Shown here: piece after piece, positions 1 through 64,000 of the stretch
How the letters are laid out: every line of letters begins with the position of its first letter
How positions within the stretch are numbered: the first letter of the stretch is position 1
Assembly: GCA_944389545.1 (NCBI GenBank)
Contig: CALXMT010000004.1
Coordinates: 8,201-72,200 of the forward strand
Source of the DNA: an uncultured Kiritimatiellota bacterium
GTDB taxonomy: Bacteria; Verrucomicrobiota; Kiritimatiellia; RFP12; DVOR01
Reading direction: 5' to 3'
Length of the DNA: 64,000 nt
Translations under genes and position numbers: made by a program
The notes under the pieces: generated by a model
Seen by the model: the letters and a program-made list of their open reading frames with translations, nothing else
Told to the model about the DNA's origin: nothing
The model's database searches: none

Positions 1-1
1 G

Positions 2-508
2 GTGTTGATGGGTGTGGCCGGGGAGATTCTGGGTGCGCAGGCCGTTGGAACGGAAGGCGTGGACAAGCTCATTGACGTAATCAATGCTTCAGTGTGCGAT
101 ATCTCGGGGTGCTCCTGCCTGGCCGATCTCAACCTCTGCTACGCGCCGCCCTACGGTTCCGCGAAGTCGCCCGCGAACATGCTCGGCATGATTGTCGAGA
201 ACATCGACAACGCCCTCTCCAGCCCCCTCACGCCGGCGCAGATTCCCGAGGGTGCCTTCCTGCTGGATGTGCGCGAGCCCATGGAAGTGGCCGGCGGGAC
301 CATCCCGGGCGCGGTGAACATCCCGCTTGGCGACCTGCGTGACCGCCTCGGCGAGGTGCCCAAAGACCGCCCCGTCGTCGTCTTCTGCAAGGTCGGCCAG
401 CGCGGTTACTTTGCCGAGCGCATTTTGGTCCAGCGCGGCTACAACGTCTTCAACCTCTCCGGCGGCTACACCACGTGGCTCGCCTATAAGAAGGCAGGAC
501 TCCTGTGA
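2..508 (+). CDS. 3' part of a pyridine-nucleotide-disulfide (CoA-disulfide-reductase-like) oxidoreductase with a C-terminal rhodanese domain; the 5' end lies outside the window
   Basis: The ORF runs from the window edge. 'LNLCYAPPYGSAKSPANMLGMIVEN' resembles the dimerisation end of FAD-dependent disulfide reductases. It is followed by a rhodanese-type 'VVVFCKVGQRGYFAERIL...NLSGGYTTW'. The stop overlaps the next start (GTGA at 505-508). Confidence 0.6.
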   Translation: MLMGVAGEILGAQAVGTEGVDKLIDVINASVCDISGCSCLADLNLCYAPPYGSAKSPANMLGMIVENIDNALSSPLTPAQIPEGAFLLDVREPMEVAGGTIPGAVNIPLGDLRDRLGEVPKDRPVVVFCKVGQRGYFAERILVQRGYNVFNLSGGYTTWLAYKKAGLL

Positions 509-1605
509 GAATCGTCCAAATCCTTCCCTCGCTCAATGACGGCGGCGTCGAGCGCGGTGTGGTCGACAGCAACCGTCTCTACGTCCGCGCGGGCCACGAG
601 AGCATCGTCATCTCCGCCGGCGGCAAACGCGTCGCGCAGATCGAGGCCGACGGTGGCCGTCACGTGACGCTCGATATGCGCTCGAAGAACCCGCTCACCG
701 CGCCTTGGCGCGCCTGGGCCCTCCGCCGCGCCCTCCGTGAAATCCGCCCCGACATCGTGCACTTCCGTAGCCGTGTGCCGGGCTGGCTCACCCTCTGGGC
801 CAACCGCCCGCTCGGTCTGCCCACCGTCTCGACCATGCACGGCCTCAACCACCCCGGCCTCTACAGCAGCGTGATGGTGCGGGCCGACCGTGTCATCTGC
901 GTCTCGACCGCCGGACGCGCCTTCGTCCGCGAGCACTATCCCTGGGTGCCCGAGGACCGCCTCGCTGTCATCCCGCGCGGCGTGGACCTCGAGACCTTCG
1001 ACCCCGCCCGCCTCGATGCCGCGTGGCAGGACGACTTCCGCAAGCGCTGGGGGCTGGAGGGCAAGTTCGTCGCCCTTGTCGTTGGCCGCGTCTCCCGCCT
1101 CAAGGGCGTGGACGTCCTCATCCGCGCCGTGGCCGAACTTAAAGCGTCCTGGCCGGAACTCGTCGCACTCGTCATCGGCGGCCCCCAAAAGCACCAAGAG
1201 GACTACCTCGACGAACTCAAGGCCCTCGCCCGTGACCTCGCCGTGCAGGACCGCGTCGTCTTCACCGGCAGCCAGACCCATATCCCCGAGATCGACGCCC
1301 TCGCCGACGTCCTTTGCTCCTGCAACGTCAGCAAACCGGAAAGCTTCGGTCGCACCGTCGCCGAGGCCCTCGCCATGGAGACCCCCGTCATTGCGGCGGC
1401 CCACGGCGGCGTCCTCGACATCGTCCGCGATGGTCAGGACGGCTTCCTCGTCCCCCCCGGCGATGCCCACGCCCTGGCCCAGGCCCTCCTTCGCGTCCGC
1501 GACACGGCCTTCGGCCCCCTGCGCCCCCACATCGCCGACACCTTCACCGCCGAAAAGATGGCCCAATCCACCCTCGCCCTCTACCAAGCCCTCCTCTCCC
1601 GGTAG
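505..1605 (+). CDS. Group 1 (GT4-like) glycosyltransferase
   Basis: 366 aa with a GTG start. The N-terminus reads 'ILPSLNDGGVERGV'. The C-terminal half has the GT-B signature 'SKPESFGRTVAEALAMETPVIAAAHGGVLDIVRDGQDGFLVPPGD'. Confidence 0.8.
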   Translation: MRIVQILPSLNDGGVERGVVDSNRLYVRAGHESIVISAGGKRVAQIEADGGRHVTLDMRSKNPLTAPWRAWALRRALREIRPDIVHFRSRVPGWLTLWANRPLGLPTVSTMHGLNHPGLYSSVMVRADRVICVSTAGRAFVREHYPWVPEDRLAVIPRGVDLETFDPARLDAAWQDDFRKRWGLEGKFVALVVGRVSRLKGVDVLIRAVAELKASWPELVALVIGGPQKHQEDYLDELKALARDLAVQDRVVFTGSQTHIPEIDALADVLCSCNVSKPESFGRTVAEALAMETPVIAAAHGGVLDIVRDGQDGFLVPPGDAHALAQALLRVRDTAFGPLRPHIADTFTAEKMAQSTLALYQALLSR

Positions 1606-1636
1606 TGCCCGGAGAAAATGGAAACCACAAAGACGT

Positions 1637-1690
1637 AGGCGCTCCGATGGAGCGCCTGCTGATTAGCTGAATTGACTGATTCGCTGATTG
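1637..1690. repeat. Hairpin AGGCGCTCC-GAT-GGAGCGCCT followed by tandem CTGATTRG units
   Basis: The same composite recurs at 6868-6912 (inverted) and at 32353-32400. Confidence 0.8.
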
Positions 1691-1818
1691 GACGGCGGCT
1701 TCGCCACTGGCCGCGACCGCTACTCACCGTTTCGCGCCTTATCAATTAAGGGATGCAGTTCTCAGGGGCACGCCGGCGCCTCGTCAATCAGACAATCTGC
1801 GACTCTCCCCTTTGGGCT

Positions 1819-2640
1819 TCATTCTGGGTTGATACGTGAGAGCGTTGCCTCCATCAAATCAAGCGGCTCGACAAGGGCGAAGAAGCGCTCCACGGCGGTG
1901 TTGACCCGCTTGATGTCGCGCTTGAGCGCATCCCGCAGAGACTTCTTGGTGATGTATTTCGGGGTGATCAGTTCGTTGAAGTGGGTCGTGAATTCTGCGA
2001 TACGGCCGGCATAGGCATAGGTGTCATCCGTGATCAGACGCAAAATGGAGAAGCGACGCTGCGGATTCTCGACCTCCTCGACGATGGCGTTGGCGAGGCG
2101 GAGGACTGTGGTCGGATCGGCGATTCCGAGGACAAACTGAAAATCTTCGATGATTCTGGTAGGGTCGATGGCAATCCGGGGATCCCCCTCGAGGAGCGGA
2201 ACAAAGGAAATTGCCGTGTGGAGTTCATCGATTGCGGCGTTGACGAAGAGCGCACGGTCAAGTTGGGCGATCTGCTTCTCCAACTCCTCCGTGGGAATGC
2301 TGTCGATGGGGATGTTTTCATCCAGGGGCAGTTTCTCCGCCTCGCCGCAGGCCAATGGCATCAAGCGCGTGCACAGTTCGCCAATGGTTTCGGAGCGCCC
2401 CGGAATGCCGTGGCTCCGCCGTCCATAAAGCCAATCGCCTTCTTTGACCGTGATTTCGAGGTCGCCGGCAAAGGCGATGCGAATCCTGTCCTTCTCCGCA
2501 TCTTCCGCCGTGGTGCAGACACCCCGGATGTCCTGCCATTTGATGAGAAAGCCGCGGCTCCCGCATTTGGGCAGGAAGACGCCTTCCTCCACAAAGACGA
2601 CCGCATAACTGAGGAAATCGGGTTGGTTTGCTTCGCTCAT
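1819..2640 (-). CDS. Hypothetical protein, 273 aa, no family recognised
   Basis: A clean ORF with ordinary amino-acid composition, unlike the Arg/Pro/Gly-rich antisense ORFs around it. The DNA is visibly less GC-rich than its neighbours. It is flanked by CTGATTRG/hairpin repeat modules. Confidence 0.55.
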   Translation of the reverse strand: MSEANQPDFLSYAVVFVEEGVFLPKCGSRGFLIKWQDIRGVCTTAEDAEKDRIRIAFAGDLEITVKEGDWLYGRRSHGIPGRSETIGELCTRLMPLACGEAEKLPLDENIPIDSIPTEELEKQIAQLDRALFVNAAIDELHTAISFVPLLEGDPRIAIDPTRIIEDFQFVLGIADPTTVLRLANAIVEEVENPQRRFSILRLITDDTYAYAGRIAEFTTHFNELITPKYITKKSLRDALKRDIKRVNTAVERFFALVEPLDLMEATLSRINPE

Positions 2641-2741
2641 GATTTAACAGGTCTTTCTTGGGTGTCGTTTTGCGTATTCCGTTCACTGGGCGCGCCGGCG
2701 CCCCGCCAATCAGCCAATCAGCGGGGCGGCGCGAGCCGCCC

Positions 2742-5700
2742 CTAGCGGGCGATGGCGTCGTTGAGGGCCTTGAGGTCGGCGCGGTCGCGGGGGGTGAGGG
2801 TGGCGCCGAGGGAGACGCGGAGGGTGTCGGCGATGCGGCGGGCCTCGTCTTTCTTGCCGTCGCCGAGGGCGATCCAGGCATCGACGAAGCCGATGCGGGG
2901 GTCGATGGTGAGCTTGAGCTTCTTGGCGATGTCGCGGGACTGTTGGAGGGCTTCGCGGGCCTCCTCGAGCTTGCCGGCGCGGACCAAGGTGAGGGCATAG
3001 GTGGCGCGGAGGACGTAGTTCGCGGGGGCGAGACGGAGGGAGGCGTCCTCGGCGATGCGGACGGCCTTGGCGCGGTCGTCGGGGTTGTCGGAGCGCGCGA
3101 GGGTCTCGGCGTAGTTGTTGAGCAGTTCGAGGCCGGAGGCCTGGCCGAGGGCGTCATAGGCCTGGCCGAAGTAGCGGCAAGCCTCGGTGAAGTGGGCCTC
3201 TTCCATACGCTGGGTGCCGATGACGAAGTTGGCGAAGGGGTTGGCGGGCTCATCGCGGAGGATGGCGAAGGCGTCGGTCTCGGCGGCGGATTTGTCGCCC
3301 AGGCGGCGGTCGATGTGGAGGATGCTTTCGAGGAGGCGGCTGCGGATGCGCGGGCGGAGGGTGTAGGCGCGGTGGTAGTGGTCGCGGGCCTCTTTCCACC
3401 GCTCGCGCGCGGCGGGGGGCAGGGTGGCGGAGGAGACGGCGCCGGCCTCGGCCTTGAGCGCCGCGGACTGGACCAGGCGCCCGCGGATGATGGCTGCGAA
3501 GTAGGCATCCTGCCCGGTGGCCTGGGAGAGATGCGCGATGTAACCATTGGCGACGCGGTAGTGTTCCTCGGCGCGGGTCTCGTTGTGGGCGGCGCCGGCC
3601 TTGTCGCCGCGCTCGATTTCGATCATGGCGAGCATGGCCCAGCCGTCAAGGGCCTCCGGGTTGGCCTTGAGATAGGCGGCGATCTCCTTCGCGGCGCCGT
3701 CCAGGTCGCCCATGGCCATGAGATAGGCCGCTTGGTCGAAGACCAAGGGCGTGAGCGGGTGCTTGGCCTCGGCGAGGGCCTGTTGGGCGCGCACCAGGAG
3801 GCGCGCGGCCTCGGCGGGGTCGCCCTCGCGCAGGGCGATGCGGGTCAGCCCCTGCAGGGCCTCGGCGCGGAAGAAGGCGTTGCCTTGGCCTTCGGCCTCC
3901 TTCAGAAGCCCTTCGTAGGCTTCCTTGTGGAAGTCCGTCTGCCCCTTGAGGGCCTCGATGGCGCCGGCGGTGTCCTTGGCGATGAGGCAGGCGTCGGCGC
4001 GGGAGAGGGAGACGGCGAGGTCGGCCTTGGCGGCCTCGAAGTCGCGCAGGTAGGCATCGACGACGGCCCCGGCGCGGGCCAGGTATTGGCCGGCCTCTTG
4101 CAGATTGCCCCGCTGGAGGGCCAGGCGGGCCAGGCCGCGCAACGACTCGAAGTTGTCGGGATCGTACTTCAGCACGCCGCGATAGAGCGCCTCGGAGCTC
4201 TCCAGCTGGCCGTGGAGTTCGTAGACGGCGGCGGTGGCGACGTTGATGTTGGCAAGGGAGGCGTCGCCCAACGTGGCGCGGCGGCCGCCCAGGTAGGAGA
4301 GGACGGCCTCTGGCGCGGCGGTGGCGGCCCAGCCCCACCCGCGTTGCACAAAGAAGGCGTAGTTGCGGATGTAGCCGTGGATGTAGCCCACCGAGCCGAA
4401 GTCATAGCGGCGGCCGGTCTCCTGCAACGCCTTGGCAAAGGCCTCGAAGTCCTTCCGAATCTCCTCGCGGTGCTCGGGCAGGAGGTCCCGCTCGACGCAG
4501 AGGTAGAAGGCGTTGAGCTTGGCCGAGAGGTTCTCCGGATTGGCCTTGAAGGCGTAGTAGTAGCAGTCGGCGGCCTGGGCCAGACGCTTCTGTGCGGTGG
4601 CCGCCAGGGTCTGCGCCTCATCGGTGCGGCCCTGGTGTGCGGCCTCGAGGGCGTTGGCCTCGGCCAGTGCGCCCTGGTCGTTGAGCCACACACCCTGGTT
4701 GTTGGCCATGAAGGCGAGGTGCCGGCGGACGGCGCCCTGCGTGCTGCGGTTCAGGTCCCACCACGGGAGGGGCTCGCCCTCCACCACCGCCGCCCAACGC
4801 GCCTGCAGGTCGCGTTGCGCCGCGATGAGGGCCTCCACCTCCGCCTCGGGGGCCAAACGCTGCGCGGGCGTGGGCAGATAGAAGGTCCCCATGGGCAGGG
4901 CCCGTTGCGCGCCGGCCCCGACGGCTTCCGTGCCGCGGTGCGCGTCGAGGGCGGACCAGACGTCGGCCAGGTCATAGGCCGCCGCGATTTCACGCACGTT
5001 CGGCTGCGCCTTGAAGAAGTCCTCCACGAAGACATAGAAATTGTAGTCCAGCAGGTGGGTCAGACGCTGCCGGTCCCCCACGCCCAGCACGGGGTCCTCC
5101 TCCAGCTGGCGCCGCAGACGCGTGGCATAGGTGTTGCTCCGCAGAACGGCATCCAGCGCCTTCTCGGCCTCGGAGTCCGGCGCGGCCTCGTCCGTCCCCA
5201 AACGGTCTGCCAGCCGCGGCACAAAGAGGGTCAGCGGGAAGCCGCGTTCCTGCGCCACCAGCGCCAGGTGCGGGTCAATCACCCCCAGTCGCGAACCCAG
5301 CAGATAGGTGCGGTTCTCGCGTTGCAGGGCCTCCACCGTCTCGCCGGCGAAACGTGTCGCCATGCCCCGGTCCATCGCGCAAAAACGCTCGGTCTGCACC
5401 CAGCCCATCGTCGCGAGGCCCGCCACCAACGCCACAAAGGTCACGCCCCCAATGATGCGCCCCGCCTTCACGGGGGTCGGTTCACGGTGCGAGTCCGGGT
5501 CGGCATAGGCCGGGGCCTTCACAAAGAGCTGCACGCCCCAGCCAGCCACCAACATGCCGCAGGCCAATGCGCCGGTCCACCCCACGGCCAACGGCTGCGC
5601 CCCGACCATCAGCCAATTCGCCCAGGGCGACAGCACCTCCAGCCCCCACTGCAGGGTCGCCGCGCCCGCCGTGACCACCAGCCCGGCCACCGTCAGACCC

Positions 5701-6659
5701 GCCGAGCGCACATTGTCCATCAGCCGCCGCGCCACCCCCCAGGCCACCAACGGCAACGCCACGGCCCCGCCCAGATTGATCAGCCACGGGCCGTTGAACC
5801 ACCCCGTGATCGTCGGCAGGAAGATTTGCGCCAACACCTCGCGCTCCACCCCCCAGAGCATCGTCGGCGCAAGCCCCCCCGTCACACGCCACGTGTTGAA
5901 GGCCAGCATCGCGCCCGCGCCCAACGCCAAACCCAAGAACCAAATCGGCAGATTCTTCGCGCTGTGGTCCCACAGACGCCACTCCGTCATCAACGCCCGC
6001 AGGAAGAGTACCGGCAGGAAGAGCAGCACCCACGGCGTCTCCATTGCGCACACGCCCAGCACAATGGCCGCCACCGCCATCCACCGCCGCCGCCCGGCGC
6101 TCATCGCATAGATGTTCTGCAGCACCACGCAGAGCAGCAGCAACATGAAGCCCCACGCGTTGAAGGTCAGCGCCGTCGCGCCATAGAGGCCCGGCATCGT
6201 GAAAGTCAGCGTCAGGCAGGTCGCGCTCGCGGCCAACCAGGCCCACCGCATCTTGACAAAGCGCCCCATCTCCTCCCCCAAGCCGTCCAGACACCAGAAG
6301 CGCACCAGCAGCCACGTCAGCATCACCGTCAGCCCCATCACCGCCGCGCCCAACAGGTTCAGCGCCCCCATCGAAGGCACCGCCCCAAACGCCCCCGCCA
6401 GCGACCACAACAGCGGGTGGCTCGCCCACAACACATTCTGCGGCCCCACAAAATCCATCACCACCGGCGACCCCGAGAGCGCCGCCAGCGCCGTCGTGTT
6501 CTCGCCCGGCACCGCAAAGTCGCCCCCCAACACCGCGCCCAGCGCGAACGCCACCAACCCAAATCCCAGCGCCCACAGCACTGCCCGCAGCCGGTAACGC
6601 CACCGCGGCGCCTCCGGATAAGGACGCGAACACAAATATTCCAGCAATGACCTAAACAT
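2742..6659 (-). CDS. Large membrane-anchored TPR-repeat protein: N-terminal polytopic domain (possibly DUF2723/PMT-like) plus a long TPR region
   Basis: The ORF is 2742..6749. I prefer the ATG at 6659 ('MFRSLLEY'), which is preceded by GGAGG. About 450 aa of multiple hydrophobic helices are followed by ~850 aa of TPR-like helical repeats ('EALYRGVLKYDPDNFESLRGLARLALQRGNLQEAGQYL'). Confidence 0.75.
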   Translation of the reverse strand: MFRSLLEYLCSRPYPEAPRWRYRLRAVLWALGFGLVAFALGAVLGGDFAVPGENTTALAALSGSPVVMDFVGPQNVLWASHPLLWSLAGAFGAVPSMGALNLLGAAVMGLTVMLTWLLVRFWCLDGLGEEMGRFVKMRWAWLAASATCLTLTFTMPGLYGATALTFNAWGFMLLLLCVVLQNIYAMSAGRRRWMAVAAIVLGVCAMETPWVLLFLPVLFLRALMTEWRLWDHSAKNLPIWFLGLALGAGAMLAFNTWRVTGGLAPTMLWGVEREVLAQIFLPTITGWFNGPWLINLGGAVALPLVAWGVARRLMDNVRSAGLTVAGLVVTAGAATLQWGLEVLSPWANWLMVGAQPLAVGWTGALACGMLVAGWGVQLFVKAPAYADPDSHREPTPVKAGRIIGGVTFVALVAGLATMGWVQTERFCAMDRGMATRFAGETVEALQRENRTYLLGSRLGVIDPHLALVAQERGFPLTLFVPRLADRLGTDEAAPDSEAEKALDAVLRSNTYATRLRRQLEEDPVLGVGDRQRLTHLLDYNFYVFVEDFFKAQPNVREIAAAYDLADVWSALDAHRGTEAVGAGAQRALPMGTFYLPTPAQRLAPEAEVEALIAAQRDLQARWAAVVEGEPLPWWDLNRSTQGAVRRHLAFMANNQGVWLNDQGALAEANALEAAHQGRTDEAQTLAATAQKRLAQAADCYYYAFKANPENLSAKLNAFYLCVERDLLPEHREEIRKDFEAFAKALQETGRRYDFGSVGYIHGYIRNYAFFVQRGWGWAATAAPEAVLSYLGGRRATLGDASLANINVATAAVYELHGQLESSEALYRGVLKYDPDNFESLRGLARLALQRGNLQEAGQYLARAGAVVDAYLRDFEAAKADLAVSLSRADACLIAKDTAGAIEALKGQTDFHKEAYEGLLKEAEGQGNAFFRAEALQGLTRIALREGDPAEAARLLVRAQQALAEAKHPLTPLVFDQAAYLMAMGDLDGAAKEIAAYLKANPEALDGWAMLAMIEIERGDKAGAAHNETRAEEHYRVANGYIAHLSQATGQDAYFAAIIRGRLVQSAALKAEAGAVSSATLPPAARERWKEARDHYHRAYTLRPRIRSRLLESILHIDRRLGDKSAAETDAFAILRDEPANPFANFVIGTQRMEEAHFTEACRYFGQAYDALGQASGLELLNNYAETLARSDNPDDRAKAVRIAEDASLRLAPANYVLRATYALTLVRAGKLEEAREALQQSRDIAKKLKLTIDPRIGFVDAWIALGDGKKDEARRIADTLRVSLGATLTPRDRADLKALNDAIAR

Positions 6660-6686
6660 AGGGACTCCTCCGTAGAAACATCCGCA

Positions 6687-6695
6687 AGTATACCA
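6687..6695 (-). promoter_or_regulatory. Candidate extended -10 element (TGGTATACT) for the TPR gene
   Basis: The minus strand reads TGGTATACT, 27 nt upstream of the ATG at 6659. The same TGnTATAnT pattern occurs upstream of several other genes in this window. Confidence 0.4.
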
Positions 6696-6732
6696 TAAGG
6701 GCGCGCCTGCGCGCCCTTGGAAAGCAAAAAAC

Positions 6733-7500
6733 AGAGCGTGCAGGCGCAAAGCGCCAAACCTTCCACGTTTGCAGAACGCGCGACCGGCGAAGCCGTTCCC
6801 TGGCGGCGCCAGCCGCGTCCTATATGTCCTATGCGTCCTATACGTCCTACCGCAACGTGCTTTCCAATCAGCTAATCAGCCAATCAGCCGGGCGCTCCAT
6901 CGGAGCGCCCATGTCTTCGTGGATAGTCAGTCGAGCGGCGTGGTGGCGGTGCCGGTGAGGCGGCGGGTTTCGCCGTCGAAGGAGAGGCCGATGAGGTGGA
7001 CCTCCTTGCCGCTGTGACGATAGGGCTCGGCATAGCCGTTGGCCTTAAGCTTCGCTCGTCGCCCCGCAGGAGCGTTCCGTGGCCGTGGAAGGTTTGGCCT
7101 GCGGGGCTGACATAAAGAACACAAAGAACCACGAAGAGGCACGAAGGACGGCTCAAGTGCGAAGCCGATGGGCGGGAGGGAGCGATCAGTGGGCGTTTAG
7201 CCCGCAAAGCGACCGGCGTTAGCCCATCAGGTTTCGCGCGCACTGGCGTCCTTGCGGGAAAAGAAGGGTTGTCGATTTCCCCGGACACTACTGCAAGCGC
7301 TTCGCGTCCATAGAGGGGCGCCACCCCACACCCCGGCTGGCACGCCTGCGACGTGCCAGGTACGACGGATGATGCTTCCCGAAAAACGCCAGAAACGCAA
7401 GGGATGGGCACGGTAGTGAGGCCCGGAGGGCCGAACGGTGAAGTGCCCAGGCCCTTGCGTTCCTTCGTGTCTTCGTGGAAATTTCTCCGGACAGTATTGG
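6733..7500. repeat. Mosaic intergenic repeat array
   Basis: Contains the 'gcgtgcagg..aaaccttccacg' module, a TCCTATRYG 9-mer tandem, CCAATCAG units plus a GGGCGCTCC hairpin, 'cacgaag' tandems, and the 'cggtagtgag..gaacggtgaag..cccttgcg' module that also occurs at 21640-21710 and inverted at 32400-32460. Confidence 0.85.
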
Positions 7501-7511
7501 GTGGCGGGATG

Positions 7512-7520
7512 TGCTATACT
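7512..7520 (+). promoter_or_regulatory. Candidate extended -10 (TGCTATACT) for gpmI
   Basis: TGCTATACT lies 31 nt upstream of the ATG at 7551, with a GAAAGGA Shine-Dalgarno-like site in between. Confidence 0.4.
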
Positions 7521-7550
7521 TATAGGCGACTTTCAGAAAGGAACCCAATC

Positions 7551-9110
7551 ATGTCCAAACGCCCTGTTTGCTTGATCATCCGCGACGGCTGGGGGATGAA
7601 TCCCCGTTTCGCCGGCAACTCCGTCTTCAATGCCAAGACCCCCGTCATCGACCGTCTGCGCGCGCGTTATCCGTGGTGCCGCATTGAGTGCTCGGGCGAG
7701 GAAGTGGGCCTGCCCGATGGCTACCAGGGCTCTTCCGAGGTGGGCCACCTGAACATGGGCGCGGGCCGCATCGTGGAGCAGGAGCTCAAGCGCATCGACG
7801 ATGGCCTCAAGAGCGGCGAGCTCTTCAAGAGCCCGAAGTGGGAGGCGCTCATCGCCAACTGGAAGGCCAACAACTCCCAGCTCCACCTCATGGGCCTGCT
7901 GCAGGACGAGGGCGTCCACGCCCACCAGGAGCACCTCTTCAAGATCATGCGCCGCGCCCGCCAGGAGTTCCCCGAGGGCCGCATCGTGGTCCATCCCTTC
8001 CTGGACGGCCGCGACACGCCCCCGCGCTCCACGCTGGAATACCTCGCCAAGCTCCAGGGCGTGATGACCGAGGTCGGCGGCTGCGTCATCGGCACGGCTA
8101 TGGGCCGCTACTACGCGATGGACCGCTCCAAGAACTGGGCGCTGACCTCCGAGGCCTTCGAGTGCCTGGTCGACGCCAAGGGCAAGCGCTTCGCCACCGT
8201 CGAGGAGGCCGTCAAGACCGCCTACGACACCGAGAAGACCCCCGACGGCGACCCGATGACCGATGAGTACATCCCCTGCTCCGTCATCGGCGATTACGCC
8301 GGCATCCAGGACGGCGACAGCGTGATGCACACCAACTATCGCCAGGATCGCGCCATCCAGCTGACCCAGGCCTTCGTGTGCGACGACTACGCTGGTGCGC
8401 GCCCCCGCCGCCCCAAGGTCGTCTACCTCGGCTTCACCCGCTACTGGGACGAGTTCAATGACTACCTCCTCGGCGCGATGGGCGGCGACGGCGCCATGGA
8501 TATGCTCCTGGGCGAGGTCGTCTCCAAGGCCGGCATCCGCCAGCTCCGCCTGGCCGAGACCCAGAAGTTCCGCCACGTCACCAGCTTCTTCAACGGCAAG
8601 AGCACCAAGCCCTACGAGGGCGAGGACCAGGTGGAAGTGCCCAGCCGCTTCGACCCCGCCACCTTCGCCTCGCACCCCGAGATGGAGGCCTACAACGTCA
8701 CCGACGAACTCCTCAAGCGCCTGGAGAACAACCCCTACGGCTTCATCGTGGTGAACTATGCCAACTGCGACATGGTCGGCCACACCGGCAACCTCGAGGC
8801 CGCCACCCGCGCCGTCGAGATCGTCGATGAGTGCATCGGCAAGGTGCTCCCCCGCCTGATGGAGCTCGACGCCCACGTCCTCATCACCGCCGACCACGGC
8901 AACGCCGAGCAGATGGTCGACTACGCCACCGGCATGCCCAAGACCTCCCACACCCTCAACAAGGTCGAGTGCATCTACGTGGCCAAGGACGCCGACCTGC
9001 GCACCATGCGCCCCGATGGCAAGCTCTCCGACATCGCCGTCACCTGCCTGGACCTCCTCGGCCTCGAGAAGCCCGTCCAGATGACCGCCGACGACCTCTT
9101 CGTCAAGTAA
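7551..9110 (+). CDS. gpmI: 2,3-bisphosphoglycerate-independent phosphoglycerate mutase
   Basis: 'LIIRDGWGMN...TPVIDRL', 'GLPDGYQGSSEVGHLNMGAGRIVEQ', 'NYANCDMVGHTGN' and 'ITADHGNAE' are the classical iPGM motifs. The start is taken at 'MSKRPVCL'. The upstream extension from 7353 runs through repeat DNA. Confidence 0.9.
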   Translation: MSKRPVCLIIRDGWGMNPRFAGNSVFNAKTPVIDRLRARYPWCRIECSGEEVGLPDGYQGSSEVGHLNMGAGRIVEQELKRIDDGLKSGELFKSPKWEALIANWKANNSQLHLMGLLQDEGVHAHQEHLFKIMRRARQEFPEGRIVVHPFLDGRDTPPRSTLEYLAKLQGVMTEVGGCVIGTAMGRYYAMDRSKNWALTSEAFECLVDAKGKRFATVEEAVKTAYDTEKTPDGDPMTDEYIPCSVIGDYAGIQDGDSVMHTNYRQDRAIQLTQAFVCDDYAGARPRRPKVVYLGFTRYWDEFNDYLLGAMGGDGAMDMLLGEVVSKAGIRQLRLAETQKFRHVTSFFNGKSTKPYEGEDQVEVPSRFDPATFASHPEMEAYNVTDELLKRLENNPYGFIVVNYANCDMVGHTGNLEAATRAVEIVDECIGKVLPRLMELDAHVLITADHGNAEQMVDYATGMPKTSHTLNKVECIYVAKDADLRTMRPDGKLSDIAVTCLDLLGLEKPVQMTADDLFVK

Positions 9111-9270
9111 CAAACAAGAGAACAGAGAACAGAGAACGGAGAACAGAGCGCGCGCAAGCGCGCGACGGGCGAATCCCAGCCCGACTGTTACTCCGTCGCC
9201 CCGGAGGGGCGCCTCTGTTTTCTGTTCTCCGTTCTCTGTTTTCTAGGGCGCGTTAGCGCCCTTCCCCTAA
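9111..9270. repeat. Inverted GAGAACR heptamer arrays flanking GC hairpins
   Basis: A forward array sits at 9118-9148 and a reverse array at 9212-9244. Between and after them are the hairpins CGCGCGC-AA-GCGCGCG, GCCCC-GGA-GGGGC and AGGGCGC-GTTA-GCGCCCT. Confidence 0.85.
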
Positions 9271-9285
9271 TCGCAGGTTCTCCTT

Positions 9286-10365
9286 ATGGATGCCGAACAT
9301 CTTTCCCGCATTGGGCGGCTGCAGGCCGCCATGGCCGCGGCGGATATTGACGCGGCCTTCCTTTACACCCCCGTCAATCGACTCTACTTCACGGGGTTGC
9401 AGACCTCCAATGGCCTGTTGTTGGTGGAGCGCCAGGGCACGCCCATCTTCTACACCGACTTCCGCTACCTCGAGGTCGCCCACCGCGTCCTCACCGGTAT
9501 CGAAATCCGCAAGTTCAAGCTCGACAAAGAGCAGCTCGCCGACTATGCCGCCATGGGCGCGAACTGGAAGCAGGTGGGCTATGAATCCGACCTCTCCGTG
9601 GCGCAGTTCCTCCCCCTGCAGGAGACCTTCGCGAAGGCCAAGATGGTGAGCGTCACCAAGCATATCGGCGACATCCGCGCCGTCAAGTGCGCCGCCGAGA
9701 TCGACGCCATCCGCCGCTCCGCCGCCGCCAACGACGCGCTCCTGGGCGACCTGCTCAAGCGCTTCCGCCCCGGCATGAGCGAGCTCGAGATGCTCCGCCA
9801 ATTCCGCATCGCCGAAGCCGAGCGCGGCCTCACCGAGTCCTTCGACCCCATCCTCTGCGCCGGCGTCAACGCCGTGGAGTGCCACCACCAGCCCGACGGC
9901 TCCATCCTCGCCCCGCAGTCCGAGCTCCTCATCGATATGGGCGTCAAGGTCGACAACTACTGCTCCGACATGACGCGCACCCTCTTCTTCGGCGACCCCA
10001 CGCCCCGCTTCAAGGAGATCTTCGGCATCGTCCTCGAGGCCAACGCCGCCGTCCGTGCCGCCATCAAGCCCGGCATGCGCTGCTGCGACGCCGACAAAAT
10101 CGCCCGCGACATCATCGCCAAGGCCGGCTACGGTGACTACTTCGGCCACTCCCTCGGCCACAGCGTCGGCCTCGAAATCCACGAGCAGCCCAACCTCTCC
10201 TTCCGCTGCGAGACCGTCCTCCAGCCCGGCATGGTCGTCACCGATGAGCCCGGCATCTACATCCCCGGCGACGTCGGCGTCCGCATCGAAGACCTCCTCG
10301 TCATCACCGAGACCGGTTGCGAGGTCCTCTCCCACACGCCCCACGAAATCATCCTCCCATGCTGA
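9286..10365 (+). CDS. M24-family Xaa-Pro peptidase (aminopeptidase P / prolidase type)
   Basis: 359 aa. It has a creatinase-like N-terminal domain and the metal-ligand motifs '[16 protein letters not shown]', '[16 protein letters not shown]' and '[16 protein letters not shown]'. Confidence 0.85.
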
Positions 10366-10928
10366 ACCGCGAACCCGACCAGACCAAAATCGCCGCCCTC
10401 GTCCGCCAGCTCCTCATCGAGCTCGGCGAGGACCCCGATCGCGAAGGCCTCCTCAAGACCCCCGAGCGCGTCGCCAAGGCGATGACCTACCTCACCCAAG
10501 GCTACCGCCAGACCCCCCAAGAGGTCCTCAACGGCGCCGTCTTCGAGTCCGCCGCCAACAACATGGTCATCGTCCGCGACATCGAGATCTACTCCCTCTG
10601 CGAGCACCATCTCCTGCCCTTCTACGGACGTTGCCACGTCGGCTACATCGCCAACGGCCACGTCGTCGGCCTCAGCAAGGTCGCCCGCATCGTCGATTGC
10701 TTCGCCCGCCGCCTCCAAATCCAGGAGCGCCTCACCGAAGAGATCGCCCATGCCATCGAGGACATCACCGGCGCCGAGGGCGTCGGCGTCGTCATGAGCT
10801 GCGCCCACCTCTGCATGATGATGCGCGGCGTCGAGAAACAGAACGCCGTCACCGTCACCTCCTCCGTCCTCGGCTCCTTCCGCACCGACGCCGGCGTCCG
10901 CGCCGAATTCATGTCCCTCGTCAAATAA
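10359..10928 (+). CDS. folE: GTP cyclohydrolase I
   Basis: '[13 protein letters not shown]', '[34 protein letters not shown]' and '[11 protein letters not shown]' match FolE. The ATG at 10359 overlaps the upstream stop (ATGCTGA). Confidence 0.9.
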
Positions 10929-10956
10929 ACGCGACTTGCCCATCCGGACGGAAAAA

Positions 10957-10987
10957 GGCCCCACCTTCACGGTGGGGCCCTTTTTTT
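10957..10987 (+). terminator. Intrinsic terminator after folE
   Basis: Stem GGCCCCACC, loop TTCAC, stem GGTGGGGCC, followed by TTTTTTT. Confidence 0.75.
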
Positions 10988-11039
10988 GTATCCCCTCTCC
11001 CCCACCACCGCCCCCTGTTTCACCCCTCCTTCTAAACCC

Positions 11040-12340
11040 CCAGGCAACCCTGCTCGGCACGCCCATAAAAGGGCCTTTTTGAGACCCTATAGGGGTCGAC
11101 CTCGGACCACTAAGGGTTTCGACCCCGACCCCTATAGGGTCTCACTGCCGACCCCTATAGTGGTTGACCTCGGACCCCTATAGGTCGGTGATGAAAAAGT
11201 CAAAAGAGAAGCATAGCGTAAGGTGAATCCCTGAGTTCTCCGCTTTGAGATCTCTTTCAACATTCTCAAAAAGGGGCGAAAATTACCCCATCACGCCCAC
11301 TTTTTTACCTTTTTGCCTTCGTGAGTCCTGCTCGGCCTCCTTTTCTACATACATCATTATTCGTCTTTATGCCTATCGGCCACTTTTTCATCAGCGACCT
11401 ATAGGGTCTCAGAAAGCCCCCTTAAAGCTCCCTCCAAAAGCCCTCCCGCCCCCCGAAAAAGGGGGCAAATGGCCTCTCCATCTGCTATATAATAAGGTAA
11501 GGGCGGAGGGGCGCTTTCGCGCCCCGGAGAACAGAGCGTGCAGGCCCAAAGGGCCAAACCTTCCACGGCCACAGAAAACAGAGAACAGAGAGCGCCCCTG
11601 CGGGGCGACGGGCGGGGTGATGGAAGTGTGTGATGGGTTTGCCCTGCGGGGCTGACACGAAGGGGCACGAAGAACCACGAAGGCACACGAAGGAAGGCGA
11701 CGCTGGGGGCGGGCCGTGCGTGCGCACAAGGCGCACGTCCGGCCCGGGGGCCTGTAGGGGCATGGCGGGCTTCGCACGCCATGCTTTGGTTTTTGGGGAG
11801 TCCTCCGGCGTCAGCCCCGTCCTATATGTCCTATACGTCCTATGCGTCCTACCGCGATGCTTCCAATCAGCTAAGCTTCCAATCAGCTAATCAGCGGGCG
11901 CGTCAGCGCCCCTTGTCCTATGCGTCCTACCGCGCGTCCTTGGGCACGTCGCAGACGTGCCGGGGGTGCAGGGAGAACTTCTCCCTGCCGGGGCGTGGGG
12001 CAGCGCCCCACACCTTTCCAATCTGCACTCTCCTAATCAGCCAAATCCTTTGTGTCCTTCGTGTCCTTAGTGATTTCTAAAACAATCTGGCAGTCCTGCG
12101 TGCGCTAGTACGCCCTTAATCTGCAACAAATCTGCGTAATCTGCGGTTTCCCATTCTGGCAGTCTTTCTTCGTGTACCTTTGTGGTTCTTCGTGTCCTTC
12201 GTGTTTTCCCGAAAAACACACCAACTCTGTTCAGCGGCCTCATCCGTCGCGCGCTTGCCGCGCGTCTCTGTTTTCTGCTTTCTGTTTTCTGTTTTCTGCT
12301 TTCCGGGCGCATCGCCCGGAGAGCGATTTGCATTTTTTGG
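11040..12340. repeat. Largest mosaic intergenic repeat array (~1.3 kb)
   Basis: Contains palindrome units (CCCTATAGGG, CCACTATAGTGG), a TATATAAT-containing module, the 'gcgtgcagg..aaaccttccacgg' module, GAGAACR heptamers, 'cacgaagg' tandems, an inverted copy of the 85-nt hairpin-cluster element, TCCTATRYG 9-mers, CTGATTRG units and AATCTGCNN tandems. Confidence 0.9.
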
Positions 12341-12345
12341 GCAAA

Positions 12346-12354
12346 TGTTATAAC
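12346..12354 (+). promoter_or_regulatory. Candidate extended -10 (TGTTATAAC)
   Basis: Lies 23 nt upstream of the ATG at 12377, in the only AT-rich patch of this gap. Confidence 0.4.
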
Positions 12355-12376
12355 ATAAGAGCACAAGGTAAATAAG

Positions 12377-13570
12377 ATGGCAAAGCAACAACCCAAACTT
12401 AAGGTCGCGATGGTTGGCGGCGGGAATGAGTCCTTCATGGGGCGCATTCACCGCGCGGCTATCGAGGCCAGCGGCTACCTGGAGCTGGTCTGCGGCGCCT
12501 TCGGTTCCACGCGGCAACGCTCTTTCGAGACGGGCAAGGCCCTTGGGCTCGACCCCACCCGCGTTTACGGCGTCTACCGCGATATGTTTCGGCGCGAGGC
12601 CAAGGTCACCGGCGAGGGCCGCGTGGATCTCGTCACCGTTCTCGCGCCGAACAATATGCATTACCCCGTGACGATGGCGGCTTTCGACGCAGGCTTCCCC
12701 GTCTTCTCCGAAAAGCCCATGAGCTGCAACATGGACGAGGCGCAGAACCTGAAGCGCCGCACGCTCATGAGTCCCCAGCTCTACGCCACCGCCTACGTCT
12801 TCCCCTTCTATCCCGCCCTCAGCGCCCTCCGCGACGCCGTCCTTGCCGGCACCATCGGCAACCTCCGCCGCGTCGACATCCGCTACTACCATGGCTGGAT
12901 GGGCATCCGCCTTGAGACCGCCGGCAACCGTTCCGCCGGTTGGCGCGTCGACCCCCGCCGTTGCGGTGCCGCCGGCGCCGTGGTCGATCTCGCCGGCTCC
13001 TGCGCCTACCTCGCCGAGTGGGCCACCGGGCACGAAATCGCCGCCCTCTGCGCAGCCGGCCGCACCGCTGTCGCCGGCCGCATCTTGGACGACGACGCCA
13101 CCATCCTCTTGCGCATGGACAACGGCGCCCTCGGGCACATCGCGGTCAGCCAGATCGCCCTCGGCGAGGCCGATGGCGTCCAGCTCTCCATTTACGGCGA
13201 CAAAGGCTCCGCCCACTGGACGCAAGCCACCGCCAACACCTGGACGCTCGTCGCCCCCGATGGCAAGCGCACCGTGCAGACCGTCAAGGGCGCCCCCGCG
13301 CCGGAGCCCGGCGATGGCCGATTCGGTCAGCCTTACGGCGACGACGCGGCCTACATCGCCGCCCTTGCCGCCGCCTACAAGGACTTCGCCCAGACCATTC
13401 TCGCCGAGCGCGAAGGCAAGCCGCGCGAAAGCCGCTTTGTGGGGGTCGATCCCGCCCTCCGTGTCGCCACCTTCAATACCATTGCCGCACGCTCCATCGT
13501 CCCCGGCGCCGATGACTCCACCGCCAAGTGGCTTGACTTCACCGTGCCCAAGGTCGAACTCCTTGTCTGA
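12377..13570 (+). CDS. Gfo/Idh/MocA-family NAD(P)-dependent oxidoreductase
   Basis: 397 aa. The Rossmann N-terminus is 'KVAMVGGGNESFMGRIHRAA', followed by 'VLAPNNMHYPVTMAAFDAGFPVFSEKPM' (the EKP motif). Confidence 0.8.
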   Translation: MAKQQPKLKVAMVGGGNESFMGRIHRAAIEASGYLELVCGAFGSTRQRSFETGKALGLDPTRVYGVYRDMFRREAKVTGEGRVDLVTVLAPNNMHYPVTMAAFDAGFPVFSEKPMSCNMDEAQNLKRRTLMSPQLYATAYVFPFYPALSALRDAVLAGTIGNLRRVDIRYYHGWMGIRLETAGNRSAGWRVDPRRCGAAGAVVDLAGSCAYLAEWATGHEIAALCAAGRTAVAGRILDDDATILLRMDNGALGHIAVSQIALGEADGVQLSIYGDKGSAHWTQATANTWTLVAPDGKRTVQTVKGAPAPEPGDGRFGQPYGDDAAYIAALAAAYKDFAQTILAEREGKPRESRFVGVDPALRVATFNTIAARSIVPGADDSTAKWLDFTVPKVELLV

Positions 13571-13584
13571 GGCCCAAACGCCCC

Positions 13585-14343
13585 ATGGATTGCAAAGACA
13601 TTGCCGCCCTTCTGAACGACGAGCTCCGCCCCAAGCTCTACCGCGACGCCTCCCACAACGGCCTCCAAGTCGAGAACGAGGGCCCCATCACCCGCCTCGC
13701 TGTCGCCGTTGATGCCAGCCTCGAAACTTTCGCCGCCGCCGACGCCCTCGGCGCCCAGATGCTTATCGTCCACCACGGCATCTCCTGGGGCGACAGCCTC
13801 GCCCGCATTGACGGCCTCAATCGTCGCATCCTTGCCGACGCCCTCCGTCGCAACCTCGCGCTCTACGCCGTCCACCTCCCGCTCGATGCCCACCCGCGTC
13901 TCGGCAACAACGCCCAGATCGCCACTCTCCTGGGCCTCACCCGCACCCGTCCCTTCATGGACTATCACGGGCAGATGATTGGTGTCGCAGGCCTCCTCCC
14001 CACGCCGCTCTCCCGCGACGCCTTCGCCCAAGCCGTGCAAGACGCGCTCCAGCCCCCTCGGCTCACGCGTTTTGACTACGGCCGCGAAATCATCCACACC
14101 GTCGGTGTCTGCTCCGGCGGCGCCTCCGAGGGCGTTGATGACGCCGCCCGCGAAGGCCTCGATGTCTACCTCAGCGGCGAAGCCACCCTGCAGGCTTACA
14201 ACCTCGCCAAGCAGTGGGGCCAAAACGCCCTCTTCGCCGGCCACTATGCCACCGAGCGCACCGGCCCTCGCGCCCTCGGCGCCTGGCTCACCGAGCAAAC
14301 CGCGCTTCCCTGTCCCTTCATCGACCTTAATCTCCCCTGGTAG
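13585..14343 (+). CDS. Nif3-like dinuclear metal-centre protein (YbgI / GTP cyclohydrolase 1 type 2 family)
   Basis: 'DASHNGLQVENEGPITRLAVAVDASLETFAAADALGAQMLIVHHG' and 'LYAVHLPLDAHPRLGNN' are typical NIF3 motifs. Confidence 0.85.
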   Translation: MDCKDIAALLNDELRPKLYRDASHNGLQVENEGPITRLAVAVDASLETFAAADALGAQMLIVHHGISWGDSLARIDGLNRRILADALRRNLALYAVHLPLDAHPRLGNNAQIATLLGLTRTRPFMDYHGQMIGVAGLLPTPLSRDAFAQAVQDALQPPRLTRFDYGREIIHTVGVCSGGASEGVDDAAREGLDVYLSGEATLQAYNLAKQWGQNALFAGHYATERTGPRALGAWLTEQTALPCPFIDLNLPW

Positions 14344-15400
14344 GGGCGGTAGGGGCGGCGTTGCCGCCCTGGAGAACGGAGCGTGCAGGCCCAAAGGGCC
14401 AAACCTTCCACGGCCATAGAGAACGGAGAACAGAACGCCCGCCAAGCGGGCGACAGGCGAAATAGTTGTACAACGAGAAAGCCAAACTTCCAAGCATCCA
14501 AGCTTCCAAACTTCCACTCTCCCCTGCACCCCCGGCACGTCTGCGACGTGCCATAACACGACGCGGTAGGACAAGGGGCGGTAGCAACGCCGCCCCGCTG
14601 ATTAGCTGATTAGCTGATGGGCTGATTGGAAAGCAACGCGGTAGGACATATAGGACCAATAGGACATATAGGACAGGGGGCGCTGACGCGCCCCGGAGAA
14701 CAGAGCGTGCAGCCCGAAGGGCAAACCTTCCACGGCCACGGAGAACGGAGCGTGCAGCGGCGAAGCCGCAAACCTTCCACGGCTACAGAACGCCCCTACG
14801 GGGCGACAAAGTGACGGATGGCCTCTCGTGGAAGATTAATCCTGCGGGGCTCCACCGGAGGACTTCCAAAAAACCAAAGCATGGCGTGCGAAGCCCGCCA
14901 TGCCCCTACAGGCCCTTCGGGCCGGACGTGCGCCTTTGCGCACGCACGGCCCGCCCCCTGCGTCGTGCTTAGCCGTGGAAGGTTTGTCGCTTCGCGCCTG
15001 CACGGTGATAGCCGCGCAGCGTTCGGTCTCATCGCCGCCAAGGGCGGCGGCCCGGGCTTCAACCTCTGTGGCTCCTCCAAGCCTCCAAGCCTCCAAACTT
15101 CTAAGCTTCCATTGTGCGTCCAGCCGGCGGTAGCCGGCCCCTAATCTGCCAAAATCGGCGTAATCGGCGGTTCCCTATTCTGGCAGTCCTGCTTCGTGTA
15201 CCTTCGTGGTTCTTCGTGTTCTTCGTGTCAGCCCCGCAGGGCAAACCTTCCACACTCTCCCAGCGGCTCCACCCGTCGCGCGCTTGTCGCGCGCTCTCTG
15301 TTCTCCGTGGCCGTGGAAGGTTTGGCCCTTTGGGCCTGCACGCTCTGTTTTCTGTTCTCTGGGGTGGCGCCAGCCACCCCATTTGACAGAGAGGGGCTGA
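14344..15400. repeat. Mosaic intergenic repeat array
   Basis: Uses the same module set. It includes an 85-nt hairpin-cluster copy (14874-14958) and a 147-bp unit (14968-15114) repeated at 51339-51485. Confidence 0.9.
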
Positions 15401-15412
15401 ATATGGTATTGT
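15383..15412 (+). promoter_or_regulatory. Candidate sigma-70-type promoter for the nusA operon
   Basis: TTGACA (15383-15388), an 18-nt spacer, then TGGTATTGT (15404-15412). It lies about 80 nt upstream of the nusA ATG. Confidence 0.5.
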
Positions 15413-15491
15413 AGGCACGTTTTCTATCTGAAGTAGGGAGCGTGGGCGGGAGCCTGCGCTCTTTTGGCAAAGCGAAAAGGAGTTTGACGCG

Positions 15492-16775
15492 ATGGCGACG
15501 AATGCGGAGTTCGCAGCAGTAATCGGTTACCTGGAGCGTGAGCGCGGGGTGGACCGGGAGACGATTTTGCAGGCCATCGAGATGTCCGTGGAACAGGCCG
15601 CGCGCAAGAACACGAAGGTGTCGGCCGACTTCACGGTGCACATCGACCGTAAGACGCTCGAGATCAAGGCGTGGGACCTCTGCCCGGTCTCTGACAGCGA
15701 GCGTGGCCCCGGCATCCTGACGGTGGCGCAGGCGCGCCGTTTCGACCCCGAGGCGCAGGACGGCGACACGGTGAAGGTGCCCTTCCCCGCGGCGAGCCTG
15801 GGGCGCATCGCGGCGCAGACGGCGAAGCAGACCATCATGCAGAAGATTCGCGACGCCGCGCGCACGAACGTCTACAATGCTTATAAGGACCGCGTGGGCG
15901 AGATTGTGACGGGCACGGTGAAGCTGATGGCCCGCAAGGACGTCTACGTGGAGCTCGGCAAGACCGAGGCGGTGCTGCCCGCGAAGGAGCGTCTGCCCGG
16001 CGAGGATTACAACACCGGCGATGTGGTGCGGGCCTACGTGCTGCGCGTGCAGAACGAGAGCTCGGGCCCCGCGATTACCTTGTCGCGCGCCTGCCCGGAG
16101 TTCGTGAAGGCGCTCTTCCGCCTGGACGTGGCCGAGGTGGCCGACGGCGTGGTGGAAGTGGTGGCCGTGGCGCGTGACCCGGGCCGCCGCTCGAAGGTCG
16201 CGGTGCGCAGCCTGGACCCCGCGCTGGACCCGGTTTCGGCGTGCGTGGGCCTGCGCGGCATGCGCGTGAAGAACATCGTCCGCGAGCTGAACAACGAGAA
16301 GCTGGACATCGTGCACTACAGCGATGACCCCGAGGCGTACGTCCGCGACGCGCTGAAGCCGGCCGAGCCCAAGACGCTCCGCGTGGACGAGGCTGAGCAT
16401 GCGGTCTATGTGACGGTGCCGGCGGACAAGCTGTCGCTGGCAATCGGCCGCTCGGGGCAGAATGTGCGCTTGGCCAGCCGTCTGACCGGTTGGAAGATTG
16501 AGATTGCGGCGGATGAGCCGATTGCACTGGGCACGCCGGTGATCGACACGCAGACTTTCGAGAGCAAGCGCGACGAGATGGTGCACCGTCTGTCGGCGCA
16601 GCTGGATGTGACCCACGAGGCCGCCGAGCGGCTGGTTGACGTGGGCTTCCACTCGCCGGAAGGGATTTTGGAGGCCGAGCAGGCCTATTTCCAGGTGACG
16701 ACCGGCTTTGACGAGGAGACCGTGGAGAGCATCTACGCCCACGCCCAGGCCATCGTCGACGCGAAGGGGGAATGA
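15492..16775 (+). CDS. nusA: Transcription termination/antitermination factor NusA
   Basis: Has an S1 domain ('GEIVTGTVKLMARKDVYVELGKTEAVLP') and KH domains ('RACPEFVKALF', 'DPVSACVGLRGMRVKNIVRELNNEKLDIV', 'LAIGRSGQNVRLASRLTGWKIEI'). Confidence 0.92.
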   Translation: MATNAEFAAVIGYLERERGVDRETILQAIEMSVEQAARKNTKVSADFTVHIDRKTLEIKAWDLCPVSDSERGPGILTVAQARRFDPEAQDGDTVKVPFPAASLGRIAAQTAKQTIMQKIRDAARTNVYNAYKDRVGEIVTGTVKLMARKDVYVELGKTEAVLPAKERLPGEDYNTGDVVRAYVLRVQNESSGPAITLSRACPEFVKALFRLDVAEVADGVVEVVAVARDPGRRSKVAVRSLDPALDPVSACVGLRGMRVKNIVRELNNEKLDIVHYSDDPEAYVRDALKPAEPKTLRVDEAEHAVYVTVPADKLSLAIGRSGQNVRLASRLTGWKIEIAADEPIALGTPVIDTQTFESKRDEMVHRLSAQLDVTHEAAERLVDVGFHSPEGILEAEQAYFQVTTGFDEETVESIYAHAQAIVDAKGE

Positions 16776-16779
16776 GCGC

Positions 16780-19470
16780 ATGATGAGGGTTTCGGATTTC
16801 GCCAAGCAGGCGGGGCTTCCCGCGGGAATCGTCCTCTTCCAGGCCAAGGATTTGGGCTTGGAGGTCTACTCCACGCTCGCGAAGTTGGACGCGGACGAGG
16901 AATCGTCGCTGCGCGGGTGGGCCGAGGGGCTTTCCGCGCAGGACAAGCAGACGTTGATCGCCGACTATGAGGCCACGCGCAAGGCCCGCCGCGAGCAGGC
17001 GGAAGCCGTCCGCCGCGAGGAGGCCAAGCGCAACCGTGAGGGCGTCGAGGAACACCGCCGCATCGCCCTCGAGGCCGAGGCCGCGCGCGGCGAGAAGTCC
17101 GCCCCCGCGCCGAAACCGATTGCACCGAAACCCGCGTCTGAGGTGAAGCCCGAGGCCAAGTCTGAGCCGCAGGCCGAGGCCAAGCCCGCGCCGGAAGCCA
17201 AGCCCGCGCCCGAGGCGAAGGCGGAGGTCAAGGCAGAGGTCAAGCCTGACCCCAAGCCCGAGTCTAAGCCTGACCCCAAGGCCGAGGTCAAGCCCGCAGT
17301 GAAGCCGGAGCCCGCGAAGGCATCTGCGCCCAAGGCGACCTTGACGCCCACCAAGCCGACCCAGGCCCCCGCGCCGAAGGCCACGCTGACCCCCACGCCC
17401 AAGGCTACCCTTTCTCCCACCAAGCCGACGTTGACGCCCACCAAGCCCACGCTCACGCCCACGGCCGCCCCCTCGCGCCCCGTTTCCTTGGGTCTGTCTC
17501 CGACCAAGCCCGCGAAGGGTGCCGGCGACAAGGGCCGCCGTGACGACCGCGCCCCCAAGGGCCGCGAAGACCGTGCGCCGAAGGGCCGCCGTGACGACCG
17601 CGGCGCCCCCAAGGGCCGTCCGCAGGCCGCCGCCCCGGCGCGTCCCGCCGCCCCCGCGGCGACCGTCGAGGGCAAGACGCTTCAGATTCATGGGCCGATG
17701 ATCGTCAAGGATCTGGCTGAGCTGCTGGGGATGCGCCCCAACGAGCTGATCGTGGCCCTCATGGGCCTGAACGTGCTCGCCTCCATCAACCAGACCCTCG
17801 AGCCCGGCATCATTCAGAAGGTCGCCGAGGCCCGCGGCTTCACCGTCGAGGTCGAGGAGCGCACCAAGCGTTCCGCCGACCGCAAGCCGCAGCTGAAGAG
17901 CGAAGACGCCGACGACGAGATCCCCGAGGACAAGCCCGAGGACATGAAGCTCCGTCCGCCGGTGGTGACCTTCCTGGGCCACGTCGACCACGGCAAGACC
18001 ACGCTGATGGACTACATCCGCCACACGCACGTGGCGGCGGGCGAGGCCGGCGGCATCACCCAGCACATCGCGGCCTACACCATCCAGGTGGACCAGACCG
18101 ACGATGCCGGCAACAAGCGCCTCATCACCTTCGTGGACACCCCCGGCCACGCGGCCTTCGAGTCCATGCGTGCCCGCGGCGCCAACATCACCGACATCGC
18201 CGTCATCATCGTGGCGGCCGACGACGGCGTGATGCCGCAGACCCGCGAGGCCATCAAGCACGCCCGCAACGCCGGCGTCCAGATGCTCGTGGCCGTCACC
18301 AAGTGCGACAAGCCAGACGCCAACCCCATGCGCGTCTACCAGATGCTCCAGGCCGAGGGCCTCACCCCCAGCGCCTGGGGCGGCGACATCGAGTGCTGCG
18401 AAGTCTCCGGCGTCACCGGCCAGGGCGTGGACGATCTCCTTGAGACCATCCTCCTCCAGGCCGACGTCATGGAGTTGCAGGCCAACCCCAACCGCCGCGC
18501 CAACGGCGCCGTCATCGAGTCCCAGCTCGAGCAGGGTCTCGGTCCGACGGCCACCCTGCTGGTGAAGGGCGGCACGCTCCACGTGGGCGACGTCGTCCTC
18601 TGCGGCGAGTACTACGGCAAGGTCCGCGCCCTCATCGACGAGCGCGGCAAGCTCGTCAAGAGCGCCGGCCCCTCCATCGCCGTCAAGTGCACGGGCCTCT
18701 CCGGCGTGCCCGAGGCCGGCTCCGAGTTCCGCGTGATGCTCAACGAGAAGCGCGCCCGCGAACTCGCCGAGAAGACCGCCGAGCAGAACAAGCTCGAGGC
18801 CCTCTCCGCCGCCCAGAACTCCGCCATGGCCGATTGGACCAAGATCCTCGCCGGCGGCGAAAAGGCCCAGCTCGATGTCATCATCAAGGGCGACACCCAG
18901 GGCACGGCCGAGGCCGTCGTCGAGTGCCTCAAGGGCATCGAGAGCAAGAAGGTCTCCCTCAAGATTCTTTACTTCGGCGTCGGTTCCGTCACCGCGGCGG
19001 ATGTCCAGCGCGCCAAGGGCGCCCTCATCGTCGGCTTCGGCGTGAACTGCGAGCCCGGCGTCCAGGCCATGGCCCGCCAGAACGGTGTGCGCATCAACAC
19101 CTTCCGCATCATCTACGAGCTCATCGAGCACGTCAAGCGTTGCATGCTCGATCTCATCCCGCCCGAGTACAAGGAGGTCGTCCGCGGCCACGCCGAGGTT
19201 CGTCAGGTCTTCGACATCAGCAAGCTCGGCAAGATCGCCGGCTGCCAGATGCTCGATGGCACCCTCCGCTTCAAGGGCAAGTTCCGCATCTTCCGCGGCA
19301 AGCACCAGATCTACGATGGCCCCATCGCCACCATGAAGCACTTCAAGGACGACGTCAAGGAAATCGCCCCCGCCCAGGAGTGCGGCCTCGGCTTCGGCTC
19401 CTTCGAGGCCTTCCAGGAAGGCGACATCGTCGAGTGCTACGAGATGGAAGAGCTCCCCAAGACCCTCTGA
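16780..19470 (+). CDS. infB: Translation initiation factor IF-2
   Basis: The GTPase core is '[16 protein letters not shown]', 'DTPGHAAF' and 'VAVTKCDK', followed by a conserved C-terminal domain. The N-terminus is a low-complexity A/E/K/P-rich region. The start is taken at '[10 protein letters not shown]', 5 nt after the nusA stop. Confidence 0.92.
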
Positions 19471-19479
19471 GGCCCGCCC

Positions 19480-19875
19480 ATGCCCGTCAACCGCCTGGAC
19501 CGCGTCAACGCACTCCTCCTGCGCGAAGTCGCCGACGATCTCTACCGCGTCCTTCAATCGGACCCGGAGATCGACATCGCCGGCGTCACCGTGACCAAGG
19601 TCGAGTGCGCCCCCAACCTCCGCACCGCCACCGTCTGGGTCTCCATCCGCGATGCCGACGAGCACCCGAAGTACCTCCGGCGCCTCTCCAAGCACGCCAA
19701 GGAGATTCAGGAGCTCATCAACCGCAACCTTACGCTCCGCTTCACCCCCCACCTCCGCTTCCGCCTGGACGTTGGCATCGCCAAGGGCGACCGTGTGCTC
19801 GACATCCTCAGCCACCTGCCCCCGCCCGCCGACGATTCCGCCGACGCCGACACCCCCGCGGAGCCCGCCCCGTGA
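19480..19875 (+). CDS. rbfA: Ribosome-binding factor A
   Basis: 'RVNALLLREVADDLYRVL...ITVTKVECAPNLRTATVWVS' is RbfA-like. It occupies the conserved position between infB and truB. Confidence 0.85.
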   Translation: MPVNRLDRVNALLLREVADDLYRVLQSDPEIDIAGVTVTKVECAPNLRTATVWVSIRDADEHPKYLRRLSKHAKEIQELINRNLTLRFTPHLRFRLDVGIAKGDRVLDILSHLPPPADDSADADTPAEPAP

Positions 19876-20609
19876 ACGACGTCTTCCCTGACCCCGATGG
19901 CATCCTCCCCGTGGACAAGCCCGCGGGCATGCCTTCGCACGTCATCGTGACGACCCTCCGCCGCAAGTTCGGCTTTGCCAAGGTCGGCCACGGCGGCACC
20001 CTTGACCCCGACGCCACCGGCCTCCTCCTCATCCTCTTGGGCAAGGGCACCAAGATTTCCGACCGCGTCATGGGCGGCGACAAGACCTATCGCGGCACCA
20101 TCCGCTTCGGCGTCGCCACCACCACCCAGGACCGCCTCGGCGACGTCCTCTCCGAGCACCCCACCGACGGCCTCACCCAGGCCGCCGTCGAGGACGCCAT
20201 CGCCCGCGACTTCCTCGGCGACCTCTTCCAGAAGCCGCCCATGTACTCCGCCGTCAAGATCGCCGGCCAGCCCCTCTACAAGATGGCCGTCCGCGGCGAG
20301 GAGTGCGAGCGCGAGGAACGCTTCGTCCACATCTATGCCTTCAAGATCACGGACTTCCGCCCCGCCGCCGAAAAGGCCGAGGCCGACTTCGAGGTTCGCT
20401 GCTCCAAAGGCACCTACGTCCGCACCCTCGCCAACGACCTCGGCGCGGCCCTCGGTTGCGGCGCCCACCTCTGCGCCCTCCGCCGCACCGCCTCCGGCAA
20501 GGTCACGCTCGACCGCGCCACCCCCTTCGCCGACCTCCTCGAGATGACCCGCCCGCAGATCGAGCGCCTCGTCATCCCCAGCTCCGACTATCTCTCCGGC
20601 AACTTCTGA
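19872..20609 (+). CDS. truB: tRNA pseudouridine(55) synthase
   Basis: 'GILPVDKPAGMPSHVIV', 'KVGHGGTLDPDATGLLLILLGKGTK' and 'PPMYSAVKIAGQPLY' match TruB. The GTG start overlaps the rbfA stop. Confidence 0.88.
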   Translation: MNDVFPDPDGILPVDKPAGMPSHVIVTTLRRKFGFAKVGHGGTLDPDATGLLLILLGKGTKISDRVMGGDKTYRGTIRFGVATTTQDRLGDVLSEHPTDGLTQAAVEDAIARDFLGDLFQKPPMYSAVKIAGQPLYKMAVRGEECEREERFVHIYAFKITDFRPAAEKAEADFEVRCSKGTYVRTLANDLGAALGCGAHLCALRRTASGKVTLDRATPFADLLEMTRPQIERLVIPSSDYLSGNF

Positions 20610-21514
20610 TGGAACCCGCCCCCGTCGAGACCTTGGACGCGCTTCCCTCCGGCGCCGTCGTCGCAGTCGGCACCTTCGATGGCGTCCACCTCGGCCACCG
20701 CGCCCTCCTGCGTGCCATGGCCGACTTTGCCGCCGCCGCAGGCCGCCCCGCCTGGGTCCTCACCTTCGCCGGCTCTCCCCTCTCCCTCCTTGACCCCGCG
20801 CACGCGCCCGGACTCTTGATGGACCGCGAGTCCATCCTCCGCCAGCTTCGCCTCGCCGTCCCCGACGCGCACGTTGTCGTCCAGCCCTTCGACGCCGCCT
20901 TTGCGGCCCTGCCCGCCGAGGACTTCGCCGCCGCCCTCCGCGGCGCGACCGTCTTCTGCGGCGAGGACTGGCGCTTCGGTGCCGGCGCCCAGGGCAACCC
21001 CGACTTCCTCCGCGCCCGCGGCTTCGATGTCCACGTCGTCCCCTACGCCCACTGGCGCGGCGAACGCGTCTCCTCCACCCGTATCCGCGGCGCCCTCGCC
21101 GCCGGCGCGCTCGACGAGGCCGCCGCCATGCTGGGCCGTCCCTGGGCCTTCACCGGCCGCGTCGTCCATGGCCGCGGCCTCGCCGGCCCCACCTTCGGCG
21201 TCCCCACCGCCAACCTCCCTTACGTCGGCCGCGCCGGCGAGCGCATGGCTCCCCTCGCACGCGGCGTCTACCGCGCCGAGGCCATCCTCCACGAAATCTC
21301 TTGGCCCGCCCTCGTCAACTTCGGTGTCGCCCCCAGTGTCAAAGGCGAACCCGAGCCGCTCTTCGAGGCCCACCTCCTCGGCGCCGAACTCGACCTCTAC
21401 GACGCCAACCTCACCCTCTCCTTCGACGCGCCCCTCATCCGTCCCGAGCGCAAGTTCCCCTCCCTCGACGCCCTCCACGCCCAAATCCACGCCGACCTCG
21501 AGGCCTGCCAATGA
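20609..21514 (+). CDS. ribF: Bifunctional riboflavin kinase / FMN adenylyltransferase
   Basis: 'VAVGTFDGVHLGHRALL' is the FAD-synthetase motif. 'GRVVHGRGLAGPTFGVPTANL' marks the kinase domain. The ATG overlaps the truB stop (TGATG). Confidence 0.85.
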   Translation: MEPAPVETLDALPSGAVVAVGTFDGVHLGHRALLRAMADFAAAAGRPAWVLTFAGSPLSLLDPAHAPGLLMDRESILRQLRLAVPDAHVVVQPFDAAFAALPAEDFAAALRGATVFCGEDWRFGAGAQGNPDFLRARGFDVHVVPYAHWRGERVSSTRIRGALAAGALDEAAAMLGRPWAFTGRVVHGRGLAGPTFGVPTANLPYVGRAGERMAPLARGVYRAEAILHEISWPALVNFGVAPSVKGEPEPLFEAHLLGAELDLYDANLTLSFDAPLIRPERKFPSLDALHAQIHADLEACQ

Positions 21515-21713
21515 GCCTCATCCTCCACGAAGACACAAAAGCGCGGGAATGGACGTGCGCTTCACCGGTCGCCCTTGTGGGTCTCCCTACCGCGCACGCC
21601 ATCCCAGCCCGATTGGGTGTTTTCGGGAACCGCCAGGCCGCGCAAGGGGCGGACGCGGTAGTGAGCGCAGCGAACGGTGAAGCATCCGAGCCCTTGCGCA
21701 CCTTCGTGTCTTC
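21515..21713. repeat. Short mosaic repeat array
   Basis: Contains the hairpin AAGCGC..GCGCTT and the 'cggtagtgag..gaacggtgaag..cccttgcg..ccttcgtgtcttcgtgga' module shared with 7420-7480. Confidence 0.75.
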
Positions 21714-21728
21714 GTGGAGCCACGCCGC

Positions 21729-22445
21729 ATGAATCGCGCCCTCTTGCTCTTCCTGCGCGGCCTCCGCGACGGCTCGCCCATCGGCGCGGGCTACTTCGCC
21801 GTCTCCTTTGCCTTCGGCATCCAGGCGCGCGAGGCCCTGCTCACCGTCTTCCAGACGGGCCTCCTCTCGGGCACCAATCTCACCAGCGCGGGCCAATTCG
21901 CCGGTCTCGGCGTGATTGAGGCCGGCGCCTCGCTCCTCACGATGGCCCTCACGCAACTGGTCATCAACCTCCGCTACTGCCTCATGTCCTGCGCCCTCTC
22001 GCAACGCCTGGCGCACAAGGCCCCCTTCTGGCACCGCTTCTTCATCGCCTGCGGCGTGACCGACGAGATCTTCGCCGTCAGCATTGCCTCGCCCGGCCCC
22101 ATCCGCCCGGCCTATTTCTACGGCCTCACCGCCGTCTCGTGGCCCGGCTGGGTCGGCGGCTCCGTCCTCGGCGCCCTCGCCGGCGACTTCCTTCCCGCCG
22201 ACGTCACCCACGCCCTCACCATGGCGCTTTACGCCATGTTCGTGGCCATCGTCGTCCCCGCCGCCAAGGCCGACCGACGCGTCCTGCTGGTCGCCCTGGC
22301 CGCCATCGTGCTCTCCACCGCGTGCGCCTTCGCCCCGTGGGTGAAGGCCCTGTCCGAAGGCATGCGCATCGTGTTGGTCACGTTGGTCGTCGCCGGCGCC
22401 GCCGCCACCTTCTTCCCCCTCCGGGAGGCCGCCGATGCACGCTGA
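21729..22445 (+). CDS. azlC: AzlC-family branched-chain amino-acid exporter subunit
   Basis: A polytopic protein with 'RDGSPIGAGYFAVSFAFGI' and 'LTSAGQFAGL'. It is followed by an overlapping azlD-like gene. Confidence 0.75.
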   Translation: MNRALLLFLRGLRDGSPIGAGYFAVSFAFGIQAREALLTVFQTGLLSGTNLTSAGQFAGLGVIEAGASLLTMALTQLVINLRYCLMSCALSQRLAHKAPFWHRFFIACGVTDEIFAVSIASPGPIRPAYFYGLTAVSWPGWVGGSVLGALAGDFLPADVTHALTMALYAMFVAIVVPAAKADRRVLLVALAAIVLSTACAFAPWVKALSEGMRIVLVTLVVAGAAATFFPLREAADAR

Positions 22446-22746
22446 GACCTCCATCTGGCTCTACATCGCCGTCATGGCCGGCGTCACCTACGCCATCCGC
22501 CTCCTCCCCCTCCTGATTCTGCGGCGCGAGATCCGCAACGTCTGGTTCCGCTCCTTCCTCCACTACGTCCCCTACGCCACGCTCACCGCCATGACCGTCC
22601 CCGCCGCGTTGATGGGCGACCTCCACCTCCTCTCCGGCCTCCTGGGCCTCGCCACCGCCGGACTCCTCTCCTATCTCGGCCGCAACCTTCTTCTCTCCGC
22701 CGCCGCGGCCTCCCTCGCCGTCTGGCTCGCCGAATCCCTCTTCTAG
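22435..22746 (+). CDS. azlD: AzlD-family small membrane protein
   Basis: 103 aa with 3-4 hydrophobic helices. It overlaps the azlC 3' end by 11 nt, the typical azlCD arrangement. Confidence 0.7.
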   Translation: MHAETSIWLYIAVMAGVTYAIRLLPLLILRREIRNVWFRSFLHYVPYATLTAMTVPAALMGDLHLLSGLLGLATAGLLSYLGRNLLLSAAAASLAVWLAESLF

Positions 22747-23640
22747 GGAAGCTTGGAAGTTTAGAGGCTTGGAGGCTTGGAGAGGCCTCACGTTGCGCGG
22801 CTATCACGAAAGGGGCGCTGACGCGCCCCGGAGAACGGAGCGTGCAGGCCCGGAGGGCCAAACCTTCCACGGCCACAGAACGCCCGACAAGCGGGCGACA
22901 GGCGAAATAGTTGTACAACGAGAAAGCCAAACTTCTAAACCTCTAAGCTTCCAAACTTCCACTTTCCCCTGCACCCTCGGCACGTCTGCGATGTGCCACA
23001 AGGACGGCGCAGTAGGACCAATAGGACATATAGGACCTATAGGACGGCGGCTGACGCCGCTTTGAACAACGGCTTCGCCTGTCGCCCCGCAGGGGCGCTC
23101 CTGTATCTCCTGCATCTCCTGCATCTCCTGAACACACCGTGCCCAGGCCGTGGGCGCGTCAGCGCCCCTTCCCCAAAGCATGGCGTGCGAAGCCCGCCAT
23201 GCCCCTACAGGCCCTTCGGGCCGGACGTGCGCCTTTAGTGGAAGTTTGGAAGTTTAGAGGTTTGGAGGCTTGGCTTTTTCAGCGGCTTCACCCGTCGCGC
23301 GCTTGCCGCGCGCTCTGTTCTCCGTTCTCCGTTCTCTGTTCTCCGGGGCGCTCCAGCGTCCCTTGGTCCTTCGTGTCCTTTGTGATTTAAAAACACACTG
23401 GCAGTCAGCGTGCGCTAGCACGCCCTTAATCTGCAACAAATCTGCGCAATCTGCGGTTCCCCACACTGGCAGTCCTTCTTCGTGTACCTTCGTGGTTCTT
23501 CGTGGTCCTTCGTGTCAGCCCCGCAGGGCAAACCTTCCACTTTCTCCCAGCGGCTCCACCCGTCGCGCGCTTGCCGCGCGCTCTCTGTTCTCTGTTCTCC
23601 GTTCTCTGTTCTCCGGGGCGGCTTTGCCGCCCCTCGCCCC
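22747..23640. repeat. Mosaic intergenic repeat array between convergent azlD and rpoD
   Basis: Contains GGAAGYTT/GGAGGCTT octamers, the GGGGCGC-TGAC-GCGCCCC hairpin, TAGGACNNA 9-mers, a truncated 85-nt element (23173-23236), GAGAACR heptamers, AATCTGC tandems and CTTCGTG tandems. Confidence 0.9.
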
Positions 23641-25737
23641 TCACCGTTCGTCGAGGAAGCCGCGGAGTTTCTTGGTGCGCGAAGGGTGGCGGAGCTTGCG
23701 CAGGGCTTTGGCCTCGATTTGGCGGATGCGCTCGCGCGTGACCTTGAACGCCCTGCCGACCTCTTCGAGGGTGAGCGCGACCCCGTCCGTGAGACCGTAA
23801 CGCATGTCGATCACCTCGCGTTCGCGCTGGTTGAGGGAGTAGAGCACCTCGCGCAGACGCTCTCTGCGGAGGGCGAAGGCGGCGGCGTCTTCGGGGCGCT
23901 CGATGCTTTTGTCCTCGATGAAGTCGCCGAAGTGGGCGTCTTCGCCGTCGCCGACGGGGCTTTGCAGGGAGATGGTCTGCTGGGCCATGCGATAGACGTG
24001 GCGGACGTAGTCGACGGTCTCGTTCATCTCCTCGGCGATCTCCTCGGGGGTGGGCTCACGACCGAGCTCCTGGAGCAGCTTTTTCTGCACCCGCAGGTGT
24101 TTGTTGATGACCTCGGTCATGTGCACGGGGATGCGGATGGTGCGGGACTGGTCGGCGATGGCGCGGGTGGCCGCCTGGCGGATCCACCAGGTGGCGTAGG
24201 TGGAGAACTTGTAGCCGCGCTTGTAGTCGAACTTCTCGACGGCCTTCATGAGCCCGGTGTTGCCCTCTTGGATGAGGTCGAGGAGGCTGAGGCCGTGGTT
24301 CATGAACTGTTTGACGATGGAGACGACGAGGCGGAGGTTCGCCTCGATCATCTCCTTGCGGGCCTGGCCGAGCAAGTAAAGCGCCTGGCGAATCGCCTGG
24401 AATTTCTCCATGAAGAGGTCGGCCGGCATGCCGAGGGCCTGTTCGGCCTCGCCGCGGGCGGCTTCGGCCTTGGCGACACGCTGGGCCTTGGTCTTGCTCT
24501 TGCCGGCCTTCTTGGCCCGCTTGAGGGCATCGACGGCTCGGGTGTAGGGCTTGTAGCAACGCTCTTCGGCGTAGCCGCAGATGGTCTCCAGCATCGTCTG
24601 CTTGAAGTTGAGCGAGACGTATTTGTCGCGCAGTTCTTGGCACAGGGCCTCGATTTGCCGGTCGGCCTCGCCCAGGGCGGCGGTGTCCGCGGGATTGAGT
24701 CGGGCGCGGGCCATGTAGGCCTCGGCCATCCGGTCGCCCAGACGGTCGAGCGCCTCCTGCTCCGGATGCATGGCCGCAACGTAGTCGTCGCGGAGCTTGT
24801 CGGCCTTGTCGACCACGCGGTCGAAACGCTCACGGGTGGCTTCCAAGCCTCTCAGGACTTCGGCGTAGAGGTGCGCGGCCACGGGCAACTGGTTGAAGAC
24901 CGTGATGATGACGTTTTCGCTGGCCTCGATGCGCTGGCAGATGCGCACCTCGTCTTCGCGCTCCAACAGGGGCACTCGCCCCATCTGGTGCAGGTACATG
25001 CGGATGGGTTCGTTGACGTAGTCCGCGCGCCCGGCGGTGGAGGCTTCGTCGCGCTCCTCCATCGCGTCCTCGAAATCTTCCTCCGACACCACCTTCACGT
25101 TCATCGCGCCCAACAGGTTGAAGTAGCGCTCGATGTCCGTGTCTTTGATGACCTCCTGCGGAAGGTACTCGTTCACCTGCTTGATGGAGAGCACGCCGCT
25201 CTGTTTCTCGGAGAGGGCGACCAACTGGCGCAGACGCTCGCGGCACTCCTCACGCTCCTCGAGCGCCTCCAAATCCTCCAGGGCGCGCGCCTTTTGGGCC
25301 TCCTCCTCGGATTCATTGAAGACCGCGCGCAGGTCGGAGCCCTCGCGCAGACCGCCGAGGGCGTCGTCGCCGTCGTCCGGCGCCTCCTCTTCGTCATCGA
25401 AGACCGTCTCCTGGGTGCGAGAGCCCTTCAGCACGCCCGCATGCCGGGCACGGTCGTAGAGCACGCCGCCCACGTTTTCCGCGTTGGCGTACTCATTCTT
25501 CAGGAGCTCCTTCTCGATGTCCTCCATCAAGTTGGCGACGGCTTCCTCCCCCTCTTCATTGGCCTTGGCGATTTCGGCTTTGCTCTTGCGACCACGTTTT
25601 TTCTTGGGCTTGGCGGCATTGTTCAGACCGTCCGCCGCCAGAGCCTCGGCCTCCGCCAAGGTCATGGGGCCATCTTCTTCGATGGCTTGGCGCGTGGAGG
25701 GGATGGATTCGCTTCGCTTCGTGGTCTTCGTAGCCAT
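23641..25737 (-). CDS. rpoD: Primary RNA polymerase sigma factor (sigma-70)
   Basis: Region 2 is '[58 protein letters not shown]'. Region 4 is '[31 protein letters not shown]'. The N-terminus is long and acidic. The start is taken at 'MATKTTKRS'. Confidence 0.92.
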
Positions 25738-25871
25738 AGGTTGACAGGCGCTCCTTTGGGTTCCGGGTGGTGTCATCACAGAAAATGACAAAGCGCCCAT
25801 AATTATATACCCATTGTCTCACTTTCTCTCTCTTTTCTTAAAAATTATCGATGCTCCCGAGAAAAATATGA

Positions 25872-25978
25872 ACCGCAAAGACGGTCTTGCGTGGAAACCC
25901 GGCAGGCTCCATCGCTCCCGTTGGTCGCGCCGCCCTAGGGATTTCCACGCTATCGCGCCCCTGAAGGGGCGCTCAAAG
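25872..25978 (+). repeat. Left copy of the 107-bp direct repeat bracketing the methyltransferase/helicase island
   Basis: Aligns base-for-base with 31753-31859, with 5 mismatches by eye. It contains GCGTGGAAA...TTTCCACGC and GCGCCCC-TGAA-GGGGCGC inverted repeats. Confidence 0.9.
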
Positions 25979-26238
25979 AAGTCCGATACACACTCCTACA
26001 TTCAATTGTTAAAGATCAATCGCGGTGTAATGCTTAGTACCACGCCTCCTTGCCAAAGGCCTGTCATTTGCCCTCCCTCTAAATCCCCACAACTTCTTCA
26101 TTCCCATACCTATTCGCCATCTCCAAAATCTGTCACTGGCAGAGGGCGTTCCCTTCTGCCCATCGTCCGTCTTTGCGGTCCCCATTTCCACGGATACTCC
26201 TGTGGCATTGCTGGGGGAGGGAGTTGGCGGGGGAGTTT

Positions 26239-26247
26239 TGCTATACT
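26239..26247 (+). promoter_or_regulatory. Candidate extended -10 (TGCTATACT) for the island operon
   Basis: This is the same 9-mer as upstream of gpmI. It lies about 200 nt upstream of the methyltransferase ATG. Confidence 0.4.
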
Positions 26248-26301
26248 ATGGGCACGCCACGGGTGAGCCGTGGTACCACTTACGCTTAGCGTAACAAAGT
26301 T

Positions 26302-26424
26302 GCTTCTATAGAAACCTGAGAAACTTCTTGTGAGTAAGCAACGTGTTAGGCGAAGCGTGCCGTTATTGGCACGCTTCCCTTTTGCGTGTTTACTCACGGG
26401 CTTTCTCAGGGCCTCTATAGAAGC
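26302..26424 (+). other. Nested ~120-nt palindrome, either a structured leader RNA or a DNA cruciform
   Basis: Outer arms: GCTTCTATAGAAACCTGAGAAA pairing with TTTCTCAGGGCCTCTATAGAAGC. Middle arms: GTGAGTAA pairing with TTACTCAC. Inner arms: GAAGCGTGCC-GTTATT-GGCACGCTTC. Confidence 0.8.
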
Positions 26425-26447
26425 ACGCAAAGGGAGCGTGCTTTTTT
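26423..26447 (+). terminator. Terminator-like hairpin abutting the methyltransferase start codon
   Basis: Stem GCACGC, loop AAAGGGA, stem GCGTGC, then TTTTTT, then the ATG at 26448. The only Shine-Dalgarno-like sequence (AGGGAG) sits in the loop. Confidence 0.55.
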
Positions 26448-28436
26448 ATGTCCAATGCGGACGAACGAGAAGAAATAGTCCAAGAGAGGCCGGTCCTCTG
26501 CGACCCGATTCGGGAACTGCAGGAGGCCGCGCCGCAGGTGTTGTCGATTCTGCTGAAGGATCGCACGGAGAATCGTAATATTCTCTTTGCCACCGATGCC
26601 TATGCCGAGAAGCCGGGGTGCGGCCCGCAGGATTCGATGAAGGTGGAGCATTTCCGTGGGGGCAACGCGCTCTCCATTCGCCCTCGTGCGGCCAAAAGCG
26701 CCCTCGAGCAACGCGAGCGCACGCGGCAGATGGCGGAGGTGTTCACGCCCACCTGGCTCTGCAACGTCATGAACAACGTGTTGGACGAAGTGTGGTTCGG
26801 CCAGTCGGAGGTCTTCACGGTCATCGAAAGGGCGCAGACGTGGTCGGCCACGGAGCAGGTCTCCTTTGAGCCGGCGGAACGGTGGCGGGACTATGTGGCC
26901 TCGCGACGGATGGAAATCACCTGCGGCGAGGCGCCCTTCCTCGCATCGCGTTACGACACCACCACGGGCGAACCCATCCTGCCCCTCAAGCGGCGCATTG
27001 GCCTGCTGGACCGCAAGCTCCGCGTGGTGGATGAAAACGCCGCCACGCAGGAGGAATGGGCCGAGTCGGTGCGCCTGGCCTTCCGGAGCATCTATGGCTA
27101 TGAGTTCCAAGGCGACAGCCTCCTCCTCGCGCGCGTAAACCTCTTTATGACCTTTTGGGACCACCATCTGGCGCGCTGGGGCGAACCGCCATCCGAACCC
27201 TTTTCCAAGGAAATCGCCGAGACCATCAGTTGGAACCTCTGGCAAATGGATGGCTTCACCAACCGCCCGCCCTTCACCACCGAACTGGAAGCGCAAGACG
27301 ACCTCTTCGCCGCCCCTGACCCAAACGCTTCTGATCCCTGCCGTATTCGTATCGGCACCAATCCCATTTCTGTGAACAACCTGCAAGGAGACAAGACCAT
27401 GAAGTTCGATTTCATCATCGGCAACCCGCCCTACCAAGTCGAAGGAGAAGGGAAGGGCCGAAACTTTGCCGCCCCCATGTATCACTATTTTATGGACGCG
27501 GCTTATGCACTCTCGGATAAGGTGTTGCTCATCCATCCCGCCCGCTTCCTTTTTGACAATGGGGAGACGCCTGCTGCGTGGAACAAGAAGATGCTTGCCG
27601 ACAAACATTTCAAGGTGGTTGATTACAGTCGTGCAGCCTCTACCTTTTTCCCCGGTAAAATTGTAATCAAAGGTGGCGTTGCCATCACCTATCGTGATGC
27701 CACCAAAGATTTTGGCGCCATTGGGATGTTTATGACTGATGACGAACTGAGGTCTATTAAGCAGAAAGTGTGCGACCATCCCTCGTTTGAAAGCATTATC
27801 AGTATTGTTTTCACGGCTTATGCCTACCATTTCACGGAGGCGTTGTATGTCGACCATCCGGAATTGAAGGGACGCATGAGTAAGGGGCACGACTATGACC
27901 TTAAATCAAACGTGCTGACCCGTTTGCCGGAAATCTTCTTCTCGGAAAAGCCGGAGGATGGGGAGGAATATATTCAAGTTTACGGCAAGAGTGGAAAGGC
28001 GCGCGTGCTTTGTTGGGTTCGTAAAGTGTACGTGAACGAACCGGACAATCTCGCTTTTTGGAAAGTTTTCCTTCCTGGGGCGAATGGTGGTACAAGCTTT
28101 GGTGAAAGACTTGCGGACCCGACCGTCTTTGGACCGTTTGTCGGCGCAACGGAAACTTTTGCGAGCGTTGGTCGATTCAAGACTCAAGCAGAAGCTGAGG
28201 CTTGTCTGAAATACGTCAAGACGAAGTTTGTCCGTGCGATGCGCGATATTCTTAAGGTCACGCAGAACGGTGCTCGAGATGTTTGGGCCTTGGTTCCCCT
28301 GCAGGATTTCACGGAGAAGTCGGATATTGATTGGAGCAAGAGTGTGGCGGAGATTGACCGTCAGCTGTATGTGAAGTATGGCCTGGCGGCGGAAGAGGTG
28401 AAGTTCATTGAGAGCAAAGTGAAGGAGATGCTGTGA
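26448..28436 (+). CDS. N6-adenine DNA methyltransferase (gamma-class, Eco57I-like)
   Basis: 662 aa. Motifs: 'AEVFTPTWLCNVMNN', 'EITCGEAPFLASRYD' (SAM-binding-like) and 'FDFIIGNPPYQ' (catalytic NPPY). A long C-terminal region is a plausible target-recognition domain. Confidence 0.85.
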   Translation: MSNADEREEIVQERPVLCDPIRELQEAAPQVLSILLKDRTENRNILFATDAYAEKPGCGPQDSMKVEHFRGGNALSIRPRAAKSALEQRERTRQMAEVFTPTWLCNVMNNVLDEVWFGQSEVFTVIERAQTWSATEQVSFEPAERWRDYVASRRMEITCGEAPFLASRYDTTTGEPILPLKRRIGLLDRKLRVVDENAATQEEWAESVRLAFRSIYGYEFQGDSLLLARVNLFMTFWDHHLARWGEPPSEPFSKEIAETISWNLWQMDGFTNRPPFTTELEAQDDLFAAPDPNASDPCRIRIGTNPISVNNLQGDKTMKFDFIIGNPPYQVEGEGKGRNFAAPMYHYFMDAAYALSDKVLLIHPARFLFDNGETPAAWNKKMLADKHFKVVDYSRAASTFFPGKIVIKGGVAITYRDATKDFGAIGMFMTDDELRSIKQKVCDHPSFESIISIVFTAYAYHFTEALYVDHPELKGRMSKGHDYDLKSNVLTRLPEIFFSEKPEDGEEYIQVYGKSGKARVLCWVRKVYVNEPDNLAFWKVFLPGANGGTSFGERLADPTVFGPFVGATETFASVGRFKTQAEAEACLKYVKTKFVRAMRDILKVTQNGARDVWALVPLQDFTEKSDIDWSKSVAEIDRQLYVKYGLAAEEVKFIESKVKEML

Positions 28437-31400
28437 TGAAGACGCCGGATTTGCAGAGCTATGCGGTGGTGGAACCGCATATTTACGCCTATCAGACGCC
28501 CGGCGTGCTGAAGCACGAGGGGTGGACGAAGATTGGCGAGGCGCGCACCCAGACGGTTGAGACGCGTATCAAACAGCAGACGTCGACGCCGGGGCTGGAT
28601 TGGAATCTGTCTTGGGCGCGGCCGGCATGGTTCGACAATGGGCAGACGATGCGCGACAAGGCGTTTCACCGCTATTTGGTGACGCAGGGCATCCCGCAGG
28701 AGCGGGACGCGACAACGAAGAAGAAGCGTGAGTGGTTCCAAGTGGAGCCGGATGTGGCGCTGAGGCACTTTGAGACCTTCGCGCACGACGGCGAGGGGCC
28801 AAACCCGGAGCAACAGGAGTATTGGTTGCGCAGGGAACAGGCACTTGCGGTCGCGCAGACGAAGGCCCATTTCGAGGCGGGCGGGGAGAAGTTCCTATGG
28901 AATGCGAAGCCGCGTTTCGGGAAGACGTTGGCGGCGTATGACCTGGTGCGGCAGATGGGCTTGCGCAAGGTGTTGATTCTGACGAACCGTCCGGCGGTGG
29001 CGGATGGCTGGGTGAGGGATTTCGCGCGGTTCATCGGATGGCAGACGGGCCTGCTCTTCGTTTCGGAGAACAAGGCGCTGAAGAGTCAGTTCCCCAAGCA
29101 GGTGCTCTTGTGGCAAGACTATCAGAATCGGCTGATGACGATGGAGGAGGAGCCGTATGGGTTCATTGCCTTTGAGTCGTTGCAGGGGCTGAAGGGGTCG
29201 CGTTACTTCGATGGAGACCACGACAAGCTGAAGTGGATGGCGGAGCTGGAGTGGGACCTGCTGATCATCGACGAGGCCCATGAGGGGGTGGAGACGGAGC
29301 GGACGGACATCGCCATCGACCAACTCCGGCACAAGCATCGTCTGCACCTCTCTGGAACGCCCTTCAAGCAGCTGGCGCGCGGGGACTTCCTGCCAGAGGA
29401 GACCTTCACGTGGAGCTACGTGGATGAGCAGGAGACGAAGGCGGCCTGGACCGGGGAAGAGAACAATCCCTATGAGCATCTGCCAAGCCTGAAGATGTTC
29501 ACCTATCGGCTGTCGGAAATGACGGAAGCGGAGGTGCGCAGAGGGTATAACGAGGATATTCCCTATGCCTTTGACCTGATGGAGTTCTTCAAGACGAGGG
29601 CGAATGGGACGTTCGTCTATGAAGAGAAGGTGCGAAACTTCCTGCGGGCGTTGACGACGCAGGAGAAGTATCCCTTCTCGACGCCGGAGCTGCGCGAGGA
29701 ACTGCGCCACACCATCTGGGTGCTGAACCGCGTGGCGAGTGTGAAGGCGCTGGAAAAGCTCTTGAAGGAGGAGGGAAGCCCCTTCGCGGATTATGAAGTC
29801 GTCATCGCCGCGGGCGACGGAAGGTCGGGGGATGAGGCGGACGAGGACGATCGGCCCATTTCGCTGAACGCGTTGGGGCGCGTGCGCAATGCCATCGCGA
29901 GCGGGAAACCGACCATCACGCTCTCGGTGGGGCAATTGACGGTGGGCGTGACAGTGCCGGAGTGGACGGGCATCCTGATGCTGAATGAGTGCAAGAGCCC
30001 GGCGGCCTACTTTCAGGCGACCTTCCGCGTGCAGAACCCGCGTGAGTTTGAGCGCGACCACCGGCTCTACATCAAGCGCGAGGCCTACGTCTTTGACTTC
30101 AATCCCACGCGAACGCTGATTCTCTTCGAGCAATTGGCGAACGAGACGGTGCCGGTGCTGGAGACGGAGGGGGAGTCGCCCGTTGAGCGCCGCGAGAAGA
30201 AGATTCGCAAGTTGCTGAACTTCTATCCCGTGATTGGCGAGGACGAGGGCGGGCAGATGGTGCCGTTGGACGTGGCCAAAGTGCTCTCCATCCCGCGCAA
30301 GCTGAAGTGCCAGGAGGTGGTGCGCCATGGCTTCATGTCCAACCTGCTCCTCTGCAACATCAATCGTATCTTCTCGAACTTGAAGATTTATGAGGGCATC
30401 ATCAATGCCATGACCGGCGCCAAGGACTTCGCCGGCAAGAAGAAGCCGATGGAGGACTTGGAGCTGACGGAGCATACGTTGGATGACGAAGGGAACGTGG
30501 TGGTGCCCGAGGAGAAGGTGTTGGGCACGGCCAAGGACCTCTTCGGCGAAAAGATCTATGGCGTGGAGATTGCCCTGCCGGAGACCCGCGTCGGCGAGGA
30601 GGATATGACCACGGCGAAGTTCATGGAGGCCATGATTGCGCAGGTGAAGACGGAGATCGTGGACAAAGCCACGCAAGACCTGAAGCCCGCGGCTCGCAAT
30701 GCCATCGAGCGCACGGTGAAGCGGGAGATGGAGGGCATCGAGACCGCCATCGCGCATGAATGCAAACTTGCGGTGGCCGAGGCGACGTTGAAACACGCAA
30801 CGGCCTTGGAGGCGACGTCGGACGAGGCGGAGCGCGAGGACTTGGAGCGCCGCCATCAGGAAGAGGTGGCGGCCATCAAGGCGGATTATGGCGAAAAGAT
30901 GGTGACGGCAACGCAACAGTATGTGCAGACCTTGCCGGTGGAGGTGACGCGACAAGCGCTCACCGCCCAAGAAGAAGCCGTGAAGAAGGCGGATGAGGAT
31001 GCCATGCATGAGCGTCTGCGCGGGTTCGCCCGAGCCATCCCCAGCTTCATCATGGCGTATGGCGACAAGCACCTGCGACTCGCGAACTTTGACCAATACG
31101 TGGAGGAAGACGTCTTTCAGGATGTGACGGGCATCACGCTGGAGGCCTTCCGCTTCCTGCGCGACGGCGGCGATTACGCCGGTTGCCACGCGGAGGGCGG
31201 CATCTTCAACGAGCAGATTTTCGATGAGTCCATCCAAGAGTTTCTCCGGAAGAAAGAGGCCTTGGCGGATTACTTCGACAAGGCCCACGATGAGGATATC
31301 TTCGACTACATCCCGCCGCAGAGGACCAATCAAATCTTCACGCCGCGCGAGGTCGTTGTGCGGATGGTGGACACGTTGGAGCGGGAGAACCCTGGGTGCT

Positions 31401-31720
31401 TCGACAACCCCGACCACACCTTCGCCGACCTCTACGTGAAGTCGGGGCTCTACCTCGCGGAAATCGCCAAGCGCCTCTTCCGTAGCGCGGCGATGAAGGC
31501 GCGTTTCCCGGAGGATAGTGCACGGCTGGAGCACATCTTTACGCGTCAACTCTACGCCATGGCCCCCACGAAGATTATCCATCGCATTGCGGTGGCCTAC
31601 TTGTTGGACTTCAATCCCGCCCTGCGCGAGAAGGCGAAGGCCCACATCGTCTGCGCCGATGCCGCTGCCGCCGCCCAGTCCGGCACGTTGGATAAACTGG
31701 TGGAAGAATCCTTCGGCTGA
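28433..31720 (+). CDS. Large SF2 (DEAH) helicase with an N-terminal GIY-YIG/T5orf172-like domain and a C-terminal degenerate methyltransferase-like segment; putative restriction/defence partner
   Basis: 1095 aa. The N-terminus 'HIYAYQTPG...GWTKIGEA...ETRIKQQ...REWFQV' is T5orf172-like. Helicase motifs are 'NAKPRFGKTLAAY', 'LLIIDEAHEG' and 'LHLSGTPF'. The C-terminus 'NQIFTPREVVVRMVDTL...FADLYVKSGLYLAEI' looks like methyltransferase motifs X and I but lacks the glycine-rich loop. The start overlaps the methyltransferase stop. Confidence 0.75.
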   Translation: MMKTPDLQSYAVVEPHIYAYQTPGVLKHEGWTKIGEARTQTVETRIKQQTSTPGLDWNLSWARPAWFDNGQTMRDKAFHRYLVTQGIPQERDATTKKKREWFQVEPDVALRHFETFAHDGEGPNPEQQEYWLRREQALAVAQTKAHFEAGGEKFLWNAKPRFGKTLAAYDLVRQMGLRKVLILTNRPAVADGWVRDFARFIGWQTGLLFVSENKALKSQFPKQVLLWQDYQNRLMTMEEEPYGFIAFESLQGLKGSRYFDGDHDKLKWMAELEWDLLIIDEAHEGVETERTDIAIDQLRHKHRLHLSGTPFKQLARGDFLPEETFTWSYVDEQETKAAWTGEENNPYEHLPSLKMFTYRLSEMTEAEVRRGYNEDIPYAFDLMEFFKTRANGTFVYEEKVRNFLRALTTQEKYPFSTPELREELRHTIWVLNRVASVKALEKLLKEEGSPFADYEVVIAAGDGRSGDEADEDDRPISLNALGRVRNAIASGKPTITLSVGQLTVGVTVPEWTGILMLNECKSPAAYFQATFRVQNPREFERDHRLYIKREAYVFDFNPTRTLILFEQLANETVPVLETEGESPVERREKKIRKLLNFYPVIGEDEGGQMVPLDVAKVLSIPRKLKCQEVVRHGFMSNLLLCNINRIFSNLKIYEGIINAMTGAKDFAGKKKPMEDLELTEHTLDDEGNVVVPEEKVLGTAKDLFGEKIYGVEIALPETRVGEEDMTTAKFMEAMIAQVKTEIVDKATQDLKPAARNAIERTVKREMEGIETAIAHECKLAVAEATLKHATALEATSDEAEREDLERRHQEEVAAIKADYGEKMVTATQQYVQTLPVEVTRQALTAQEEAVKKADEDAMHERLRGFARAIPSFIMAYGDKHLRLANFDQYVEEDVFQDVTGITLEAFRFLRDGGDYAGCHAEGGIFNEQIFDESIQEFLRKKEALADYFDKAHDEDIFDYIPPQRTNQIFTPREVVVRMVDTLERENPGCFDNPDHTFADLYVKSGLYLAEIAKRLFRSAAMKARFPEDSARLEHIFTRQLYAMAPTKIIHRIAVAYLLDFNPALREKAKAHIVCADAAAAAQSGTLDKLVEESFG

Positions 31721-31752
31721 TATTCTGCGACAGTGCCGCCCGGGGAAGTTTT

Positions 31753-31859
31753 ACCGCGAAGACGGTCTTGCGTGGAAACCCGGCGGGCTCCATCGCTCCC
31801 ATCGGTCGCGCCGCCCTTGGGATTTCCACGCTATCGCGCCCCTGAAGGGGCGCTCAAAG
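31753..31859 (+). repeat. Right copy of the 107-bp direct repeat
   Basis: Matches 25872-25978. Confidence 0.9.
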
Positions 31860-32706
31860 GGGAAGAGGAAGTTTGACTGATTGACTGATTTGCTGATTGG
31901 CGTCTTGGTGGGGCGTTGCCTCACTCCCCGCTTTTTCCCGAACAAACGGCAAGGCGCGAAACGGAGGGCGGCGGGCGCGGTCAGCGGCGAAACCGCAGAG
32001 CGGCCGATGGAGCTCGAAGCGGTTCGCGCCCACAGTTGCGTCTTTGCGGTCTCCATTTTCCCCGGACAGGATTGGGGCAAAGAGCCCCCCGCCGGTGCCC
32101 CTTAAAGGGGCTTTCGCGGACCCTTAAGGGTTTCGCCTCGGACCACTATAGGGTCTCGACCCCGACCACTATAGTGGTTGACCTCGGACCCTTATAGGGT
32201 CTCACCTCGGACCCTTAAGGGTTTCTCCAAGAGCCCTCCAGACCCCTGGGGAAAGGGGGCTGGAGGGCCTCTACATCTGCTATATAATAAGGTAAGGGCG
32301 AAAGGGGCGCTGATGCGCCCCGGAGAACGGTGCCAGTTTCCACGAAGACACAGGCGCTCCGATGGAGCGCCCGGCTGATTGGCTGATTGGCTGATTGGAA
32401 AATGAGGCGCACCGTTCGGCCCTGCGGGCCTCACTCCCGTGCCCATCCCTTGCGTTTCTGTGAGTCTCTTGAAAGACACCTCTCCGGCGCTCAACTCTTC
32501 AAAGCATGGCGTGCGAAGCCCGCCATGCCCCTACAGGCCCCCGGGCCGGACGTGCGCCTTTGCGCGCACGCACGGCCCGCCCTCCGTCGCCTTCCCTTTG
32601 TGTCCTTCGTGTCCTTTGTGATTTCTAAAACAATCTGGCAGTCCTGCGTGCGCTAGCACGCCGCCCGTCTCTGTGACCCTCTGTATCCTCTGTGCCACTC
32701 TGTGTT
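31860..32706. repeat. Mosaic intergenic repeat array
   Basis: Contains CTGATTKG units, the palindrome array (CCCTTAAGGG, CCACTATAGTGG, CCCTTATAGGG), the TATATAAT module (32247-32300), a GGCGCTCC hairpin plus (CTGATTGG)x3, an 85-nt element (32500-32584) and CTTYGTG tandems. Confidence 0.9.
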
Positions 32707-32946
32707 CTAGTCCGTAACGCCGCTGGCGTCGGAGAGGCCCGCGGTGGGAGCGAGGGAGAGCTCCTCGCGGGTGCGCATAAGGGCCGAGAGCCGCCCCATC
32801 TGGATGCCCATCCGCTCGCGGATGATGCGGTATTCCTCGGTTTCTGTCTGCTCTTCATCCTCCAGCTCGCCGCGGCGTTCTCGCAGGTAACGGAGGCTCA
32901 TCTCGCCGGGGCCGTTTCGGATTTGGTCGATGCGTTGGCTGACCAT
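32707..32946 (-). CDS. Small acidic coiled-coil protein (79 aa); may be longer if an upstream frame is joined
   Basis: 'MVSQRIDQIRNGPGEMSLRYLRERRGELEDEEQTETEEYRIIRERMGIQMGRLSALMRTREEL' has a protein-like composition. A possible alternative start, 'MADGDTVAEKIADI', lies upstream in another frame. Confidence 0.35.
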   Translation of the reverse strand: MVSQRIDQIRNGPGEMSLRYLRERRGELEDEEQTETEEYRIIRERMGIQMGRLSALMRTREELSLAPTAGLSDASGVTD

Positions 32947-33016
32947 CGCCAGTTGCTCGTCGCGATGTCCGCAATCTTCTCCGCAACCGTGTCTCCGTCC
33001 GCCATGTCCGTCCTCC

Positions 33017-33988
<972 letters not shown>

Positions 33989-33992
<4 letters not shown>

Positions 33993-36900
33993 CGGGCGAG
34001 GAGGCGGAAGAAGGCGTTCGGGAGGGGCGGGTCGGCGAAGCGCAGGGGGATGTCGGCCTCCGTGTCGGAACGGCGCGTCGGCGTGCCGACGGCGTCGGGG
34101 GCGGTTTCCGCCCAGGAGGCCTCGTCGAGCGACGCGCCGCCGCGCAGGGCGAAGGCCGCCTCGGGCGCGTAGGGGTCGGCGAGGATGCCGGCCTCGGCCA
34201 CGACGCGGGCGGTGACCCGGAGCGCGCCGTCTGCCGGCAGGATTGCCGCCACGCGCAGGGCCACGCGCACCTCCGCCATCGCGCCGCCGCCCGCCAGGGG
34301 CGTGAGGGCGGGGAAGACGCCGAGGGCGCGCGCCTGTTCCAGCGTCCCGAGCGTCGTGCCCGGGGCGAGGGAGAGCGGTCCGTCGGCCACGAGGGCGCGG
34401 GCGGCGGCCTCGGTGACCCACGCGGCGAGCGCCTCGGAGGGTTGCCCCGCCTCCTCCGGCCAGCCGAGCGCGGGGACGTGCCGGCGGATGGTGACGGCGC
34501 AGGTCTTGTCCGCGGCGTCGAGGGCGAGGCCGTCGGCGTTTTCGAGGCCGAGCAGGATGGTCTTGTCGCCGAGGGCGAGCGCGGCGGGGTCGAAGGTCAG
34601 ATAGAGGGTCTTGGGCGCGGTGTCGCCCTTGGCCCATTTCAGACGGATGGACTCGGGGAAGAAATAATCCGTGCCCAACGCCATCGAGCCGCCGACGACA
34701 CGCAGGTCCACGGCGGTGGCCGCCTCGGCCGAGCCGCCCTGGACGGTGACGACGACCATGCCGTCGGGCCCCCGCGCCTCGATGGCGGGGGAGGCGAAAC
34801 GGGCGGCGTCGATGACGTGCGCGACGGTGTTCCACCACGCGGGGTCGGTCTCGATGGGCGCGTTGAGGTCGAAGACGATGGTGGCGGTGGCGTCGATGCG
34901 CACGCCGTCGGGCGCGTCGTCGCGGACCTTGACGCGGTAGGTCACGTGGCCCTCGCCCTCGTGGGCGGCGTTGTTGGGCGGGAGGATGCCCGCATAGGCG
35001 TCGGCCGGCCACTTGTCGGGGGTGGAGTCGTCGACGATGCGCAGATACCACTCCGCCAGGCCGGTGGCGAGGTCGAAGGCCGCCTCCGTGCGCACGTGGT
35101 AGGGCGTGCCGGCGAGGGGCGAGGTGGCCGTCCCGGCGGCCTTGCCGGCCAGCGCGGGCTCGGTCTGGTTGCGATAGGCCACATCCACCAACTCGAAGGA
35201 GTCCCAATCGAGGTTCGGGTCGAGCCGATGCGTCACGCGCACCTCCTGCGCCGCGCCGGTGGCCTCGGGCATGTTCTCGAAATAGACGGTGTAGGTGAGC
35301 CACTGCCCCGGCCTCACCTTCCGCTCCGGCCCCACCCCCGCGGGCCCGCCCATCTCGTTCGGGTCGCAGGATTGGGGTACGGCCACGCCCTCGGAATCCA
35401 TCGGCTGGGTGACGCCATCCTCCACGAAGACGACGATCTTGCGCTCGGCGGCCTTCCAGAGGTTGGCCAGGATGAAGGGTTCGCCCGACTCGGTGCCGAC
35501 GAAGTGGCGCAGGCCGACGACGCCGACGTGCCAATCGCGCGGCTTCTCGCTCGCCTCCCCGGCCTCGGTGCTGATGATGCTCGGGAGCGCGAGGCGATAG
35601 CGCGGGGCGGCCTCGGCGGGGGCCTCGGTCGCGAAGCGCGTGCCGTCGAGGGACCATTCGCGCGTCGTGATGACCCGCCCCGGGGCGACGCTCGCGCCGG
35701 GGTAGACCTCGACCTCGCCGGGCTCGCCGCCGGCGGGGATGTTGTAGTGGATGCTCGGCACGGGGGTGGTGCCGCCGGCCTTCAGCCACGGCCAACGCGC
35801 GTCGGGCTGCAGGTCGAAGGAGGCCGCGGTGCCCTCGAACCCGAAGAGTTCGGCATGGAGCAGGTTTACGGTCGCGCCCATCTTGACCCCCGCTTCGAGC
35901 GACCACGTGTCCGGCTGGGTCTCGTCGTGGACATCGCACGTGAAGTTGGCGTAAAAGCCCGGGGCGATCTCGATATCCGCCAAGGTCACGGTCCAATTTT
36001 TCGTGGCCGCGCCTACGCCGATCATCGCGGAAGCGCCGGCCGAGAAATCGAGTGCGATGTGTCCGCCGGAGCCCAAACCCTCGCTGACGAGCGGCGTTTC
36101 CCCGCGCGAGGCGTCCAACACCGTCATCCCGCGGGTATCCACCAGGAAGCGCCGCCGATCCCACTCCGTCTTCCGAAGCGCGAAGTCGCTCCCAATCGCG
36201 ATGTGGCCATTGGCGCCCATGTCGAAGGTGAAGCAAATCGGGACGGGCCCGGCCATGAAGGTACGCGTGAAGACGCGCTTGGAGAGATTGAGGCCAAATT
36301 TCGCCTCCACGCCCGTGAACGCGGAGGTGCCGGTGCGGCGCAACTCGGCATCCAGGATGAACGTGCCCGTGGGCGACTTGTAGAGCGTCAGGCGGCCCTG
36401 CAGGCGCAACGTGTAGGAATAGCCCACCTCGATGCCGCCGCCCATGCTGGCATCGCCATCGAAGACGATGTCCACGTTTTTGCTCGCGTTGAGCCCGGCG
36501 GAAACCGTGAAGGATTCGTCCAGCTCGCAGGAGCCCACGTAGAGCGGGCTCTTCGTGATGTCCACGCCGGGCGCCTCGGGCTTGAAGACCGCATCGAGCG
36601 TGGCCGGCTCGACGGCGCAGACGGTGCCGTCGCCTTCCTGGCGGACCTCCGTCACGCGGACGGCCGGGTTTTCCTGCCCCCAGAGCAACAGATGGTCGCC
36701 GGGCGCGAGGGTCTCGTGTTCGGTGGGGTCATCGGTGCGGCGGAGCGTCACCTCGCCCTCGGCCTGCCCGGCGATTTCCCAGCCCGAGCCGTCGTAAACG
36801 GAGACGGTGCCTTCCGTGACGGTGGCGGGCGGGCAGACAACGATCGGCTCGGGTGCCTGCCACGTCTTCTCCGTGCCGCCCTGCTCGTAGGTGACGATGG

Positions 36901-39900
36901 GGCGATAGTCGCCCGCCTGGTCATAGCCATGCTCCACGCTCGGGCCGGTGGCGTCGACCTGCCCATCGCCGTCGAAGTCCCACCGCACGTTCGTCGCGTT
37001 GGGCGCGGTGACGGTGTAGGTGGTGCGGCCGCCCACGGGCTGGTAGGCCGGCGGGCAGGCGATTGGGCTGGTGCGGGTGAGCGTGAGGGTCAGGCGCGTC
37101 TCCTGCCCGGCGCGGATGGTGACCGCGGGGTTCGCGGTGGCGAAGCCGTAGGGGAAGGCGAGCGTGTAGGCGCCGGGCGGCAGGGTGCCCGCGGCAAAGG
37201 CGCCATCGGCCCCCACGGCGGCGGTGGCGACCGTCTGCGTGCCCGCGCGGAAGGTGAGCGTGAAGCCCTCGGGCAACGCCCCGCCATCCTCCAGCGCGAC
37301 GGTGCCGGAGCAGATCCCCGTGCCCTCGGCCACGACGCGCAGCGTGCGCGAGGCGCCGAGCGGCAAGGGCTCGATCGCGACCGTCGCCTCAGCATGGAAG
37401 CCCGTGCCGTCGCGGACGGTCAGCTCGCCGCCGGCGGAGAAATCGCCGAGGAGCGTCCACGCGCCATTGCCGTCGGCCTCCGCGTCGAGGAAGGTCTCCC
37501 CGACGATGGCGCGGAGCGAGGCACCCGCGACGGGCGCGCCGGCGGCGTCGACCACGGTGCCGGAGAGGCGGCCGAGCGGCTCGCAGACGATGGTGAGGCC
37601 GGCCACGCACCCACGCGCCGGAAGGGGCGCGGGCCGCGCGGCGCGGAGCCAATCGGCGGCGAGGGCATAATCGCCCGGAGCGAGGCCCGCGACGCGGAAG
37701 GCACCCGCGGCGTCCGTCGTGAGCGAGGCGACGGCCACGCCATCGGCGGAGACGAGGTCGGCCATCACGTTCGCGGCGGGTTGGCCGTCGGGGAAGACGA
37801 GTTCGCCGGCGAGGACGGCGTTGGGCTCGCCCAGGCGCGCGTCGGCGGCCCAATCGAGATAGACCGTGGCGTCGAAGTCGTCCGCCGGGAGGGTCGGGGC
37901 AAGGGCGGCGACGGCCTCGGAGAGCGCGCGGGAGAGTTCCGGATAGGAGGGCCAGAGCGAGGCGCGCGCGCCCAGGTCGTCCGTCGCGACGGTGGCGAAG
38001 GAGACGGAGAGCGCGGTGCCGTCGGTGGCGACGCGGAAGGGGAGGCGGCCCTGCTCGCCGGGGCGCAGGAGCCCGCGGTTGGCGCCGGTGCCAAGGCCCA
38101 CGGCGAAGATCTCGGAGGCCCACGGTTTGTCCTCGCCCACGTGCGCCAGGCGGCCGCCCGAGCCTTTCAGGGAGATCTTGAAGAGCGGGACGGGGATGGG
38201 CGCGTCGGCGGTGTTCTCGTAGAGGATCGCGCCCTCGTAGACGCGGCCCGGGCGCACGGCGTCGGGGATCTGCAACTCGGCCTTGAGGCCGGAGAGGCTG
38301 ACCAGCGAGGAGGCCAGGAGCGCCTCGTCCAGCGTGGCCGTGCGGCGGCCGTCGGTGACCGTGAGGGCGTAGACCGCGCCCTCGGGCGCGTCGCCCAGCG
38401 CGAAACGCAGACGCAGTTCCGCGGAGGAGACCCGCTCGACGCTTTGCGCGGGGATGGGGTCGCCACCGGCGCGGCGGAGCGTGGCGGCGAGCCCCTCCAC
38501 GAAGCCCGCGCCGCGCACGGTGAGGGTCACATCCTGCGGGCCGGCGGGGACCAGCCCGGGCGAGACGCCCGCCAAGCTCAGGCGCTCCTCCAGTGTCAGG
38601 CGCACGTTGGCCAACTCCGCGTCGCCGCCATTGGCCACGTAGAGCCAGCCGCCCACGGCGCCCACGGCGAAGGAAGCCTCGCGGGTCGCCGCCGTGGCGG
38701 CGGGCTCGCCCAGGAAGGGCGTCGCCGCGAAGACCGCCGAGACGGGCACGTTCGCCGAGACGCCCACGGCGAAGCCGTCGCCCGTCTGCGGCGGCACGCG
38801 GCAGGCCAGCCACTCGCCCGCCAACAGGAAGGTGTCGGTCACGCCCGCGGGCAACGTCTCGGCGGAGACGGCCAGCGTGTCCGCCGAGGTGGCGGCGTTG
38901 TTGGCGGTGAGGGCCCCTTCGAAGACATCGCGCCAGGCGTTGGCCACGACCTTGAGGCGCCAGGTGCCCTCGGGCATCGGCGGCAGGGTGAGCGTGCGCT
39001 CGGTGCGCTTGGTGCCGCCGGGCGCGATGAACCCGGAGACCTGCACGACGCCGAGGGCGACCTCGCGCCCCGCGTCGTCCACCAGCGAAAGCGTGTCGCG
39101 CCAGGTGCCCTCCACCGCCTCGGCGCCGAGGTTCCGGACCTCCCAGGCGAAGGTCGCCTGGCCGCCGACGACACCCTCGGCGGGGACCTCGACCGCCGAG
39201 ACGGCGAGGTCGACATCGGCCGTCGCGGTTCCCGGCATGAACTCATGGCTGCCCGCGTCCGGGACGGCGCCGTTGGCCGCGATCGTCCCGGTGTTCGGCG
39301 TGGCGGGGTCGTCCAGGCGCGGTTGTCCATAGAAGTCAGTCTCCGGGGCGAGCGCGCCATCGGCCATGTCGATGGCGGCGGAACCGGCGTTCAGGCGGAA
39401 GTCACCGTTCGCCGGGTCGGCGAAGCGCGGGTCGCCCCAGACGTTGCCATTCTTGCCGACCTGCGCCATCGCGTCGTCGCCACCCACCACGCTCTCGCCG
39501 TCGCTGTTCCAGAAGAGACAGTGGCGGAAGGAGGCCACCCACCCGAAGGCCTCCCAGCGGTCCGTGACGTCCATGAAGACGCAGTTGCGGAAGTTTTGCA
39601 CGCCGCCCCCGCCCTGCGTGATCTTGCCCACGTCGTGGAAGACGCAATTGACGATGTCGCCCTGTGCTTGGTGGCGGATGGCGGCACTGGCCCCGGAGAT
39701 GACGCAGTTCTCCATCCGCACCTGCGCACCGTTGGTCACGCCGATGGCGTCGTTGGCTGTGTCGCGAATGACGCAATCCCGGAGCGCGAGCGTTTTCGTG
39801 GGGGCGACCTGGACCATTTGGAGCGCGCCGCCCTGTTGCCGCCCCGCGTAACGAATCTCCACGTGCTCGAAGGCCCCGCCCGCGCGGTAGAAGCGGATAC

Positions 39901-41227
39901 CCTGCCAATCGCCGGGATAGGGGCGCGTGGCGTCGCCGTCGCCGTTCGTGTCGCCGCCCACCGAGTCGTCCTTGACCGAGGTGAAGACGATCGGCCGCGC
40001 GGCGGTGCCGACGGCCACCAGATCGAAAAGCGGCGGGATGGACAGGGCGGCGCCCTCCTCGAACTTGACGACCGTCCCGGGCTCGATGGTGAAGGAGAGC
40101 GTGTCGTTCTCCATGATCTCGGCCGTCCCCCGCACGACCCAGTCCACGCCGCGCCGCAACACGGGCACGGAGATGCCCCCGGTCAGCACGGTCGACGTCA
40201 TCGGCAATCCGTTCCAGCACCCATCCGCGCCCAATGCGGCCTCCCACGCGTCCGCGTGTTTCTCGCTGTACCGGCCGATGATGTCCTCCGCGCCACCCAA
40301 CCAGCCGTAGGCCGACTCCGGCGGCGGCCCCTTGAAGTAAACCGTCGACAGCACCCCCATCACGCCGCTCGGCCCGGAGTGCGATCCCTCGATGTATCGC
40401 AGGCTCTCCGGCAGGATGAGCGTGCGGGTCATGCTGGCGCCGAAAAAGACACCCGCGCCCAACGTCGTCACCCCCTCGGGTACCACAAAGTTGTCATAGT
40501 CGTAAACCTCGTCTGGGTCCGGCGGGCCATTTCCCCGCCACACGGTGGCCAAGTGGTAAAGCGTGGTCATCCCGGCATCGAGAAGCATCCCGTCCTTGGA
40601 GACAAAGGCTGTGTTGCCCTCCGCCACGTCAATCACGCACATACAACACATGAACGCCGTCTCGTCGATTTCGGTGACGCTCACGGGGATGGTCAGCTGT
40701 CGCAGGCCGAAGCAGTTCCCGAAAGCTCCCGCACCGATGGATTCCAGCAACGCCGGCAACTCCAGATCCGTCAGCCCTTGGTTGTCGGCGAACGCACCCG
40801 TCGCGATGCGCCGCAAGGTCGGCGGCAAGGCGTCCCGCGGCGGCGTGACGCTTATCGGCACGGCCAGAAGCGTCGTCCGCCCCTTGTCGAAGAGCATCCC
40901 GAACTCCACGGTGAAATGCGGGCTCGCCGGGTCCACGGAAATGCTCTCCATGACCCCCGAGAGCGCCCCCTCCTGAATCGTGCGCACCGTCGCCGGAATC
41001 AAGACGCCGTTCGCCCCCGCGAAGGCCACCGAAAGCGCCACCACCGCCTTCCCGTCGATCTCCGCCGGGATGGCCACGTCCATCCCCCACAGCGAGGAGC
41101 AGAAGACGATCTCGACCTCCCCCTCGCCGACCTCCTCGTAGCCGAACATCCCGTCCGAGGAGGTCTGCATCCCCCACACGCTCCCGCCCAGCACGATGGC
41201 GGCGACCAACATGAAAAACCGTCTCAT
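33989..41227 (-). CDS. Giant (2412 aa) secreted multi-domain surface protein
   Basis: Signal peptide 'MRRFFMLVAAIVLGGSVWG'. BspA-type LRRs ('LESIGAGAFGNCFGLRQLTIPVSVTEIDETAF'). Right-handed beta-helix repeats ('NCVISGASAAI..NCVFHDV..NCVFMDV..GDFRLNAGSAAID'). A CARDB-like domain. Three or more carboxypeptidase-regulatory-like domains. A PKD domain ('VRWDFDGDGQVDATG..HGYDQAGDY'). An unassigned beta-rich region. An 'SCDPNEMGGPAG...YTVYFEN' module. A Calx-beta domain and a conserved C-terminal tail. Confidence 0.85.
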
Positions 41228-41248
41228 GGCGTCCTCCTTCCTTCCCGC

Positions 41249-43540
41249 TCACTCCTCGCCCAACACGGCCTTCAGGAAACACGTCCCCGCCGCGGGCGGC
41301 TCGAACCGCAACGTCAGCCGGTTCCCCTCCACCTCGCGCGACGTGACGGGCAATTCCCGCGACGACGCGAAATCGGGCGTCTCCGAGGCCAGCACCCGCG
41401 CTGGCACGTCCGCCGCGAAGGCCAACGCCCCCTCGCCACCCGTCAGCGTCAGCGAGAGGCTCCCCACCCCAGCCGCCGCCCGCGCCGCCACCCCCAGCGG
41501 TACCTCCGGCACCCCCAGCCCGGAGACCGCGATCGACCAATTGAGTCGGAGGATGAGCTCGCCCGTCCCAGTATTGAACGATTGCGGTATCGTGACGTTC
41601 GCGTCGTCCACGATTTCGCCAAATGTCGCGTTGATCGCCTTGATGGGGCTTAGCAGCTTCAATTGATCCGACTGCGCTTCCACCGTGACACGGGAAACGT
41701 CGATTCCGAATTCCGCCTCGCTCTGCACCACGAGTTGCGCCAACTTGTTCGCGGCCTTGTCCGTCAGGCGCTCTTTCCCCGAGGGATCCACCAATGGCGA
41801 AAGTTCCGTGACCCAATCCGTCGGTCCCGGCAAGCGGAGCGTCTGCCAATCCGGGATGGCCTGCTCCAACCCCACGGCCGCGTCCAACCCCGGAAGGTTG
41901 AGCGACACCGCGACAATCGCGCCATCCCGCATCGCCTGCAGTTCATCCGTCTGTTTGTCGGAGGCGACCTCCAGCGCGAACCACCCTCCGGCACCCGATT
42001 TCGTCTGGACTTTCCCGAACGAGACCGTTGCGCCTTCGACACCCACACCAGCCGCGGAGAGCACCTGCCCCACGATGGGCACATAGCGAGTCTCCTGGCC
42101 TACCGCCGGCGGCGCGATGAGTGTGACGACGCCCTTCAAGGTCGAGTACGCATACGTCTCCTCGGCCGTGACCGTCCCGCCCCCCGGAATCGTCTCACTT
42201 GTAGCGGTCTTGACGGAAAGCGTCTGGCTCAGATCGAACCACCCGTCGCCGAGGCCGCCCCATCCCCAATGGAGCGCCGCATAGAAAGCGGAATCCGACG
42301 CGGACCACGAAAGCCCCGTCGCGACAATCGCATGGTCTATCTGCGTTCTCGCCTTCGGTGCGGGGACAAATTCGCTCGTCATCGTCGCTTCCCCCCGCAG
42401 GGACAGCACGACCGGGCGCCCGGCCATCAGCATGGGGTAGACGAAACGCTTCAGGAACGGCACAGGATCCCCGCCCGCCTCGTTCTCTACGTAACGCGCG
42501 TCGCGAAAGCCCAACGTCGTGAGGGCGTCGGCCAAAGGCACCGTGTTCGCGACGCTCCCGTCCGAGCCATACATCGTTCCCACCAAGAGCCCCGTGTTGA
42601 GCGTCGTGCGGTTCGTCAGGTCGCGAATGGCCGCGACCAATTCCTCATTTTTCCAGTTAACCGATTCAAGCGCCCCCCAATCGTTCGACCCCGTCCGCAA
42701 CGCCATGGAGATCTGACGTTCCTCCTTCGAGACGGTGGTCGATTCGATGACCGTATCAACCACCGTGCACGTGTAACTCTTCCCACCCTCCGTCCACGAA
42801 GGGTACCGGCACGCCTGCTGGACGATCGCCCCGGCAACGGCGACGCAACCGGCAACCGCCAGCGACTCTTGCACGTAAGGGGGCCCCGGGACAGAATCTG
42901 GCAGTTTCGTCGTAGTCTTCACCACAGGCAAATCGCGCGAATAGAGATTCTTCTCCGGCTCTTGCGCTGAGACCGGATACCAATTGTTGCCACCTTGCTG
43001 GTTCCAATGGGACAACGCATCGTTCCAAGCGATCCAAGCCGTTGCATCCAAGGTCGGGTGCAAAATCGTGCCGAAGGCGGAGACCGCGTTGCTCGTTACC
43101 GTCGACGCGCGGGGTTGGGCACGGGAGGCGAGGAGGCTGGCCCAGGCGGCCTCATTGGCGAGGGTCTCGGGATCGGCGGCGCGGGCGCGGCGGGCGAGCG
43201 TCTGGCGCTGGGCGGCGCCCATCCGGCGAAGCACCAGGCGGAGCGGGTGGCCGGCGGGAAGGTCCGCCATGTCGCAGGCGGGCAGGTAACCGACGACCGG
43301 GGCGAAGGCGGTGTCCGTCGTGATGAGTACCACGCCGCCGCGAACCGTCGGGACACCGTAAGCGACGACCTGCCCCTCCTCGTCCGTCACGGGGGAGGCC
43401 TCGTCCGTGGAGACGGTCGCCTCCGCGCCGAGCCAGTTCCGCGCCGCGAGGGCGGCCTGCCCCGGGGTGACGGAGACGGCGCGGCACAACGGGGCGCAAC
43501 ACAACGCGGCGAGCAACGCGATCAAGGGCTGTTTCTTCAT
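41249..43540 (-). CDS. Secreted C10-like (streptopain/interpain family) cysteine peptidase with an N-terminal inhibitor-like prodomain and a long C-terminal extension
   Basis: Signal peptide 'MKKQPLIALLAALCCAPLCRA'. The prodomain-like segment is 'AALAARNWL...VVAYGVPTVRGGVVLITTDTAFAPVVGYLP'. 'HWNQQGGNNWYP' and 'VAGCVAVAGAIVQQ' hold the candidate catalytic Cys. 'IDHAIVATGL...HWGWGGLGDGWFDL' holds the candidate His, with the GWGG motif typical of C10. Confidence 0.65.
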   Translation of the reverse strand: MKKQPLIALLAALCCAPLCRAVSVTPGQAALAARNWLGAEATVSTDEASPVTDEEGQVVAYGVPTVRGGVVLITTDTAFAPVVGYLPACDMADLPAGHPLRLVLRRMGAAQRQTLARRARAADPETLANEAAWASLLASRAQPRASTVTSNAVSAFGTILHPTLDATAWIAWNDALSHWNQQGGNNWYPVSAQEPEKNLYSRDLPVVKTTTKLPDSVPGPPYVQESLAVAGCVAVAGAIVQQACRYPSWTEGGKSYTCTVVDTVIESTTVSKEERQISMALRTGSNDWGALESVNWKNEELVAAIRDLTNRTTLNTGLLVGTMYGSDGSVANTVPLADALTTLGFRDARYVENEAGGDPVPFLKRFVYPMLMAGRPVVLSLRGEATMTSEFVPAPKARTQIDHAIVATGLSWSASDSAFYAALHWGWGGLGDGWFDLSQTLSVKTATSETIPGGGTVTAEETYAYSTLKGVVTLIAPPAVGQETRYVPIVGQVLSAAGVGVEGATVSFGKVQTKSGAGGWFALEVASDKQTDELQAMRDGAIVAVSLNLPGLDAAVGLEQAIPDWQTLRLPGPTDWVTELSPLVDPSGKERLTDKAANKLAQLVVQSEAEFGIDVSRVTVEAQSDQLKLLSPIKAINATFGEIVDDANVTIPQSFNTGTGELILRLNWSIAVSGLGVPEVPLGVAARAAAGVGSLSLTLTGGEGALAFAADVPARVLASETPDFASSRELPVTSREVEGNRLTLRFEPPAAGTCFLKAVLGEE

Positions 43541-43562
43541 GGCAGGATCCTTTCGCTGTAGG

Positions 43563-44168
43563 TCATCGGGCGAGGAGGCGGAAGAAGGCGTTCGGGACGG
43601 GCGGGTCGGCGAAGCGCAGGGGGATGTCGACCTCCGAGTCGGAGCGGCGTGTCGGCGTGCCGACGGCGACGGGGGCGGTTTCCGCCCAGGAGGCCTCGTC
43701 GAGCGACGTGCCGCCGCGCAGGGCGAAGGCCGCCTCGGGCGCGTAGGGGTCGGCGAGGATGCCGGCCTCGGCCACGACGCGGGCGGCGGCCTCGGTGACC
43801 CACGCGGCGAGCGCCTCGGAGGGTTGCCCCGCCTCCTCCGGCCAGCCGAGCGCGGGGACGTGCCGGCGGATGGTGACGGCGCAGGTCTTGTCCGCGGCGT
43901 CGAGGGCGAGGCCGTCGGCGTTTTCGAGGCCGAGCAGGATGGTCTTGTCGCCGAGGGCGAGCGCGGCGGGGTCGAAGGTCAGATAGAGGGTCTTGGGCGC
44001 GGTGTCGCCCTGTGCCCATTCCAGTCGGATGGGCTCGGGGAAGAAGAAGTCCTCGCCGAGGCGCGTCGACCCGCCGACGACGCGCAGGTCCACGGCGGTC
44101 GCCGTCACGGCGGCGACCGCCGGCAGGGACAGCGTGAGCGCACAGGCAATCGCGAGGATGGGTTTCAT
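43563..44168 (-). CDS. Small secreted Calx-beta protein, a paralogue of the C-terminal ~240 aa of the giant protein
   Basis: Signal peptide 'MKPILAIACALTLSLPAVAA'. The remainder aligns to the giant protein's C-terminus except for a 64-aa gap. The nucleotide identity is very high. Confidence 0.8.
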   Translation of the reverse strand: MKPILAIACALTLSLPAVAAVTATAVDLRVVGGSTRLGEDFFFPEPIRLEWAQGDTAPKTLYLTFDPAALALGDKTILLGLENADGLALDAADKTCAVTIRRHVPALGWPEEAGQPSEALAAWVTEAAARVVAEAGILADPYAPEAAFALRGGTSLDEASWAETAPVAVGTPTRRSDSEVDIPLRFADPPVPNAFFRLLAR

Positions 44169-44238
44169 GGCAACTCCTTGGGCGGGCGTTTCACGGGGGG
44201 ATGCGCGGGCGGCGCTCGCCGCCCGCGCGAGGGGGAGA

Positions 44239-44739
44239 TCATTTCGCCAAGCCGGCCTCTTCCTTGATGCGGATGGCCTTGCCCTTGACGGTGGCGGACT
44301 CGACGGAGTAGAAGAAGCCGAAGCCGCGGACGGTGCGCAGGACGCGTTTGGGGATGATGAGGTCGGCGCCCTTGGCCTCGGCGGCGGTGAGGGCGGTGTA
44401 ATTGGCGCGTTCGACGGGGTCGCCGCCGCCGAAGAAGTGGCCGATGGCGGAGAACATGTCGGAGAACATGCCCTCGGAGACCTCCTCGTACTGATCCTCG
44501 AAGGTACGGTAGCCGAAGATGATCATCTTGGAGGGATCGTTGTCGATGATGTGGACGAGGCCGCAATAGGAGGTGACCTCGGAGGTCTCCTCGACGTCGC
44601 CCATGATCTCGTAGTCGGAGCGGTTGAGGTTCATGTTGATGAGGGGCGTGGCGTCGGGCGCGGAGCGCAGGGCGGTGTTGCAGCCGGTCGCGAGAAAGCC
44701 GGCGGCGAGCGCGAGGGTGAGGAGGTGGAGGGTTTTCAT
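44239..44739 (-). CDS. Lipoprotein, 166 aa
   Basis: Lipobox 'FLATGC'. Ordinary composition, and the C-terminal part is loosely TRL-like. Confidence 0.65.
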   Translation of the reverse strand: MKTLHLLTLALAAGFLATGCNTALRSAPDATPLINMNLNRSDYEIMGDVEETSEVTSYCGLVHIIDNDPSKMIIFGYRTFEDQYEEVSEGMFSDMFSAIGHFFGGGDPVERANYTALTAAEAKGADLIIPKRVLRTVRGFGFFYSVESATVKGKAIRIKEEAGLAK

Positions 44740-44793
44740 CGGGATGGTTCCTTTGGTTCGGATGATGGCCGGGGCACGCGCCCCGCGCCGAAA

Positions 44794-45759
44794 TCAGCGC
44801 AACGCCTCCGGGCAGAGCCCTTCGGGCAGCTTCACGAGCAGCGTGGCGGCGGGTTGGAGGCGGCTGACGCGCGGGGCGTAGCGCCGGCGGAAGACGACGC
44901 ACCGCGTGCCCTCCCCCGCCCAGACGCGCACATCCTCCATGCCCAAGTGGAGGATGAAGACGGGGTGGAGGTAGGTTTGCTGCCAGACGGCATGCTCGGT
45001 GATGAGGGTGGTGAGGTCGTCGAGCGAGGGCACCGTCCCGCCCAGGCCCGCCGCCAGACGCTCCGCGGCCGCGTAGTCAAGCGGCTCGGAGGGCGGGTAG
45101 TGCCACACGCAGCGCAGGACGCGGTCGTAGACGAGCGTGCGGCCCTCGAGGACGGGCGTCTCGCCGTCGGCACGGAAGACGACGAAACGGTTGGAGGCGC
45201 GGAAGTAAACGGGGTCGCGCGGTTCGGTGGTGGCGGTGTTGAGGAAGGCGCGGGCGATGTAACGGCCGTCGAAGGCCAGGCCGCGCAGGTCGATGAGCGT
45301 CTCGCGCGAGGCGAGGTCGAAGTCCGCCCACGCCTGCTCGAAGTCGCCCCACGCCACGTCGCCCTGCGCGCCGGCGGGGACGGTGACGCGCACGCCGCCA
45401 CCCTTGCGCACGCGCGTCTGGTAGGCCTGGGTGTCGGCGTCGCCGTGATAGACGCGGGTGCGGCCCTCGGCATGGAGGCGAAGGGTGGCGGCGATGACGG
45501 GCCGCCCGCAGCAGGTGAGGCGGAAGGTGCGGGCGATGTGGTCCTCGCCGTCGGCGTCGGGGTACAGCACGGCGTCGGCGGTCGGGAGCGGCTCGGGAAA
45601 GGCGACATCCCGCAAATCCCCATGCCCCGAGGGCGTCGGGAACCACGTGTAGTCGGAAATGCGGAAATACCCCTCCGGGATCTCCGCGCAACCGCCGGCG
45701 AGGGCCAGCGCCAGGCACGCGAGAAGCGCGCGGCGGGACAGGCGGCATTCACTACTCAT
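44794..45759 (-). CDS. Lipoprotein, 321 aa, unknown function
   Basis: The start at 'MSSECRLSRRALLACLALALAGGC' carries a lipobox and overlaps the kinase stop by 8 nt. The longer ORF reaching 46221 is an out-of-frame overlap with the kinase gene. Confidence 0.65.
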   Translation of the reverse strand: MSSECRLSRRALLACLALALAGGCAEIPEGYFRISDYTWFPTPSGHGDLRDVAFPEPLPTADAVLYPDADGEDHIARTFRLTCCGRPVIAATLRLHAEGRTRVYHGDADTQAYQTRVRKGGGVRVTVPAGAQGDVAWGDFEQAWADFDLASRETLIDLRGLAFDGRYIARAFLNTATTEPRDPVYFRASNRFVVFRADGETPVLEGRTLVYDRVLRCVWHYPPSEPLDYAAAERLAAGLGGTVPSLDDLTTLITEHAVWQQTYLHPVFILHLGMEDVRVWAGEGTRCVVFRRRYAPRVSRLQPAATLLVKLPEGLCPEALR

Positions 45760-47617
45760 CGCTCCCCTCCTCGTAAAGGGTGACGGCGCCCGTGGCGAGG
45801 TCGAGGCGCACGCCGGCAAGCAAGGGCGTGGCGTCGCCGGCCTCGGGCTTGGCCAAGGCCATGTCGAACCGCGCGAGCGGCCGGCCGTCGGCATCGTCGA
45901 AACGCAGGGCGAAGCGGCCATCGAGCGCGGCGAAGGCCCGCAGAAACCCCGCCAACTCCTCGGGCGCGCAGGGCCCGAAGACCCGCGGCCCGCCATACTG
46001 CAGGAGCGTCCCGCGCACCTCCGCCACGGGCGCGCCGCCGGAGACCACTTGGAAACCCCGCACGCGCACACGCCGCGCCTCGGCGGGTTCGAGCCCACGG
46101 AAGGCGACGTGCCCGGCGGCGACGAGCCCCGAGGCCTCCGCCGCCCGCCACCGCGCCGCGCCTTGGTGCCCGGCCTCGACGCGCAGGTCGAAGCGCGCCC
46201 CCGCCGGCAGGTCGGCGACATACGGGGCGCCCGTCAGACGGATGGGGGCGCCCTCCTCGGGGAAGAGCGTCACCGTGGCCTCGGTGATCGCCTCCCCGCC
46301 CAGCCACAGGGTCAGCGCCATCGGCGCAGGCGCGGCGGGAAGGACCGCCGCCACGGGTTCCCGCGCGGATGGCGGCGGGGGGACGGTGGGCGTCGGCGGC
46401 GCGACGGGAAGCGGCGCATCGGGGGGCGTTTCCGTGGGGGGCGGCCCCAGGACCTTCGCACGGACGTCCGATTCGCGCAGGACGAGCCACCCGAGCACGC
46501 ACAACAGCACGCCGGCGATGGAGGCGAGCGTGACGGCGGAGACCGTCTGCCGCGAGAAAATCCTGCTCGTCGCCGAACGGATGCGCACGGAGCGGGCGGA
46601 GGGGGCGGGGCGGTCGAGCGGGATGGTGGTGGCCATGCCGGGATTCGAGACCTTCGTCTTCCCCGCGGCGGCGGGGGGCGGGGGCGGCGAGGCGACGGTG
46701 CTGGCGACAATGGGCGCGCCGCCAACAGGGCGCGGCGGGGGCTCCGTCTCCGCCGGCGGCGGCTTCCCGCCCAACGCCTCCAGCAACGCACGCGCCGTCT
46801 GCGGCCGCTTGGCGGCGTCGGTGGAGAGCATGGCGTGGATCAGGGTGGACGTGCGTTCGGAGACGTCCGGGCGGAGCGTGCGCAGGTCCGGCGGCGGGTT
46901 CGTGCAGATCTGCTCCATCACCGCGGGGACGGTGTCGCCGCCGTAGGGCCGCCGTGCCGCCAACATCTCGTAGAAGACGGCGCCGAGGCTGTAGATGTCG
47001 GCGCGGGCGTCGACCTTGCCGGAGTCGCGGGCCTGCTCGGGGGAGATGTAGCCGGCGGTGCCGCAGACGATCCGCACCTGCGTCAGCTCCACGTGGTTGC
47101 CCAGGTCGGCCTTGGCGATGCCCAGGTCGGCGAGTTTCGCCTCGCCGTGCTCGCCGAAGAGGATGTTGTCGGGCTTGATGTCGCGATGGACGAGATGGAA
47201 GCGTTCGGCCTGGCAGAGCGCGCCGGCCACTTGGCGGACGATGCGCGTGGCCTCGGCCTCCGGGAGGGCGCCGCGCGCGCGGATGAGCCCCGTCAGCGTG
47301 CCGCCGGGGAGGTACTCCATCACCAGGTAGTTCAGCTTGGTGTCGGGGTCGCGCCCCACGTCGGAGACCGAGACGAGGTTCGGGTGGTGGATTTGCGCGG
47401 CCAGCTGGGCCTCGCGCAGGAAGCGCTTCTCGTACTGCGGGTCGTCCGCGAGCACCTTCGGGTCCAGGATTTTCACCGCCATCCGGCTGTTGAGCCCGAT
47501 GTGCGTGGCCAGCCAGACGCTCGCCATCCCGCCGCGCCCGAGCAGGCTCTCCAAGCGCAGTTTCCCGAGGACCATCCCCGGGTGCGGCGTGAGCGGCGGC
47601 GACTCGTGGCGCGGCAT
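45752..47617 (-). CDS. Transmembrane Hanks-type Ser/Thr protein kinase with an extracytoplasmic C-terminal domain
   Basis: 'LGRGGMASVWLA...AVKIL', 'HRDIKPDNILF', 'ADLGIAK' and 'GTAGYISPEQ'. Then a Pro/Ala-rich linker, one TM helix ('VSAVTLASIAGVLLCVLGWLVL'), and ~240 aa of unassigned sequence. Confidence 0.88.
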   Translation of the reverse strand: MPRHESPPLTPHPGMVLGKLRLESLLGRGGMASVWLATHIGLNSRMAVKILDPKVLADDPQYEKRFLREAQLAAQIHHPNLVSVSDVGRDPDTKLNYLVMEYLPGGTLTGLIRARGALPEAEATRIVRQVAGALCQAERFHLVHRDIKPDNILFGEHGEAKLADLGIAKADLGNHVELTQVRIVCGTAGYISPEQARDSGKVDARADIYSLGAVFYEMLAARRPYGGDTVPAVMEQICTNPPPDLRTLRPDVSERTSTLIHAMLSTDAAKRPQTARALLEALGGKPPPAETEPPPRPVGGAPIVASTVASPPPPPAAAGKTKVSNPGMATTIPLDRPAPSARSVRIRSATSRIFSRQTVSAVTLASIAGVLLCVLGWLVLRESDVRAKVLGPPPTETPPDAPLPVAPPTPTVPPPPSAREPVAAVLPAAPAPMALTLWLGGEAITEATVTLFPEEGAPIRLTGAPYVADLPAGARFDLRVEAGHQGAARWRAAEASGLVAAGHVAFRGLEPAEARRVRVRGFQVVSGGAPVAEVRGTLLQYGGPRVFGPCAPEELAGFLRAFAALDGRFALRFDDADGRPLARFDMALAKPEAGDATPLLAGVRLDLATGAVTLYEEGSDE

Positions 47618-47620
47618 GGC

Positions 47621-49474
47621 TCACCTCACGGGGTCGGGGACGCGCGGCAGGCCGGGGAGGTCGGCGTGGATCTTCCCCTTGCGCGGCTTGGCGTAAACAT
47701 CGAGGGCCTTGCGCGCGGCGCGTTGCGCCTTGCCGTTGGCGGCGTAGCGCGCCTTGGCGGCGGGGTCGTTGCGGCGGCGGTTCCGGTCCTCGTAGAGCGC
47801 CTGTTCCAGGGCGAGGGCGCGTTGGCCCCAAGCCTGCATCGCGGCCTCGGCGGGGCTGCCGGCCACGAGGAGCAGCGCGGCGCGGTTCTTTTGGCACAAC
47901 TCCGCCTCGAAGACGCGCCCCTTGCCCACGTCCATCCGGATGCGGTCAGGGTCGCGCTGCTGGGCGTTGTTGAGCGTGAGGCGGACCTCGAAGGGCTCGC
48001 CCGCGGCGGCCACGCGCGTGACGGGGCGATAGGCCTCGATCGGCGCCGACAGCTGGCGGTTCGCCGGGCTGCGCACGGCGCGGACGAGGTCGCCCGTCTG
48101 CCAGAGGGCCTGGTTGGCCGTCGCGCGCAGGCGGTAGAGGTCCGTCTTGTCGGTCGCGGCGCGCTCCAGCACCTCGCACGCGGTGAAGGCCACGGTCTCG
48201 CCGGCGATGGAGAGGCGGCGGTTGATGTCCTTCAGCAGCGCGGCCGTGTCGATCGCCGCGTTCGCCGCGCGCTGCTCCTCCGGGAGCGTGCCGAAGTCCT
48301 TGCCCCACGATTCGGGCAGGGCCTCGACGATCTTGCCGTAGTGGCGCTTCAGCACGGCCGCGGCGGCGGTCGGGAGGTCTTTGTCGAGCAGGTAGAGATT
48401 TTCCTTGTAGCGCGCCTTGGCCACGGGGTCGTCCCGGGCGGCGGCCTTGTCGGCCGCCAGTTGGCGCACCAGGAGCCCCACGCGGTCGAGGACGTGCCTC
48501 AGCGTCTTGTGCGGCGCGGAACCCTCCACCACGAGCGCGGCATCCTTGAAATGGCTCGCGAAGCCCGAGGGGAAGGATGGGTTCTCCACGCCCTCGGCCT
48601 GGAGGTCGATGTTGCCGTTGGCAAGCAGGCGCAAGCGGCTAGGCACCGGCGTGCCCGCGGGCGCGACCTCGCGGATGAAGCGGATGGCCGCCCCGCCGAA
48701 CGCGTAGGCCTGGCGCGCCCGCGCGTCCACCACCCACCGCGATTGCGCCTCGCTCACCGCGTAAAGCGGCTCGGAATAGGCGACCTTCACGTGCCATTCG
48801 CCCGGGCTCCCCTTCACCGGCCCGACGATCTCGATGGCCTTCGTGCCCGGGGCGGCGGGAGCTGACGCGGAAGAAGGCGTCGCGGCCGGCTTGGCGGGCG
48901 CGGCGGTCTCTCCCGCCAGGCTCACGGCGTAGCCACTCTTGCGTAGGGCGTTGTCCAGCGCGGTCCGGAGGCTCGCCAAATCCTGTTCCGTGGGGTTGGC
49001 CAGGTCGAGTTTGGCGGTCACCACGCCGCCGGTGTTGGAAGCGTCGGCCTGGCGTTGCAGGCGCGCCTCGGCCTCCAGGCGTTCCTGTTGCCGCTCGGCC
49101 TGTTGCACCAGTTGCGCGCCGGTGACGACGAACCAGCCGCCGGCGACGATCGTCGCCACGGCCAGGAGCGTCTCCACCCACGGCTGCTTGACTGGGAGCG
49201 GCTCCCCCGCGGCGAGCGCCCGGGCCAACCGCTTGCGGGCGGCCAGCTCGTGCGTGTGCAGGAAAAGCGCCGCCAGGCCGACGGCCGAGCCGTAGACCAT
49301 CACGTCGGCCAGCAACATCAGGACCGTCCACGACCAAAACTTCAGGATGCACCACGGCAGCGCCACGCACCCCGCCAGCGCCACGCCCCGCACCACCCAC
49401 CACGCGCCTTCGTTCCACCGGCGCATGGCCGCGATTGCCGCCGCGAACGCGGCCTTGTCCGTTTCGTTTCCCAT
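47621..49474 (-). CDS. Membrane protein, 617 aa, unknown function
   Basis: Starts at 'MGNETDKAAF'. Three to four N-terminal TM helices, then a coiled coil ('QQAERQQERLEAEARLQRQ') and a large soluble domain. The stop is 3 nt from the kinase start. Confidence 0.6.
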   Translation of the reverse strand: MGNETDKAAFAAAIAAMRRWNEGAWWVVRGVALAGCVALPWCILKFWSWTVLMLLADVMVYGSAVGLAALFLHTHELAARKRLARALAAGEPLPVKQPWVETLLAVATIVAGGWFVVTGAQLVQQAERQQERLEAEARLQRQADASNTGGVVTAKLDLANPTEQDLASLRTALDNALRKSGYAVSLAGETAAPAKPAATPSSASAPAAPGTKAIEIVGPVKGSPGEWHVKVAYSEPLYAVSEAQSRWVVDARARQAYAFGGAAIRFIREVAPAGTPVPSRLRLLANGNIDLQAEGVENPSFPSGFASHFKDAALVVEGSAPHKTLRHVLDRVGLLVRQLAADKAAARDDPVAKARYKENLYLLDKDLPTAAAAVLKRHYGKIVEALPESWGKDFGTLPEEQRAANAAIDTAALLKDINRRLSIAGETVAFTACEVLERAATDKTDLYRLRATANQALWQTGDLVRAVRSPANRQLSAPIEAYRPVTRVAAAGEPFEVRLTLNNAQQRDPDRIRMDVGKGRVFEAELCQKNRAALLLVAGSPAEAAMQAWGQRALALEQALYEDRNRRRNDPAAKARYAANGKAQRAARKALDVYAKPRKGKIHADLPGLPRVPDPVR

Positions 49475-49482
49475 CGCGCACC

Positions 49483-50367
49483 TCACCGATAGACCAGGAA
49501 ATTGCGCAGGAAGAGGATCTCCACGCGCACGAACAGGAAAAACACCGAGATCACGAGCAGGCACAGCCCGAGGGCGTACATGACGAACGCGAAGGGGTTC
49601 GTCTCGCGCGCCACCACCTCCTTCGTCCAACGGTCCACGTACACCGTCTCCGTCGATTCGCCGATCGCGCCGGCGATCCCGCACAGGGCGCAACAGGCGC
49701 CGAAGGTCTTCGTCATCAGCGCGTCCACGGGATTCGGGTTCAGCGCCACCGCCGTCGGCGTCAGGCTAAAGAGCAGGAAGAGCGCCATCGGCACCAAGAT
49801 CGCCACGGCGAACTGCGGCGCGTAGGCCGAGGCGATCCCCGCGGCGACCAACCCGCCGATGACCAGCCCCTTGCCCACGCACCCCGCGTGCCACAGCATG
49901 CACACGCGCCGCAACCCCATCCCCGCGCATTCGGAAAGCGCGTTCAGCCGCCCCGCCAGCGCCGGGTCCGTCGGCAAGTCCTTGCGGCACGCCGCCAACG
50001 CCTCACATGCGAAATAGACGTCCGCCTGATGCAAGAAGAGCCCGTCCGCGTCGCGCTCCGCCGCCTCGATCACGGCGCACCGGGCCTCCGCCGCGCGCCG
50101 TTCTTCCTCCGTCATCGCCTCGGGCAGGCCGGCCTTGCGCCGCGCCTCCGCGTTGGCCGCCGCGTCGATCGGCCTCAGCGCCCGGCGCTTGAGCGCCTCC
50201 ATCGCCAACACCGCCAGCGCCCACACGGCCGAAAGGGTATACGTCACAATCAGCGCCAGCGTGAACCGGTCGGCCACCTCTTCCATGGGCGAGGGCGGCT
50301 CCACGCCCGCCGCTGACGCGGCGCCGGCCAACAGGCACACCGTTACGGACAAAAGCTTCTTCCTCAT
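49483..50367 (-). CDS. Membrane protein, 294 aa, unknown function
   Basis: A signal/anchor 'MRKKLLSVTVCLLAGAASAAG' and several TM helices. The stop is 8 nt from the next start. Confidence 0.6.
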   Translation of the reverse strand: MRKKLLSVTVCLLAGAASAAGVEPPSPMEEVADRFTLALIVTYTLSAVWALAVLAMEALKRRALRPIDAAANAEARRKAGLPEAMTEEERRAAEARCAVIEAAERDADGLFLHQADVYFACEALAACRKDLPTDPALAGRLNALSECAGMGLRRVCMLWHAGCVGKGLVIGGLVAAGIASAYAPQFAVAILVPMALFLLFSLTPTAVALNPNPVDALMTKTFGACCALCGIAGAIGESTETVYVDRWTKEVVARETNPFAFVMYALGLCLLVISVFFLFVRVEILFLRNFLVYR

Positions 50368-50457
50368 CGCGAATACCCTCTCTCGTTTGCGGGCCGGGCT
50401 CCCGGGCGGGGCGCGCGGAGGTACACGGGCCGCCGCGCCCCATCCCGGGAGAAAGGG

Positions 50458-50862
50458 TCACTTGACGTACTTGACCGCGTCGCCGCGGATGACGGTGGTC
50501 ACCGTATTGACGATGCCCAGGAGGTTCTTGTTGGCGTAATCGACCTCCAGATTGACGATGTCGTCGGCGTCGACGCCGCGGAGCGCCTGGGCCTTGAGGG
50601 TGGCGTAGGAGGCATCGCCCTGGGAGATGAGCGCCAGGAAGTTCGTGGTCGTGGCCTCGGCGGTGACGGGCTTGACGACGACGTACTTGCGGGCGGCCGC
50701 GTCCGGGCGGGGCTGGACCTGCGTGCAGCCCTTCATGTCGGAGAACAGGATGCCCGGGGGCACCGTGGCGAAACCTTCCTGGGTGGTGACGACCTTCCCG
50801 GCGCAGCCGGCGAGGAAGAGACCGGCGATTGCGAGCGTCGCGAGGCTGGTGGCATGTTTCAT
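50458..50862 (-). CDS. TRL-like lipoprotein, 134 aa
   Basis: Starts at 'MKHATSLATLAIAGLFLAGC' (lipobox). 'GILFSDMKG...NFLALISQGDASYATLKAQAL..DADDIVNLEVDYANKNLLGI' resembles TRL-domain lipoproteins. Confidence 0.6.
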   Translation of the reverse strand: MKHATSLATLAIAGLFLAGCAGKVVTTQEGFATVPPGILFSDMKGCTQVQPRPDAAARKYVVVKPVTAEATTTNFLALISQGDASYATLKAQALRGVDADDIVNLEVDYANKNLLGIVNTVTTVIRGDAVKYVK

Positions 50863-51063
50863 GGGGTGGTTTTCCTTGATTGGGTTTCCGAAACGCCCGC
50901 CACGCGGCGGGAGGAAGCGCTGATGGAAGGGCAGGCGCCGCCCGCCGCGGCACAACCTCCGCGGGGGGATTCTCGGTAACCGTCTCTCAAGGTCCATGCC
51001 GGGCCGTCCTTCCGTCTCCTTCACGAAAGCACGCGACAAAATAAGGCGTGCCTCCACCTACTT

Positions 51064-51182
51064 CCTCATGGGGGCCGACCAAAGCCTTTGCACGGAAATA
51101 GTAAGGGAGACACGCCAAGGGGTACCCGGCGCGCTCCGCTGTACCTCCCGCCCGTGCGAGGATATTGATCGTTCCCATGAGG
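51064..51182 (-). other. Possible structured leader upstream of the lipoprotein/kinase cluster
   Basis: Four nested complementary pairs: 51064-72 with 51174-82 (9 bp), 51090-95 with 51152-57, 51105-09 with 51145-49, and 51121-25 with 51141-45. This is non-repeat DNA. The strand is assigned only by context. Confidence 0.3.
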
Positions 51183-51289
51183 GCGAGATTGGTACGCGTC
51201 GAAGCGTAATCTGTTGTCCGCCGCGGGGTGTCTTGTCCGAACCGAACCGGCCAAGGCATCCCACGAAAGACACGCATAGGCTACCATAA

Positions 51290-51664
51290 CCTCCTACTCC
51301 ACGTCAAGCCGCCCGCGCAGGGTCGGGTTCTTCGTGTTCTTAGCCGTGGAAGGTTTGGCCCTTTGGGCCTGCACGGTGATAGCCGCGCAGCGTTCGGTCT
51401 CATCGCCGCCAGGGGCGGCGGCCCGGGCTTCAACCTCTGTGGCTCCTCCAAGCCTCCAAGCTTCCAAACTTCTAAACTTCCATTGCGCAGTCAGCGTGCG
51501 CTAGCACGCCCTTAATCTGCTCAAAATCTGCGCAATCTGCGGTTCCCCACGCTGGCAGTCTTTTCAGTAGCCGCTTTCATCGTCGCCGGAGGCGACAGCC
51601 CGGGCCTCAACCTCTGGGGCTCCTCCAAGCCTCCAAACCTCTAAGCTTCCAAACTTCCCTCTCC
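51290..51664. repeat. Mosaic intergenic repeat array
   Basis: Includes the 147-bp unit 51339-51485 (a copy of 14968-15114) and a related partial copy at about 51565-51660. Confidence 0.9.
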
Positions 51665-53833
51665 TCAGTCGTCCAGGCGGTGGACGCGGTCTTCTTCGTC
51701 GCGGTTGAGGACTTCGACGAAGGGGCGTTTGCCGCGGACGAAGAGGCCGTGGACGGCATCGGTGCCGCAGCGGGCGATGACGTCTTGGATGAGGCGGATC
51801 ATCGGGCGGGTGATGCGCAGGCCGGGGATGAAGACGGGGATGCCGGGCGGGTAGGGGACGAGGAGCTGGCTGGCGATGCGGCCTTCGCTCTGCGTGAGGG
51901 GGACGAGTTCGCCATCGCAGAGGGCGGCGTCGCGGGGGAGGACGACGGGCTGGCCGGCGACGGCGCTTTCGAGGGTCTCGGCGTCGGCGGGGGGATGTTC
52001 GGGGCGGCCGATGGCGTCGCGCATCTGGCGGATGCAACGAAAGAGGTATTCGAAGTGCTCGCGCACGGTGCCGACGGTGATGAGGAAGAGGACGGTGACG
52101 GCGGTGGCCTTTTCCCACTGGATGTGGGAGCGGTGGAGCAACTTGCGGAAGGCGTCGCAGGAGGCGGGGTCGCGGAAGGAGAGAATCATCTTCAGCGGGT
52201 CGTGGAAGTAGCCGCGTTCCTTCCACTTGGGGTCGTCGCCGACGATGGCGCGCAGGCCCACGAAGCATTCGTGGATGGGGCGGCCGACGAGCGTGGCGAC
52301 GCGTTGCTGGAAGTCGGCCACCCAGTGGAGGCGTTCCTCGATGAGGCGGAGGCCCTCCAGGCGCATCTGCACACCCGCGATGTCGAGCGTCGCGAGGGTG
52401 GGGTAGTGCGGCGAGGTGGAGTGCCAGTAGCGGAGCATCTCGTGGAGGTCGTGGGAGAACTTTTCGTAGGAGCCGTGGCCGTGGAGGTGGAAGCGGCGGC
52501 GGAGCCAGCGGAAGGGCTTGGAGGCGTCGGTCTCCAGGAGGGCCTTGAAGCGGTTGGAGACGTGGATCATCGAGGCCTGGGAGAAGGCGGCCAGCGCCTT
52601 GTGCGTGGACTGCACGGAGAGGTGGGCGCCGCCGATTTCGGAGACGGCGTTGTAGCGGCGGACGGCGCCGCCCTCGAGGGTGCGCGTGTAGTAAGGGTGG
52701 AAGGCGAGGTAGGGCGCCCAGGCTTCGTCGGCGTAGAAGAGGAGGCCGGCCTGCTCGCAGAGGCGGCCGATTTCCCAGACGGGATAGAGGATGCCTTCGT
52801 AGGTGCAGGTGGTGATGACGAGCATCTTCGGGCGCCGGGCTTCGGGGAGGGCGACGGCGCGGTCGAGCTCGGCGCGCAGGTCGTCCAGGTCCACGGGGCC
52901 CCAGACGCCGAGGCGGGCGTTGAAGCGGGCGGGCAGATAGCGCGGCACGGCGCCGGCCATGACCACGGCGTGGTGGACGGATTTGTGGCAGTTGCGGTCG
53001 AGGAGCACGACTTCGCCGGGGCGCAGGAGGGTCATCAGCATGGCCTTGTTGGAGGTGCTGGTGCCGTTGGTGACGAAGCAGCTCTGCGCGGAGCCGAAGA
53101 TCTCGGAGGAGAGGCGCTGGGCCTGGGAGAGCGGCGAGTGGCCCTCGGGGTCGGAGAGGTCCCCCAGCGATTCCACCGAGACGGAGAGGTCCGTGCGGAA
53201 GATCATGGAGGAGAAGGCGTCGTGGAAGCCGTGGAGGAAGGGGGAGCGCTCGAAGGCGTTGCCGTTGTTGTGGCCCGGGGTGTGCCAGGCGGTGCCGGCG
53301 CGCCGGCGGACATACTGCCGCAGGGCGTCCCAGAAGCGCGGCAGCCAGAAGGCCGCGAAGAGGTGGCCCAGGCGTTCGCGGTGGCGCATGGGGTTGGCCA
53401 GCACGGAGAAGGGTTTCTGCGACCAACGGCGGCTGGGCAGGTGGAGCTTGGCGTGGCCCGGGCGCGTGATGAGCACCTTGGGGATGGCGGGGAAGTAGGT
53501 CAGGAACCACGTGGGAATGGGGAGGCCGTCGATGGCGTGGTCGAAGAGGGGCCGCCCGCCCAGCTCGTCGTCCAACAGGAAGAGGCAGCACCCGCACCCG
53601 GCCTCGGAGAGGATGTGGCGGTCGTCCTGTGCGCCGAAGAGCGCGGCGTCCAACTCCTGCGGCGTGCGCACGGCCACCAGCCGCAACCCGGGATAGTCCA
53701 GCGGGTCCTCAAAGGTGAAATGCTCGCGGCAAAAGGCCTGAAAGAGGTCGGAAAGACCGTACTCCAGCTCCTGCAGGAAGTCCGGCGTCGCCTCGGCCGC
53801 GTCCGTGAGATAAAAGACGGTTTGCGCCTCCAC
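51665..53833 (-). CDS. Orn/Lys/Arg decarboxylase family PLP enzyme (large, fold type I)
   Basis: 'WHTPGHNNGNAF', 'CFVTNGTSTSNKAMLMTLLRPGEVVLLDRNCHKSVHHA' and 'SVQSTHKALAAFSQASMIHV' (PLP lysine). It also has N-terminal wing and C-terminal domains. A GTG start is inferred. Confidence 0.8.
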   Translation of the reverse strand: MEAQTVFYLTDAAEATPDFLQELEYGLSDLFQAFCREHFTFEDPLDYPGLRLVAVRTPQELDAALFGAQDDRHILSEAGCGCCLFLLDDELGGRPLFDHAIDGLPIPTWFLTYFPAIPKVLITRPGHAKLHLPSRRWSQKPFSVLANPMRHRERLGHLFAAFWLPRFWDALRQYVRRRAGTAWHTPGHNNGNAFERSPFLHGFHDAFSSMIFRTDLSVSVESLGDLSDPEGHSPLSQAQRLSSEIFGSAQSCFVTNGTSTSNKAMLMTLLRPGEVVLLDRNCHKSVHHAVVMAGAVPRYLPARFNARLGVWGPVDLDDLRAELDRAVALPEARRPKMLVITTCTYEGILYPVWEIGRLCEQAGLLFYADEAWAPYLAFHPYYTRTLEGGAVRRYNAVSEIGGAHLSVQSTHKALAAFSQASMIHVSNRFKALLETDASKPFRWLRRRFHLHGHGSYEKFSHDLHEMLRYWHSTSPHYPTLATLDIAGVQMRLEGLRLIEERLHWVADFQQRVATLVGRPIHECFVGLRAIVGDDPKWKERGYFHDPLKMILSFRDPASCDAFRKLLHRSHIQWEKATAVTVLFLITVGTVREHFEYLFRCIRQMRDAIGRPEHPPADAETLESAVAGQPVVLPRDAALCDGELVPLTQSEGRIASQLLVPYPPGIPVFIPGLRITRPMIRLIQDVIARCGTDAVHGLFVRGKRPFVEVLNRDEEDRVHRLDD

Positions 53834-53857
53834 ACGTGCCCCCGGTCAAAAAGAAGC

Positions 53858-53897
53858 AAAAAAAGGGCCCACGCCCCAAAGCATGGGGTCGCGGGCC
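53858..53897 (-). terminator. Imperfect hairpin plus U-run after the ferredoxin gene
   Basis: The minus strand reads GGCCCGCGACCCC-ATGCTTT-GGGGCGTGGGCCC followed by TTTTTTT. It sits only ~24 nt from the decarboxylase start, so it may act as an attenuator rather than a full stop. Confidence 0.4.
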
Positions 53898-53919
53898 GTT
53901 TCGATGGTGCCCATCGCGG

Positions 53920-54144
<225 letters not shown>

Positions 54145-54184
54145 TTAAGATACCACTTTCCTTGTGCCTTTGGCGAGTCTAAAT

Positions 54185-54460
54185 GAAGGGCGCCTACGGC
54201 GCCCTTCCCCTGCCGGGGCGTGGGGCAGCGCCCCATACCTTCCAATCAGCCAAATCCTTTGTGTCCTTCGTGTCCTTTGTGATAAGAATATACTGGCAGT
54301 CTTCGTGTGTCTTCGTGGTTCTTTGTGCCTCTTCGTGTCAGCCCCGCAGGGCAAACCTTCCACACGCTCCCAGCGGTTTCATTCGTCGCGCTCCGTTCTC
54401 CGTTCTCCGTTCTCCGTCCCCGGGGCGGCGATGCCGCGCCGGGGACTTCCTAACAGAGAA
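54185..54460. repeat. Mosaic intergenic repeat array
   Basis: Its module order ('cctgccggggcgtggggcagcgcccca..ccaatc..cctttgtgtccttcgtgtcc..ctggcagtc..cttcgtg..') parallels 11975-12300. Confidence 0.85.
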
Positions 54461-54503
54461 CTAACCCGCAAAGATGCGACGATGCGGTATCATAAAGGGA
54501 CTT

Positions 54504-55451
54504 ATGGAACAGGATGCGACAGAGAAGTTGGCACTCATTGATGTGGGCTCGAACACCATCCGCACCGTGGTCTACGGACGGCGCGGCAACCGCGCGCGCA
54601 AACTCTACAGCGAGCGCGACTACACGGGCCTCATCGCCTATGTCTCCAATGGACGCCTCACCGAAGAGGGCGTGGCCAAGCTTTGCGCCACCATGGCCCA
54701 CATGAAGCGCTTCTGCGCGTTGTGCCGGTGCGAGAGCGTGACGGCCTTCTCCACCGCCTCCCTGCGCGGCATCACCAACCGCGCCGAGACCGTCGAGGCC
54801 GTCCGCAAGCTCACGGGCTTGGACATCGTGCCGCTCACGGCAGAAGAGGAGATGGCGTGCGACTGCGCGGCGCTCAAGCGCACTGGCCTGAAAGAGGGCT
54901 TCGCCTTCGACCTCGGCGGCGGCAGCTGCCAGGTCTTCCGCTTCGGCGAGAACGGCTTGGGCGAGGGCGCCTCGCTCCCCTTCGGGTGCCTGACGCTGGG
55001 CGAACACTTTGTGCGCCGCGGGCTCTTCCCCGACCGCGAGGAGGCGCGCGCCATGCGCCGCTACGTCCGCGGCACGCTGGATGAGTATCTCCCCGGCTTC
55101 GTGGGCGTCAAGCCGCCCGTGATCCACGCGATGGGCGGCACCGCCCGCGCCGTCGCCAAGGTCCTGCGCGCCACCGGTCAGGCCGAGGCCGACGGCGAGT
55201 GCCTCTGCATCCCCCGCGAGGCGTTGCGCGACCTGTTGCGCGACGCCCGCAAGAACGAGGGCAAGATGGTGGCCCTGCTACGCCGCGTCATCCCCGGGCG
55301 CATGTCCACCCTGCTCCCCGGCATCCTGGCCATGGAGACCATCGCCCGCCACCTGGAGTGCGAAACCATCGAAGTGACGCCCACCGGCGTCCGGGAAGGA
55401 TTCCTATGGACGAAACTGTTACCTACGGCTGCACCGTCAACCGCGAACTGA
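54504..55451 (+). CDS. ppx: Ppx/GppA-family phosphatase (exopolyphosphatase-like)
   Basis: 'LALIDVGSNTIRTVVY', 'TASLRGITN' and 'AFDLGGGSCQ' match the family. It overlaps the ppk1 start. Confidence 0.8.
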   Translation: MEQDATEKLALIDVGSNTIRTVVYGRRGNRARKLYSERDYTGLIAYVSNGRLTEEGVAKLCATMAHMKRFCALCRCESVTAFSTASLRGITNRAETVEAVRKLTGLDIVPLTAEEEMACDCAALKRTGLKEGFAFDLGGGSCQVFRFGENGLGEGASLPFGCLTLGEHFVRRGLFPDREEARAMRRYVRGTLDEYLPGFVGVKPPVIHAMGGTARAVAKVLRATGQAEADGECLCIPREALRDLLRDARKNEGKMVALLRRVIPGRMSTLLPGILAMETIARHLECETIEVTPTGVREGFLWTKLLPTAAPSTAN

Positions 55452-57517
55452 GCTGGCTCGCCTTCAACCGCCGCGTCCTCGAAGAGGCCGCCCTCGAGAG
55501 CCGTCCGCCGCTCGACCGCCTCACCTTCCTGGGCATCTTCATCTCCAACCTCGACGAGTTCTACCGCGTCCGTGTCGGCTCGTTGCTCGACCAGTCCGCG
55601 CTGGAGCCGCCGCCGATTGACGACAAGACCGGCTGGACCCCCGCCCAGCAGCTCGCCGCCGTCCTGCGCGAGGCCAACAAACTGGTCGACGAGGCCGGCG
55701 AAATCGTCTCGCGCATCCGCGCCGACCTCGCCCGCGCCGGCGTGGCCTTTGAGCGCCCCGAGACGTTGGACGGCCCCCGTGCCGCCGCGATGGCCCGCTT
55801 CTATAAAGAGGAGCTCAAGCCCCTCCTCTCCCCCCTCACCATCGACTCCCACCACCCCTTCCCCTTCATCCGCGACCGCGAGGAGGCCGTCGTCTGCCGC
55901 CTGGGCAAGCGCACGCTCGGCGTCATCCTGCTGGGCCGCCTGCCCCGCCTGAAGGTCTTCTCCGACGAGGCCGGCCACTGGGTCCTGCACACCTCCGCTG
56001 TCGTCCGCTTCTTCGCGCCCAAACTCTACGGCCACCAAGACCCCAGCGAGTGCGTTGTCTGCCGCGTCACCCGCAATGCCGACCTCACCGTTGAGGAGAG
56101 CGAGGGCGAGACCGACTTCCGCGGCGCCATGCGCGACTTCGTCCGCCGCCGCAAAAAACTCGCCCCCGTCCGCCTGCAGTTCGCCCAGCAGCCCTCCAAG
56201 GAACTCGAGGCCCTCCTGCGCGACCGTCTCAACCTAGCCGACACCGTCCAGTCTCGCGCCCAGGCCCTGCCGCTCGACCCCGCCTTCGCCTTCACCCTCG
56301 CCAAGGCCCTCCCGCCCGAGCTGGTCAAGACCCTCTCCGCGCCCACCCGCAAGCCCGCCGCCGTCGCCTGGGCGCAGGGCGACATCGCCGCCCGCGTCGC
56401 CGAGCACGACCGCCTGCTCCACTTCCCCTTCGAGAGCATCAACCCCTTCGTGAAGCTCCTCGAGCAGGCCGCCGACGACCCCAAGGTCTCCGCCATCCGC
56501 ATCACCCTCTATCGCCTCTCCTCCAACAGCCGCATCGCCCAGGCCCTCGCCCGCGCCGCCGAGAACGGCAAGGACGTCCTCTGCGTCCTCGAGCTTCGCG
56601 CCCGCTTCGACGAGGAGAACAACATCAACTACTCCGAGATGCTCCAGGACGCCGGCTGCACCGTCATCTACGGCCTCCCCGGTTACAAGGTCCACGCCAA
56701 GGTCTGCCTCATCCTCTACAACGACGGCGGCGACGAACCCCGCACCCTCACCCAGATCGGCACCGGCAACTACAACGAAAAGACCGCCGGCCTCTACACC
56801 GACCTTTCCTACCTCACCTCCGACCCCACCATCGGCCGCGACGCCATCCGCCTCTTTCGCGCCCTCTGCTTGGGCGACCCCGAGGTCGAGAGCGACGCCC
56901 TCTGGGTGGCGCCCAAGTCCTTCTTGCCGCGTCTCCTCGCCCAGCTCGACCAGGAGATTGCCGAGGCCCGCGCCGGCCGCCCGGCCTACGCCTTCCTCAA
57001 GGTCAACTCCCTCAACAACATGCCCCTCATCCGCAAGTTGATCGAGGCCTCCCAGGCCGGCGTCACCGTCGACCTCCACGTCCGCGGCATCTGTTGCATC
57101 CGCCCCGGCATCCCCGGCAAGACCGACCGCCTGACCATCCGTTCCATCGTCGGCGACAGCCTCGAGCACACCCGTCTGCTCTGCTTCGGCGCCCCCGGCC
57201 GCGAACGTCTCTTCATCGGCTCCGGCGACTTCCTCAACCGCAACCTCAACCGCCGTGTCGAGGTCTATACGCCCATCCTCGACCCCGACTGCCGCAAGGA
57301 CCTCCTCAAGGTCATCGACATCCTCCGCGCCGACGACGCCAAGGCCCGCCGCATGGCCCCCGACGGCACCTACGCCCTTCCGCCCCCGAGCGACAAATCC
57401 CTCTCTTCGCAGGACGCCCTCCGCCAGCGCTACGCCGACCTCAACGCCCATCCCATCCCCCCGCCCGACGCCCGCAAGCCCGGCCTCCTCTCCCGCCTCC
57501 TCCACTGGTGGCGCTAA
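55406..57517 (+). CDS. ppk1: Polyphosphate kinase 1
   Basis: 'NRELSWLAFNRRVLEEA', 'FLGIFISNLDEFYRVRV', 'YKVHAKVCLI' and 'IGTGNYNEKTA' match PPK1, and the C-terminal PLD-like domains are present. The start is taken at 'MDETVTYG'. Confidence 0.9.
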   Translation: MDETVTYGCTVNRELSWLAFNRRVLEEAALESRPPLDRLTFLGIFISNLDEFYRVRVGSLLDQSALEPPPIDDKTGWTPAQQLAAVLREANKLVDEAGEIVSRIRADLARAGVAFERPETLDGPRAAAMARFYKEELKPLLSPLTIDSHHPFPFIRDREEAVVCRLGKRTLGVILLGRLPRLKVFSDEAGHWVLHTSAVVRFFAPKLYGHQDPSECVVCRVTRNADLTVEESEGETDFRGAMRDFVRRRKKLAPVRLQFAQQPSKELEALLRDRLNLADTVQSRAQALPLDPAFAFTLAKALPPELVKTLSAPTRKPAAVAWAQGDIAARVAEHDRLLHFPFESINPFVKLLEQAADDPKVSAIRITLYRLSSNSRIAQALARAAENGKDVLCVLELRARFDEENNINYSEMLQDAGCTVIYGLPGYKVHAKVCLILYNDGGDEPRTLTQIGTGNYNEKTAGLYTDLSYLTSDPTIGRDAIRLFRALCLGDPEVESDALWVAPKSFLPRLLAQLDQEIAEARAGRPAYAFLKVNSLNNMPLIRKLIEASQAGVTVDLHVRGICCIRPGIPGKTDRLTIRSIVGDSLEHTRLLCFGAPGRERLFIGSGDFLNRNLNRRVEVYTPILDPDCRKDLLKVIDILRADDAKARRMAPDGTYALPPPSDKSLSSQDALRQRYADLNAHPIPPPDARKPGLLSRLLHWWR

Positions 57518-57712
57518 CGCGCCCCGCTGATTGGCTGATTGGCTGATTCGCTGATGGCCGTGGAAGGTTTGGCGCTTTGCGCCTGCACGGGCTGATTGGA
57601 AGGGGCGCTGACGCGCCCCTATTTCCCCAAAGCGTGGCGTGCGAAGCCCGCCATGCCCCTACAGGCCCCCCGGGCCGGACGTGCGCCTTGCGCGCACGCA
57701 CGGCCCGCCCTC
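57511..57712 (+). repeat. Left copy of the ~202-bp direct repeat bracketing the ImmA/PIN module
   Basis: Aligns with 59641-59842, with about 8 mismatches by eye. It is composed of a hairpin, (CTGATTSG)x3, the 'ccgtggaaggtttggcgc..' module, a GGGGCGC-TGAC-GCGCCCC hairpin and the 85-nt element. It begins within the last codons of ppk1. Confidence 0.9.
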
Positions 57713-57949
57713 TGCGGCGCCGCCTTCCTTTGTGTTCATTGTGGTTCCTTGTGCGCTTTGTGGTAAAACACACTGGCAGTCCTGCCGGCGGTAGCCGGCC
57801 CCAAATCTGCCAAAATCTGCGGAATCTGCGGTTTCCCACGCTGGCAGTCCTGCCGGCGGAAGCCGGCCCCTAATCGGCTTCAATCTGCGTAATCGGCGGT
57901 TTCCTCTGCAGTTTCCTTCTGCTGCGTGCTTTCTGTTCGCCAGTGCACG
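57713..57949. repeat. Mosaic repeat array
   Basis: Contains CTTTGTG tandems, GCCGGC-GGTA-GCCGGC hairpins and AATCTGC tandems. Confidence 0.8.
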
Positions 57950-58489
57950 TCATTGCGCCGCACGACGTTCTGCCTCTTTCAGCGCGGCTTCGACGGCGGC
58001 CGCGGCAGTGTCCGAGAACCAAGGATTGTTGGTGCGCTCGCTGTCTAGGAGACGATAGGCAAGACTCGATGGCAAAGCACCACTGGCAACGGCTTCAATC
58101 ACCGGCTTAAAGAGTCGCATTGCCTCGAGGCCTTCCTCACACGCAGCATCGTAAAGCGGGCCATCGCTCGTCCAGAGTATCATCCCACGGGCCTTGGCGA
58201 GGCAAAGCTGTGCGGCATCTGTCTCGGACAGGGCGCGCCGGCGCGCACACACCGCGTTGATCTCCGCCTCCAGGAAAAGATTATCGACTGTCCTAAGGAC
58301 GGCAACGGTCGGCAACGCTGCAGTCGCTTCGCCCCATTCCGCGGCCAACTCGTCAAAGACTCGGTCAATCATGCAGAGCTCGACGCCAAGCGTCTTCACG
58401 AGAACATCAAGAATACCCACTAAGTCCGCCTTAAGGAGGGCGTCAAGGATGTTCGTGTCGGAGAGGAGAATGCGTGTTTTGTCAGGCAC
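57950..58489 (-). CDS. PIN-like domain protein, putative toxin/nuclease
   Basis: 'ILLSDTNILDALLKADLVGILDVLV' (first acidic residue), 'DRVFDEL' and 'SETDAAQLCLAKARGMILWTSDG' fit a PIN/DUF3368-like pattern. A GTG start at 58489 overlaps the upstream stop by 8 nt; an alternative GTG lies at 58513. Confidence 0.55.
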   Translation of the reverse strand: MPDKTRILLSDTNILDALLKADLVGILDVLVKTLGVELCMIDRVFDELAAEWGEATAALPTVAVLRTVDNLFLEAEINAVCARRRALSETDAAQLCLAKARGMILWTSDGPLYDAACEEGLEAMRLFKPVIEAVASGALPSSLAYRLLDSERTNNPWFSDTAAAAVEAALKEAERRAAQ

Positions 58490-59582
58490 GAAAATCCCCC
58501 CTCGGCATCTCACGCAAGCGTTTCATGACAGAGAGGACGGGCTCCCCATAGAGTTCAGCCAAGCGCGAGACGGAAATCTTCCGTTGCCGGCAGGCGCAAA
58601 GCGCCAGCGTCTTGAAACGGTCACCCTCGAACTCAAAGTAGAGGGAACGCGGCTCATTCTCACGGGTGTTCGGCATACCGCGCCACTTGGCCTCCGCGTT
58701 GAACGCCCTCATGAGTCGCTCACGTTCATCGGCTCCTAAGCGCTTCGTGACCCGATAGAGAACGGTGTCGGCACGAACATGGAAATCTCGCTTGACGGCA
58801 ATCACGCGCTCAAAGTAAGGAAGATGGGCACAATCCTCCCAGCGCGCGGCGAAGGCAGCCTCCGGCATGAGGAGCTCAGAAGCGAAATCGTTGGCATCGC
58901 CTTCCTCCTGCTCCCGCTTCTTATACCGCTTTCCGGCGGTTCCCAAGAGGATGTGCCCGAGTTCATGCGCGGCAAGCCAAAGCTTACGCTCGGCCGGAAC
59001 AATGGGGTCTCCGTTCACCGCAATCACCCATCCACACCGTGGGTCTGAGAAAGAGAACCCGAAGGTCTCCGGGTCTGGGAATCGGCGGACATAGACCTTG
59101 ATGCCATGCGCGGCCAACGTGCTTGGGAAGGATTCCGGCGTGAACCCCCCACCCGCCCAGAAGGTGGCGCGAATCTTGCGCGCGGCATCCTTCGGAGAAA
59201 GCGCGCGCACGTCCGGGAGACCTCCGGCCGGCTCCTCACCAAGTGTCTTCTCCAGCCATCGATAATCCTCGGCCCAACGCACCGCGTCACGAATGGTCTC
59301 ACGTTGCAAGGCCTGCAAGCGCCGCGTCTCATGTCGATTCTCATGAAACGCGACCTCCGGAACGGCAAGTGACTCAAACAGTCGAGACATCGGAATGCCA
59401 TAGTGGCGACACAGGCGGAGCACCCATTCGCCACTCGGTTCGGTCTTGCCGGCCTCCGCACGTGCATAGGCGTTCTTGGTCACCCCGGCAATCGCCGCGG
59501 CATCCGCCTGAGAAAGCGCGTGCATCTCGCGATAGTGGCGCAAGGAGACCGCCACCAACTCAAGCTTCTCTGAATCTACCAT
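58482..59582 (-). CDS. XRE-type HTH fused to an ImmA/IrrE-family zinc metallopeptidase
   Basis: The HTH is 'LRHYREMHALSQADAAAIAGVTKNAYARAEAG'. The HEXXH motif is 'LAAHELGHILLG...FASELLMPEAAF' (DUF955-like). The start is taken at 'MVDSEKLE'. The upstream extension to 59831 is repeat DNA. Confidence 0.8.
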   Translation of the reverse strand: MVDSEKLELVAVSLRHYREMHALSQADAAAIAGVTKNAYARAEAGKTEPSGEWVLRLCRHYGIPMSRLFESLAVPEVAFHENRHETRRLQALQRETIRDAVRWAEDYRWLEKTLGEEPAGGLPDVRALSPKDAARKIRATFWAGGGFTPESFPSTLAAHGIKVYVRRFPDPETFGFSFSDPRCGWVIAVNGDPIVPAERKLWLAAHELGHILLGTAGKRYKKREQEEGDANDFASELLMPEAAFAARWEDCAHLPYFERVIAVKRDFHVRADTVLYRVTKRLGADERERLMRAFNAEAKWRGMPNTRENEPRSLYFEFEGDRFKTLALCACRQRKISVSRLAELYGEPVLSVMKRLREMPRGDFRA

Positions 59583-59640
59583 CGTATCCTCCTTTCTTCT
59601 TTCAGTGTACCAAAACGGCACACCAGAAGCAATAACAGGG

Positions 59641-59842
59641 GCGCTGACGCGCCCCGCTGATTGGCTGATTGGCTGATTCGCTGATGGCCGTGGAAGGTTT
59701 GGCGCTTTGCGCCTGCACGGGCTGATTGGAAGGGGCGCTGACGCGCCCCTATTTCCCCAAAGCATGGCGTGCGAAGCCCGCCACGTCCCTGCAGGCCCTT
59801 CGGGCCGGACGTGCGCCTTGTGCGCACGCACGGCCCGCCCTC
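59641..59842 (+). repeat. Right copy of the ~202-bp direct repeat
   Basis: Matches 57511-57712. Confidence 0.9.
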
Positions 59843-60135
59843 CAGCGTCGCCTTCCTTTGTGAATCTTAGCCGTGGAAGGTTTGCCGCTTCGCGCCTGCA
59901 CGGTGGCCCTTGTGTCCTTTGTGATTTAAAAATATACTGGCAGTCCAGCGTGCGCTAGCACGCCCTTAATCTGCAACAAATCTGCGCAATCTGCGGTTCC
60001 CATTCTGGCAGTTTTGCCGGCGGTAGCCGGCCCCTAATCGGCTCCAATCTGCGTAATCTGCGGTTCCCCCTTCGTGTGCCTTTGTGGTTCTTCGTGGCCT
60101 TCGTGTTTTCCGAAAAACACTTCATCTCTGCTCAG
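59843..60135. repeat. Mosaic repeat array
   Basis: Has the same module order as 57713-57949, plus the 'cttagccgtggaaggtttgccgc' module. Confidence 0.8.
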
Positions 60136-60171
60136 CTGCCTCACCTGTCGCGCGCTGGTCAAATCTAGAAG

Positions 60172-60844
60172 TAATCGCGACAAAAGACGGGTAAATACGC
60201 GGGGGTGCGCGATTAGGTGTCCGGAAAATGCTCCTTGATGGAGGTTTTCTGGGGTGGAGGGAAGGCTTGCGGTGGGAAAAAGAGGCAAAATGGGAGGTTG
60301 GGGAGGTGGATTTGTGATCTGATGGGTATACTCAAACGCGACGTGGCGAAGACCGTTTTCTTTTGGAAAGGTAATCGCGACACCGTTTTTGGGGGTGTTT
60401 TGTTGCGTTTAATTGTCCTAGATTAGGTTATGTGGAGCCTCCTTTCTGGTCGTTGTGTAGGGATGATTGTGATGGGGTTAAGGTCGGCAGGGAGAGAGGA
60501 GTGCAGGGGGGCGCATAACGCCGAGGAAGGGGATCTCGGCGCAACGCAGAGCAGAGCCACAAAGAGGGGTTGGCCGTGGCGCTCTGCGCAACGGAGACAG
60601 AGGATTCCCCTGCTTTTGGCCCATGTTAAGACTCCTTCCTAAATCCCGGAATTAAGTACCACTGTTGCGGACAGGTAATCGCGCATCCCCCCTCCCCGGG
60701 GAGGGGGGGGACTCCTCTATCATCTCATATTTTCCACAATTCTTCCAGACTCCTAATCGCGCATCCCTCTTTAGGACACCTAATCGCTCCCCCCTTCTTA
60801 GGAAACCTTATCGCGACATCCCCGAGACTACCCCCGCGCGATTA
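60172..60844. repeat. Dispersed array of eight TAATCGCG-centred motifs in a low-GC region without convincing CDS
   Basis: Forward copies at 60172, 60372, 60676, 60754, 60781 (TAATCGCT) and 60808 (TTATCGCG). Inverted copies at 60208 and 60837. Extended similarity follows the pattern GGAnAnnTAATCGCGCATCCCC. A perfect palindrome CCCCCCTCCCCGGGGAGGGGGG sits at about 60686-60707. Confidence 0.8.
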
Positions 60845-60916
60845 CTTTTCGATTTGGCGCCTGTCGCGCGCTTCGTTCTCCGTTTTCCGTTCTCTGGGGC
60901 GGTGAGGGCGGGCCTG

Positions 60917-60925
60917 TGGTATAAT
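60917..60925 (+). promoter_or_regulatory. Candidate extended -10 (TGGTATAAT) for the CDF transporter gene
   Basis: It ends 8 nt before the ATG at 60934, which implies a leaderless or near-leaderless mRNA. Confidence 0.45.
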
Positions 60926-60933
60926 AGAGGCTT

Positions 60934-61860
60934 ATGGATAGTGTTCAATTGACGGCCGAGGAACGGGTTGCGCGGGCGAACCGCGTGACGTGGCTTTCGG
61001 TGTGGGTGAATACGGTGCTGACCATCGCGAAGTTTGTGGCGGGCCTGTTGGGGCGGTCGTCGGCGATGGTGGCGGACGCGGCGCATTCGGCGAGCGATTT
61101 CGCGACGGATTTCGCGGTGTTGATCGGGATGCGGTTGGCGGGGAAGCCGCAGGATTGCGACCACCCTTACGGTCACGGGAAGTATGAGACGTTGGCGGCG
61201 GCGGTGGTGGGCGTGGCGCTTTGCGGCGTGGGCCTGGCGATCGCGTTTCATGGGGCGGCGGCGTTGTGGGCGGCGTTGGTGCATGGGGCGTTTCCGGCGC
61301 GGCCGGGAATGGTGGCGTTTTGGGCGGGCGTGGTCTCCATCGTCGTCAAGGAGTGGCTCTATCAGGCGACGGTGCGGGTGGCGCGGCAGACGGACAATGA
61401 CGCGTTGTTGGCGAATGCGTGGCACCACCGGAGCGATGCGCTCTCTTCCATCGCGACGACGGTGGGGGTGGGCGCGGGCGCGCTTTTCGGCGGCAAATGG
61501 GCGCTCCTGGACCCGTTGGCGGCGATGGGGGTGGGCCTGGTGTTGCTGAAGATCGCGTGGGACATCGTGAAGGACGCGGTGGACAAGCTGGCCGAGCAGG
61601 GGATGTCGGAGGCGGAGAACGCGCGCATTTTGGAGCTGGTGCACAGCGTGGAGGGACTCTCCGAGCCGCACCATCTGCGGAGCCGTCGGGTGGGGAACGT
61701 GGCGGTGATTGAGATGCATTTTCGTGTAGACCCGTCGATGACGGTTCTTGAGGCGCATGGCATTGCAAGCCGGGTGGAGCAGGCCCTGCGCGGGGCCTTC
61801 GGCGCGGACGCAATCGTGACGATTCATGTGGAACCTTGGAAAGAAGGAACGCGGCAATGA
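60934..61860 (+). CDS. Cation diffusion facilitator (CDF) family metal efflux transporter
   Basis: 'HSASDFATDFAVLIGMRLAGKPQDCDHPYGHGKYETL' and 'NAWHHRSDALSS' match the family, and the C-terminal cytoplasmic domain ends 'IVTIHVEP'. Confidence 0.85.
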   Translation: MDSVQLTAEERVARANRVTWLSVWVNTVLTIAKFVAGLLGRSSAMVADAAHSASDFATDFAVLIGMRLAGKPQDCDHPYGHGKYETLAAAVVGVALCGVGLAIAFHGAAALWAALVHGAFPARPGMVAFWAGVVSIVVKEWLYQATVRVARQTDNDALLANAWHHRSDALSSIATTVGVGAGALFGGKWALLDPLAAMGVGLVLLKIAWDIVKDAVDKLAEQGMSEAENARILELVHSVEGLSEPHHLRSRRVGNVAVIEMHFRVDPSMTVLEAHGIASRVEQALRGAFGADAIVTIHVEPWKEGTRQ

Positions 61861-63422
61861 GTGGACGCATGTTGGTATTGATGGCGCTGGTGGCGTGTTT
61901 GGCGGGCCCGGTGGCGGCCTGGCCCTTCGGCGACAGCGAGGAGGAGCAGGCCGCGGAGGTGGCCACGCGCGTGGCGGAGGCCCTGCGTGAGCCGAACCGG
62001 CTGATTGTGCAGGCCCAGGAGGCGACCCAGAAGGGCGACGTGGAGGAGGCCATCCGTCTCTTCCGGCGCGCGCAGACGCTCATCGAGCAGACGGAGGCCT
62101 CGGAGGACACCTCGGGGCCGGCGTGGTCGTCGCTGCGCATGAAGAAGTTCCTCTGCCTCTCGGCGCTGGACGCGTTGGCGTTGGAGCGCGCGGAGGTGCT
62201 GGATGTGCGCCAGGCGGTGACCGACACCTCGGAGCTGGAGCGGCGTCTGGCCGAGGAACGGGCCGCCCTCCGCAAGGAAGAGGACGCCAAGGTGGCCAAG
62301 GAGAAACTCCTGGAGGCGCCCAAGCCGCCGACCCTCCGCGAGCAACTGCCCGATGTGAAGCGCAACCTGGAGGCCGCGAAGGCCGCCCGCGCCGAGGCGG
62401 AGCAACGGCTGACCGCCGCAAAGACGCGTCATGAGGAGGCCCTCAAAGCCCGCGCCGAGGCGCAGTCGGCCGAGAACGCCGCCAAGGTGGCGTTGCGCAC
62501 GGCCGAGCAGAAGCAGGTCGCCGCCGAGGCCCAGGCCGCCCAGGCAGGGGAGGGGCTGTTGGCCGGCGCCTTCGCGGCGGACTCGGAGGCCTCGACGGAT
62601 GAGGCGCAGGCCCAGGTGAAGGCCGCGGCTCAGGCCCGGGGCGCTCAGGAGGACGCGGTGGACAGCGCGGCGGCCCACTTGCAGGTGGCAGAGGCGCGCG
62701 CCGTCAAAGCCCGCAAGGACGAGGCCGATGCCCAGGCGTTGTTGGATGCCTTGGAGAAGGCCATCGCCAAGGAACGCGCCGATGCCGAAGCGAAGGAGCG
62801 TGCCGCGCAACTTGCGGCGAAGCAGGAGCAGGAGCGGCTGGCGGCGGAGGCGTTGGCGCGGCGTCAGGCCCAGGCCGCGGCGGAGGCCAAGGCGCGTGAG
62901 GCCGCCCGTCAGCGGGCCCAGCTCGACGCCCAGGCGAAGGCCAAGGCCGAAGCCGACGCCAAGGCGCGCGCCACGGCGCTGGTCGAGTGCGAGACGTTGT
63001 GGGCCGCCAAGCGGGTGGATGCCTTGGAGGCGGCCCTCTTGAAGCACGCCGTGGCGTGGCCCGAGGAACCGGGCTTCTTGCTCTACCTGGCCCGCCTGCG
63101 GTTGTTGCAGGGGCGTCCGGACGATGCGCTGGAGATCGTCGGCACGGTGCCGGCGGGCAGCGCGGCGGACTTCGAGGCGCAGTTGGTGGCGGCGGGCGCC
63201 TTCCTCACGAAGAACCGTCCCGACGAGGCGATGCGGATTTTGGAACGCGCGGCGAAGGCCAAGCCGGACGACCCGCGGCCCTACTTCAACCTGGCCGTGG
63301 CCTTCCTGCGGTTGCCGACGGCCGACCCGGACCGGGCGATCGCCGCGCGCTTCTACGCCAAGAGTGTTTCCTTGGGCGGCAAGCGGTCGTATGACCTGGA
63401 GCGCCGCCTGAACATGGAGTGA
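61857..63422 (+). CDS. Secreted Ala/Glu/Lys-rich coiled-coil protein with C-terminal TPR-like repeats
   Basis: The start 'MSGRMLVLMALVACLAGPVAA' overlaps the CDF stop (ATGA). A long 'AKAEAEQRL..AEAKAREAARQRAQLDAQAKAKAEADAKARA' region is followed by TPR-like 'LARLRLLQGRPDDALEIV..PYFNLAVAFL'. Confidence 0.6.
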   Translation: MSGRMLVLMALVACLAGPVAAWPFGDSEEEQAAEVATRVAEALREPNRLIVQAQEATQKGDVEEAIRLFRRAQTLIEQTEASEDTSGPAWSSLRMKKFLCLSALDALALERAEVLDVRQAVTDTSELERRLAEERAALRKEEDAKVAKEKLLEAPKPPTLREQLPDVKRNLEAAKAARAEAEQRLTAAKTRHEEALKARAEAQSAENAAKVALRTAEQKQVAAEAQAAQAGEGLLAGAFAADSEASTDEAQAQVKAAAQARGAQEDAVDSAAAHLQVAEARAVKARKDEADAQALLDALEKAIAKERADAEAKERAAQLAAKQEQERLAAEALARRQAQAAAEAKAREAARQRAQLDAQAKAKAEADAKARATALVECETLWAAKRVDALEAALLKHAVAWPEEPGFLLYLARLRLLQGRPDDALEIVGTVPAGSAADFEAQLVAAGAFLTKNRPDEAMRILERAAKAKPDDPRPYFNLAVAFLRLPTADPDRAIAARFYAKSVSLGGKRSYDLERRLNME

Positions 63423-63428
63423 GGCATC

Positions 63429-63983
63429 ATGGACCCTATGCACGAAAAGACGTTGGGCAGCCGCCGCATCTTTGAGGGGCGCGCCCTGACCATCGATATT
63501 TTGGACATCGAGATGCCCGATGGGCGCAAGACCACCCGCGAGGTGCTCCGTCACCGCGGCGCGGTCTGCATCTTGGGGCAGTTGCCCGATGGCCGCTTCA
63601 TCCTGGTGCGGCAGTATCGCAAGGCCGTGGAGCAGACCCTGCTGGAGTGCGTGGCCGGTTGCATGGAGTCCGGTGAGACACCCGAGGAATCCGCCCGCCG
63701 CGAGACCCGCGAGGAGAGCGGCCACGAGGTCACCGAGCTGATTCCCCTCGGCAAGTCCCTCCCCGCCCCCGGCTACTGCGACGAGGTGCACTGGCACTTC
63801 TTCGCCCGCCTCAAGGCCGAGCCCGACGGCCAGCGCCTCGACACCGACGAGAACCTCAAGCCCGCCGCCCTGACGGCGGAGGAGATCGACGCGGCCATCG
63901 ACGATGGCACGCTCATCGACGGCAAGTCCATCATCCTTTGGCACCTCTACCGCCGCGCCCAAGCCGCCGGCAAACTCGCATGA
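63429..63983 (+). CDS. NUDIX hydrolase (ADP-ribose pyrophosphatase type)
   Basis: The NUDIX box is 'GCMESGETPEESARRETREESGH'. The N-terminal 'SRRIFEGRALTIDILDIEMPDG' is typical of ADP-ribose pyrophosphatases. Confidence 0.8.
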   Translation: MDPMHEKTLGSRRIFEGRALTIDILDIEMPDGRKTTREVLRHRGAVCILGQLPDGRFILVRQYRKAVEQTLLECVAGCMESGETPEESARRETREESGHEVTELIPLGKSLPAPGYCDEVHWHFFARLKAEPDGQRLDTDENLKPAALTAEEIDAAIDDGTLIDGKSIILWHLYRRAQAAGKLA

Positions 63984-64000
63984 ACCCGCAACGTCAATAC

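Follow-up and report, generated by a model that had tools for sequence, protein, structure and literature searches.

Long intergenic gaps of an uncultured gut PVC-group bacterium are mosaics of a small set of short repeat modules

The gap between positions 11040 and 12340 of this locus is filled with short repeats and hairpins, which raises the question of what such gaps are made of, how they arise and what they might do. We addressed this in the window, i.e., the whole 64,000-nt stretch of contig CALXMT010000004.1 that was analysed, and in related sequences. In this uncultured gut bacterium of the PVC group (Kiritimatiellota/Lentisphaerota group), long gaps are mosaics of a small, lineage-specific module set. 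The module set is new, and the architecture resembles the intergenic mosaics of Neisseria and Escherichia coli.

Extent of the module set

The initial annotation described twelve gaps as BIME-like mosaics of the same shuffled short modules. Eleven of the twelve are built from shared modules. The remaining one, 21515-21713, contains a 73-aa ORF according to gene callers and, of the modules, only a two-unit CTTCGTG-like dimer. The likeness to BIMEs also stands, as a resemblance and not as membership. TRF, repeat families and a token map recovered every module named at the time: six tandem units, four hairpins and the composite. The set also contains a promoter-like box, a triple-hairpin module (~90 nt) and two further repeats, namely the 9-nt unit ATCTCCTGY and a 23-nt palindrome-core repeat. 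The repeat load, put at ~7 kb by eye, amounts to ~5.7 kb of 9.9 kb gap DNA, or ~9% of the window, a lower bound that counts DNA recurring at least twice elsewhere. The initial annotation did not mention four features described below: the strong polymorphism between strains, the coming and going of a 34-nt element, the fixed number of copies and the arrangement as palindromes.

Every tested motif occurred well over chance expectation. We found 22 matches to GAGAACRGAGAACR versus 0.04 in shuffles, 12 to GGGGCGCN4GCGCCCC versus 0.26 expected, and 12 to CGTGCAG-N10-13-AAACCTTCCAC versus 0.00 expected. Tandem arrays of at least three units numbered 238 in 315 kb of genome plus the window, and none occurred in shuffled sequence. 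The modules are intergenic, and the unique portions of the gaps are promoter and terminator stretches adjoining genes. In some strains, gene callers place Pfam-less ORFs within the arrays, in line with the spurious ORFs suspected earlier.

The modules extend beyond the window. Many contigs of the metagenome-assembled genome BRZ_KQ__bin80 carry them, as do at least two further species-level genomes, those of sister species (three in total). Most module families are missing from relatives with 67-79% identical NusA. Neither the JGI metagenomes nor the viral collection (IMG/VR) contained the modules: a scan of JGI metagenomes for the 34-nt element gave ten matches, all by chance and lacking the hairpin and arrays, and viral contigs gave none. 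A literature search on repeats in Kiritimatiellae returned nothing relevant. We consider the chance that the mosaics are assembly or chimeric artefacts (collapsed or duplicated reads) negligible: the source is a short-read metagenome assembly, where repeats are error-prone, but module order is kept over hundreds of bases across independent samples, projects and assemblers (ERZ24773288, ERZ16268042, ERZ28594863 and the GenBank genomes CALXOF01, CALXSE01 and DVOR01), flanks are colinear, contig coverage is 141x, and the sequences differ by clean indels that coincide with module boundaries.

Array architecture

In the arrays, GC hairpins with stems of 5-9 bp and loops of 3-5 nt alternate with lower-GC tandem arrays of 27-38 nt, and GC content measured in 24-nt windows forms a wave between 0.29 and 0.83. 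The tandem arrays draw on seven short-unit families (7-10 nt) plus the 23-nt repeat, and the mosaics also contain a few larger modules. The number of copies is almost constant, at four for the 8-nt and 9-10-nt units, three for the 9-nt unit, and three or four for the 7-nt unit. Four copies were found in 43 of 46 F arrays and 31 of 42 D arrays, and three copies in 60 of 66 E arrays. Individual units retain position-specific variants, and variation in the F arrays is biased to transitions at set positions (143 transitions versus 24 transversions). The fixed copy numbers and this bias look more like constraint than junk. A general transition-only, deamination-like signature was rejected, as it is true for the F, A and D arrays and fails for the E arrays and the 34-nt element. 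The idea that the tandem units are piled-up target-site duplications was also rejected, since a few units are shared across the genome and keep a fixed copy number. The arrays are not a CRISPR locus: TRF and the repeat output showed no 28-37 nt repeat/spacer periodicity, and the window ORFs contain no cas domains.

Many arrays are laid out as a large imperfect palindrome, with A+ on the left and A- on the right, and the purine fraction falls from ~0.65 to ~0.32 across them. Arrays start at stop codons and end directly upstream of extended -10 promoters. The minimal form is the 'A-bracket' element at 9111-9262, which starts 8 nt past the iPGM stop codon and reads (GAGAACR)x4, hairpin, core, hairpin, (YGTTCTC)x4, hairpin. 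Its predicted fold has an energy of -95 kcal/mol (z = -9.7). The mosaic in the flagged gap (11508-12320), purine-rich on the left and pyrimidine-rich on the right, is longer: a hairpin, A+ with a 34-nt element, a hairpin, D-, the triple-hairpin K-, C+, B-, hairpins, D+, an E module, D+, a hairpin, A- and a hairpin. It is preceded by H repeats at 11062-11184 (+ strand), a tandem of the 23-nt palindrome-core repeat with CCCTATAGGG cores (repeat family D6) that resumes at 11398-11420, and by a promoter-like box, CTGCTATATAATAAGGTAAGGGCG (the P module), at 11482-11505 (+ strand) that reads into the array.

The other arrays combine the same parts. The small array at 1637-1690 consists of the hairpin AGGCGCTCC-gat-GGAGCGCCT and GCTGATTR-type units (TRF 1658-1689, period 8, 3.9 copies). 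Hairpins, a 34-nt element and C, B and D arrays fill 6697-7480, the divergent gap between a TPR gene (-) and iPGM (+). The mosaic that separates NIF3 from the nusA promoter (14344-15381) holds five 34-nt elements, and another lies between the convergent genes azlD and rpoD (22747-23633). The half-mosaic upstream of ppx (54185-54430) comprises hairpins, D+ arrays of three and four units and an A- array of three. After ppk, the mosaic at 57508-57922 has the ppk stop codon inside its first hairpin. Upstream of a cation-efflux gene, the mosaic at 59638-60117 resumes at 60858-60901 with A- and a hairpin.

Two stretches are conventional TIR elements inserted in arrays and not mosaic modules. The first, a 213-bp MITE at 11185-11397 that interrupts the H repeats, has a 16-bp TIR, TCGGTGATGAAAAAGT, and an 8-bp target duplication, CCTATAGG; the same site is empty in strain L004. 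The second is a non-autonomous element of about 700 bp (~60158-60860) with the TIR AAATCKARAAGTAATCGCG and internal TAATCGCG repeats, inserted in an array hairpin and absent from L045-L047.

Arrays also border variable genes. A strain-variable 19-kb island, missing in two strains, has arrays at both bounds. The left border mosaic (31836-32706) includes H repeats at 32099-32222, a P box at 32277-32300, B, K and D arrays, an E hairpin and a 10-nt array, and the right border mosaic (51290-51664) includes a 34-nt element, F-, an E module and F-. A two-gene M78/HTH cassette carries a 203-nt repeat on both flanks, positions 57510-57712 being repeated at 59640-59842 with 96% identity (family D10). 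ORFs with arrays on both sides are ordinary genes or have no Pfam match.

The 34-nt element and turnover between strains

One discrete unit is a 34-nt hairpin element of the type CGTGCAG-stem-loop-stem-CAAACCTTCCACGGCY, of which we counted 103 copies in 38 variants. Its arms are invariant, and CGTGCAG lies 5' of a 5-bp stem. The stem positions are paired in 92.6% of cases with 17 double-change cells, a result reached by none of 500 shuffles. It occurs in five array types with identical boundaries. Within the window, A arrays host the plus-strand copies at 11537-11570, 14382-14415 and 22841-22874 and two elements of this type 45 nt apart in a single array (14706-14784, + strand), and an A- array hosts the minus-strand copy at 15309-15342. 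The remaining minus-strand copies lie in B arrays (57556-57589 and 59686-59719), in a D array (59869-59902), at a D-array edge (51342-51375) and in the context GGCTATCAC / AAG (14971-15004). A further plus-strand copy, at 6737-6770, ends in GTTT.

Comparison of empty and occupied sites, including three clean orthologous pairs as well as paralogous ones, revealed that the empty site always contains one A. At 14706-14784, strain L003 has neither element and a single A at each site. The element stands in place of this A and lacks the target-site duplication and terminal inverted repeats of a MITE. Each presence/absence difference may be a gain or a loss. Stem sub-variants follow their context, all four E-module copies having a GGTGC-type stem. 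Gene conversion between paralogous modules, and not new insertion, may therefore account for recent differences in presence or absence.

Strains whose flanking genes are 98.5-99.5% identical differ widely in their gaps, with lengths of, e.g., 84, 894 and 2082 bp at one site and 754, 1013, 1276 and 1507 bp at another. The differences range from single repeat units to blocks of 200-800 bp or entire arrays. In 14344-15381, strains differ by a block of ~300 bp, with direct repeats at its bounds, and by four 34-nt elements. An 806-bp block (22830-23635) is missing in L001 and L004, which retain a single hairpin, GGGGCGC-N4-GCGCCCC. Interiors are swapped while the A arms are conserved, as in the A-bracket at 9111-9262, where L001 and L003 carry another cassette in place of the interior. 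Whole arrays are present, absent or replaced beside rpoD, nusA and folE in 99% identical strains. In vivo activity of the hairpins is suggested by a site at which two strains carry the loop in opposite orientations (TGAC versus GTCA). The best reading of these data is that the arrays are a hot spot of structural variation.

Origin and possible roles of the mosaics

We think it probable, though far from settled, that the arrays are a lineage-specific intergenic mosaic repeat system of the same kind as neisserial NIMEs and enterobacterial BIMEs, with modules of its own, whose spread and shuffling would stem from hairpin-directed insertion, slippage and recombination. Growth would proceed by structure-directed insertion of tiny hairpin elements, of which the 34-nt element is the clearest case. 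Its replacement of a single A, with no target duplication or inverted ends, suggests a single-strand or hairpin mechanism carried out by an enzyme encoded elsewhere, or template switching during replication. Slippage would add or remove one repeat unit, and homologous recombination and gene conversion among dispersed module copies would delete, duplicate or swap blocks and interiors. The hairpins probably act on nucleic-acid structure. As preferred landing or crossover sites, arrays would accumulate MITEs and strain-variable cassettes in and between them.

Such arrays are known from Neisseria, where NIMEs consist of repeat (RS) units flanked by dRS3, a 20-bp inverted repeat (ATTCCCN8GGGAAT), show a GC wave, and had not been seen outside that genus according to the 2007 FAM18 paper (PMC1797815). 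In both systems a GC-rich inverted repeat alternates with lower-GC families in a GC wave, syntenic arrays vary between strains in repeat number, length and content, other mobile elements insert opportunistically, and variable genes are bordered by arrays, here including an island that encodes a giant surface protein. However, the separators here are true hairpins with loops of 3-5 nt instead of 6-8-6 sites, the filler consists chiefly of tandem arrays (27-38 nt) whose 7-10 nt units have a fixed copy number, instead of RS families of 50-150 bp, and the host belongs to another phylum, in the PVC group. The window contained no match to the dRS3 pattern with up to one mismatch. No phage or recombinase of the dRS3-targeting kind is known for these arrays.

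Enterobacterial BIMEs, REPs (PUs) and REPIN-RAYT systems (PMC3116915) share with our arrays the dispersed, extragenic, high-copy palindromic units that form mosaics with a few other motifs, the conserved hairpin structure and possible effects on transcript ends. They differ in that our arrays contain no PU of 35-40 nt bearing a GTAG foot (stems are 5-9 bp), do not regularly alternate Y and Z units, use short-unit tandem arrays as the main filler and reach a load of ~9% of the window. Cyanobacterial repeats are also similar. Elhai et al. (2008, Genome Res 18:1484) reportedly described heptamer repeats (STRR) and small dispersed repeats (SDR). The STRRs are said to be intergenic tandem heptamers of 3-8 copies, and the SDRs are said to be hairpin repeats of tens of nucleotides with presence/absence at orthologous sites, no target duplication and frequent location inside other repeats, all as here. 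Their sequences and phylum are unrelated, and our arrays have seven 7-10 nt families plus a 23-nt repeat, at fixed copy number and in palindromic hairpin mosaics. MITEs are represented by the two bona fide MITE-like insertions within the arrays, and the A-bracket has inverted ends like a MITE. Yet the mosaic modules and the 34-nt element lack a target duplication, the latter also lacks inverted ends, and the 'TIR' of the A-bracket is a tandem heptamer array for which no matching transposase is known.

A possible but doubtful alternative is that the hairpins, especially the 34-nt element, are REP-like or IS200/IS605-derived units, and that a domesticated Y1 HUH transposase with its gene elsewhere in the genome moves them in single-stranded form by cut and paste, leaving the mosaics as accumulated products. 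A single high-copy, extragenic hairpin of ~34 nt with invariant flanking bases, a covarying stem and neither target duplication nor inverted ends fits this. A RAYT gene usually has its cognate REPs on its flanks. Elements derived from IS200/IS605 have subterminal hairpins, insert beside a fixed tetra- or pentanucleotide and depend on a TnpA Y1 enzyme in the genome. The 34-nt element resembles them in having a hairpin and no TIR or TSD, but has one hairpin instead of two and a target of only N^A-A. It also lacks the GTAG-type foot of REPs, and replacement of a base or a location within short tandem arrays is not known for REPs. Approximate IS200 TnpA and E. coli RayT seed queries found no Y1 transposase, TnpA or RAYT in the window or in ~440 kb of related sequence, a weak test with about a tenth of the genome covered. 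In agreement with the initial annotation, no window ORF matches a transposase family in Pfam, and none is a recombinase. Likewise, no enzyme able to move hairpin elements was found among the window ORFs and the ~440 kb, and the multi-copy DNA among the loci was limited to a P-loop paralogue and a 532-aa gene family in tandem duplication, with no IS.

It is improbable that the tandem arrays are cis-acting, non-selfish binding arrays for oligomeric DNA-binding proteins (nucleoid, partition-like or regulatory) with hairpins as spacers. This would explain the copy numbers held tightly at three or four, the position-specific unit variants with transition bias, the promoters that adjoin arrays and the operator-array look of the 23-nt palindrome-core repeats. 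Nevertheless, whole arrays come, go and change beside rpoD, nusA and folE in strains that are 99% identical, several proteins would be needed for seven short-unit families and a 23-nt repeat, and most families are missing in the relatives with 67-79% identical NusA.

We regard it as highly improbable that the arrays have a promoter module of their own and give rise to structured ncRNAs, in which hairpins between single-stranded, purine-rich GGA repeats might act like a protein sponge. At four or more independent sites, a conserved TATATAATAAGGTARGGGCG box (also given as TATATAAT) follows the operator-like H repeats and leads into a hairpin and A array, with the P module of the flagged gap found again at 32277-32300 and in L027 and L040. 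Stems covary and include G-U-compatible intermediates, the reversed K module reads as a hairpin followed by TTTGGTTTTT, and GGA is on the purine-rich strand in five of the seven short-unit families. On the other hand, the box is missing from most arrays, module order and orientation downstream of it are not conserved, and arrays are dispensable between strains. Rfam 15 gave no match at the gathering score and three weak ones at E <= 1, none of which supports a family: a sub-threshold suhB/mmgR hit to the folE terminator region outside the arrays (10931-10994) and miRNA models at 8611-8683, inside a coding gene, and at 11080-11144, over the H repeats. A tRNA/tmRNA scan of the window found none. 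A CsrA seed detected no CsrA-like ORF in a sample of ~10% of the genome, which is uninformative.

Within the favoured reading of a lineage-specific mosaic system, the arrays may still affect transcription. A GC hairpin followed by a pyrimidine-rich array resembles a weak terminator, and both ends would present one that points outward. With such a layout the arrays would probably insulate neighbouring transcription units, while being dispensable at any single site. They are not canonical intrinsic terminators, as their hairpins lack the proper T-runs of the organism's clear terminator, that of folE (10957-10979 plus T-run).

More speculatively, and with low confidence, the 34-nt element could be a working, ultra-small mobile element that replaces one A by an undescribed hairpin- or single-strand-directed mechanism. 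The mosaics would then be sites of NIME-like cassette exchange, in which recombination takes place at the hairpins and the arrays serve as spacers of set physical properties. Such exchange would drive how defence, surface-protein and regulatory cassettes are gained and lost among uncultured gut PVC bacteria.

Few lineages have been studied for intergenic mosaic arrays so far. The practical consequences are that the arrays break short-read assemblies, yield spurious ORF calls in metagenome-assembled genomes and could serve as strain-typing markers. With its invariant arms, covarying stem, lack of target duplication and replacement of one base, the 34-nt element is a candidate for a mobile unit of unusually small size. 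Many near-identical strains in public metagenomes provide a natural experiment for measuring how arrays turn over, how small a unit of DNA mobility can be and how arrays mediate cassette exchange; about 100 public samples contain this species (96 index blocks for NusA). If the favoured reading holds, NIME/BIME-type architecture has evolved more than once, and this uncultured gut PVC-group bacterium would offer an independent and structurally cleaner example of it.

Host genome and a lineage-restricted set of intergenic modules

The window, at 66% G+C, comes from a chromosome and carries housekeeping genes for a GT4 glycosyltransferase, iPGM, an M24 peptidase, folE and NIF3, as well as nusA-infB-rbfA-truB-ribF, azlCD, rpoD, ppx-ppk and an Orn/Lys/Arg decarboxylase. 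It shares 100% identity across 21.3 kb with the ENA metagenome contig BRZ_AI NODE_445 (L002), and 93-96% identity with contigs of the GenBank MAG 'uncultured Kiritimatiellaeota bacterium BRZ_KQ__bin80'. The closest named relative with repeats in common is Candidatus Spyradenecus faecavium, a chicken-gut MAG whose genus NCBI taxonomy places in Lentisphaerota. The host thus belongs to the PVC group and is an uncultured gut bacterium.

The initial annotation had read twelve gaps as BIME-like mosaics of shuffled modules, and this was essentially right: the intergenic mosaics are real and their modules lineage-restricted. All the tandem units and hairpins it listed were recovered in place with Tandem Repeats Finder and a repeat finder. 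GAGAACRGAGAACR occurred 22 times (0.04 expected from shuffles), GGGGCGCN4GCGCCCC 12 times (0.26 expected from shuffles) and CGTGCAG-N10-13-AAACCTTCCAC 12 times (0 expected). Across ~440 kb we tallied seven short-unit families, A (GAGAACR), B (CTGATTRG), C (TCCTATRYG), D (CTTCGTGKN(N)), E (AATCTGCNN), F (GGARGYTT) and G (ATCTCCTGY), plus H, a 23-nt repeat with a palindromic core. In 315 kb, 238 arrays reached three or more units, against zero in shuffled sequence. The repeat load is substantial, as proposed, at ~5.7 kb verified instead of ~7 kb: when the window was compared with itself and ~290 kb of related genome, 5.7 of 9.9 kb of gap DNA recurred at least twice elsewhere, the remainder being mainly promoter or terminator sequence adjoining genes. 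One of the twelve gaps, 21515-21713, holds no mosaic.

The modules extend beyond the window to many contigs of BRZ_KQ__bin80. These also supplied nearly all the matches listed in a scan for a 34-nt hairpin element, which used one genome per species and returned at least 40 stretches. Related genomes share the set, as BRZ_KF__bin114 and Ca. S. faecavium both carry the element together with A, D, E and F arrays. A single actinobacterial match among those listed was attributed to chance, as were ten JGI metagenome matches without hairpin or arrays; a viral collection gave no matches to the element. At syntenic nusA loci of relatives, module sharing was patchy. A relative at 79% NusA identity had only H-like 22-nt repeats, one at 74% combined F arrays and H-like repeats with further mosaic modules drawn from a different vocabulary, and those at 76%, 70% and 67% had no modules. 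The habit of mosaic gaps therefore predates most of the present module families. The relative at 74% identity (locus L060) also has ~130-nt alternating purine-pyrimidine GC-rich stretches (GCGCGTACGCGTGTGC...) at 17390-17520 and 2830-2945, in mosaic gaps and adjoining 22-nt palindrome-core repeats; their sequence has Z-DNA-forming potential.

Array anatomy and the 34-nt element

Tandem arrays are interleaved with GC hairpins (among them GGGGCGC-TGAC-GCGCCCC, CGCGCG-cttgc-CGCGCG, CGCCCC-tgc-GGGGCG, GCGTGC-gcta-GCACGC and GCCGGC-ggta-GCCGGC), and this alternation makes G+C per 24 nt oscillate between 0.29 and 0.83. Unit copy number is strikingly fixed: four in 43 of 46 F arrays and 31 of 42 D arrays, three in 60 of 66 E arrays and three to four in A arrays, so that arrays measure 27-38 nt. 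Larger modules include the E module (~68 nt; CTGGCAGTCC, hairpin, three AATCTGC units and GGTTYCCC), the triple-hairpin K module (~90 nt) and an end module (~190 nt; four D units, hairpin, AAACCTTCCAC, hairpin, A array, hairpin). The end module is used in both orientations, one at each array end, and many arrays therefore open with a hairpin and A+ and close with A- and a hairpin. The purine share of the plus strand falls from ~65% at the left of arrays to ~32% at the right, and the minimal array at 9111-9262 folds into a single long stem (-95 kcal/mol, z = -9.7).

Arrays start at stop codons or a few bases away. The ppk stop codon, TAA, sits in an array-hairpin loop (57508-57525), and PPK has different final residues in L046 and L047, so arrays are able to rewrite the 3' ends of genes. 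They end directly upstream of extended -10 promoters (TGnTATAAT-like), as at 12325-12360 (TGTTATAAC), 15383-15412 (TGGTATTGT, nusA) and 60912-60925 (TGGTATAAT), which may be the usual promoter form of this lineage. Outside the obvious arrays, a stretch of the TPR/iPGM gap (6884-7250) has further copies in the genome; it overlaps a 175-aa minus-strand ORF and may represent either another long module or a pseudogene fragment present in repeated copies. A 56-aa ferredoxin (Fer4) gene, easily skipped by ORF-length filters, was called within the apparent gap at 53920-54090.

The module previously described as a 'composite' proved to be a discrete 34-nt unit in which CGTGCAG on the 5' side and AAACCTTCCACGGCY on the 3' side flank a hairpin with a 5-bp stem and a 3-nt purine loop. 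Its arms are invariant across 103 copies, which fall into 38 sequence variants. The stem covaries, with 92.6% of cells paired and 17 cells changed on both sides, a level reached by none of 500 shuffles; slid controls pair at 19-39%. Boundaries are constant in A, B, D and F arrays, E modules and one other junction, and such identity in unrelated contexts requires real insertion events. In orthologous and paralogous pairs, empty sites have exactly one A in place of the element, with A again next (GAG-A-AC, GGG-A-ACC, CAC-A-AAG), and these comparisons revealed neither target duplication nor inverted ends. Relative to the window, strain L003 lacks two copies in one A array and has an extra one in an E module. 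The stem variant follows context, every E-module copy having a GGTGC-type stem, so recent presence/absence differences could also reflect gene conversion between paralogous modules.

Turnover between strains and DNA carried at arrays

Three other strains (loci L001, L003 and L004) have a NusA protein identical to the window's and flanking genes at 98.5-99.5% DNA identity, while their gaps vary. Among four strains including the window, the azlD-rpoD gap measures 84, 84, 894 and 2082 bp, and the folE-GFO gap 754, 1013, 1276 and 1507 bp, anchors included. Alignments showed five types of change. The smallest is the addition or removal of a single 7- or 8-nt unit. A second involves a ~300-bp block between direct repeats that comprise a hairpin, an A array and a 34-nt element, which carries the signature of unequal recombination. 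A third concerns 806 bp (22830-23635); where this block is missing, a lone GGGGCGC-N4-GCGCCCC hairpin remains, and the loop of this hairpin is flipped between two strains (TGAC versus GTCA), as would be expected from template switching at an extruded hairpin. In the fourth, the minimal element keeps both A arms with its interior swapped, and in the fifth most of an array is exchanged for different modules.

Other mobile DNA and gene cassettes are found at arrays. Two stretches are conventional TIR elements and not mosaic modules. The first is a 213-bp MITE within H repeats (11185-11397; 16-bp TIR, 8-bp duplication of CCTATAGG) that is missing in L004. The second, of ~700 bp (~60158-60860; 19-21 bp TIRs, internal TAATCGCG repeats), lies in an array hairpin and is missing in three strains. 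An M78-peptidase/HTH gene and a 187-aa gene (57950-59582), missing in two strains, lie between copies of a 203-nt mosaic repeat (96% identical). A 19-kb segment with arrays at both borders (approximately 32350-51450) is missing in L046 and L047, whose decarboxylase protein is identical. It encodes a 2412-aa LRR/CarboxypepD_reg surface-type protein, a C10 peptidase, a Ser/Thr kinase and unknowns, and also a 376-aa protein whose coding DNA shows a collagen-like 9-nt periodicity. The giant protein has a 3598-aa variant in another strain. The 3' end of its gene (33989-34695) has a second copy of about 500 bp (94-96% identical) 9.5 kb away at 43563-44077, adjoining the C10 peptidase gene; this copy may be the remnant of a duplication or a silent cassette for the C terminus.

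Beside rpoD lies a variable slot of defence type (25666-31720; L001 19964-21284), where G+C drops to 53-60%. In the window it holds an Eco57I-type restriction-modification system (Eco57I-type methylase and ResIII/T5orf172 helicase), in L046 and L047 diverged alleles (77-96% identical), and in L001 a 1629-aa SACS/AAA_11/AAA_12 helicase-type gene. Elsewhere, the gene for a 532-aa protein forms runs of three to four tandem copies at 88-96% identity (L020 1375-8000; also L013, L023 and L006), with further diverged copies. Each copy is followed by a hairpin, an A array and a 34-nt element. By eye, the protein resembles an AAA-ATPase plus PD-(D/E)XK family expanded in gut Bacteroidota.

Possible function and relation to known repeat systems

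A conserved box, TATATAATAAGGTARGGGCG, lies downstream of H repeats and a hairpin, and reads directly into a hairpin and A array at no fewer than four independent sites. It looks like a portable promoter; the content downstream of it is not conserved. The inner hairpin followed by (YGTTCTC)n looks like a weak terminator pointing outward at both array ends, in contrast to the clear folE terminator with its proper T-run. Variation at set positions consists mainly of transitions in F (143:24), A (160:43) and D (39:9) arrays; this bias was not seen in E arrays or the 34-nt element. Together with fixed copy number, it would be compatible with constraint imposed by RNA pairing or by bound proteins. 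That near-identical strains can dispense with arrays beside rpoD, nusA and folE argues against an essential role.

Among known systems, the neisserial NIME array comes closest in kind. In FAM18, GC-rich inverted repeats are interleaved with lower-GC repeat families and show a GC wave; syntenic arrays are dynamic, undergo opportunistic insertions and are associated with variable genes (PMC1797815). NIME membership is ruled out by the absence of the dRS3 sequence from the window and by different filler, and BIME/REP membership by the lack of a PU structure. Approximate seed queries over ~440 kb, a weak test, found no RAYT, and no ORF of the 64-kb window matches a transposase family, as had been noted from the sequence. 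Elhai's small dispersed repeats, as reported, resemble the 34-nt element, and the cyanobacterial STRR heptamers the tandem units. No Rfam family matches the arrays, and a literature search on repeats of this kind in the phylum returned no paper. The arrays are a lineage-restricted, fast-evolving intergenic mosaic system, distinguished by short tandem arrays of fixed length, a palindromic layout and a 34-nt hairpin element that stands in place of one base.

Follow-up and report, generated by a model that had tools for sequence, protein, structure and literature searches.

The analyzed window, a stretch of 64,000 nucleotides, contains two overlapping open reading frames in the plus orientation: gene 1 at positions 26448–28436 and gene 2 at positions 28433/28436–31720. 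The TGA stop codon of gene 1 (28434–28436) shares bases with both GTG 28433 and ATG 28436 of gene 2, and the Shine-Dalgarno sequence AAGGAG (28423–28428) is positioned inside gene 1, 7 nt 5′ of the ATG. Therefore, gene 2 probably starts with ATG 28436 and encodes a protein of 1094 residues, rather than the 1095 residues counted from GTG 28433. The closest homologues of the gene 2 product are also 1094 residues long, in agreement with the ATG start. These findings confirm a previous sequence-only reading of the locus, which placed the genes at the same coordinates and proposed that a separate upstream methyltransferase gene is coupled to the large gene. The region is a low-GC islet, with a GC content of 55–61% as compared with 62–73% in 2-kb windows on either side. 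The islet is flanked by two copies of a 107-nt dispersed repeat (25872–25978 and 31753–31859), which are 95% identical to each other and lie outside the system. The interpretation of these direct repeats as insertion marks, either att sites or a target duplication, was ruled out because the repeat is present in at least 40 copies in the genome of the window and in at least 36 copies in that of a congener.

The operon is preceded by a conserved structured leader RNA (26298–26448, plus strand), which is described by the covariance model R1 and ends at the ATG of gene 1. The leader folds into a long hairpin of seven helices followed by a terminator-like hairpin (GCACGC...GCGTGC and six T residues) that contains the ribosome-binding site AAGGGAG. 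Matches to R1 directly 5′ of the first gene were found in 10 of 87 sources, namely the window, the second such system in the same genome (L020), loci of the same genus with the arrangement called form C, and six Prevotellaceae loci. In the R1 alignment, 89.8% of the cells are paired, and 28 of the 39 base pairs vary on both sides. The covariation is 0.633, as compared with at most 0.156 when the pairing partners are slid. A comparison of the leader with Rfam identified no family at the gathering score, and the sub-threshold matches were chance ones.

Gene 1 (26448–28436, plus strand) encodes the 662-residue protein P0001, a putative gamma-class N6-adenine methyltransferase with predicted SAM binding and activity. 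P0001 matches Pfam family Eco57I (8e-18) and the PADLOC MTase_II models PDLC03390 and PDLC03375, and contains no MmeI-family domain according to Pfam. The motifs are in the order X, I, II, III, and IV (NPPY), followed by a C-terminal target-recognition region (TRD), which is the order of the gamma class, and all the gamma-class motifs are invariant among 47 homologues. The AF2 model of P0001 alone has a confident methylase-like fold (pLDDT 83, pTM 0.77). Foldseek matched it to the methylase-TRD structures of PglX, CamA, M.BseCI, BpuSI, LlaBIII, MmeI, and DrdV, of which the BREX methylase PglX is the best match.

P0001 can be divided into two modules. The N1 module (residues 29–285; 26532–27302, plus strand) corresponds to the front half of the methylase fold and contains motifs X (EVFTP, residues 97–101), I (EITCGEAPFL, 156–165), II (YGYE), and III (QMDG). 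At other loci N1 is a free-standing protein of 226–321 residues, and a divergent version, N1′, carries the canonical motifs LEPACGDGNFL and YGIDL and matches positions 23–120 of Pfam N6_Mtase. The C module (residues 318–662; 27399–28436, plus strand) comprises strands 4–7 with the GNPPY motif (325–329, motif IV) and the TRD. Residues 314–658 of P0001 share 44% identity with the C-terminus of a fused E. faecalis pL8 protein, and C is a separate protein of 340–397 residues at 13 loci. The column conservation of the TRD is 0.53–0.78, and thus the region is not hypervariable; families with many specificities do not usually show this, and it counts against the explanation favored below. The module comparison indicates that gene 1 is a fusion of the movable NPPY/TRD half with a front half, N1, that is different from and additional to the one encoded at the end of gene 2.

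The boundary of the C module coincides with a candidate internal translation start (27385–27401, plus strand), formed by the Shine-Dalgarno sequence AAGGAG at 27385–27390 and ATG 27399 (Met318), which would start a free C-half of 345 residues. An ATG is present at this position in all 41 fused N1-C loci. A strict Shine-Dalgarno core precedes it in 21 of the 41 loci, as compared with 8% of background windows, a signal that is partly confounded by Gly/Glu-rich codons. Copies from Prevotellaceae have A-rich sequence in place of the Shine-Dalgarno sequence. At the protein level, methionine occupies the position in 101 of 101 N1-C proteins, as against 28 of 45 fusions of C to the N2 module of gene 2. 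The conserved internal ATG and Shine-Dalgarno sequence suggest that free C is probably produced from the N1-C gene as well.

Gene 2 (28433–31720, plus strand) encodes P0002, which was identified as a nuclease-motor subunit from its AF2 model (pLDDT 80) and Foldseek matches. The best of these are the restriction enzymes LlaBIII (4xqk, E 1e-12, 1047 columns) and LlaGI (5ffj). NCBIfam contains no family for P0001 or P0002, and sequence searches of solved structures with both proteins yielded nothing useful. The N-terminal domain of P0002 (residues 1–125; 28433–28807, plus strand) can be assigned to the T5orf172 branch of the GIY-YIG superfamily and is a putative nuclease. Pfam T5orf172 matches residues 16–111, scoring 23 bits with full-length P0002 and 27 bits with the isolated domain, relative to a cut-off of 20, and the domain also matches MUG113 from the GIY-YIG clan. 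The T5orf172 match is modest, and was counted against the favored explanation. The domain contains the residues characteristic of GIY-YIG enzymes: a tyrosine in strand 1 (Y18), K33-I-G35 in strand 2, an arginine in helix 1, and a later histidine and glutamate. Among 20 diverse relatives, Y18, G30, K33, G35, D75, and E100 are invariant, and R45 and H79 are retained in at least 90% of them. A search of solved structures with the profile of the domain retrieved no GIY-YIG structure by sequence and only a spurious match to Mfa2. Nuclease activity is proven for some T5orf172 proteins, such as Odn of ICP1 (PMC8263062). One endonuclease of the family is reported to have been domesticated to tune gene expression (PMC8096241); this, and the missing structural match, also weigh against the favored explanation.

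The nuclease domain is followed by a two-lobe SF2 ATPase motor of the ResIII/Snf2-like type (residues ~126–640; 28808–30352, plus strand; Pfam ResIII 1e-11, SNF2-rel 4e-5). The motor motifs GKT (163–165), DEAH (280–283), SGTP (307–310), and Q528/R532 are intact and invariant among relatives, and the structural matches include Snf2, ISWI, Chd1, SauUSI, and ZorD. The coupler-like middle region (residues ~641–930; 30353–31222, plus strand) is helical in the AF2 model, with very long helices at residues 727–876, and has the lowest conservation in P0002 (0.39–0.59). The GIY-YIG-like N-terminus, the DEAH motor, and the helical middle region had all been named in the sequence-only reading, and each was recovered here.

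The last 165 residues of P0002 (931–1095; 31223–31720, plus strand) constitute the N2 module, which is delimited by the AF2 model and by its contiguity with C in relatives, and is a second, deviant methylase front half. Its motif X is QIFTPR and its motif I FADLYVKSGLY; it contains neither an acidic motif-II residue nor a G-x-G loop. The AF2 model of N2 (pLDDT 85–93) consists of a helix, strand 1 (997–999), a helix, strand 2 (1040–1044), a helix, and strand 3 (1072–1074). The tail was previously described as a degenerate mimic of methyltransferase motifs without the SAM-binding glycines. The two strings quoted in support of that description are present in P0002 (IFTPREVVVRMVDTL at residues 967–981 and FADLYVKSGLYLAEI at 997–1011). 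However, P0002 ends with ...ESFG at the exact junction where fused relatives run on into MKFD..GNPPY, and N2 is directly continuous with C (MKFD..GNPPY and TRD) in 48 of 90 full-length representatives of 50%-identity clusters. Because N2 is contiguous with the NPPY/TRD half in about half of the clusters, it is the homologous front half (strands 1–3) of the methylase fold, and neither a mimic nor a decayed copy. The tail is also not simply devoid of the SAM glycines, since the motif-I variant K-S-G-(L/M)-(Y/F) is conserved family-wide, with an invariant Gly1005. The order of the motifs, the secondary structure predicted for N1 and N2, and their contiguity with C suggest a common origin as front halves, rather than profile similarity: hhalign aligned the N1 and N2 profiles over motif X only, with a probability of 58%, and the isolated segments had no match in Pfam even at E = 10. 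The limited profile alignment and the missing acidic residue of N2 speak against the explanation favored below.

Relatives of the system form thousands of protein clusters from six phyla; when each prokaryote species was represented by one genome, 591 of the 600 pattern matches listed encoded a relative, a lower bound. In fused relatives, the nuclease, motor, helical region, methylase, and TRD are joined in single chains of 1300–1560 residues, which also need a separate N1 gene. Every informative locus contains two different front halves, N1 and N2, and one back half, C. The three modules co-occur in five arrangements, in which C is fused to N1, as in the window, fused to N2, or free. The idea that form C lacks N1 was dropped, as its methylase gene is overlapped at the start by an N1′ gene of 226 residues. 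N1 and C are in separate frames at 23 loci; the notion that all of these are clean modules was partly rejected, as only 13 of them are cleanly split and the remaining 10 result from frameshifts or insertions. The helicase tree implies at least six attachments or detachments of C and N2 on well-supported branches (11 by parsimony), and the A and B forms occur as sister pairs with support of 98–99.

The mobility of C bears on an alternative explanation, in which the genes are a restriction-modification system with a self-sufficient N1-C methylase, N2 is a leftover of gene fission, and the motor docks on the methylase via a different surface, such as the helical region. The confident methylase-like model of N1-C alone (pTM 0.77) and the missing acidic residue and G-x-G loop of N2 agree with such a scenario, as does the form C motor protein, which has no N2 and yet must work with its methylase. 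However, across phyla no part of P0002 is better conserved than N2 (0.79–0.87), which contains 25 invariant positions in the stretch from T970 to Y1056, and every form retains KSG(L/M)(Y/F), even where N2-C is contiguous. The repeated joining and leaving of N2 by C, together with the production or encoding of free C, would be senseless for a dead remnant. We therefore regard the leftover explanation as quite unlikely.

The methylase is broken in 10 of 64 loci from the genome collection, which represent 7 independent events. Additional breaks are frameshifts at loci L002 and L003, and in B. longum p1 the methylase is interrupted by IS256. All of the 60 loci that were checked have an intact motor gene. 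This pattern suggests that cutting probably depends on C, as in Type I, III, and ISP systems. The frequent loss of the methylase could alternatively be explained if the motor protein were harmless for another reason.

Relatives were found in 85 plasmid records, including small plasmids of lactic acid bacteria, where they occur alongside toxin-antitoxin genes, and Enterococcus plasmids carrying optrA and erm genes. Their neighbors include McrBC and MmeI-like genes, IS elements, resolvases, and in some cases relaxase genes; many copies are located between housekeeping genes. The low-GC islet, the plasmids, and the neighbors of relatives form a setting typical of defense and mobile islands. The 45 plasmids that are conjugative or mobilisable, and the loci adjoining relaxase or resolvase genes, would fit a function in mobile-element establishment or anti-restriction, in which the methylase and helicase protect incoming element DNA. 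However, the other 40 plasmids are non-mobilisable, the copies amid housekeeping genes have no element genes nearby, and a conserved nuclease domain is unexpected for such a role, which makes this explanation very improbable.

The sequence-only reading offered an unclassified defense system as one possibility. This did not hold, since REBASE-derived PADLOC models match N1 (PDLC03390, 2e-78), C (PDLC03375), and the fused form (PDLC03626, REase_MTase_IIG). The family is thus catalogued but uncharacterized, and no experimental study of any of its members was found in the literature. The other possibility, a split Type ISP-like enzyme, is largely supported. The Type ISP enzymes LlaGI and LlaBIII (5ffj, 4xqk; PMC3553950, PMC2790908) have the same order of nuclease, SF2 motor, helical coupler, gamma-class N6-adenine methylase, and TRD that emerges here from P0001 and P0002 taken jointly, or from the fused relatives. 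They are the best structural matches of P0002 and are also among those of P0001, the N2 tail is tied to the methylase, and both families are plasmid-borne in lactic acid bacteria. However, Type ISP enzymes are single polypeptides with an N-terminal Mrr/PD-(D/E)xK nuclease, whereas the system studied here is encoded by two genes and has a T5orf172/GIY-YIG domain. Furthermore, its methylase fold is split at the boundary between strands 3 and 4, its helical arm is much longer, and N1, which is always present, has no counterpart in Type ISP. No sequence similarity of P0001 or P0002 to solved Type ISP chains was detectable.

Type III systems such as EcoP15I (Mod and Res) are also encoded by two genes, with the methylase first. 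Their restriction subunit is a motor with a nuclease that relies on the methylase for DNA recognition, and loss of the methylase is tolerated. However, Mod is a beta-class enzyme with an internal TRD, in contrast to the gamma order and C-terminal TRD of P0001, and Res has a C-terminal PD-ExK nuclease and no methylase half, whereas the putative nuclease of P0002 is N-terminal and GIY-YIG-like. Type I systems have a specificity subunit, HsdS, apart from HsdM and HsdR; the islet contains no HsdS gene, and P0001 and P0002 match no Type I model of PADLOC. Type IIG/IIL enzymes (MmeI, BpuSI, DrdV) have a related methylase-TRD fold, and the PADLOC model of the fused relatives carries the IIG name. However, they lack an ATPase motor and cut at a fixed distance independently of ATP with a PD-ExK nuclease, whereas the present family has an intact SF2 motor and no MmeI-family Pfam domains. 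Markers of BREX (PglZ, BrxC), DISARM (DrmA, DrmB), and Hma (HmaA-C) gave no PADLOC match to P0001 or P0002 at E ≤ 0.1, and none were present among the neighboring genes scanned with Pfam.

The operon DnmA(YeeA)-YeeB-YeeC of B. subtilis, the closest analogue that has been studied, combines the same three activities: an adenine methylase with a TRD, an SF2 helicase, and a T5orf172/GIY-YIG protein (PMC2731913, PMC7261158, PMC9973331). A prediction made in 2009 treated it as a helicase-dependent restriction system. It restricted neither three phages nor transformation (PMC9973331), which counts against the explanation favored below. Homologues from Vibrio crassostreae affected phage sensitivity, as cited in PMC9973331. 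DnmA is MmeI-like and complete, whereas P0001 is not MmeI-like by Pfam. YeeB and YeeC are separate proteins, and the T5orf172 domain is C-terminal in YeeC, whereas here it is fused to the N-terminus of the helicase. Half-methylase modules are not described for DnmA-YeeB-YeeC.

The lack of a restriction phenotype of DnmA-YeeB-YeeC (PMC9973331) is in line with an explanation in which the present module does not cleave DNA, and is instead either a BREX-like defense, tied to methylation, that blocks replication without cleavage or an epigenetic methylase with a helicase that has lost its defense function, a proposal made for DnmA-YeeB-YeeC. The structural similarity of P0001 to PglX, the frequent inactivation of the methylase with the partner gene kept, and the non-hypervariable recognition region are also consistent with it. 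However, the putative nuclease residues (Y18, K33-x-G35, R45, H79, and E100) and the ATPase motifs are invariant or nearly so in distant relatives, which argues for a working nuclease-motor. In addition, no PADLOC model of BREX, DISARM, or Hma matches, and the plasmid and island settings and very wide horizontal spread fit a selfish or defensive restriction-modification system. A non-cleaving module is considered unlikely.

We consider it fairly likely that the two genes form a restriction-modification module that depends on ATP and functions as a Type ISP enzyme divided into separate parts would. N1·C, in which N1 keeps the motif-II acidic residue absent from N2, would methylate the host's own sites. 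The product of gene 2 would be the restriction subunit, composed of the T5orf172/GIY-YIG nuclease, the SF2 double-strand DNA translocase, the helical coupler, and N2. N2 may capture C in trans and thereby complete the fold, which in the fused relatives is achieved in cis, and free C could be supplied from the internal start ATG 27399 in gene 1. Together, N2 and C would provide a DNA-reading head for the motor-nuclease, and the complex would use ATP, translocate, and cut at unmethylated target sites. Because one C/TRD would serve both enzymes, modification and restriction would have the same specificity. The earlier proposal that a degenerate tail docks the true methyltransferase is retained in that the tail is tied to the methylase; however, the tail is not a decayed copy, and the upstream enzyme is itself an N1-C fusion.

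A further reading, which we put forward only tentatively, is that C is exchanged between the front halves. With N1, the more canonical of the two, it would be the modification enzyme, and with the deviant N2 a restriction head that reads the site and its methylation state without methylating. The half-domain exchange would set the balance between self-marking and attack, which may be tuned by the choice of covalent fusion and by the internal start that releases free C. Naturally split DNA methyltransferases, such as M.AquI and M.EcoHK31I, build one fold from two assembling polypeptides. These methylate cytosine at C5, and each half has a single partner, whereas the back half described here can be matched with two alternative front halves, one of which is tethered to a nuclease-motor.

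Both genes in the window are intact, and the module to which they belong, a putative bacterial DNA-defense module, is very widespread. Among helicase-linked restriction-modification types that have not been studied, the family is one of the commonest in bacteria of the gut, rumen, and mouth. Because P0002 matches the fused PADLOC model weakly, annotation tools likely score the split form as a Type II methylase only. The family is a natural experiment in halving an enzyme fold, in which the back half of a methylase would function together with one or the other of two front halves. Should the exchange model prove right, it would be a new way of coupling modification and restriction, in which identical specificity is guaranteed and the role of HsdS in Type I systems is played inside one protein fold. 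The swappable C/TRD cassette may find use in programmable methylases or ATP-dependent nucleases, and understanding of the system could help to explain the barriers to gene transfer in gut commensals.

The low-GC islet (55-61% GC, vs 62-73% in the flanking 2-kb windows) carries two forward-strand genes, and its upstream neighbor on the opposite strand is rpoD. The coordinates of both open reading frames agree exactly with those of the sequence-only reading; the observation is confirmed as real, and the system in the window is intact. Gene 1 (26448-28436) encodes P0001, a protein of 662 amino acids that matches Pfam Eco57I (8e-18). Its motif order, X EVFTP (residues 97-101), the motif-I variant EITCGEAPFL (156-165), YGYE (216-219), QMDG (266-269), and GNPPY (325-329), followed by about 330 residues, indicates a gamma-class methylase layout. 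Gene 2 (28433-31720) encodes P0002, which is composed of a T5orf172 domain, a ResIII/SNF2-like motor, a helical middle region, and a 165-residue tail. The T5orf172 domain (residues 16-111) scores 23 bits in the whole protein and 27 bits for the domain alone, with a cut-off of 20. True nucleases exist among T5orf172 proteins, for example Odn of ICP1 (PMC8263062). Every one of the ResIII/SNF2-like motifs is invariant in 47 homologues. The TGA stop codon of gene 1 (28434-28436) overlaps both GTG 28433 and ATG 28436 of gene 2. ATG 28436 is the likelier start, because AAGGAG (28423-28428) is positioned 7 nt 5' of it and the closest homologues of P0002 are 1094 amino acids long.

AF2 models were built from 47-sequence alignments and have pLDDT values of 80 for P0002 and 83 for P0001 (pTM 0.77). 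The structures in the PDB most similar to P0002 are those of the Type ISP enzymes LlaBIII (4xqk, E 1e-12, about 1047 columns) and LlaGI (5ffj), followed by the Snf2, ISWI, and Chd1 motors, SauUSI, and ZorD. P0001 resembles the methylase-plus-TRD (target-recognition region) parts of PglX, CamA, M.BseCI, BpuSI, LlaBIII, MmeI, and DrdV. For the tail of P0002, the model shows with high confidence a helix, a strand (997-999), a helix, a strand (1040-1044), a helix, a strand (1072-1074), and helices. These predicted elements correspond to the motif-X helix followed by strands 1-3 of a Rossmann-type methylase fold.

The C-terminal strings that had been taken from the sequence as mimics of methyltransferase motifs are located in this tail; the tail is, however, a real methylase half. 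Among the full-length proteins in the best 150 of 2515 representatives of clusters at 50% identity, 42 stop after the tail, like P0002, and 48 run on within about ten residues into MKFD..GNPPY and a C-terminal region. The end of P0002, ...ESFG, is the exact point where the fused proteins read FG-x3-MKFD. The C-terminus of the 1456-residue protein from Enterococcus faecalis plasmid pL8 is 44% identical to residues 314-658 of P0001. Because the fused relatives continue the tail into the GNPPY half, the junction matches, and the pL8 C-terminus is similar, P0001 is treated as a front half N1 (29-285), a linker, and a back half C (318-662, GNPPY and TRD), and the P0002 tail as a second front half, N2. 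Motif I of N2, K-S-G-(L/M)-(Y/F), is retained in 86 representatives. In a relative from the same genus, where N2-C forms an ordinary methylase of its own, the sequence at this position is DPCSKSGVFL. N2 has the highest mean column conservation in P0002 (0.79-0.87), compared with 0.39-0.59 for the helical region.

The pieces occur in five gene arrangements, and three methylase pieces are always present. Form A, [N1-C][GIY-motor-helical-N2], where GIY is the T5orf172 domain, is that of the window and of 41 of the 60 genome loci with both N1 and C detected. Form B1, [N1][GIY-motor-helical-N2-C], is found in Pediococcus pRS5, E. faecalis pL8, and loci L012, L022, L104, L106, and L020. Form B2, in L009 and L105, has the same fusion with N1 downstream; in L105 (4655-5656), a 333-codon gene with a faint DUF2971 match is positioned between the fused gene and a downstream gene for N1', a divergent form of N1. 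Form C, [N1'][N2-C][GIY-motor], is present in L019 and L021, from the same genus as the window, and form D, [N1 or N1'][C][GIY-motor-helical-N2], in 13 clean cases. In the split loci L037 (2889-3898), L039 (1967-3932), and L101 (3446-3952), the N1 and C genes are separated by 0.5-2 kb of additional DNA. N1 or N1' was found in all 11 informative B and C loci. The motifs of N1' are textbook (HGEVFTP, LEPACGDGNFL, YGIDL, and GNTL), and it matches positions 23-120 of Pfam N6_Mtase, ending just short of motif IV. The REBASE-derived PADLOC models correspond to the same pieces: PDLC03390 to N1, PDLC03375 to C, and PDLC03626 (REase_MTase_IIG, 1359 positions) to form B, with pRS5 as its strongest match (1e-117).

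In a maximum-likelihood tree built from the helicase domains of 90 representatives, the fused forms are basal, and sister pairs of forms A and B have supports of 98-99. Labeling C as attached or not attached requires 11 changes on this tree, at least six of which are forced by well-supported branches. Therefore, the joint between N2 and C was opened and closed repeatedly, or was exchanged by recombination between co-resident systems. Either history speaks for N2 and C functioning together, linked or not. Besides the system in the window, the genome studied here carries a second one, diverged and of the fused type, on the same contig, about 36 kb past the window end (L020 3871-8977). It encodes a 307-residue N1, 48% identical to that of P0001, and a 1390-residue nuclease-motor-N2-C protein. 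Modules could be exchanged between these two co-resident systems.

Gene 1 probably also gives rise to free C. A Shine-Dalgarno sequence, AAGGAG (27385-27390), is followed 8 nt further on the forward strand by ATG 27399 (Met318), which opens MKFDFIIGNPPY. The codon is ATG in 41 of 41 fused N1-C loci, and a strict Shine-Dalgarno core at -5 to -14 is present in 21 of them, versus 8% of background windows from the same genes. By our own count of upstream sequences, nine further loci have G-runs. The loci with neither feature belong to Prevotellaceae and have A-rich sequence there; start sites in the phylum of Prevotellaceae are usually A-rich upstream. Methionine occupies this position in 101 of 101 N1-C proteins versus 28 of 45 N2-C fusions, in which the others have mostly V, L, or I (Fisher p = 1.7e-10, with sequences counted regardless of relatedness). 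Nine of ten form B loci have ATG, GTG, or TTG at this codon, but the Shine-Dalgarno-like sequence there is confounded by the conserved peptide FG[ED].

Loss of the methylase beside an intact restriction enzyme is lethal in a classical Type II system. Here, methylase loss is tolerated: the methylase is broken in 10 of 64 loci, representing seven independent events, and the motor gene is intact in 60 of 60 loci checked. Four Collinsella assemblies, ATCC 25986 among them (L071 3890-3990), share a C5-to-C4 slip within the GNPPY codons, and in Dialister succinatiphilus YIT 11850 (L047 3730-4010), an insert of about 230 nt separates the G and N codons of GNPPY; both retain an intact motor gene. The remaining broken methylases have other frameshifts. 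Further broken copies are those of L002 and L003 and that of B. longum p1, the last interrupted by IS256. Such tolerance is expected if the restriction subunit depends on the methylase and TRD for locating DNA, as it does in Types I, III, and ISP.

Directly 5' of gene 1, on the same strand, a conserved, structured leader (26298-26448) forms a long multi-helix hairpin and then a terminator-like hairpin enclosing the ribosome-binding site. Its covariance model matches before three gene arrangements in this genus and before six Prevotellaceae loci, and the leader also precedes the second system of this genome. Compensatory changes in 28 of 39 pairs and many G-U pairs on the sense strand indicate an RNA and not a DNA palindrome. 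A search of Rfam with the leader matched no family. The leader may act as an attenuator that controls how the system becomes established. The islet is bracketed by 107-nt direct repeats (25872-25978 and 31753-31859), both belonging to a dispersed intergenic repeat. With at least 40 copies in this genome, the repeats are ruled out as attachment sites or a target duplication; at least 36 are present in one congener, and none were found in 11 other relatives searched.

Among 8000 candidates scored, the two proteins have 7621 and 6350 full-length homologues (E <= 1e-3), thousands each, under names including "restriction endonuclease" and "DEAD/DEAH box helicase family protein". A one-genome-per-species scan gave at least 600 pattern matches, and 591 of the 600 matches listed encode a relative. 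The best 80 of these at least 591 relatives are spread over Bacillota, Actinomycetota, Bacteroidota, Planctomycetota, Chloroflexota, and Pseudomonadota, and most of the source organisms live in the gut, rumen, or mouth. Among the cultured carriers are Faecalibacterium prausnitzii ATCC 27768, Collinsella aerofaciens ATCC 25986, D. succinatiphilus YIT 11850, Streptococcus mitis, S. infantis, and Limosilactobacillus albertensis. The methylase is intact in F. prausnitzii ATCC 27768, S. mitis S61, and Acutalibacter caecimuris M00118, and L. albertensis Lr3000 has a clean N1'|C split; all four are predicted to be methylation-positive. Relatives are present in 85 plasmid records. In pL8, a mobilisable Enterococcus plasmid, the fused system (L007 1-4000) lies within a few kb of optrA, ant(9)-Ia, and erm(A), and many Enterococcus plasmids bear very similar copies.

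The locus is best read as an ATP-dependent restriction-modification module that follows Type ISP logic and combines a nuclease of the GIY-YIG type with a methylase in three pieces. For its assembly and activity, we infer that N1·C would be the modification enzyme and that N2, tethered to the nuclease-motor, would capture C. The captured C would serve as the DNA-reading head of the motor, with the same specificity as N1·C. Under this model, restriction would require the nuclease, the ATPase, N2, and free C, methylation would require N1-C and its NPPY motif but no motor protein, and SAM binding by N2·C would be weak or absent. The recognition region is unusually uniform, and the family could have few specificities or an MmeI-like specificity set by few residues. 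The existence of uncharacterised MmeI and Type ISP relatives that have helicases and GIY-YIG nucleases was noted earlier (PMC2731913, PMC3553950). A literature search found no description of the three-piece family or its half-methylase partner, and no experiment on it. DnmA-YeeB-YeeC, a studied analogue, showed no restriction in Bacillus subtilis, and its homologues in Vibrio crassostreae were reported to alter phage sensitivity (PMC9973331). The family is catalogued but uncharacterised, and its interest comes from the exchangeable half-domain architecture and from its abundance.
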